This document shows, in pieces, positions 1-30,073 of a stretch of 30,073 bases of DNA (positions within the stretch are counted from its first letter, which is position 1; the number at the start of each line of letters is the position of its first letter). The stretch is from positions 1 through 30,073 of the forward strand of contig CAYPUW010000001.1 of NCBI GenBank assembly GCA_964413925.1, read 5' to 3'. The translations under genes were made by a program, and so were the position numbers. This DNA comes from an uncultured Rhodobacter sp. GTDB lineage: Bacteria; Pseudomonadota; Alphaproteobacteria; Rhodobacterales; Rhodobacteraceae. Under the pieces are notes generated by a model. It was not told the DNA's origin and made no database searches. It saw only the letters and a program-made list of their open reading frames with translations.

Positions 1-1
1 A

Positions 2-358
2 GGGGCGCTTATAAAGATCGGCCAAAATCTCGTTCCAGAACAACTGTTTGTCCAGCACCAGCCACGTGGAAAGATGGAACAGCACATAAAAGAACGCGGT
101 CAGGCCGAACGCTCGGCGAAACTTGAGGAAACTGATCCCCGTCAGTTTGCGCACGGGGGTCACCAGCAAGGTCAATATCAACAACTGTAAGGTCCAGCGG
201 CCAAGCTGGCGCTCCAGCATCTGGAGCGGATCGGTGCCAAGCTGGTTGGTCACCGCCCAATAAAAATAGACCAACGCTGGCACCACCCCCAGCAGGTAAA
301 CCGGCCAAGTGGGGATTTTGCGCAGGATCGGGTTCGCGAATGCGGAAATGGCTGACAT
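2..358 (-). CDS. msrQ: Heme-binding membrane subunit of the MsrPQ methionine sulfoxide reductase (YedZ); 3' end runs off the window edge
   Basis: Hand-translated, not in the ORF track. ATG at 358 gives MSAISAFANPILRKIPTWPVYLLGVVPALVYFYWAVTNQLGTDPLQMLERQLGRWTLQLLILTLLVTPVRKLTGISFLKFRRAFGLTAFFYVLFHLSTWLVLDKQLFWNEILADLYKRP. It has the typical LG.DP, TP.R, RR.LGL..F.Y..LH and KRP motifs and starts just after the msrP stop. Confidence 0.92.
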   Translation of the reverse strand, partial: MSAISAFANPILRKIPTWPVYLLGVVPALVYFYWAVTNQLGTDPLQMLERQLGRWTLQLLILTLLVTPVRKLTGISFLKFRRAFGLTAFFYVLFHLSTWLVLDKQLFWNEILADLYKRP

Positions 359-362
359 CGGC

Positions 363-1292
363 TCAGAAGTTCCGCGTGAGGTCCATGCCTTTATAAAGCC
401 CCGCCACCTCTTGCCCATAACCATTAAACATCTGGGTCTGTTTGCGCTTGGTGAACAGCCCGCCGCCGATGGGCCGCTCAGAGGCTTGGGTCCAGCGCGG
501 GTGATCCACGTTTGGGTTCACATTGCTGTAAAACCCGTATTCGCGCGGGTTCTGCATGTTCCACGTTGCCTGAGGCTGGCGCGCGGTCAGGCTGATGCGC
601 ACGATGGATTTGATCGATTTGAACCCGTATTTCCACGGCACGACCAAACGCAAGGGCGCGCCATTTTGTTTGGGCATGTCCTCGCCATAAATACCGGCGG
701 CAAGAATGGTCAAGGGGTGCATAGCCTCGTCCATGCGCAACCCCTCGCGGTAGGGCCACTCAAGCACGCTGGTTCGCTGGCCGATCATCTCGGAGGGGCG
801 CACAAGGGTCTCAAACGACACATATTTCGCACCCGACTGCACGCCAACGCGACTAAGCAGCTCTGAAAGCTGAAAGCCGGTCCACGGGATAATCATCGAC
901 CACGCTTCGACACAGCGGAAACGATATATCCGCTCCTCCATGCTCATGCCCTTGATAAGGTCCTCAAACGCATATTTGCCCGGCTTATCAACCATCCCGT
1001 CGATGGTAACGCTCCACGGCGAGGTAGTCAGACGCCCGGCGTTATCCGCAGGGTCCGACTTGCTGGTGCCAAACTCGTAAAAGTTATTATAGGTGGTGAT
1101 GTCCTTAAACGTGTTTGGCGTCTGACTGGTGGAATATTTGCTTTTGATGGTTTTGAACTTTGCCAGCGCGGGCAGGCCAAACGTCGTCGCTGCCATCGCA
1201 CCAGCCCCGGCCATAAGTTGTCGGCGATTGAGCCAATCAGCCTTTGGCGTGATCTCACAAGACTTGAATTTCGGTGCTGATATAATATGCAT
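363..1292 (-). CDS. msrP: Periplasmic molybdoenzyme MsrP (YedY), protein-methionine-sulfoxide reductase catalytic subunit
   Basis: EITP...NRRQLM twin-arginine leader, YNNFYEFG, RFRCVEAWS (Mo-ligating Cys), GAPLRLVVPWKYGFKSIK, EYGFYSNVNP, FNGY. Confidence 0.96.
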   Translation of the reverse strand: MHIISAPKFKSCEITPKADWLNRRQLMAGAGAMAATTFGLPALAKFKTIKSKYSTSQTPNTFKDITTYNNFYEFGTSKSDPADNAGRLTTSPWSVTIDGMVDKPGKYAFEDLIKGMSMEERIYRFRCVEAWSMIIPWTGFQLSELLSRVGVQSGAKYVSFETLVRPSEMIGQRTSVLEWPYREGLRMDEAMHPLTILAAGIYGEDMPKQNGAPLRLVVPWKYGFKSIKSIVRISLTARQPQATWNMQNPREYGFYSNVNPNVDHPRWTQASERPIGGGLFTKRKQTQMFNGYGQEVAGLYKGMDLTRNF

Positions 1293-1425
1293 GCGGTCCC
1301 TCTTGGTTTGGTGGGTGTTTTTGTCCGTTCAAGCGGTTTTACATCATTTCGCCAATCTGGCGCAAAACAATCGCCAACACGTTTGCGCTGGTTTTGTTAC
1401 AGACTGGCGACAAAACCTCTCGATC

Positions 1426-1453
1426 TTGACATATTCATAAAAGACAATACGAT
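1426..1453 (+). promoter_or_regulatory. Putative sigma70 promoter of the DUF302 gene, with a palindromic operator in the spacer
   Basis: TTGACA(1426-1431)-16 nt-TACGAT(1448-1453), followed by AGGGAG 7 nt before the ATG at 1474. TATT-N10-AATA (1432-1449) overlaps it. Confidence 0.55.
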
Positions 1454-1473
1454 CATTTCAAGGGAGAGCGCAT

Positions 1474-1932
1474 ATGAAACACGGATTTGTTATTCTACTG
1501 ATTGGCCTGTTTTTGACCAGTACAGCACAAGCGCAAACACAAACCAACGGCATCGTTTCCTACACCGTCAACCAAACCATGGACGACGTGTTGTTCGCGG
1601 TAGAGAACGAGATCATCGGCCGCGGCCTGAAAATCGACACGGTTAATCACGTGGGTGATATGCTTGATCGCACCGGGGCTGATCTCGGCGCGACCAAAAA
1701 GATCTTTACCGACGCACAGATTTTCAGCTTTTGCTCGGCAGTCCTGTCGCGCGAAATGATGGAGGCAAACCCGCTTAATATCGCCTATTGCCCCTACCGG
1801 ATTTTCGTCTTTTCCACCCCGTCGGAACCTGACAAAACCACGGTCGGCTTTAACGGCTTTCCCGACACCGAGATGCGAAAGGTCGGAGCCTTGCTTGACC
1901 GCATCATCAGGGACGCGCTCGAGATCAAATAG
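1474..1932 (+). CDS. Exported DUF302-family protein
   Basis: Signal peptide MKHGFVILLIGLFLTSTAQA. The G..I....H....L..., IFSFCSA...MMEANPLNIAYCPYRIFV pattern is typical of DUF302. Confidence 0.8.
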   Translation: MKHGFVILLIGLFLTSTAQAQTQTNGIVSYTVNQTMDDVLFAVENEIIGRGLKIDTVNHVGDMLDRTGADLGATKKIFTDAQIFSFCSAVLSREMMEANPLNIAYCPYRIFVFSTPSEPDKTTVGFNGFPDTEMRKVGALLDRIIRDALEIK

Positions 1933-1943
1933 CTCCTCGCACC

Positions 1944-2414
1944 TTAATAAGCGATGCCGAGTTTTTTATAGATAAAGTGCAAAAGCCAAACTGGACCGAT
2001 CAACAAAAACTGCACATCCTTGAAAAAGCTCGGCTTTTTGCCTTCGATCTTGTGGCCCCAGAACTGCCCGATCCACGCCAGCACGAAAACTCCGAGTGCG
2101 AATTGCCAAAGCGGCAGGCTGAAACTGGCCTCGTACCCGCGCACAAGAGCGACACAAATCGCGGCATAAGCCAGAAATCCGACCGCCAACTGCCACGAGA
2201 CCACAAGGTAATAAAGCACGCTCACCGCCAGCAGCAGCGTCATCCAGTTAAGGTTGTTAACCTTGTTAAAGACTTCGGGAACCGGCAGCGACCAGATCAG
2301 CGCCAGCACCGTCCACACGATCACCGGCACACAGACCCAATGGATCGCTTTGTTGACAGGGTTCTGATGGCTCTCGCCATATTCTCGCAGCAAGGCGTCG
2401 ATTTTACGGGTCAT
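1944..2414 (-). CDS. DUF962 / Mpo1-like membrane protein
   Basis: Y..SHQNPVN..IH..CVP, hydrophobic helices, W..QF.GHK.EG.KPSF...Q.LLIGP.W motifs. Confidence 0.85.
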   Translation of the reverse strand: MTRKIDALLREYGESHQNPVNKAIHWVCVPVIVWTVLALIWSLPVPEVFNKVNNLNWMTLLLAVSVLYYLVVSWQLAVGFLAYAAICVALVRGYEASFSLPLWQFALGVFVLAWIGQFWGHKIEGKKPSFFKDVQFLLIGPVWLLHFIYKKLGIAY

Positions 2415-2881
2415 GGATCTCTCCTTTGCCTATCGGGGCGGTCCCCCATCAAATAGCGCGGACCGGCGCCAAGTTTCGCCGCCTGATCGGCTGGGTTATA
2501 AAGCTTGCAGGTTTCAAGACTAAGACACCCACATCCAATGCAGCCGTCAAGATTATCGCGCAAACGCGTCAAACTGTCGATCCTTGCGTCCAGTGACGCG
2601 CGAAACCCTCGACTGATCTTGGCCCAATCGGCCTTGTTAGGCGCGCGCCCGTTTGGCAAAACCTGCAACTCTTGTCTGATCTTTGCAATGCTGAAACCAC
2701 ATTGCTGCGCGATTTTCACAAACGAGAGCCGCCTTATGTCGGCACGCAAAAACCGCCGCTGCCCTGCGGCATTACGCTCCGGCTTCACCAGCCCCTCGGT
2801 TTCGTAATAGCGTATTGCCGAGACCGACAGGCCAGTGCGTGCGGCCAGACGGCCAATGGATATGGTTATGGGCAGAGCGAT
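2411..2881 (-). CDS. soxR: Redox-sensing [2Fe-2S] MerR-family activator SoxR (start uncertain; frame is open to TTG 2923)
   Basis: SIG.LA.RTG...SAIRYYE HTH, GQRRF.R, and the C-terminal cluster motif GCIGCGCLSL..C.LYNP. A SoxR-type operator lies immediately upstream. Confidence 0.93.
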   Translation of the reverse strand: MALPITISIGRLAARTGLSVSAIRYYETEGLVKPERNAAGQRRFLRADIRRLSFVKIAQQCGFSIAKIRQELQVLPNGRAPNKADWAKISRGFRASLDARIDSLTRLRDNLDGCIGCGCLSLETCKLYNPADQAAKLGAGPRYLMGDRPDRQRRDP

Positions 2882-2913
2882 TTTGATTTCCTCGACAGCT
2901 TCGATATTTCTTC

Positions 2914-2944
2914 TTGACCTCAAGTAAGGTTGAGCAATTACGGT
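2914..2944 (+). promoter_or_regulatory. SoxR-activated promoter with 19-bp spacer and SoxR operator
   Basis: TTGACC(2914-2919)-tcaagtaaggttgagcaat (19 nt)-TACGGT(2939-2944). The dyad CTCAA-gtaagg-TTGAG (2919-2934) resembles the E. coli soxS operator CCTCAAGTTAACTTGAGG. Confidence 0.85.
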
Positions 2945-2951
2945 TTGTCAA
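2922..2951 (-). promoter_or_regulatory. Putative soxR promoter overlapping the operator
   Basis: Perfect TTGACA on the minus strand at 2951-2946. The -10 region (CTTACTTG, about 2928-2921) falls inside the SoxR dyad, as expected for autorepression. The -10 match is weak. Confidence 0.45.
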
Positions 2952-2975
2952 TCAACCAAACCAAAGGAACACCCC

Positions 2976-3359
2976 ATGAGCGAAGCTTTTCTGGAACACG
3001 CCAACATCACCGTCACCGACCCAAAGCGAACCTGCGATATGCTGTGCAAAATCTTTGGCTGGCGCATCCGCTGGCAAGGCCCGGCAATCGACGGCGGCAC
3101 ATCAACCCATGTGGGCAGCACCGACAGCTATCTGGCGATCTACGCGCCAAAAACCCTGCGCGACCCCATCGATAACAGCTATACCACCCCAGGCGGCCTA
3201 AACCATGTTGGGGTCGTAGTTGCCGATATCGACGCCACCGAACAGCGCGTAAAAGAGGCCGGCTACACCCCTCACTCCCACGCAGATTACGAACCAGGTC
3301 GGCGGTTTTATTTCCACGACCACGACCAGATCGAATATGAGGTGGTCAGCTATGCCTGA
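2976..3359 (+). CDS. VOC/glyoxalase-bleomycin resistance family protein
   Basis: FLEHANITV.D, LNHVGVVV.D and GRRFYF.D.D..EYEV give the paired beta-alpha-beta-beta-beta pattern with H/H/E metal ligands. RBS AAGGA. Confidence 0.85.
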   Translation: MSEAFLEHANITVTDPKRTCDMLCKIFGWRIRWQGPAIDGGTSTHVGSTDSYLAIYAPKTLRDPIDNSYTTPGGLNHVGVVVADIDATEQRVKEAGYTPHSHADYEPGRRFYFHDHDQIEYEVVSYA

Positions 3360-3374
3360 AGACGGCGCGCACTC

Positions 3375-4082
3375 TTAAAGCTCAATCCGCACGTCGTGCA
3401 TCCACAGCTTGGGTGGGCGCGAGAGCATGAACACCACCACATCGGCCAGATCGTCCGGCTCGGTAAAGATATGGTTGGGAACATCCTCGCCTGCCTTGGC
3501 AAAAAGACCCGTATTGGTGCCGCTCTGATAAAGTGCTGCCACGCGCACGCCGGATTGCGCCTCGTCTTCTCTCAACACTTCAGTAAATCCGCGCACCCCG
3601 TATTTGGTCGCCGAATAGACCGATTGCCCGGCCTGCGCGACTACACCTGATTTGGAAACCACATTGAAAATTATCGCCTCGTCGCGGGTGCGCAGATGGG
3701 GGAGGAGGTGGCGGGTGAGTTGCATCAAGGCGGTTAGGTTCGTTTGAACCGTCGCTTCCAAAACCGCGGGATCAATGCTCTCAAGCGGTCCGGTTTTGTG
3801 CCAGATACCTGCATTGTTAATCAAAATATCGACGGCCCCAAAGTCGGCCAGAATAGTTGCAGACGTGGCCTCAATCCCGTCTTTATCCATTAAATCAACT
3901 GCATAAGCGACAGCTTTCGGTGCGCCCGCAGCCAAAGCCTCGACCACCACCGCGTCAAGCCGCGCTCGGTTTCTCCCCATGATCGCCAGATTACAGCCCT
4001 CAGCCGCCAGTTTCAGACAGATATGACGGCCAATACCGTCGCTCCCGCCGGTGACAAGAACGGTTTTACCTTTAAGCTGCAT
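3375..4082 (-). CDS. Short-chain dehydrogenase/reductase, probably NADP(H)-preferring
   Basis: TGGSDGIG, GRNR (basic residue at the cofactor site), NNAG, YSATK (YxxxK). RBS GAGGAG. Confidence 0.92.
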   Translation of the reverse strand: MQLKGKTVLVTGGSDGIGRHICLKLAAEGCNLAIMGRNRARLDAVVVEALAAGAPKAVAYAVDLMDKDGIEATSATILADFGAVDILINNAGIWHKTGPLESIDPAVLEATVQTNLTALMQLTRHLLPHLRTRDEAIIFNVVSKSGVVAQAGQSVYSATKYGVRGFTEVLREDEAQSGVRVAALYQSGTNTGLFAKAGEDVPNHIFTEPDDLADVVVFMLSRPPKLWMHDVRIEL

Positions 4083-4142
4083 ATTTATGGCTCCTCATAT
4101 CTGGCCCGACGCACCGTTAACACGGTTTTGAAATTGGGGAAA

Positions 4143-4179
4143 TGCCCCGAATGCCAGCGCGTGGCCAGCCTTCGGGGCA
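4143..4179 (-). terminator. Possible terminator or stabilising hairpin after clpB
   Basis: TGCCCCGAA(4143-4151)/TTCGGGGCA(4171-4179) inverted repeat. The loop is long and only a short T run follows on the minus strand. Confidence 0.4.
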
Positions 4180-4185
4180 GCGTGA

Positions 4186-6795
4186 TTATTGCAGCGGCAC
4201 ACCGTCTGGGGCGCGCGCGCCCTGCCCGACCCCGTCGATCACCAAACCGCCATCATCAGCCGACACCGCGATTTTCTGGCCGTCGTGAACCTGGCCACCC
4301 AACAACATCTCCGCAAGCGGATTTTGCAACGCCCGCTGGATCACCCGCTTCAAAGGCCGCGCGCCGTACACCGGATCATAGCCCTGATCGGCCAGCCATT
4401 TATGCGCCGCCGCGTCCACATCAAGCGCAATCTTGCGCCCTTCCAGTCGGCGACCAAGGATGGCGAGTTGCAAGTCAACGATCCCGTCCATATTGGCGCG
4501 GCTGAGCCGATCAAACAGCACGATCTCGTCAAGCCGGTTGAGGAACTCCGGGCGGAAATGCGCGCGCACCGCCGCCATCACATCGGCCTTGGCGGCATCG
4601 GCATCGGCCCCATCGGGCAACTGGCTCAGCGCCTCGGCCCCAAGGTTGCTGGTCAGGATAATCAGCGTTTGCTTGAAATCCACCTTTCGCCCTTGCCCGT
4701 CGGTCAACACCCCGTCATCAAGCACCTGAAGCAGCACGTTGAACACATCGGGGTGGGCCTTTTCGACCTCGTCAAACAGCACCACCTGATAGGGGCGACG
4801 GCGCACAGCCTCGGTCAACGAGCCGCCCTCGTCATAACCCACATAGCCGGGAGGCGCGCCGATCAGCCGCGAGACCGAATGTTTCTCCATATATTCCGAC
4901 ATATCGACCCGCACCATCGCGCTGTCATCGTCAAACAAGAAATCCGCCAATGCCTTGGTCAACTCGGTCTTGCCAACGCCGGTTGGCCCAAGAAACAGGA
5001 ACGAGCCTTGGGGCCGATTGGGATCACTCAGACCCGCGCGCCCTCGACGCACCGCATTGGAGACCGCACGCACAGCCGTAGCCTGCCCAATCACCCGCGA
5101 GCCAAGCACGTCCTCCATCGCCAGCAGCTTTTCACGCTCGCCTTCCAGCATTTTGTCAACAGGAATACCTGTCCAACGCTCAACCACGCTGGCGATATTT
5201 TCTGGGCGCACGGCCTCGTCAACCATCAGATCGTCACCAACCTGCTCGGCCTCACCGAGACGTTTCTCAAGATCAGGGATCACCCCGTAAGAAAGCTCGC
5301 CCGCACGCGCCAAGTCACCTTCGCGCTTGGCAATTTCAAGCTCTGCGCGGGCGGTTTCAAGCGCTTCTTTAATGTCACGCGCGCCCGCCAGCTTGTCACG
5401 TTCTGCCTGCCAGCGTGCGGTCATCTCGCTTGATTTTTCCTGCAAGTCGGCCAGTTCTTTTTGCAAACTGTCCAGACGGTCCTTGGAGGCCGTGTCGGTC
5501 TCCTTTTTCAACGCCTCCGCCTCGATTTGCTTTTGCAGCAGTTCGCGATCAATCGCATCCAGCTCCTCTGGTTTGCTGTCAACGGCCATGCGCAGACGGC
5601 TGGCCGCCTCGTCCATCAAATCAATCGCCTTGTCGGGCAAAAAACGATCAGTGATATAGCGATGGCTCAGGGTCGCCGCCGCCACCAGTGCCGCGTCAGA
5701 GATACGGATGCCGTGGTGAAGCTCGTATTTCTCCTTGATGCCGCGCAGGATAGAGATCGTGTCCTCGACCGTCGGTTCCTCGACCATCACTGGCTGAAAC
5801 CGTCGCGCAAGGGCGGCGTCTTTTTCCACATGTTTGCGATATTCATCCAGTGTGGTCGCGCCAACGCAGTGAAGCTCGCCCCGCGCCAAAGCCGGTTTTA
5901 AAAGGTTGGACGCATCCATCGCCCCTTCGGATTTTCCGGCCCCGACCAGCGTGTGCATCTCGTCAATGAACAACAGAACCTCGCCCGCAGCATCGGTCAC
6001 CTCGTTGAGAATGGCCTTAAGCCGTTCTTCAAATTCGCCGCGATATTTGGCCCCCGCGATCAGCGCCCCCATGTCGAGCGCCATCAGTCGTTTATTCTGC
6101 AAACTTTCAGGCACATCGCCGTTGACGATACGCAAGGCCAACCCCTCGGCAATGGCGGTTTTACCCACGCCCGGCTCGCCGATCAGCACCGGATTGTTTT
6201 TGGTGCGGCGACTGAGCACCTGCATGGTGCGGCGGATTTCCTCGTCACGGCCAATGATCGGGTCGATCTTGCCGTCACGCGCAGCCTGCGTCAGATCATG
6301 CGCGTATTTCTTCAGCGCATCATAGCTGTCCTCGGCACTTGCGCTATCGGCTGTGCGGCCCTTGCGTAAATCATTGATCGCGGTGTTAAGCGCCATCGCC
6401 GTCACGCCAGCCTCGGCCAAAATGTCCTTGGCCTTGGATTTGGTCACGCACAGCGCGGTTAATATCCGCTCGACCGGCACAAAACTATCGCCCGCCTTGG
6501 TGGCGATTTTCTCGGCCTCGTCCAGCATCTTGGCGGTCTGGGTGTCTATATATACCTGATCCCCCGCTCCGCTGACCTTGGGCAGCTTATCCACGGCCCG
6601 ATCGACCGCACTGGCGACAGCGGCGGCGTCGCCCTTGGCGGCTCCGATCAGGTTCGCAGCCAGCCCCTCGCTGTCATCCATCAGGGCTTTGAGCAGGTGC
6701 TCGGGCAGAATTCTTTGGTGATTTTCGCGCAAAGCGATGGTCTGAGCGGCGGCGATAAACCCACGAGACCGCTCGGTGAACTTGTCTAAGTTCAT
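4186..6795 (-). CDS. clpB: ATP-dependent disaggregase ClpB (869 aa; true start at 6795, not 7290)
   Basis: [13 protein letters not shown] start behind AAGGAG. Two AAA modules ([14 protein letters not shown] and [13 protein letters not shown]), coiled-coil middle domain, [19 protein letters not shown]. Confidence 0.97.
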
Positions 6796-7008
6796 GGTCG
6801 TCTCCTTTTTATAAGCGCCCGCTAAATTCGATGCCCATAAGCGGCACATCGGGGTGCAGGCCTTTGCAATTGAAATGGGAATTGACGCGGCAATTGGCAA
6901 GCCCGCCGGGCAGGTTTCGGACGTGATTATTGCAAAAACCTCGCCCCCGTGGCTTGACAGGGGCGGCGGCGGTCGCGAAAGACGCCCCAACCACAGGAGA
7001 GCCAACAC

Positions 7009-7707
7009 ATGCCCCAACCAGATGACCGCCTGATCGTCGCCCTTGATCTGCCCAACGCGCTGGAGGCTTTGGAACTTGCGCAAAAGCTCGGCGACACGGT
7101 GTCGTTTTACAAGATCGGGCTGGGCATGCTGACCGGCGGCGGGCTGGCGCTGGCGGACGAGTTGAAACAGGCGGGCAAACGCGTGTTTCTGGATATGAAG
7201 CTGTTTGACATTGGCGCAACCATCCAGAGCGCTGTGCGGGGCCTTGCCCAATATGATCTGGATTTTCTGACCGTGCATGGTGATCCGCATGTGGTCCGCG
7301 CCGCCATTGACGGGCGCGCCGAGCGCATCACCAAAATTCTGGCGGTAACAATTTTAACCTCGCTTGACCGCGCCGATCTGGATGCAGGTCTGATCAAAGC
7401 CGGCGCGATCAGCGATCTGGTGGTCGAGCGCGCGCACCAAGCGTTTGACGCAGGCGCAGACGGGGTGATCGCCTCGCCCCATGAGGCGCGACTCATTCGC
7501 GTCTTGCCAGAGGCGCGGGGCAAACTGATCGTCACCCCCGGCGTGCGCCCGCAAGGTGCTGCAAGCCACGACCAAAAACGCATCGCCACCCCCGCCGAAG
7601 CCTTGGCCAACGGCGCGGATCATATTGTGGTTGGTCGCCCGATCTGGCAAGCAGATGACCCACGCGCCGCCGCTCTTGCAATCCAGCGGGAGTTGGCGCA
7701 ACTCTGA
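7009..7707 (+). CDS. pyrF: Orotidine-5'-phosphate decarboxylase
   Basis: [22 protein letters not shown] (D.K..DI..T), TPGVRP, DQKR, VVGRPI. RBS AGGAG. Confidence 0.96.
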
Positions 7708-7728
7708 ACCCGAAAGGAAACCCCGCTC

Positions 7729-8985
7729 ATGCACCCCGCCCTTTGCCGCGACTGTCTGAGCCTGATTTCCAAGAACAAACGCTGCCCCAAATGCGGCTCT
7801 CCGCGCGTGCTAAGCCATCCCGAACTCAACACATTGACCATCGCCCATATGGACTGCGACGCGTTTTTCGCCTCGGTTGAAAAGCGCGACAACCCGAAAA
7901 TTCGCGACCAACCCGTTATCATCGGCGGCGGCAAACGCGGGGTGGTGGCGACCGCCTGCTATATCGCACGCATCAAGGGCGTGCGCTCGGCCATGCCGAT
8001 GTTTCAGGCGTTGAAGCTCTGCCCCGAGGCGGTAGTCATCGGCCCGCGCATGGCGGTTTACGCCGAAGTTTCGCGCGCAATTCGCCAGATGATGGGCGAG
8101 CTGACCCCGGCTATCGAGCCTCTGTCGCTGGACGAGGCTTTCTTAGATATGTCTGGCACCGAACGCCTGCACCATGCTCCGCCTGCCCTGATGATGGCCG
8201 GACTGGTCCAGCGAATGGAGCGCGAGCTGGGCCTGACGGGTTCCGTTGGCCTCTCCCATAATAAGTTTCTCGCCAAGATTGCCTCCGATCTCGACAAACC
8301 ACGTGGATTTTCAATCATCGGCAAGGCCGAAACTGACAGTTTTTTGCATGACAAACCGGTCGGCCTGATCTGGGGCGTCGGAAAATCGTTTCAGGCCACC
8401 CTCGCACGCGACGGCATTCGCAGCTTCAGCGACCTCTTACGCCGCGAGCGCAAGGATCTGAGCGCGCGGTACGGCACCATGGGTGATCGGCTATGGCATC
8501 TGGCGCGGGGGATGGATTACCGGCGGGTTTCCTCAAATGCGCCCATCAAAAGCATCTCCAACGAGACCACGTTTTTTGAGGACACAGGCGCGCTCTCGAC
8601 CCTTGACGGCCATATCTGGCGCTTGTCGGAAAAAGTCGCCGACCGCGCCAAGAAACGCACGCTGAGCGGACGTGTGGTCACCCTGAAGCTGAAGCAATCC
8701 AACCACCAAAGCCTGACCCGACGCACAACCCTTTATGATCCGAGCCAAACCGCCGACCGGATTTACTCCACCGCGCGCATCCTACTTGAAAGCGTGCTGA
8801 GCAAAGGACCATTTCGACTGATCGGGGTCGGCCTCAGCCATCTGGAGCCAGCGGAAAGTGCCGAGAGCTTTGGTGATCTGCTCGACCCAGAGGCCCAGGC
8901 CCGCGAAAAGGTTGAGCGGGTCGCCGACGAAATCCGCTCCAAATTCGGCGCGGACGCTATCCGCAAGGGGCGATCCTTGCGATAA
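7729..8985 (+). CDS. dinB: DNA polymerase IV (Y family), alphaproteobacterial form with an N-terminal CxxC...CxxC extension
   Basis: HMDCDAFFASVE, CYIAR..GV.SAMP, SLDEAFLD, NKFLAKIASD..KP.G, RLIGVG. N-terminus CRDC...CPKC. Confidence 0.93.
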   Translation: MHPALCRDCLSLISKNKRCPKCGSPRVLSHPELNTLTIAHMDCDAFFASVEKRDNPKIRDQPVIIGGGKRGVVATACYIARIKGVRSAMPMFQALKLCPEAVVIGPRMAVYAEVSRAIRQMMGELTPAIEPLSLDEAFLDMSGTERLHHAPPALMMAGLVQRMERELGLTGSVGLSHNKFLAKIASDLDKPRGFSIIGKAETDSFLHDKPVGLIWGVGKSFQATLARDGIRSFSDLLRRERKDLSARYGTMGDRLWHLARGMDYRRVSSNAPIKSISNETTFFEDTGALSTLDGHIWRLSEKVADRAKKRTLSGRVVTLKLKQSNHQSLTRRTTLYDPSQTADRIYSTARILLESVLSKGPFRLIGVGLSHLEPAESAESFGDLLDPEAQAREKVERVADEIRSKFGADAIRKGRSLR

Positions 8986-9008
8986 CGCCTGCGCTTCAGC
9001 GACGCCGA

Positions 9009-9869
9009 TCACTCCGCGGCCTGCTGCAACGCCCCGCGACCAAGCTCGGTCAATTGCGCCACCACATCGCGCAACATTTGGCAAATCGCAGCAAAATCGT
9101 CATTGGGCTGCATGCTGGCCTCATCCATGTAAATCGAGCGATCAATCTCGATCTGGATCGCGTGTTGGCCTCTCGACGGGCGACCATATTTCTGGGTCAC
9201 ATGCGCGCCAGCAAACGGCAAATTGCGCGACACGCGAAGGCCGGCACCCGTAAAAATCTCGTCAACCGCCTCGATCAAATCGGGCAGGCAAGCCGCACCA
9301 AACCGATCGCCTAACACGATATCCGGTTTCTTATCAAAGGCATAAGACGTAACCGCCAGCGCCTCATGCGGCATGGAGTGGCAATCAAACAGCAGCGCAA
9401 AACCAAACATCTCTTGGCTTTGATCGAGCAATTCCGCCAGTTTATCGTGATAGGGAAAGTAATATTGCTCCAGCCGCTGGCGCGCCTCAAGCATGCTCAT
9501 CTTGCCACTTCTGATCTCGCGGCCATTGGCCACCACACGGGGAATAACCCCAAGGCCCGATGAGATGCGCGGATTATGTCCGGTCTGGCGCGCACCACTG
9601 ATCAGCGCAGGATCAAGCTCGTCGGCAGCGCGGTTAAGATCAACGAAAGCGCGCGGAATATCCGTGCTCAGCAGGGGCGCGCCAAACTCCGGCGCGGCGG
9701 CAAATAATTGCTCGACAAACGCATCTTCCGACGAGCGGATGGATTGCTCATCCAACTGCGAGCTGCGAATAAAGCTCCACGGATAGCTGCGACCACTATG
9801 AGGCGACGCAAACACGGTCGCGGTATTGCGAACTTTCGGCATCGACAAAACAAACGAGGGGCGCGGCAT
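9009..9869 (-). CDS. N-formylglutamate amidohydrolase family protein
   Basis: SPHSG, ED.FV, RAFVDLNR, G.GVIPR, Y.PYH, DCHSMP, DIVLGDR.G, HAIQIEIDR. Confidence 0.88.
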   Translation of the reverse strand: MPRPSFVLSMPKVRNTATVFASPHSGRSYPWSFIRSSQLDEQSIRSSEDAFVEQLFAAAPEFGAPLLSTDIPRAFVDLNRAADELDPALISGARQTGHNPRISSGLGVIPRVVANGREIRSGKMSMLEARQRLEQYYFPYHDKLAELLDQSQEMFGFALLFDCHSMPHEALAVTSYAFDKKPDIVLGDRFGAACLPDLIEAVDEIFTGAGLRVSRNLPFAGAHVTQKYGRPSRGQHAIQIEIDRSIYMDEASMQPNDDFAAICQMLRDVVAQLTELGRGALQQAAE

Positions 9870-9924
9870 GTTAACCTTTCTGGTCGGCGGGTTTACGAGC
9901 AGTCTTTCATTTTAGCAAAACCAC

Positions 9925-9953
9925 TTGAACCCCAAAGCGACTCTCAGTATAGA
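9925..9953 (+). promoter_or_regulatory. Putative sigma70 promoter for tRNA-Val-rpmJ
   Basis: TTGAAC(9925-9930)-17 nt-TATAGA(9948-9953). Confidence 0.6.
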
Positions 9954-10009
9954 AGCGCGCGTGGGCGTTGCCACATTCCCACAGGATATGGCAGCGCTCT
10001 TGTCATTTC

Positions 10010-10084
10010 GGGCGTATAGCTCAGCGGGAGAGCACTTCGTTGACATCGAAGGGGTCACAGGTTCAATCCCTGTTACGCCCACCA
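10010..10084 (+). tRNA. tRNA-Val(GAC), 75 nt, CCA encoded
   Basis: GGGCGTA acceptor pairs with TACGCCC, D arm AGCTCAGCGGGAGAGC, anticodon arm CTTCG-TTGACAT-CGAAG, T arm ACAGG-TTCAATC-CCTGT, ends ACCA. Confidence 0.98.
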
Positions 10085-10155
10085 TTTCCCAAACTTGGGA
10101 ATGGCCGAACAGAATTTCAACGGCGCAAAGTGCGCCGCGACTTAGGAGAGAGACC

Positions 10156-10281
10156 ATGAAGGTCAAAAATTCACTTCGCTCTTTGAAAGCGCGCCACCGC
10201 GATTGCCAGATCGTGCGCCGCAAGGGTCGGGTTTATGTGATCAACAAAACCCAGCCGCGTTTCAAGGCGCGTCAGGGCTGA
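10156..10281 (+). CDS. rpmJ: 50S ribosomal protein L36, zinc-free type B (41 aa)
   Basis: [41 protein letters not shown] behind AGGAG. No CxxC...CxxxxH zinc set (YkgO-type). Confidence 0.97.
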
Positions 10282-10301
10282 TTTCAGCCGCTTGTTATTG
10301 T

Positions 10302-10334
10302 GAAAGCCGCTAAAGGTGATCTTTAGCGGCTTTC
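10302..10334 (+). terminator. Intrinsic terminator after rpmJ (possibly bidirectional)
   Basis: GAAAGCCGCTAAAG-gtgat-CTTTAGCGGCTTTC, a perfect 14-bp stem followed by TCTTT. Confidence 0.85.
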
Positions 10335-10406
10335 TCTTTGCGCGTGGCGTCCTTTTTGGTGCCGCAATATACGTAAGCAGCCTCAGCGGGCTGCGGCTAT
10401 CTTCGC

Positions 10407-12044
10407 TCAGTTTGCCTCGGCAATCAGCCGGATCACCGTTTGCCGGTTGAGATAGCCGGTCACCGAAAACCCTCGGGTCTTTTGGAATTTGCGAATTGCA
10501 CGGCGGGTTTTCTTATCGAAAGTCCCGTCAGGCGGGCCAGCCTTAAAGCCAAGCGTCAACAGCTGCTGCTCCACCAGAATACGCCCCAGACCATTCAGCC
10601 GCAAATCCGCCTCAGCCTGTTTCGCCGCATCTATTTCGGCCTGCTTAGCCGCTTGTTTCTGCAATGCCTTCTTGCGAGCTTTGGCCTCCGTGCCAAATGA
10701 ACCGTTCGCAAACGCATCAATATAACCCTGATAGCTCGCGATGGTATTTTGCGAGCGCGCATCATCCCATGACTGGCGCTCAAGTGGCGAAACCGTGTTG
10801 AGCCGCGCCTGTTCTATCGCTGTTAGGCGCGCATCGGCAACATCGGCAAAAAGCCCGTCAGGATAGCGGAATAAATAGCGTCTCAAGCCACGCTCGTCGC
10901 CGCTGGCCGCACCGCTTGCTTGCCAATAGGCACGATCAGCGGTCTCCAGAGCACGTTGTTTTTTACGGGCTTCTTCAGCCAGTTGCGCGGTTTTAGTCTC
11001 GGCCTGACGACCAATTCTGGTGATCTGGTTATCCAGCAAAAACCCGGTCGGATTGGCCCCGAAAGCCGCTTGCCAATTCCGGATGGCAGCACGGGTTCCA
11101 CGCCCGAAAATCCCGTCAATGCCGTGGGTATCATAGCCCAGCAAAGACAGGCTTTGCTGGATTGCACGCCGCTCATCGCGCGACAGACGCAATTGATCCT
11201 CATTGGCTTTTGCCTGCTCAAGCGGCGTCAATCTTACCTGCCCGTCCAGCCAGTTTTGCGCCTCGACCACATGGTTTCCACGCGGAAAAGCATCAAGATA
11301 TGCGCGCATCGCGATCTCTGAATTAAGGTCCTGAACCGCCTGCCAATAGCCGTCATCGGCCCCGCCAAAGCCAGCATCCGCCGCCGGGCTGAGCGCTGTC
11401 AGATCAGAGACAAAGCCTTGCCCCTTAACCGAAGCCGGAGCCTGCGCCAAAGCCGCCGCAACCCCTACGCCTTGGGCCAGAAAATCGCGTCTGACCGTGA
11501 GATCAATATCGACAGGATTGCCAGTGGCCACAAAAACGCCTTGCGGCACATTAAGCGTGCCAATCCCTGATTTCAGCCCAAAACCCAGATCAATTGAGCG
11601 CGGCACCGTGGCCAGAAAAATCGCCGCCCCGCCGGGCTTTTGCGCGGCAATATCCATCAGCGCGCCAATGGAAATCCCCATATATCCGATGTTACCCAAA
11701 TCAGGTCGATCAGCCTCTACCGGCACAAACCAGGTGTCGCGACCTGAATAAACAAAGTGGCCCGCAAGCACGATCACCGTGCGCGCAGCCTCGGGCAATC
11801 GTTGCAAATAACGCTCCATCGCCTGACGGGTCTGATCACCAGTCAAATCACGCCCCGACACCACCGCATAGCCCGCACGCCGCAAGGCGGAGGCCGTGTT
11901 CAGCACTCTGGGCGCATCATACATCCAACTGGCGCGCTGATAATTACGGTTGCCAAGCACCAGCGCGACATCGGCGGCAAATGTTGCCGACCACGAGAAA
12001 ACAAGGCCTGCGAAAGACAGGAAAACTACAGATAAAATACGCAA
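10407..12044 (-). CDS. Exported protein: inactive caspase-like (peptidase C14 fold) domain, helical repeats and two peptidoglycan-binding domains (about 545 aa)
   Basis: Likely TTG start at 12044 (GGGGG 8 nt upstream) gives the signal peptide MRILSVVFLSFAGLVFSWSATFA. ALVLGNRNY...VLAGHF...WFVPVEA resembles a C14 domain. Two Q..L..LG(Y/F)..G..DG.F...TR.AIR..Q...G...TG(F/Y)L PG-binding motifs. Confidence 0.8.
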   Translation of the reverse strand: MRILSVVFLSFAGLVFSWSATFAADVALVLGNRNYQRASWMYDAPRVLNTASALRRAGYAVVSGRDLTGDQTRQAMERYLQRLPEAARTVIVLAGHFVYSGRDTWFVPVEADRPDLGNIGYMGISIGALMDIAAQKPGGAAIFLATVPRSIDLGFGLKSGIGTLNVPQGVFVATGNPVDIDLTVRRDFLAQGVGVAAALAQAPASVKGQGFVSDLTALSPAADAGFGGADDGYWQAVQDLNSEIAMRAYLDAFPRGNHVVEAQNWLDGQVRLTPLEQAKANEDQLRLSRDERRAIQQSLSLLGYDTHGIDGIFGRGTRAAIRNWQAAFGANPTGFLLDNQITRIGRQAETKTAQLAEEARKKQRALETADRAYWQASGAASGDERGLRRYLFRYPDGLFADVADARLTAIEQARLNTVSPLERQSWDDARSQNTIASYQGYIDAFANGSFGTEAKARKKALQKQAAKQAEIDAAKQAEADLRLNGLGRILVEQQLLTLGFKAGPPDGTFDKKTRRAIRKFQKTRGFSVTGYLNRQTVIRLIAEAN

Positions 12045-12069
12045 CGCTAAAACCCCCAAGCCGATAAAA

Positions 12070-13296
12070 TCAGTCGTAACTCCTCTGATCGTCGATGACT
12101 TTGCCATCATTGGGCAGAGACCCCGGAGCCACCAATATCACATCGGCGCGTAATTTCAGAGTCCCAAGTATTGCCGCATCAAACTGCGAAGCATCGGTCT
12201 CGGTGGTTTCAATCTCCAAGGTCATCACATCGCGCTGGTCGCGACGCGTGGCAATTACGCGTGCTTTCTGGATGGCAGCGTTGGCCCCAACCAGTGCCGC
12301 GACCTGCTCGGGGCGCACGAACATGCCCTTGATCTTGGTCGTCTGATCGGCGCGCCCCATCCAGCCTTTGATGCGCATATTTGTGCGTCCACAAGGGCTT
12401 TGGCCCGGCAAAATGGCCGAAAGATCGCCGGTGGCGAACCGTATCAGCGGATAGTCCGGGTTGAGCGAGGTCACCAAAACCTCGCCCACATCGCCCTCTT
12501 TCACCGGATTGCCAGTGCCGGGGGTGACAATCTCGACCAACACGCCCTCATCCACGATCATGCCATCAAGGGCCTCGCTTTCATAAGCGATGCTGCCAAG
12601 ATCGGCGGTGGCGTAGCCTTGCAAACAGGCGATGCCACGCTCGGCATATTCGGCGCGAAGCGAAGGAAACAGCGCCCCTCCGCCCACAACCGCGCGCTTA
12701 ATCGAGCCAAGGTTGACCCCCATCTGATCGGCCTTATCAAGGATGATCTTGAGGTAATCGGGTGTACCAGCATAGGCGGTAACCCCCAAATCATGAGCCG
12801 CGCGAACCTGCAATTCGGTCTGGCCTGTGCCTGCGGGAAACACGGCGGCCCCAACTGCGCGCGCGGCGTTTTCAAAGATCATGCCGGCGGGGGTCATGTG
12901 GTAGGAAAAGCAGTTCTGCACGATGTCGCGCGCGCCAATGCCGCTGGCGCATAAGAACCGCCCCATGCGCCACCAGTCGTCAGATGTCTGGCCCGGCTCG
13001 TAGATCGGGCCGGGGGATTGGAACACATGGGCAAACTCATGGGCGGCACGCGTGGTAAATCCGCCAAACGGAGGGGAGGATTTCTGCGCCTCACCAAGGT
13101 TTGACTTTCGCAATACCGGCAACTGCGCGAGATCACCAAGGGTGGTGATGCTGTCAGGATCAACCTCCCCCAGATGACGGGCAAGCCCCGGCGCATGCGC
13201 CTTGGCGTTAGCAATCTGGCGCGGCAAGTCACGCGCGAGGTCGGCGGCGCGCTGATCGGCGTTGCGGGTTTCTAAATCGTCAAAAAATTTGCTCAT
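12070..13296 (-). CDS. Phenylacetate-CoA ligase (PaaK)-like adenylate-forming family protein
   Basis: L..LP...K, DIVQNCFSYH.TPAG..FE, GTPDYL, PLIRFATGD, GRADQ..KIKG.FV.P.Q, GKVI.D.R. RBS GAAAGGG. Confidence 0.85.
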   Translation of the reverse strand: MSKFFDDLETRNADQRAADLARDLPRQIANAKAHAPGLARHLGEVDPDSITTLGDLAQLPVLRKSNLGEAQKSSPPFGGFTTRAAHEFAHVFQSPGPIYEPGQTSDDWWRMGRFLCASGIGARDIVQNCFSYHMTPAGMIFENAARAVGAAVFPAGTGQTELQVRAAHDLGVTAYAGTPDYLKIILDKADQMGVNLGSIKRAVVGGGALFPSLRAEYAERGIACLQGYATADLGSIAYESEALDGMIVDEGVLVEIVTPGTGNPVKEGDVGEVLVTSLNPDYPLIRFATGDLSAILPGQSPCGRTNMRIKGWMGRADQTTKIKGMFVRPEQVAALVGANAAIQKARVIATRRDQRDVMTLEIETTETDASQFDAAILGTLKLRADVILVAPGSLPNDGKVIDDQRSYD

Positions 13297-13355
13297 TCAT
13301 CGACCCTTTCCAAATTATCTGCGCTCAACGACCGCGGCTTACGCATAGCGTCTCA

Positions 13356-14189
13356 TCAGCTCAGCCAGCGTTTACGGCGGCGATAGGACCGGGTGTTGCG
13401 AAAGGATTTTTTCCCTTCCTCGGAAATCCCCAGGTAGAATTCTTTCACATCGGGGTTCTCGCGCAATTCAGCAGAGGGACCGTCCATCACCACGCGACCG
13501 CTCTCCAGAATATACCCGTGATCGGAATATTTCAGCGCGACATTGGTGTTTTGCTCGGCCAGCAAAAAGGACACACCTTCCTTTTGATTGAGATCGGTCA
13601 CGATGCCGAAAATCTCCTCGACCAGTTGCGGCGCAAGACCCATCGACGGCTCGTCCAGCAGGATGGTTTCAGGCTTTGACATTAGCGCGCGCCCGATGGC
13701 CAGCATCTGCTGCTCACCGCCGGAGGTATATCCGGCCAGCGATTTATAGCGCTCTTTGAGGCGTGGAAAATAGGCATAGACCTTTTCAAGCTCGGCGGCG
13801 ATTGCCCCGGCCCCGTCTTTACGCGTGAACGCGCCGGTCAGCAGGTTTTCCTCTACCGTCAGATGCTCAAAACAATGGCGGCCTTCCATGACTTGAATGA
13901 CACCTCGACGCACCAGCTCGGCTGGATTGAGGCGACCCACATCATTGCCACGATAGCTGATCGTGCCTTTGGTCACCTCGCCGCGCTCTGACTGCAAGAG
14001 GTTGGAGATCGCTTTGAGCGTGGTGGTTTTCCCGGCCCCGTTCCCCCCCAGCAATGCGATGATCTTGCCCTTTGGTACCGACAGGCTGACGCCTTTGAGC
14101 ACAAGGATCACATGGTTGTAGATCACCTCGATATTGTTGACATCAAGGATGATTTCGGGCGTGGTTTCGGTTTGTTCGGCAACGCTCAT
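13356..14189 (-). CDS. ABC transporter ATP-binding subunit, LivF-like
   Basis: GGNGAGKTT, SGGEQQM, LLDEPSMG, EQN, and C-terminal tail SYRRRKRWLS. Confidence 0.93.
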   Translation of the reverse strand: MSVAEQTETTPEIILDVNNIEVIYNHVILVLKGVSLSVPKGKIIALLGGNGAGKTTTLKAISNLLQSERGEVTKGTISYRGNDVGRLNPAELVRRGVIQVMEGRHCFEHLTVEENLLTGAFTRKDGAGAIAAELEKVYAYFPRLKERYKSLAGYTSGGEQQMLAIGRALMSKPETILLDEPSMGLAPQLVEEIFGIVTDLNQKEGVSFLLAEQNTNVALKYSDHGYILESGRVVMDGPSAELRENPDVKEFYLGISEEGKKSFRNTRSYRRRKRWLS

Positions 14190-14216
14190 GAAGATGGTCC
14201 GGTTTATGTTCAGGCT

Positions 14217-14245
14217 GGGCCAGCCCCCGATTAAAGGGCTGGCCC
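14217..14245 (-). other. 10-bp RNA hairpin just downstream of the substrate-binding protein gene
   Basis: GGGCCAGCCC-9 nt-GGGCTGGCCC, with no U tract in the operon direction. Confidence 0.65.
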
Positions 14246-14264
14246 GGTTTTCAGTTCACTGCGA

Positions 14265-15569
14265 TTATTTGCAGGTCTGGGTCTGCCAATCAGGCTTGTC
14301 GGCGACGTATTTGTCGGCGGCAGCAATCAGCATAGGCCGCACAATGTCGGTCATTGGTGGGATCAGATCCGAGATACGCTTCCATGACGACCCAGTCCAC
14401 TGTTGCAAGAAGATCGAGCCACCGCCTGCATGGTCTTTGCAGGTCGATATGATCGGCGCAGTAAAGCCCGCAAACCCAAGCTCTTTCCAACGAGCGGCTG
14501 TGAGGTCCATAGCCTCCAGACCATCGCGCATGTCAGAGCCGGTGATATTGGCTTTGCCCGATATCTTTTGGGCGAGACGGATGCCTTCGGCAACAACTGC
14601 GGCGTTGAGAACACCCCGGTTGTAAAGCACTTTACCCACTTCGCTGCGGTCCTTGACCTGGCTCAGCCCTTTGTCCACGACAAGTTTCAGGATGTCCTGA
14701 ATTGCCGGGAAATCGGTGCCGTTACCGGACATGTTGGCGGCAATATAGCCCTTGCCAACTTCGCCAACCGGATCAAGGTCAGCGTTGGCGCCAGCCCACC
14801 AGTTGCCGATGAAATGGTCCATCGGATAGCGGATCTTGGCGGCTTCTTTGATCGCAGTTGCGTTCATCGCGCCAAAGCCCCACATGATCATCCAGTCAGG
14901 CTTTTCCTTGCGCACCTTCAGCCAATGCGAGGATTGCGACTGCATTTCCTTCACGCCAACCGGGAATTTCGCAACTGTGAACCCCATTGTTTTGGAGAGC
15001 GCATCAAGCAACGGAATTGGCTCTTTGCCGTAACCCACGTCAAGATAGATAAAGCCGATCTTCTTGCCTTTGATGCCACCGTCTTTGCTGTCGATATATT
15101 TAAGGATCGACGACATCTGGCTCCAATATGTTGCCGGATAGTTAAAGCCCCAAGGGAACTTTTCGCCAACTGCCGTAGCCGAAAGACCATAGCCCATGGA
15201 CAGCACCGGAATCTTATCTACCGGAGCTTTGGGGATCAACTGAAGCGTGATGCCGGTGGAATACGGATTGTAAACCAGCGCGCCATCGCCCTTGGTTGCC
15301 TCGTAACACTCAACACCTTTTTGCGAGTTATAGCCAGTTTCGCATTCGGGATTAACGATCTTGAGACCGCCAATACCGCCATCGCGCTGGTTCAGCATAG
15401 TCAGATAATCGTTAAAGCCGTTAGCGATGGGGATGCCAGCACCCGCGAACGGGCCGGTACGATAGGTCAGTGAAGGCACATTAAGCGTTTCAGCCGCGCT
15501 TATTGGTGCCATCTGCAGGGTTGCAGCCAGCGCAAGCGCGACTGTTCCTGTTGCAAGTTTCTTGAACAT
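14265..15569 (-). CDS. ABC transporter periplasmic substrate-binding protein (LivJ/K-like type I fold)
   Basis: Sec signal MFKKLATGTVALALAA..., YRTGP.A..G......G..DY...N.RDGG, CETGY....GVECYE, P.YW.Q, W.GWG-like MIMWGFG, NWW. RBS GGGAGG. Confidence 0.92.
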   Translation of the reverse strand: MFKKLATGTVALALAATLQMAPISAAETLNVPSLTYRTGPFAGAGIPIANGFNDYLTMLNQRDGGIGGLKIVNPECETGYNSQKGVECYEATKGDGALVYNPYSTGITLQLIPKAPVDKIPVLSMGYGLSATAVGEKFPWGFNYPATYWSQMSSILKYIDSKDGGIKGKKIGFIYLDVGYGKEPIPLLDALSKTMGFTVAKFPVGVKEMQSQSSHWLKVRKEKPDWMIMWGFGAMNATAIKEAAKIRYPMDHFIGNWWAGANADLDPVGEVGKGYIAANMSGNGTDFPAIQDILKLVVDKGLSQVKDRSEVGKVLYNRGVLNAAVVAEGIRLAQKISGKANITGSDMRDGLEAMDLTAARWKELGFAGFTAPIISTCKDHAGGGSIFLQQWTGSSWKRISDLIPPMTDIVRPMLIAAADKYVADKPDWQTQTCK

Positions 15570-15686
15570 TTCTGTCCTCCCATGTTTCGCAAGCAGCGAT
15601 TGTGCCGCCTACTTCAAAATTGAAACCTCTCTTTTGTGGACGGACCTGTCGGGTTTCAAAACCGGTCCGATATATGTGCAAGCGGC

Positions 15687-16763
15687 CTAGTAAGGAAATG
15701 GCCACACGCGCAATTTTTGTTTCAACATCGACCAGATACGCGCCAGCCCCCGAGGCTCGATGATCAGGAAAAAGATGATCAGCGCGCCGATGATCATAAA
15801 GTTGATATGTTCAACCGTAGCCGTATTTATGTCCAGCCCGAACAGTTTCGGCAGCGCACGAAGCACCACCGGCAGCATCCAGATGAAGGCCGCGCCAAGA
15901 TACGAGCCGACCAAACTGCCAAGCCCGCCGATGATCACCATGAACAACAACAGGAATGACTGGTTGGAGTCAAAGCTCTCAACCTCGGCCGCCCCCAGCC
16001 ACAAAAATACCATCATCGCCCCGGCCACGCCGCTATAAAACGACGACACCGCAAAGGCCGACAGTTTGGCGTAAAGCGGACGCACACCGATCAGCTCGGC
16101 GGCGATGTCCATATCACGGATCATCATCCAAGAGCGCCCGATGCGCCCATGAATAAGGTTAGACGCAATCCACGTCATCACCACCACAATCGACAGAACA
16201 ATCAGATAGCGGGTAACAGAGGAGGCCTCTGGACCAGTGACAATCACGTTCATGACTTCGCGCCGAGGCACCTCGATCGCTCCGCTGTCGTTGTAATTAT
16301 AAAGCCACGGAATTCGAATAAACGCCCATTCCAGAAAGAACTGCGCAGCCAAGGTGGTCACCACCAGATAAAACCCTTTGATGCGCAGGCTCGGAAGACC
16401 GAAAATCATGCCAATCCCGGCAGCAAAGAACCCCGACAATATAATCAGCAAGATCACGTTGGTGTCGGGAAAAATCGTCACCAGCTTATAGGCCGAATAA
16501 GCCCCGACCCCCATGAACGCGCCCGAACCAAGCGAGATTTGCCCAGTATAGCCGGTCAGAATGTTCAGCCCAATCGCCGACAGCGTAAAGATCAGAAACG
16601 GGATCATCATCGAGTCGATGAAAAAGTTGCTGCCGAAAATCGGGATAACAATGAAGGCGACAGCGAGATAAAACATGATCGCAATCCGGTCCTGAAGGAT
16701 CGGAAAGATCGCGCTGTCTTGCTTGTAGGTGGTTTTGAACTGGCCGGATTCGCGGTACAGCAT
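15687..16763 (-). CDS. ABC transporter permease, LivM-like
   Basis: GLNILTGYTGQISLG..AFM.VGAY, LR.KG.YL...T, ..IRD...AAE..G, IIGG.GS..G, C-terminal WPFPY. Confidence 0.92.
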   Translation of the reverse strand: MLYRESGQFKTTYKQDSAIFPILQDRIAIMFYLAVAFIVIPIFGSNFFIDSMMIPFLIFTLSAIGLNILTGYTGQISLGSGAFMGVGAYSAYKLVTIFPDTNVILLIILSGFFAAGIGMIFGLPSLRIKGFYLVVTTLAAQFFLEWAFIRIPWLYNYNDSGAIEVPRREVMNVIVTGPEASSVTRYLIVLSIVVVMTWIASNLIHGRIGRSWMMIRDMDIAAELIGVRPLYAKLSAFAVSSFYSGVAGAMMVFLWLGAAEVESFDSNQSFLLLFMVIIGGLGSLVGSYLGAAFIWMLPVVLRALPKLFGLDINTATVEHINFMIIGALIIFFLIIEPRGLARIWSMLKQKLRVWPFPY

Positions 16764-16768
16764 AAGGG

Positions 16769-17725
16769 TTACACTCTCTCGATGATTTTATCGCCAAACA
16801 GGCCTTGAGGACGAAACAGAAGGAAAATGAGGGCGATCACGTAAGCGAACCAGCCCTCAACCCCGCCGCCCAGAAGGCCTCCCCAATAGACCTCAAACAG
16901 TTTTTCGCCAAAGCCGATAATCAGCCCGCCGACGATTGCGCCGGGGATCGAGGTAAAGCCGCCAAGGATCAACACCGGCAGCGCTTTTAGCGCCACAATC
17001 TGTAACGCAAACGATACATCCGAGCGCGCGCCCCACATAATGCCGGTGGCCAACGCGACAATGCCCGCTGCAAACCACACAATCGCCCATATCTGATTAA
17101 GCGAAATCCCCACCGAAAGCGCCGCCTGATGGTCGTCGGCCACGGCGCGCAACGCCCGTCCAATGCGGGTTTTGCTGAAGAAAAATGCCAGCCCCGCCAC
17201 CAATATCCCAGCGATTACCACGGCGGCGATGTCGATATGCTGCAAGATCAAAATCCCTCCGAACGGCTCAAACTCGGTCGAGCCGGTGGGCAGGCCCAAT
17301 TGCTCGGTGATCATCGATTTGGTCTCGCCACCAAAGATAAACTGGCCCAGCCCGATCAGGAAATAACTGAGACCAATCGTGACCATGAACAAAATCAGCT
17401 CTGACTGATTGACCATGTGGCGCAGCACCAGCCTCTCGACCGCGACAGCCAACAGCGCCATCACTCCGATGGTCAATAACAGTGCCAAATAGGCCGGAAC
17501 ACCCGCCTGATATAGGCCCACAAGCGTCAGTGCCGAAAACACCACCATGATGCCTTGCGCGAAATTAAACACGCCGGACGCCTTGAAAATCAGCACAAAG
17601 CCGAGCGCAATCAGTGAATAAAGCGTGCCAGTGACAAAGCCCTCCCACAGCACTTGCAAAAAGAAATCCGGCGTACTGATCATGTCGGCAAACGGCGCTA
17701 TGAAGATTTGGTAAAGTAAGTCCAT
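16769..17725 (-). CDS. ABC transporter permease, LivH-like
   Basis: G...G.LYSLIALGF.LI.KASGVFNFAQG, T..G.ALRAVADD..AA...G, LGGF.SI.GA..GG, RP.GLFG. Confidence 0.92.
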   Translation of the reverse strand: MDLLYQIFIAPFADMISTPDFFLQVLWEGFVTGTLYSLIALGFVLIFKASGVFNFAQGIMVVFSALTLVGLYQAGVPAYLALLLTIGVMALLAVAVERLVLRHMVNQSELILFMVTIGLSYFLIGLGQFIFGGETKSMITEQLGLPTGSTEFEPFGGILILQHIDIAAVVIAGILVAGLAFFFSKTRIGRALRAVADDHQAALSVGISLNQIWAIVWFAAGIVALATGIMWGARSDVSFALQIVALKALPVLILGGFTSIPGAIVGGLIIGFGEKLFEVYWGGLLGGGVEGWFAYVIALIFLLFRPQGLFGDKIIERV

Positions 17726-18537
17726 CAGCTTGGGACCCCCAGATAAGCGTCGATAACCGCTTGATTTCGTTGAACTTCGGCGGGAACCCCGTCGGCGATT
17801 TTCTTGCCGTAATCCAGCACCACCACCCGGTCGGCAAGGTCCATGACCACGCCCATATCGTGCTCGATCAAGGTGATCGTGGTGCCAAACTGGTCGTTCA
17901 CGTCAAGAATATAGCGGCTCATGTCCTCTTTTTCCTCGACATTCATGCCCGCCATCGGTTCATCGAGCAACAGCAAGGACGGCTCGGCAGCCAGCGCGCG
18001 ACCAAGCTCAACCCGCTTTTGCAAGCCGTAAGGCAACTGGCCCGCAGGCGTGTGGCGGATGTGTTCAAGCTCCAGAAAATCAATGATCTCCTCAACGGCG
18101 CGCCGGTGCTTGATCTCTTCATTCATCGCCGGACCATAACGCAGCATCTGCCAGATAAACCCTTTGTTCATCTTTAACGCGCGCCCTGCCATGATATTAT
18201 CCAGCGTGGACATGCCCGAAAACAGTGCAACATTTTGAAATGTCCGCGAAATCCCCGAGACCGCCGCATGGTAGGGCCGCATGCGCGAGCGGGTTTCGCC
18301 GCGAAAGGTAATCTGGCCTTCCTGCGCATGATAAAACCCGTTGATCACGTTCAGCATCGAGGTCTTGCCCGCGCCGTTCGGCCCGATTATGGCGCGAATT
18401 TCGCCCTCTAGAATATCAAACGATATATCCTTGATCGCCGTCACCCCGCCAAACCGCAGGGTGATATTCTTAACTTCCATCACCGGCCCGCCGATGGTGC
18501 GCCCGTCCGCTGTGGTGGTGGTTTGATCAAAACTCAT
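17725..18537 (-). CDS. ABC transporter ATP-binding subunit, LivG-like
   Basis: GPNGAGKTS, RTFQN..LF, LPYG.QKR.ELGRAL, LLLDEP.AG, IEHDM, V..AYLG. Confidence 0.93.
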   Translation of the reverse strand: MSFDQTTTTADGRTIGGPVMEVKNITLRFGGVTAIKDISFDILEGEIRAIIGPNGAGKTSMLNVINGFYHAQEGQITFRGETRSRMRPYHAAVSGISRTFQNVALFSGMSTLDNIMAGRALKMNKGFIWQMLRYGPAMNEEIKHRRAVEEIIDFLELEHIRHTPAGQLPYGLQKRVELGRALAAEPSLLLLDEPMAGMNVEEKEDMSRYILDVNDQFGTTITLIEHDMGVVMDLADRVVVLDYGKKIADGVPAEVQRNQAVIDAYLGVPS

Positions 18538-20504
18538 GCGGCTATTGCCCTCCGGGGGAATGTTTTGGCAGCGCGAATAGTGAGCGTCGCCGAGATCGAG
18601 CCTTTGCGCCCATCCTCATACGTCACCTCGGTGTTGGTGAAAATCTCGTCCACCTCTCCGTTCAGCGCCCCGATCAGATCGGCATATTTCTCGTCGATAA
18701 TCCGGCGGCGAACCTTGCGGGTGCGGGTCATTTCCCCGTCATCTGGATCAAGTTCCTTGTGCAAAATCAAGAATCTGTGGATCTGACACCCGTTCAGCAT
18801 CACATCATCGGCAAGCGTGGCATTGACCTCCTCAATATGGTGCTGGATCACGTCCATGACCCGCGCATGACCGGCCAATTCCTGATAGGACGAATAGCTG
18901 ACATTGTTGCGCTCGGCCCAATTACCAACCGCGCTGAGGTCGATGTTGATGAACGCTGTGCATTTGTCGGTTCCGGCCCCAAACAGCACCGCTTCCAACA
19001 CATCCGGGTAGAACTTGAGCTTATTTTCCACATATTTGGGCGCAAACAGGCTCCCATCGGCCATTTTACCCACATCCTTGGCCCGGTCGATAATCTTGAG
19101 ATGCCCCGAGCTTTCGTCGATATAGCCCGCATCCCCCGTGGCAACCCAGCCCTCGGCATCCTTGGTCGAGGCTGTGCTTTCGGGGTTTTTGTAATATTCA
19201 ACGAACACGCCGGGCGAGCGGTAATAGACCTCGCCATTATCGCCGATCTTGATCTCGACACCGGGGGCCGGCACGCCAACCGTGTCGGCACGCACCTCGC
19301 CATCAGGCTGGATCGTGATGTAAACCGAGGCCTCGGTCTGGCCGTAAAGCTGCTTGAGATTGATCCCGAGCGAGCGGTAAAATTCAAAAATCTCCGGCCC
19401 GATCGCCTCGCCCGCGGTATAGCCAATGCGAACACGGCTCATGCCCATGCGGTTCTTGAGCGGGCCGTAAACCAGAATATTGCCGAGCGCATATTTCAGC
19501 CGGTCACCAAGAGCCACCGATTTGCCGTCAAGAATATCGCCGCCGACCTTTTTGGCATGGTCCAAAAAATAGTTAAACATCCGGCGTTTGGTCTTTCCGG
19601 CATCCTCCATGCGGATCATCACCGCCGTCAGCACACCCTCAAAGAACCGTGGAGGTGCAAAGAAATACGACGGCCCGATCTCGCGCAGATCGTTTTGCAT
19701 GGTGATCTCGCTTTCGGGGCAAGAAACGCAAAACCCGGTCCAGTAACATTGGCCGATCGAAAAGATGAAATCACCGACCCACGCCATCGGCAGATAGGCC
19801 AGCACGCTGTCGCCGACGTTCAAATCATCAAACTCCGACGATGATTTCGCCGATTCGATGATATTGCGGTTGGAGAGCACCACACCCTTGGGCTTGCCGG
19901 TGGTGCCAGACGTATAAAGCATAACGCAGGTGGTGTCGTAGTTTTGCACAACCTCCCGCTTGGCCAGCACCGGCGAAAGCCGCTCTCGCGCGGCCCGGCC
20001 CTCTTTTTGAATATCCTTCAAGGCATGCAGGGTCGTGTGGTCATATTTGCGCATACCACGCGGCTCCAGATAGATGATCTGCTCAAGCGCCGGTAGTTTA
20101 TCCTGTATTTCCAAAACCTTATCGACCTGCTCTTGATTTTCGGCAATCACATATCGCGCCGTGCAATGGCCCAGAACATAGCCCATCTCATCGGCAACCG
20201 CATCTTGATAGAGGGGAACCGGCACCGCGCCAACTTTTTGGGCGGCAACCATCGACCAATAAAGCGCGGGGCGATTGCGGCCAATAATCGCCACATGATC
20301 GCCGATCTCAACACCAAGCGCCAAAAACCCAAGCGCCAGCGCAGTGATTTCGTCCTCAAGCTCGGCCCAGCTCCAGCTTTGCCAGATGCCAAACTCTTTT
20401 TCACGGTTCGCAGCCTTGTCACCCATCTCGCGCGCATTACGCGCCAGCAGTTTGGGGACAGTATCCAGATCACCCGAGGGCGCTGTTTGTGCGGTCAAAT
20501 TCAT
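18534..20504 (-). CDS. Long-chain acyl-CoA synthetase (AMP-binding, FadD15/ACSL-like), 656 aa
   Basis: Start MNLTAQ at 20504 behind AAGGGGAGG. YTSGTTGKPKG, LAYLP..W, YGQTE, TGDAG, IIDR.KD, P..VEN.LK, T.T.K..R. The stop overlaps the next ATG (ATGA). Confidence 0.92.
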   Translation of the reverse strand: MNLTAQTAPSGDLDTVPKLLARNAREMGDKAANREKEFGIWQSWSWAELEDEITALALGFLALGVEIGDHVAIIGRNRPALYWSMVAAQKVGAVPVPLYQDAVADEMGYVLGHCTARYVIAENQEQVDKVLEIQDKLPALEQIIYLEPRGMRKYDHTTLHALKDIQKEGRAARERLSPVLAKREVVQNYDTTCVMLYTSGTTGKPKGVVLSNRNIIESAKSSSEFDDLNVGDSVLAYLPMAWVGDFIFSIGQCYWTGFCVSCPESEITMQNDLREIGPSYFFAPPRFFEGVLTAVMIRMEDAGKTKRRMFNYFLDHAKKVGGDILDGKSVALGDRLKYALGNILVYGPLKNRMGMSRVRIGYTAGEAIGPEIFEFYRSLGINLKQLYGQTEASVYITIQPDGEVRADTVGVPAPGVEIKIGDNGEVYYRSPGVFVEYYKNPESTASTKDAEGWVATGDAGYIDESSGHLKIIDRAKDVGKMADGSLFAPKYVENKLKFYPDVLEAVLFGAGTDKCTAFINIDLSAVGNWAERNNVSYSSYQELAGHARVMDVIQHHIEEVNATLADDVMLNGCQIHRFLILHKELDPDDGEMTRTRKVRRRIIDEKYADLIGALNGEVDEIFTNTEVTYEDGRKGSISATLTIRAAKTFPRRAIAA

Positions 20505-20568
20505 TCCTCCCCTTCGCTGGGCAGACGCCAGCGTACGATTCCGCCAAACGAGCGAATCCGTGATAGTC

Positions 20569-20636
20569 TTGACCCGTCTTTGGTGCAGGTCAATTGCTTC
20601 ATGAGTTTTTCGCAATTGTATCCAATTGTAACAAGT
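20569..20636. promoter_or_regulatory. Divergent control region with phased direct repeats and a dyad
   Basis: CAATTGTA at 20613-20620 and 20623-20630 (10-bp period), a third CAATTG at 20591-20596, and TTGACC-N13-GGTCAA at 20569-20593. Confidence 0.5.
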
Positions 20637-20709
20637 CACGTCTTCGCTATCTGGTGCTGGTCAAACCGGCCTTGGCAATGGTAGCGATGGACGCGAAAGG
20701 GGCGATCTT

Positions 20710-22644
20710 GTGGCGCATGGTGCAAATAAAACCTCGGCACTCACCCGAGCCGGTCTGAACCTGATCCAGCAGGCCTTGTCGATTTATGACGGCGATCTGC
20801 GCTTGGCGCTGTGCAATAGCCGCTTTCAGGAAATGTTCGGCCTGCCCGAGCAACTAACCACGCCGGGAGCGCTGTTTTCCGACACCATCCGCTTTTTGGC
20901 GGAATGCGGAGATTACGGCCAAATCGACGATCTGGACGAGTATGTTGCCGAAAAAGTCCAACAAGCACTGGCGTTCAAACCGCATTATGTGGAGCGCGAG
21001 CGCGCCAATGGCCGTACGATTTCGGTCGAGGGCAGCCCACTCCCACAAGGCGGCTGGGTCACGGTTTACACCGATATTACCGCGATAAAACGCCAAGAGG
21101 CGCTGCTACGCAGCCATTCCGCCCATCTATCCGACCAGCTATTAAGCCACTCCGAAGATCTCGCGCGCGCCAACCGCGAGCTGGCCGCAACCATCGCCAC
21201 GCTTGAGGAAACCAAGCGCCACCTGACCGAAAGCGAGGCCCTGACCCGTACCACCACCGAAATGATGCCCGCCCATATCGCCCATATCAGCCTTGACGAG
21301 GTCTACACCTATTCCAATGGCCAGTTGCGCTCAGTCATGCCCGACGGCCCGCCCGAGGTCGAAGGCGAGCGCGTCAGCCGCGCGCTTGGCGGCGAGATAT
21401 ATCCCATCGTCAAACCCTATTTCGACAACGCCTGCCAAGGACAACCCAGCGTGTTTGAGTTCTCTCATTCCGAAGGGGCGCGGCGCTGCCGTGTCGCCCT
21501 CACGCCGGGGCGCGGAGCGGACGATAAGGTCAATGGCGTCTATGTCATGTCGATGGATATCACCGACGAGGTGCAAGCGCGCGCGGCCCTGATGCAGACC
21601 CATAAACGCGAACTTGCCGCCCAGCTCACCAGCGGTCTGGCCCATGATTTCGCCAATCTTCTGACCATCATTCTCGGGCTTCAAGGCCAGCTTGAAAAAC
21701 AGCCCGATCTTGGGGAGGATGCGCGGGAGCTGATTTCCACCACGCGCGCCGCTGCCCTGCGCGGCGGGGTTTTGCTCGACCGTTTGTCCAATATTTCAGG
21801 CCAGCGCGACCTGCATCCAACCTCGACCGATCTGGCGGAATTATTCCGGGATATCGGGGCCATGGCGTCGCCCTCGCTGCCGGACCTGACCGAGCTTTCG
21901 CTGGATTGCGGCACGATGAAACGTCCGGTCATTCTGGATAGCGGCTTTTTTCAAGACGCGCTGTTGAACCTTATTCTCAACGCTCGCGACGCCATCGGGC
22001 CGGGGGGCGGGGCGATCCGGGTGCGGGCCTCGGCTTTGCGCGACACTTGGCTTGAGTTGAAGGTCCGCGATACCGGCGCAGGGTTCTCGCCCGACGCGCT
22101 GATGCGAGGGCTGGAGCCGTTTTACACCACCAAGCGCAATGACGAAGGCTCGGGCCTTGGCCTCTCGATGGTTTACGATTTCGCCCAGCTTTCGGGCGGT
22201 CTGGTCAAGCTCGCCAATAGCGTCACAGGCGGTGGGGTCGTGACCATGCGCTTGCCGCTAAAATATGGTCAGGAGCCAACCGCGCCACGGCTGGTCTTGC
22301 TGGTCGAAGACAGCCCCGAAATCCGCACCAACCTACGCGAAATGCTGCGCGATCTTGGCCATAGCGTGCTGGAGGCCTCAAGCGCGGAAGAGGCCGAATC
22401 CCTCGCCCAAATCCCCGAGATCGACACAGTTTTGACCGATATCACCCTTAACGGCAGCAAAACCGGGCTTGATCTGGCCCGCGCGCTCAGACGCGCACAC
22501 AACCCGTCACGGGTATTTTTGATGACCTCGCGCGCAGCCAATGACGAAATCAGGCGCGCCGCAGAACAAGAATTCCCGCTGCTCAGCAAACCGTTTTCAA
22601 TCGCCGAGCTGACCGGATTTCTAGAGGCCGACCACATATCATGA
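20710..22644 (+). CDS. Soluble hybrid sensor histidine kinase (PAS-fold, coiled coil, PAS, HisKA, HATPase, REC)
   Basis: No transmembrane stretch. SIYDGDLRL..CNSRF..MF (PAS-fold), H box GLAHDFAN, N box NLILNARDA, DTGAG, EPFYTTK, GSGLGL, and receiver LVED...VLTD...SKPF. GTG start behind AAGGGG. Confidence 0.93.
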   Translation: MAHGANKTSALTRAGLNLIQQALSIYDGDLRLALCNSRFQEMFGLPEQLTTPGALFSDTIRFLAECGDYGQIDDLDEYVAEKVQQALAFKPHYVERERANGRTISVEGSPLPQGGWVTVYTDITAIKRQEALLRSHSAHLSDQLLSHSEDLARANRELAATIATLEETKRHLTESEALTRTTTEMMPAHIAHISLDEVYTYSNGQLRSVMPDGPPEVEGERVSRALGGEIYPIVKPYFDNACQGQPSVFEFSHSEGARRCRVALTPGRGADDKVNGVYVMSMDITDEVQARAALMQTHKRELAAQLTSGLAHDFANLLTIILGLQGQLEKQPDLGEDARELISTTRAAALRGGVLLDRLSNISGQRDLHPTSTDLAELFRDIGAMASPSLPDLTELSLDCGTMKRPVILDSGFFQDALLNLILNARDAIGPGGGAIRVRASALRDTWLELKVRDTGAGFSPDALMRGLEPFYTTKRNDEGSGLGLSMVYDFAQLSGGLVKLANSVTGGGVVTMRLPLKYGQEPTAPRLVLLVEDSPEIRTNLREMLRDLGHSVLEASSAEEAESLAQIPEIDTVLTDITLNGSKTGLDLARALRRAHNPSRVFLMTSRAANDEIRRAAEQEFPLLSKPFSIAELTGFLEADHIS

Positions 22645-23363
22645 CCGACAAATCCCCAGCACATGCGCCCATGGTCGCCATACTCGATGACGAGCCGCAA
22701 ATCCGCCTGATGCTATCGGACGCCCTGCAAGACGCCGGATTTCGCACCGCCAGTTTCGGGCGTGCGACCGAGTTTGAGGCCGCTCTTGCCACCTTGTCAC
22801 CCAGCATTTGTCTGGTGGATCTCGGCCTGCCAGACAAAGATGGGTTGGCGTTGGTGCATCGCTTGGCGCTGGAAAGCGGCGCGGCGATCATCATCATTTC
22901 TGGGCGCGCACAAGTGCAAGACAAGGTCACGGGGCTGGAGCTTGGGGCGGATGACTACATCATCAAACCGTTTGATCCCGCCGAGGTGGTGGCGCGGGCG
23001 CGCGCCCTGTTGCGTCGGGGCCGCGTGGTTGAAATCAGCGCGCCAAACACCGCCAAATTCGCCGGCTGGACCGCGCGCTTTGAGCGCTTCACACTGGAGG
23101 CCGCTGACGGCGAAATCATCCCCTTCAGCCAAGCCGAAGGCGAGGTTCTGCGCCTGTTTCTCAACGCCCCCAACCGGCTGATTTCGCGCGCGCAGATGCA
23201 AGAAAGCCTTGGCGGTCTTGCAGGCGAAAGCTTTGATCGCGCGATGGATGTTCGCGTTTCACGCCTGCGCACCAAGCTGCGCGAAGACCCAAAAAACCCC
23301 AAACTTATCAAGACCATATACGGGGCTGGCTATATATTTCTCGGCGAGGTTGATTGGTCCTGA
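22641..23363 (+). CDS. OmpR/PhoB-family response regulator
   Basis: ILDDE...CLVDLGLP..DG, GADDYIIKPF, and winged-helix RAMDVRVSRLR.KL...P....TIYGAGY. The ATG overlaps the kinase stop. Confidence 0.95.
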   Translation: MTDKSPAHAPMVAILDDEPQIRLMLSDALQDAGFRTASFGRATEFEAALATLSPSICLVDLGLPDKDGLALVHRLALESGAAIIIISGRAQVQDKVTGLELGADDYIIKPFDPAEVVARARALLRRGRVVEISAPNTAKFAGWTARFERFTLEAADGEIIPFSQAEGEVLRLFLNAPNRLISRAQMQESLGGLAGESFDRAMDVRVSRLRTKLREDPKNPKLIKTIYGAGYIFLGEVDWS

Positions 23364-23380
23364 TGCCGCATATTTTTTGA

Positions 23381-23410
23381 TTGAACGCACGCGCAAAAAC
23401 TTGCTAAAAC
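23381..23410 (+). promoter_or_regulatory. Possible promoter giving a leaderless transcript for the 52-aa ORF
   Basis: TTGAAC(23381-23386)-18 nt-TAAAAC(23405-23410). The predicted +1 coincides with the A of ATG 23417. The -7 position is not T. Confidence 0.35.
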
Positions 23411-23416
23411 CTCATC

Positions 23417-23575
23417 ATGAACGCTTTCAGCATTGCATATTTCGGCGTGGTCTGCGCCCTGCTCGCTTATGGCGCGCCGTTTCTGCAAACCACATTCCGG
23501 CGCGTCTTATTCGGCCTCTGCACCGGCCTGATCGCCGCCGTTTTGATGCCGCTCATACGCAGCTATTTTTTCTAA
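23417..23575 (+). CDS. Small two-helix membrane protein, 52 aa (below the ORF-track cutoff)
   Basis: MNAFSIAYFGVVCALLAYGAPFLQTTFRRVLFGLCTGLIAAVLMPLIRSYFF*. Two hydrophobic segments joined by a loop with RR; it fills the otherwise empty 237-bp gap. Confidence 0.65.
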   Translation: MNAFSIAYFGVVCALLAYGAPFLQTTFRRVLFGLCTGLIAAVLMPLIRSYFF

Positions 23576-23600
23576 GCACAGCCTAAAATTCAGCGCCAAT

Positions 23601-26381
23601 TCACTCCGCCGCCAGCGAGCTGTCAACTTTCTCAACCCTGACAGCGGAAAACTTGAACTCGGGAATTTTACCCACCGGATCAAGCGCCGCATTGGTCAGG
23701 ATATTGGCCGCAGCCTCTACATAAGCAAACGGCAAAAACACCATATCCTCGGCCACCGCACGATCCGCGCGCGCCATAGTGACGATGGAGCCGCGCTTGG
23801 TGGTCAGACGGATCAATCCGCCCGGATCAACGCCCAGCGCGCGCAGGGTTTTGGGGTGAAGCGAGCAGTTTGCCTCCGGCTCCACCGCGTCCAGAACTCG
23901 CGAACGCCGGGTCATCGAGCCGGTGTGCCAATGCTCCAACTGCCGCCCCGTGGTCAGGATCATCGGGTATTGCGCATCCGGCACATCATCGGGCGCAATG
24001 ATCGAAGCGGGGGTAAATTTCGCCCGCCCTTCAGGCCGCGGGAACCCGTCGCCAAACACAATCGCCTGACCGGGATCAGTTGGCGACAGCGACGGATAGG
24101 TGACCGTCTCGCGCGTCAACCGCTCCCAAGTGATGTTATCGAGCGACTTCATGCTTTGCTTCATCTCGGCGAAAATCTCCGACGGATGGTTGTAATTCCA
24201 GTCCAGCCCCAGCCGCTGCGCAAGCTCGGTGGTGATGCGCCAATCCTCGCGCGCCTCGCCGGGAGGGGGAACCGCCTGACGTCCCATTTGCACCTGACGG
24301 TTGGTGTTGGTGACGGTGCCGGTCTTTTCGGCAAACGCGCTCGCAGGCAAAATCACGTCAGCATAATTGGCGGTTTCGGTGAGGAAAATATCCTGAACCA
24401 CCAGATGATCAAGCGCCGCCAACGCATTACGCGCATGTTCCACATTAGGGTCGGACATGGCGGGATTTTCACCCATAATATACATGCCGCGAATATTTCC
24501 CGCATGAACATCATCCATGATCTCGACCACGGTCAGGCCCTTTTCGGCAGAAAAATCATGCTCTGATTGCCAAATTTCGTTAAAGGCCGAGCGCACGCCA
24601 TCATCGGTAACAGATTGATAATCCGGCAAAAACATCGGGACTAACCCCGCGTCAGAGGCCCCTTGAACATTGTTCTGGCCTCTGAGCGGATGCAGGCCGG
24701 TTCCGGGGCGACCAACTTGGCCGCACATCAGCGCCAGCGAGATCAGGCAACGCGCATTATCAGTGCCGTGAATATGCTGGCTGACCCCCATGCCCCAGAA
24801 AATCATCCCGGCTTTGGCGTTGGCAAATATACGCGCCACTTCGCGCAGTTCACCAGCCGAAATACCACAAATCTCGGCCATATTTTCTGGTGTAAAATCA
24901 GCAAGATGGGCCTTTTGCGCCGCCCAGTTTTCGGTATAGGCCGCAATATATTGCTGGTCGTAAAGGTTTTCTTCAATAATTGCCTGCATGATCGCGTTTA
25001 ACATCGACACGTCTGTTCCGGGCCGGAATTTCAGCATGTTGGTGGCATAACGGCCCAGCGCCACGCCGCGAGGGTCCATCACGATCAGTTTGCCACCGCG
25101 CTTGGTGAACTGCTTGAAATAGGTTGCCGCGACCGGATGATTTTCGATCGGGTTACAGCCAATGACGATCGCCACATCGGCGTTCTCGATCTGGTTAAAG
25201 GTGGCAGTGACCGCACCAGAACCGATATTCTCCATCAGCGCTGCCACGCTGGAGGCATGGCAAAGCCGTGTGCAGTGATCAACATTATTGTGACCAAAGC
25301 CCTGACGGATCAGCTTTTGAAACAAATAGGCCTCTTCATTGGTGCATTTGGCCGACCCAAACCCGGCAACGGACCGCGCGCCTTTTTGGTCGCGCAGACG
25401 GGCAAGACCAGAGGCAGCAACCTCCATCGCCTCCTCCCACGAGGCCTCGCGAAAATGGGTCAGCACATTGCCAGGGTCCACATTCAGCCCCTTGGCAGGT
25501 GCATCATCGCGGCGGATAAGCGGCTTAGTCAGCCGGTGCTCGTGGTGGATATAGTCAAAGCCGAACCGACCTTTGACGCAAAGACGCTGCTCATTGGCCG
25601 GCCCATCAAGCCCGTCCACATATTTAATGCGCCCGTCCTTGATTTTCAACGAAATCTGGCAGCCCACGCCGCAAAACGGGCAAATACTGGCAACCTCGCG
25701 GTCAAAATCAGCGCTGTCGCCGACCTGCCCGGCATCAAGCACACTCGCGGGCATCAGCGCCCCCGTCGGACAGGCCTGCACACATTCACCACAAGCCACG
25801 CAGGTCGAGAGACCCATCGGATCATTCATGTCAAAAACGATCTGGCTACCTTGCCCCCGTCCGGCCATGCCGATCACATCATTCACCTGCACTTCACGGC
25901 ACGCACGCACGCACAGATTGCACTGAATACAGGCGTCAAGATTGACCCGCATCGCCACATGGCTGTCATCCAACAGCGGCACACGCGCGCTGTCAACCGG
26001 CGCGAATCGACTGCCGCTCAGGCCTTGCATTTGCGCCATCCGCCAAAACTGCGAGGACTTATCATGCGCCACATCCTGCGGCGGTTGATCCGCCAACAAT
26101 AACTCCATCACCATCTTTCGCGCGGTATCGGCGCGCGCAGATTGCGATTTGACCACCATCCCCTCGCTCGGCACACGAATGCAAGACGCCGCCAACGTAC
26201 GCTCCCCATCGATCTCCACCATGCAGGCGCGGCAATTGCCGTCACTACGATACCCCGGCTCACCGGAATGACAAAGATGAGGGATTTCGGTGCCTTCGCG
26301 CTTGGCGACCTCCCAAATCGTTTCGCCGGGCTGGGCGGTGACGAGCTTGTCGTCCAATAAAAAAGTAACGGGGTCCGACAT
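23601..26381 (-). CDS. fdhF: Formate dehydrogenase alpha subunit, Cys-ligated Mo/W-bis-MGD, cytoplasmic; resembles Methylorubrum extorquens FDH1 alpha
   Basis: [2Fe-2S] HLC...GNCRAC...AASC; 2x[4Fe-4S] CIQCNLC..AC and CVACGEC..ACP; CPFCGVGC...LCVKG; active site NNVDHCTRLCH; LRGQNNVQG; TGR.LEHWHTG. No Tat signal. Confidence 0.93.
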   Translation of the reverse strand: MSDPVTFLLDDKLVTAQPGETIWEVAKREGTEIPHLCHSGEPGYRSDGNCRACMVEIDGERTLAASCIRVPSEGMVVKSQSARADTARKMVMELLLADQPPQDVAHDKSSQFWRMAQMQGLSGSRFAPVDSARVPLLDDSHVAMRVNLDACIQCNLCVRACREVQVNDVIGMAGRGQGSQIVFDMNDPMGLSTCVACGECVQACPTGALMPASVLDAGQVGDSADFDREVASICPFCGVGCQISLKIKDGRIKYVDGLDGPANEQRLCVKGRFGFDYIHHEHRLTKPLIRRDDAPAKGLNVDPGNVLTHFREASWEEAMEVAASGLARLRDQKGARSVAGFGSAKCTNEEAYLFQKLIRQGFGHNNVDHCTRLCHASSVAALMENIGSGAVTATFNQIENADVAIVIGCNPIENHPVAATYFKQFTKRGGKLIVMDPRGVALGRYATNMLKFRPGTDVSMLNAIMQAIIEENLYDQQYIAAYTENWAAQKAHLADFTPENMAEICGISAGELREVARIFANAKAGMIFWGMGVSQHIHGTDNARCLISLALMCGQVGRPGTGLHPLRGQNNVQGASDAGLVPMFLPDYQSVTDDGVRSAFNEIWQSEHDFSAEKGLTVVEIMDDVHAGNIRGMYIMGENPAMSDPNVEHARNALAALDHLVVQDIFLTETANYADVILPASAFAEKTGTVTNTNRQVQMGRQAVPPPGEAREDWRITTELAQRLGLDWNYNHPSEIFAEMKQSMKSLDNITWERLTRETVTYPSLSPTDPGQAIVFGDGFPRPEGRAKFTPASIIAPDDVPDAQYPMILTTGRQLEHWHTGSMTRRSRVLDAVEPEANCSLHPKTLRALGVDPGGLIRLTTKRGSIVTMARADRAVAEDMVFLPFAYVEAAANILTNAALDPVGKIPEFKFSAVRVEKVDSSLAAE

Positions 26382-26414
26382 AAAAATCTCCGCGAATGGC
26401 AGGCGTTACCCACA

Positions 26415-26443
26415 AGCTTAAACCACGTTTGCAAGCGCGGCAA
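26415..26443 (-). promoter_or_regulatory. Putative sigma70 promoter of the fdh alpha gene
   Basis: Minus strand TTGCCG-17 nt-TAAGCT, then GGAGA 5 nt before the ATG at 26381. Confidence 0.45.
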
Positions 26444-26559
26444 ATCAGATAACCGACATTCAGGCGAGGGATTGCGCCAGACATCCGCTGCGGCAAGCGT
26501 TTGCCGATTGGCAAGCCTTCCACCCGGCGCTAGACCAAGGGCAGTTGAAAGGAAAAACC

Positions 26560-27639
26560 ATGCAGCCACATCTTTGGATCCGCGCCGAACAACGAGACAG
26601 CGAACAGCGTGTCGGCATTACCCCCGATGGCGTCGTGCGCCTGATGGCGGCGGGGTTTGGTGTGAGCGTCGAGCGCTCGACCTGCCGCGCCATCCCGATT
26701 GAGGGGTTTGCCGCGACCGGCTGCACCATCGTTGACGAAAATAGCTGGCCCAACGCCCCCCGTGATGCGGTAATTTTCGGACTGAAAGAACTGCCCGATG
26801 ACGGCACTCCCCTCCCGCACCGCCACATCATGTTTGGCCATGCCTATAAGGGCCAAACCGACGGGCCAAGCCTGCTGTCCCGGTTTCGCACCGGAGGTGG
26901 AGCGCTTTATGATCTGGAGTATCTTACCGACGAAAACGGTCGCAGGGTGGCCGCATTTGGCTATTGGGCCGGGTTCGCCGGGGCCGCTGTCGGGCTGAAG
27001 GTCTGGGCCGCACAACAGGCAGGAGACCTCATCGGACCCGCCAAAATTCACCCCTATCCGGGCAAAGATGCCCTGCTCGCGGACCTAAAAACGGACCTGT
27101 CGGCAGCTCTCGCCAACGGCGCTACACGGCCAAATGCCATCATCATCGGCGCCTTGGGGCGGGTCGGTCACGGGGCCGGCGATTTGTTGGAGGCGATGGG
27201 CCTTGCCGTCACCCGCTGGGACATGGCCGAAACCCAGAAAGGTGGGCCATTCCCCGAGATTCTTGATCACTCTATTTTTGTAAACTGCGTGTTGGCAGGC
27301 TCAAATATTCCGGTTTTCGTACCCAAATCCGCACTATCGGCCCCCCGCCGCCTGACTGTGATCGCCGATGTCTCCTGCGACCCGACCAGCCCCTTCAATC
27401 CGGTGCCGATCTATGATCACGCGACCACATTTGACGATCCCGTAATTCGCGCGACATCGGGCAAACCACCGCTTGATATAACCGCAATCGACAACCTGCC
27501 CTCGATGCTGCCGGTGGAGGCCAGCGAGGATTATGCCGCGCAATTACTGCCCTCGCTACTGACGCTAGGGCAGATCGACAGCGGTGTTTGGGGCCGCGCT
27601 CGCGCGATCTTTGATGCGCACGCAGGTGATGTTGCGTGA
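26560..27639 (+). CDS. Saccharopine dehydrogenase, lysine-forming / lysine-2-oxoglutarate reductase type (fungal LYS1-like), 359 aa
   Basis: ATG 26560 behind AAAGGA. HLW.RAE, GLKELP, HIMFGHAYKGQ, LYDLEYL....GRRVAAFG..AGFAGAA, IGALGRVG.GA, WD..ET, DVSCD, IDNLPS.LP.EAS. Confidence 0.9.
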   Translation: MQPHLWIRAEQRDSEQRVGITPDGVVRLMAAGFGVSVERSTCRAIPIEGFAATGCTIVDENSWPNAPRDAVIFGLKELPDDGTPLPHRHIMFGHAYKGQTDGPSLLSRFRTGGGALYDLEYLTDENGRRVAAFGYWAGFAGAAVGLKVWAAQQAGDLIGPAKIHPYPGKDALLADLKTDLSAALANGATRPNAIIIGALGRVGHGAGDLLEAMGLAVTRWDMAETQKGGPFPEILDHSIFVNCVLAGSNIPVFVPKSALSAPRRLTVIADVSCDPTSPFNPVPIYDHATTFDDPVIRATSGKPPLDITAIDNLPSMLPVEASEDYAAQLLPSLLTLGQIDSGVWGRARAIFDAHAGDVA

Positions 27640-28268
27640 AGTTCAACAGCATCATTTTTGACTGGGATGGAACACTCTGCCAGACGCTTGGCCTCTGGGT
27701 CGAGGGCTATCGTCACGGGCTGAACCAATTGGGAATTCCACTTCAAGACAATGATATTGTTCAAGATTTCCTCCATGACCACGCCCGTCTCGAAACCCAA
27801 TACCCGAGCCTCAGATATGATGACCTGCTGGCACTGGCGCAGGAGTTCGTGTTCCAGAATATCGCAACCTCGCAGCTTTACGATGGCGTTGCCGCCAGCC
27901 TTGATCACTTGGCCAATCTCGGCGTAAAAACCGCGCTGGTCTCCACCAGTCCGCGTCATGTGTTGCTGGCGGGGGTACGTGCGCACGGGCTGGAGCATCG
28001 CTTTTCGTTCATCCTTGCCGGAGACGAGGTCGCGCGCATCAAGCCAGATCCCGAACCCTTTCAAACCGCGCTCAGCGCTATCAACGCCACCCCATCTGAC
28101 ACACTGATTATCGGCGATAATCGCGGTGATATCCTCGCTGGAAGGGCCGCCGGGACCAAAACCTGCCTGTTTACACCACACGAAAATCAGACCTATCATG
28201 ACTTTGACGATTTGCGTCGTACTGGCGCGGATTTCGAAATAGATCACCTCCAGAAACTCCAACCCTGA
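27636..28268 (+). CDS. HAD-superfamily phosphatase (class IA, Gph/PpaX-like)
   Basis: Motif I FDWDGTL, motif II LVST, motif III KPDP, motif IV IGDNRGD..AG..AG. The GTG overlaps the upstream TGA. Confidence 0.9.
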   Translation: MKFNSIIFDWDGTLCQTLGLWVEGYRHGLNQLGIPLQDNDIVQDFLHDHARLETQYPSLRYDDLLALAQEFVFQNIATSQLYDGVAASLDHLANLGVKTALVSTSPRHVLLAGVRAHGLEHRFSFILAGDEVARIKPDPEPFQTALSAINATPSDTLIIGDNRGDILAGRAAGTKTCLFTPHENQTYHDFDDLRRTGADFEIDHLQKLQP

Positions 28269-28280
28269 ACGGGAGAGAAA

Positions 28281-29438
28281 ATGCCTAAAATTCATTGGAT
28301 CGGCACCGGCCTTTCAGCCATTCCGGGGCTTAGACGGCTGATCAAAAACGGCCATGACGTGGTGGTCTGGAACCGGACCCCCGACAAGGCCCGCGCCAGT
28401 GTTGGCGATCTGACCGACGACATTCGTGCCTTTTCGATGGAGGCAATCAGCGAGGCGACGGCCAAAGGCGACGTGCTGGTGTCGATGCTGCCCGGCGACT
28501 GGCATGTGCCGCTGGCCGAGTTGTGTCTGGACAAAGGCGCGCATTTTGTGTGCTCCAGCTACATCGCGCCGCAGATGCGCGCGCTTGATGATCGGGCGCG
28601 CGAGTTGGGCCTCAGCTTGGTCAACGAGGTCGGTCTGGACCCCGGAATTGACCACGTTATGGCCCATTGGCTGGTCGCCGATTATCGTGCGAGCGAAGGA
28701 TTTAGCCCAGACAACGAGGTCTCGTTTATCTCGTATTGTGGTGGGGTGCCGAAGTTTGAAAACCCGTTTCGCTACAAGTTTTCATGGTCCCCGCTTGGGG
28801 TTCTAAAGGCGCTGCGCTCACCCTCGCGTTCAATTTCAAACTTCAAAGAACAGCATGTGGCCCGTCCGTGGGACGCCATCACGACCTATCAGGCTCCGCT
28901 GGAGCAGGCCGAAAGTTTCGAGGTTTACCCCAACCGCGACTCCCTCCCGTTCATGGCCGATTACGGCTTTGATCCGGCGTGGCCCGTGCGCCAGTTCGTA
29001 CGCGGCACCTTGCGCCTGAACGGCTGGGCGGCGGCTTGGGCCGATGTGTTCAAAGAGGTCGAAACCCTGACCGGCCCTGAGGGAGACGCGCGTTTGGCGC
29101 AGATGTCCGACCAGTTCTGGGCCGATCATGCCTATGATACCAACGAGCCTGATCGCGTGGTTTTATGCGTATCCTTGAAGGCGGAGCAGGACGGCAAACC
29201 GGCCTATCACAAAACCTATGTGATGGACGCATTTGGCAATGAGGCCGGCACCGCGATGGCGCAACTGGTGTCAATTCCGGTGTCGCTGGCGATCGAGGCG
29301 GTGTTGCAGGGCGAGATCGCACCGGGCGTAAGCGCCGCCCCGAGTGAGCCGAAACTGGTGTCAAGATGGATGGAGACGGCCGGCGAAATCGCGCAATATT
29401 TGGCAGTAGTCGAGGGCGAGCAGGCAGCGCAGAGTTAA
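28281..29438 (+). CDS. Saccharopine dehydrogenase, glutamate-forming type (LYS9/SDH-like)
   Basis: IGTG Rossmann start, VSMLP...[47 protein letters not shown]. Confidence 0.9.
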
Positions 29439-29983
29439 CCCTCCTGCCACTCGCCGCTGTTCAACCCGTCAATCGACCAATCGCCAACCCGCGCGCGAAT
29501 CAAGCGCAAGGTGGGCAGACCGACGGCGGCGGTCATGCGCCTGACTTGACGGTTTCGCCCCTCCGAAATTGTCAGCTCCAACCAGCCATCAGGCACGGTT
29601 TTGCGAAACCTGACTGGCGGTGTTCGTGGCCAAAGATCGTGCGGAGCCTCCATCGCGCGCGCCTTGGCAGGGCGGGTTTTACCGTCCTTCAACACTACCC
29701 CGGCTCGAAGTTTACCCAAAGCCTCCTCGCTTACGACGCCTTCGATCTGCACCCAATAAGTCTTGGGCGTTTTGTGTTTTGGATTAGCAATTTTAGCCTG
29801 TAATTTCCCGTCATCAGTCAGCACCAGCAAACCCTCGCTGTCTTTGTCCAAACGCCCGGCCGCATAAACGCCGGGCAGGTCGATGAAATCAGACAAGGTC
29901 GGGCGTTTACTGCCCGCAACCCCTTGGTCGGTGAATTGCGACAGCACGCCGAACGGTTTGTTAAAGAGGATAACCCGCGTCAT
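29435..29983 (-). CDS. rluE: 23S rRNA pseudouridine synthase, RluE-type (no S4 domain)
   Basis: [30 protein letters not shown] (catalytic Asp), K.YWVQ.EG, PP.RFRK..P..WL...[21 protein letters not shown]. Confidence 0.88.
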
Positions 29984-30072
29984 TCATCACCGCCGACGCG
30001 CGCCTTGATACGCCGCACAAGCAGCCACACTGCCAGCATCACAGGCGGCACAAGCGCCGCCGCAAGATAGGT
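29980..30072 (-). CDS. C-terminal end of a membrane protein entering from the right edge (possibly DUF3422 family)
   Basis: Hand translation ...[30 protein letters not shown]: a final TM helix followed by basic residues. The TGA overlaps the rluE ATG (ATGA). The family guess rests on only 30 residues. Confidence 0.6.
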
Positions 30073-30073
30073 C

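Follow-up and report, generated by a model that had tools for sequence, protein, structure and literature searches.

What a Liv-type ABC importer carries when its genes lie between those of an acyl-CoA ligase and a PaaK-like protein is the question raised by a locus in the window, a 30,073-nucleotide stretch from an uncultured Rhodobacter sp. An earlier, sequence-only reading had described eight co-directional genes facing a two-component pair, and all ten genes, their junctions and the divergent spacer were found again in the open reading frame list and in Pfam and NCBIfam scans. The eight are on the minus strand, joined by overlaps of 4 and 1 nt or by gaps of 5, 117, 75, 59 and 25 nt, and a hybrid kinase and an OmpR-type regulator are on the plus strand, across a 205-nt spacer (20505-20709) between the ligase and kinase genes. 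As that reading had also stated, none of the gaps between the operon's genes contained a U-tailed terminator, and terminator-like matches overall were at chance level (20 observed versus 17.2 ± 5.4 expected). Just past the stop codon of the periplasmic binding protein (SBP) gene, a 12-bp GC-rich hairpin without a U tail (14217..14245, minus strand; centroid fold -26 kcal/mol, whole-stretch z-score -2.05) probably stabilises mRNA within the operon or acts as a partial stop.

The locus represents a cassette found very widely in bacteria, in which the importer is placed between the acyl-CoA ligase and the PaaK-like protein. Specifically, the core order of acyl-CoA ligase, LivG, LivH, LivM, SBP, LivF and PaaK-like protein was complete, with the same order and strand, in 45 of the 58 related loci that had enough flank, and complete and in order in 16 of 20 loci from a phylum-wide sample, distant classes included. 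Given this recurrence of order and strand, the seven-gene arrangement is far above chance expectation. Across 401 Pseudomonadota genomes, an SBP orthologue was found in 75, a PaaK-like orthologue in 77, and both in 66; where the PaaK-like gene was not adjacent to the cassette it was located elsewhere in the same genome, and no case of a PaaK-like gene without the ligase was found in the same set of loci and genomes. The gene-neighbourhood survey proposed by the sequence-only reading therefore placed the ligases in synteny with the transporter in other genomes, and this tight synteny, together with co-inheritance at the genome level, upheld the tie of both adenylate-forming genes to the transporter. 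A merely conserved neighbourhood, in which the genes have no common function and the two-component pair regulates something else, appears highly improbable: although much of the surrounding synteny in Hyphomicrobiales is housekeeping (hemH, Band7/NfeD, porin), the 4- and 1-nt stop/start overlaps, the identical gene order in distant classes, and the co-occurrence of the genes even when unlinked all argue against it.

The last gene of the eight does provide an example here of a conserved neighbourhood of the non-functional kind. It encodes a secreted caspase-like protein (10407..12044, minus strand; Peptidase_C14 and two PG_binding_1 domains in Pfam), and its start at TTG 12044 yields a signal peptide. 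The gene was present in 38 of 80 Rhodobacteraceae genomes and downstream of the cassette in at least 23, at least six Rhodobacteraceae genomes had it without the ligase, and it was absent from cassette loci outside Rhodobacteraceae. Hence, the proposal that this PG-binding gene belongs to the system was not borne out, as it is missing outside the family and present in cassette-free genomes; it is a family-level neighbour outside the core.

The transporter comprises a LivG-like ABC ATPase (17725..18537, minus strand; ABC_tran and BCA_ABC_TP_C; NCBIfam LivG at 232 bits, under the 362-bit cut-off), LivH-like (16769..17725, minus strand) and LivM-like (15687..16763, minus strand) permeases that each match BPD_transp_2 and have multiple hydrophobic segments, a periplasmic SBP of 434 aa from a distinct Peripla_BP_6 subfamily by Pfam (14265..15569, minus strand), and a LivF-like ABC ATPase identified by Pfam and NCBIfam (13356..14189, minus strand). 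This composition of two BPD_transp_2 permeases, LivG- and LivF-type ATPases and a Peripla_BP_6 SBP is that of E. coli LivJ/K-LivHMGF (LIV-I, HAAT family TC 3.A.1.4). Unlike in LIV-I, however, every cassette subunit falls far short of its Liv equivalog cut-off, the operon includes two ANL-superfamily genes, and LivF bears an extra, family-specific basic tail at its C-terminus, with Y-x-RRKRWL invariant in an alignment of 29 orthologues. The SBP exceeds LivJ in length by about 70 aa, aligns with it only at the profile level (hhalign probability 86%), and has an invariant Trp in place of the ammonium-binding Glu of LivJ. Its AF2 model had a pLDDT of 87.9, with residues 1-22 disordered, as a signal peptide would be.

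The closest structure to the SBP was PDB 4RU0 (phmmer E 7e-91; TM-score 0.89-0.93 by Foldseek), a putative branched-chain amino acid ABC binding protein from the Pseudomonas fluorescens group that belongs to the same SBP subfamily; being a structural-genomics entry with no ligand in its title and no paper that we could find, it lends no function. The next solved relatives, both distant, were 3LKB, which binds valine, and 4N03, titled a fatty-acid ABC binding protein, and these were about equally near by fold, so that amino acids and long-chain fatty acids both stay among the possible ligands. No ligand data were found for any cassette member. It is unlikely that the locus, as annotated, imports branched-chain or aromatic amino acids through a LIV-type system, the amino acids being transaminated and decarboxylated by the indolepyruvate-type oxidoreductase described below and the two ANL genes serving later or unrelated steps. 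Liv families are the best match for all five transporter parts, and 3LKB, the second-nearest solved structure, is a valine binder, but the scores under the Liv cut-offs speak against this account, amino acids require no CoA ligase, and yet two ANL genes are co-inherited across many families and translationally coupled with the transporter. The Trp at the LivJ Glu position is weak evidence against it, because 3LKB also lacks Glu there. Thus, the suspicion in the sequence-only reading that the amino-acid label is probably wrong is supported insofar as a carboxylate other than an amino acid is the most economical choice of substrate, while the label itself stands unrefuted, given the similar fold scores of 3LKB and 4N03.

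The first core gene encodes a 656-aa acyl-CoA (or acyl-ACP) synthetase that belongs to the long, FadD11/ACSL-like type (18534..20504, minus strand; Pfam AMP-binding over its full length, E 2e-69) with a canonical P-loop, YTSGTTGKPKG. We placed its start at ATG 20504, which has a GGAGG Shine-Dalgarno sequence in front, in preference to a longer GTG reading frame up to 20639, which is an artefact. The gene shares its final 4 nt with the start of livG, and the two are translationally coupled. The best NCBIfam match, FadD11 / long-chain fatty-acid-CoA ligase, suggests long-chain fatty acids and so counts against short branched acids, but at 263 bits it is far under the 950-bit cut-off. A possible, if doubtful, alternative is that the cassette scavenges medium- or long-chain fatty acids, in which case the SBP would bind C8-C18 fatty (or dicarboxylic) acids, and the acyl-CoA or acyl-ACP made by the ligase would feed beta-oxidation or membrane-lipid recycling. 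Apart from the ligase family, this is consistent with 4N03 as a distant structural relative, with an SBP pocket region that is full of invariant Trp, Tyr and Phe, and with a thermal-shift screen in which Liv-type SBPs of R. palustris bound C7-C14 fatty and dicarboxylic acids (PMC3223731). However, no conserved beta-oxidation genes were found next to the cassette in about 100 loci, and fatty-acid scavenging leaves the PaaK-like partner unexplained.

That partner, an ANL-superfamily protein of 408 aa (12070..13296, minus strand), matched PaaK of PDB 4R1L at E 2.5e-35 and NCBIfam PaaK at 106 bits against a cut-off of 646. It shares the fold family of PaaK (PDB 2Y27, 2Y4O, 4R1L), and the A7 (TGD), A8 (GRxDQ/D) and C-terminal DGK motifs are recognisable. 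In contrast to PaaK, every member has SPGPIxEP substituted for the ATP P-loop SSGTTGKP: here the sequence is SPGPIYEP, the SSGTTG of 4R1L being aligned to SPGPIY, and S94, P95, G96, P97, I98 and E100 are invariant in 29/29 members. The A10 Lys is retained in just 26 of the 29 and missing in three, and two PaaK paralogues in the same genome retain SSGTTG[KQ]PT. Additionally, the cassette gene is always linked to the transporter and never to paa catabolic genes. With its P-loop lost, the protein probably does not adenylate and may not be a ligase at all. This replacement went unremarked in the sequence-only reading, whose description of two adenylate-forming proteins holds for the ligase and probably does not extend to the PaaK-like protein.

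A further point, likewise absent from that reading, is a link to the fused indolepyruvate-type oxidoreductase (IOR; PF20169), which was present in 73 of the 77 PaaK-like-positive genomes versus 61 of 324 others, a co-occurrence figure inflated by shared ancestry. In 13-17 Hyphomicrobiales loci, and also in one locus of the phylum-wide sample (L120), the fused IOR gene was immediately upstream and in the same orientation; in this genome both IOR genes are on contigs other than that of the cassette. Downstream of the cassette, Hoeflea has genes for TetR, an acyl-CoA dehydrogenase and methylcrotonyl-CoA-carboxylase-like proteins, and most Hyphomicrobiales have housekeeping genes such as hemH, which makes the context uninformative there. 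IOR and, in Hoeflea, isovaleryl-CoA-pathway genes recur as functional neighbours, which argues against fatty-acid scavenging, under which the IOR link would be incidental; as amino-acid catabolic enzymes, IOR and the liu-type neighbours favour amino-acid import. In anaerobes and archaea, pairs of IOR and a PaaK-like ligase interconvert aryl acid and arylpyruvate. The cassette is similar in that IOR co-occurs with a PaaK-family gene. It differs in that, in its mostly aerobic proteobacterial hosts, IOR is fused into one polypeptide of about 1170 aa, that IOR and the PaaK-like gene are separated by an ABC importer and a second ligase, and that the PaaK-like protein is without a P-loop.

On balance, we lean towards a cassette that imports a hydrophobic carboxylic acid, which is then trapped intracellularly as a thioester. 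Because of its co-occurrence and adjacency, IOR makes branched-chain and aryl acids derived from amino acids our best guess of the substrate class, in place of fatty or aromatic acids in general, candidates being isovalerate, isobutyrate, 2-methylbutyrate, phenylacetate, indoleacetate, or their 2-oxo forms. Liv-type SBPs can bind aromatic acids, 2-oxoacids and fatty acids (PDB titles; PMC3223731), and in Rhodopseudomonas palustris, CouP with p-coumarate-CoA ligase, and RPA3723-3725 beside pimFABCDE (PMC3223731), are likewise Liv-type importers of non-amino-acid carboxylates, the class we propose here, encoded beside an activating CoA ligase. Unlike those systems, the cassette has an SBP only 12-18% identical to the R. 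palustris binders, a ligase of the long FadD11/ACSL-like type, an obligatory second gene that is PaaK-like and lacks the P-loop, and, in this genome, no attached catabolic pathway. In our proposed uptake and trapping route, the periplasmic SBP would capture the acid, which would cross the inner membrane via LivH and LivM, powered by LivG and LivF, and the ligase would convert it to acyl-CoA (or acyl-ACP). The PaaK-like protein, an obligate partner, would bind or process an acyl-adenylate or acyl-CoA, perhaps as the enzyme of a second half-reaction or as a regulator.

Finally, the divergent pair consists of a cytoplasmic hybrid histidine kinase with a GTG start (20710..22644, plus strand; PAS_7, PAS_4, H-box, HATPase_c and REC in Pfam), in which no hydrophobic segment was found, and an OmpR/PhoB-family response regulator (22641..23363, plus strand; Response_reg and Trans_reg_C), whose first 4 nt coincide with the last 4 of the kinase gene. 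Among 80 Rhodobacteraceae genera surveyed, 35 had a kinase orthologue, which was divergent from and adjacent to the ligase gene in 32, within 4 kb of it in two, and broken by a contig end in one; none of the 35 had the kinase without the ligase, and Rhodobacteraceae genomes lacking the adjacent pair had no kinase orthologue anywhere. In most lineages outside the family, no such pair was found next to the cassette; a distant version was present in Roseibium. The sole conserved block of the spacer across Rhodobacteraceae genera was a 32-nt box (20604..20635, minus strand) with a tandem 10-nt direct repeat, GTTACAATTG GATACAATTG, located 99 nt ahead of the ligase ATG and 74 nt ahead of the kinase GTG, with a TTGACC hexamer 10 nt past it. 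PWM scores for the box reached 40-48 only in loci with the divergent pair, were 10-17 in Roseibium and below 8 elsewhere, and the 2.58-Mb genome contains one exact copy. A kinase that always accompanies the ligase gene, and a cis box unique to that spacer, further oppose the notion of mere neighbours, and we consider the box a candidate binding site of the OmpR-type regulator. The pair had been called dedicated, which is true of Rhodobacteraceae, where it keeps synteny with the transporter in 34 of the 35 kinase-positive genera and is accompanied by the conserved cis element, and not beyond that family, the pair being a lineage-specific add-on. In Rhodobacteraceae, this genome included, the divergent PAS hybrid kinase and OmpR-type regulator probably control expression of the cassette, with the regulator predicted to bind the tandem TACAATTG repeat within the shared 205-nt spacer.

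The locus lies in an alphaproteobacterial MAG of 2.58 Mb in 474 contigs, whose closest relatives are labelled Rhodobacteraceae or Paracoccaceae. An ORF list combined with Pfam and NCBIfam scans bore out the gene list of the sequence-only reading. Specifically, the minus strand encodes an AMP-binding ligase (the large ligase, 18534-20504), LivG-, LivH-, and LivM-like proteins, a Peripla_BP_6 binding protein (SBP, 14265-15569), a LivF-like protein, a PaaK-like protein (12070-13296), and a protein with Peptidase_C14 and two PG_binding_1 domains (PG-binding gene, 10407-12044), while a hybrid kinase (PAS_7, PAS_4, HATPase_c, and REC; 20710-22644) and an OmpR-type regulator (22641-23363) are encoded on the plus strand. 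With two starts corrected, that of the large ligase to ATG 20504 behind GGAGG (656-aa product) and that of the PG-binding gene to TTG 12044, which yields a clean signal peptide, all junctions reported earlier and the 205-nt divergent spacer (20505-20709) were reproduced. A sequence scan agreed with the earlier statement that every operon gap is free of U-tailed terminators, and terminator-like and promoter consensus matches in the window were at chance level. The kinase, previously described as soluble, had zero hydrophobic segments. Directly 3′ of the SBP stop codon is a perfect 12-bp GC-rich hairpin lacking a U tail (14217-14245, minus strand); hairpins of this sort are typically found within operons, where they lift the level of binding-protein mRNA over that of the other genes. 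Three antisense ORF clusters (c6, c10, and c11) were discarded as high-G+C artefacts. The genes flanking the locus (formate-dehydrogenase-like, FGase, DinB, ClpB, SDR, and saccharopine-dehydrogenase-like) were set aside as unrelated; the first of these, a 926-aa formate-dehydrogenase alpha-type gene (Fer2_4, 4Fe-4S, and molybdopterin domains; 23601-26381, minus strand), is convergent to the regulator gene, with synteny shared by the closest relatives and by compared locus L114, and it too seems to have no relation to the transporter genes.

The seven genes from the large ligase through the PaaK-like gene (hereafter, the cassette) form a real unit. A pattern scan built on the SBP alignment, using one genome per species, detected at least 597 relatives and yielded 80 loci; of the 58 with sufficient flank, 45 had the complete seven in the same order and on the same strand. 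A further phylum-wide sample contained all seven in 16 of 20 loci, including families outside the Alphaproteobacteria. The compared relatives are not independent of each other, and the case for a real unit is made by the breadth of the pattern, which covers over twelve families. In a sample of 401 Pseudomonadota genomes, SBP orthologues were found in 75 and PaaK-like orthologues in 77, with 66 having both; in two genomes (G222 and G324) the PaaK-like gene was non-adjacent, being located elsewhere in the genome, and the two checked ligase-less genomes whose sole SBP is divergent (G088 and G384) lacked the PaaK-like orthologue as well. The synteny of the ligases with the transporter, for which the sequence-only reading had proposed a neighbourhood survey, and the recurrence of the gene order in proteobacteria, which it had mentioned, are both confirmed by these loci.

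The cassette itself looks mosaic when the window (13356-18537) is compared with L055, a Roseibium locus, and L114. The SBP, LivH, and LivM are 61, 78, and 66% identical, respectively, to those of Hyphomicrobiales such as Roseibium, versus about 46, 53, and 51% to those of other Rhodobacteraceae, whereas the ligase, LivF, and PaaK-like protein are 68, 78, and 65% identical to Rhodobacteraceae versions versus 60, 73, and 55% to those of Roseibium. This split points to replacement, through recombination, of the periplasmic and membrane core in the window's genus. In four other Rhodobacteraceae loci (L115-L117 and L122), the livG match is set apart from the livH match by 1-2.3 kb of additional DNA within the cassette.

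The eighth co-directional gene, which had been counted as part of the system, is a conserved neighbour and is dropped from it. Its product is secreted; a caspase-like Peptidase_C14 domain forms the N-terminal part and two PG_binding_1 domains the C-terminal part. Orthologues with 35-45% identity were present in 38 of 80 family genomes, and at least 23 followed the cassette in the same orientation, based on coordinate comparison with the ligase matches. However, at least six genomes lacking a ligase orthologue carry the gene, and it was absent from the examined loci outside the family, so that membership in the system was not borne out.

Both ends of the cassette encode proteins of the ANL superfamily, but only one appears to be an active ligase. 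The large ligase matched PF00501 across positions 2-384 of 384 (E 2e-69), as expected of an ANL acyl-CoA synthetase, and has the P-loop YTSGTTGKPKG, which fits [ST][ST]G[ST][ST]GxPK; by these features it is predicted to be a normal enzyme. Its top NCBIfam match was FadD11, a long-chain ligase type, at 263 bits against a 950-bit cut-off, and it was below the cut-offs of all remaining fatty-acid ligase models. The PaaK-like protein is a member of the PaaK fold family (PDB 4R1L, E 2.5e-35), yet it scored far below the PaaK cut-offs (TIGR02155, 106 versus 646 bits; NF041878, 141 versus 700 bits). Moreover, the PaaK P-loop SSGTTGKP aligned to SPGPIYEP, and S-P-G-P-I-x-E was invariant in 29 of 29 orthologues, as were the ribose and hinge motifs TGD and GRADQ, while the A10 lysine was missing from three of the 29. 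Two PaaK paralogues elsewhere in the window's genome retain SSGTTG[KQ]PT. In the ANL superfamily the P-loop holds the ATP phosphates, and because this loop is replaced we infer that the PaaK-like protein is non-adenylating and not a phenylacetate-CoA ligase. The paa ring-oxidation genes were absent from the window and from about 100 related loci examined. The 'second ligase' of the sequence-only reading therefore stands as a syntenic gene, but its product is probably no ligase, given the replaced P-loop and the failed PaaK cut-offs. The protein is a clear-cut natural example of an adenylate-forming fold kept under strong selection despite loss of the ATP loop.

The transporter has the architecture of a HAAT/LIV-type importer (TC 3.A.1.4), with two BPD_transp_2 permeases, LivG- and LivF-type ATPases, and a Peripla_BP_6 SBP with a signal-peptide-like N-terminus, and all of the Pfam matches exceeded gathering scores. 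The Liv equivalog models of NCBIfam, which would imply Leu/Ile/Val/Phe as substrates, all fell short of their cut-offs: LivG scored 232 of 362 bits, LivH 74 of 379, LivM 108 of 366, and LivF 203 of 441. The SBP matched zero NCBIfam models and belongs to a distinct subfamily. Among solved structures, the sole close relative is 4RU0, deposited by structural genomics under a title that names no ligand. A fold search with the confident AF2 model (pLDDT 87.9) placed after 4RU0, in order, 3LKB (valine), an Aeropyrum protein, 4N03 (fatty acid), and binders of aromatic acids and 2-oxoacids. With all four kinds of ligand represented among these neighbours, the fold leaves the substrate class undecided. 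Relatedness to the aromatic-acid Liv-type SBPs of R. palustris (RPA0668, RPA0985, and the CouP group) was not seen, the profile matches to aromatic-acid binders being marginal (E 3e-4 to 4e-4) and the identity in structural alignment being 12-18%. We also considered, and downgraded, an argument against amino-acid binding from the profile alignment, in which the ammonium-binding Glu of LivJ is aligned to an invariant Trp of the SBP; this counts for little because the valine-binding 3LKB likewise has no Glu at that position. Thus, the earlier suspicion that the 'branched-chain amino acid' label is wrong gains from the missed equivalog cut-offs, but the fold neighbours include a valine binder.

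Cassette LivF orthologues carry an extra C-terminal tail of about 25 residues (13356-13430, minus strand), which ends in the invariant basic motif Y-x-R-R-K-R-W-L and lies beyond the family-model match (residues 13-254 of 277). A role in docking or in membrane contact is conceivable for this tail. A complex prediction that paired LivF and the PaaK-like protein (alignments A2 and A3, respectively) returned 'no answer' (score 0.00), which is silent on binding either way.

The divergent kinase and regulator have the domains of an OmpR/PhoB-type system, namely a kinase H-box (LAHDFANLL) with HATPase_c and a regulator with receiver and winged helix. Of the 80 genera compared within the window's family, 64 had a ligase orthologue and 35 a kinase orthologue, and no kinase-positive genus (0 of 35) was without the ligase. 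The kinase gene was divergent and adjoined the ligase gene in 32 of these 35, with gaps of 199-371 nt, or below 1.4 kb where the ligase N-terminus was unaligned; in two others it was 2.4-3.8 kb from the ligase, and one was split by a contig end. Three genomes in which the cassette is pair-less lacked a kinase orthologue genome-wide. Alignment of the spacers exposed only one conserved block, of 32 nt (the box, 20604-20635), which holds the tandem 10-nt repeat GTTACAATTG GATACAATTG. Box weight-matrix scores of 40-48 occurred only in spacers with the pair, compared with 10-17 in Roseibium and below 8 in all other ligase upstream regions, and the exact motif was in single copy in the whole genome. 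OmpR/PhoB-type regulators bind tandem repeats with a 10-11 nt period. From its linkage and the box, the pair is very probably dedicated to the cassette operon. The dedicated pair of the sequence-only reading is accordingly linked to the ligase within the Rhodobacteraceae, but is a lineage-specific addition rather than part of the cassette in general. A second box-like site with one mismatch (C417:835-853, in the same genome), near gatB and a hypothetical gene, yielded no lead.

Seven Roseibium loci (L055, L057, L059, L060, L061, L063, and L076) have a variant box (ACA[AC]ATT repeats) upstream of the ligase gene, and a distant kinase/regulator pair (31-41% identity) was detected in four of the seven. 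Based on these, the regulatory design may predate the Rhodobacteraceae or may owe its distribution to transfer.

Genomic context is more telling than fold as to the substrate. A fused indolepyruvate-type 2-oxoacid:ferredoxin oxidoreductase (IOR) of about 1170 aa was directly upstream of the cassette and co-directional in 13-17 Hyphomicrobiales loci, and the IOR signature domain was found in 73 of 77 PaaK-like-positive genomes versus 61 of 324 others; the window's genome has two IOR copies, on other contigs. In Hoeflea, the cassette is followed by TetR, acyl-CoA dehydrogenase, and methylcrotonyl-CoA-carboxylase-like genes. Other recurrent neighbours were housekeeping genes (hemH, Band7/NfeD, porin, and transglycosylase). 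The context points to the metabolism of Leu, Ile, Val, Phe, and Trp, more precisely to the acyl-CoA and 2-oxoacids that it yields, and because the IOR and Hoeflea links match that metabolism, branched-chain and aryl acids would be favoured, by a modest margin, over generic fatty acids. The locus resembles a known kind of system, in which a Liv-type importer of an organic acid is encoded together with the cognate CoA ligase. Of the import and CoA-activation reading proposed earlier, carboxylate uptake and activation, putatively under a dedicated sensor pair, is still the best reading, but the PG-binding gene falls away and the 'second ligase' is probably no ligase.

A fuller scheme, which we consider improbable, would make the cassette and the fused IOR an unrecognised salvage route for branched-chain and aryl acids in aerobic Proteobacteria, with a pseudo-ligase and a PAS-kinase switch. 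Exogenous acids would be imported by the Liv-derived ABC system, thioesterified by the ACSL-like large ligase, and then interconverted with the corresponding 2-oxoacids and amino acids. The PaaK-like protein, devoid of a P-loop, would serve as a non-adenylating pseudo-ligase for sensing or passing on acyl-adenylate or acyl-CoA, and in Rhodobacteraceae the cytoplasmic PAS kinase would read an intracellular product and turn the operon on via the TACAATTG repeats.

The cassette is widespread and annotated, yet uncharacterised, and two of its features escape existing family labels. Database entries name a branched-chain amino-acid transporter and a 'phenylacetate-CoA ligase family protein', and both labels fail the tests of their own families. 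A full-text literature search turned up no functional study of either the cassette or 4RU0, and none is present in PMC3223731, PMC6515984, PMC4103551, PMC10130141, PMC11304471, or bioRxiv 10.1101/2025.02.21.639450; the C7/C8 fatty-acid transporter of the latter RB-TnSeq preprint could not be mapped to the cassette family. The pair and its conserved candidate operator permit reporter fusions for screening inducing compounds. With the cassette carried by about one-fifth of sampled Pseudomonadota genomes and about four-fifths of Rhodobacteraceae genera, assignment of its substrate would correct thousands of annotations and would reveal a carbon source or salvage pathway of abundant marine and soil bacteria.
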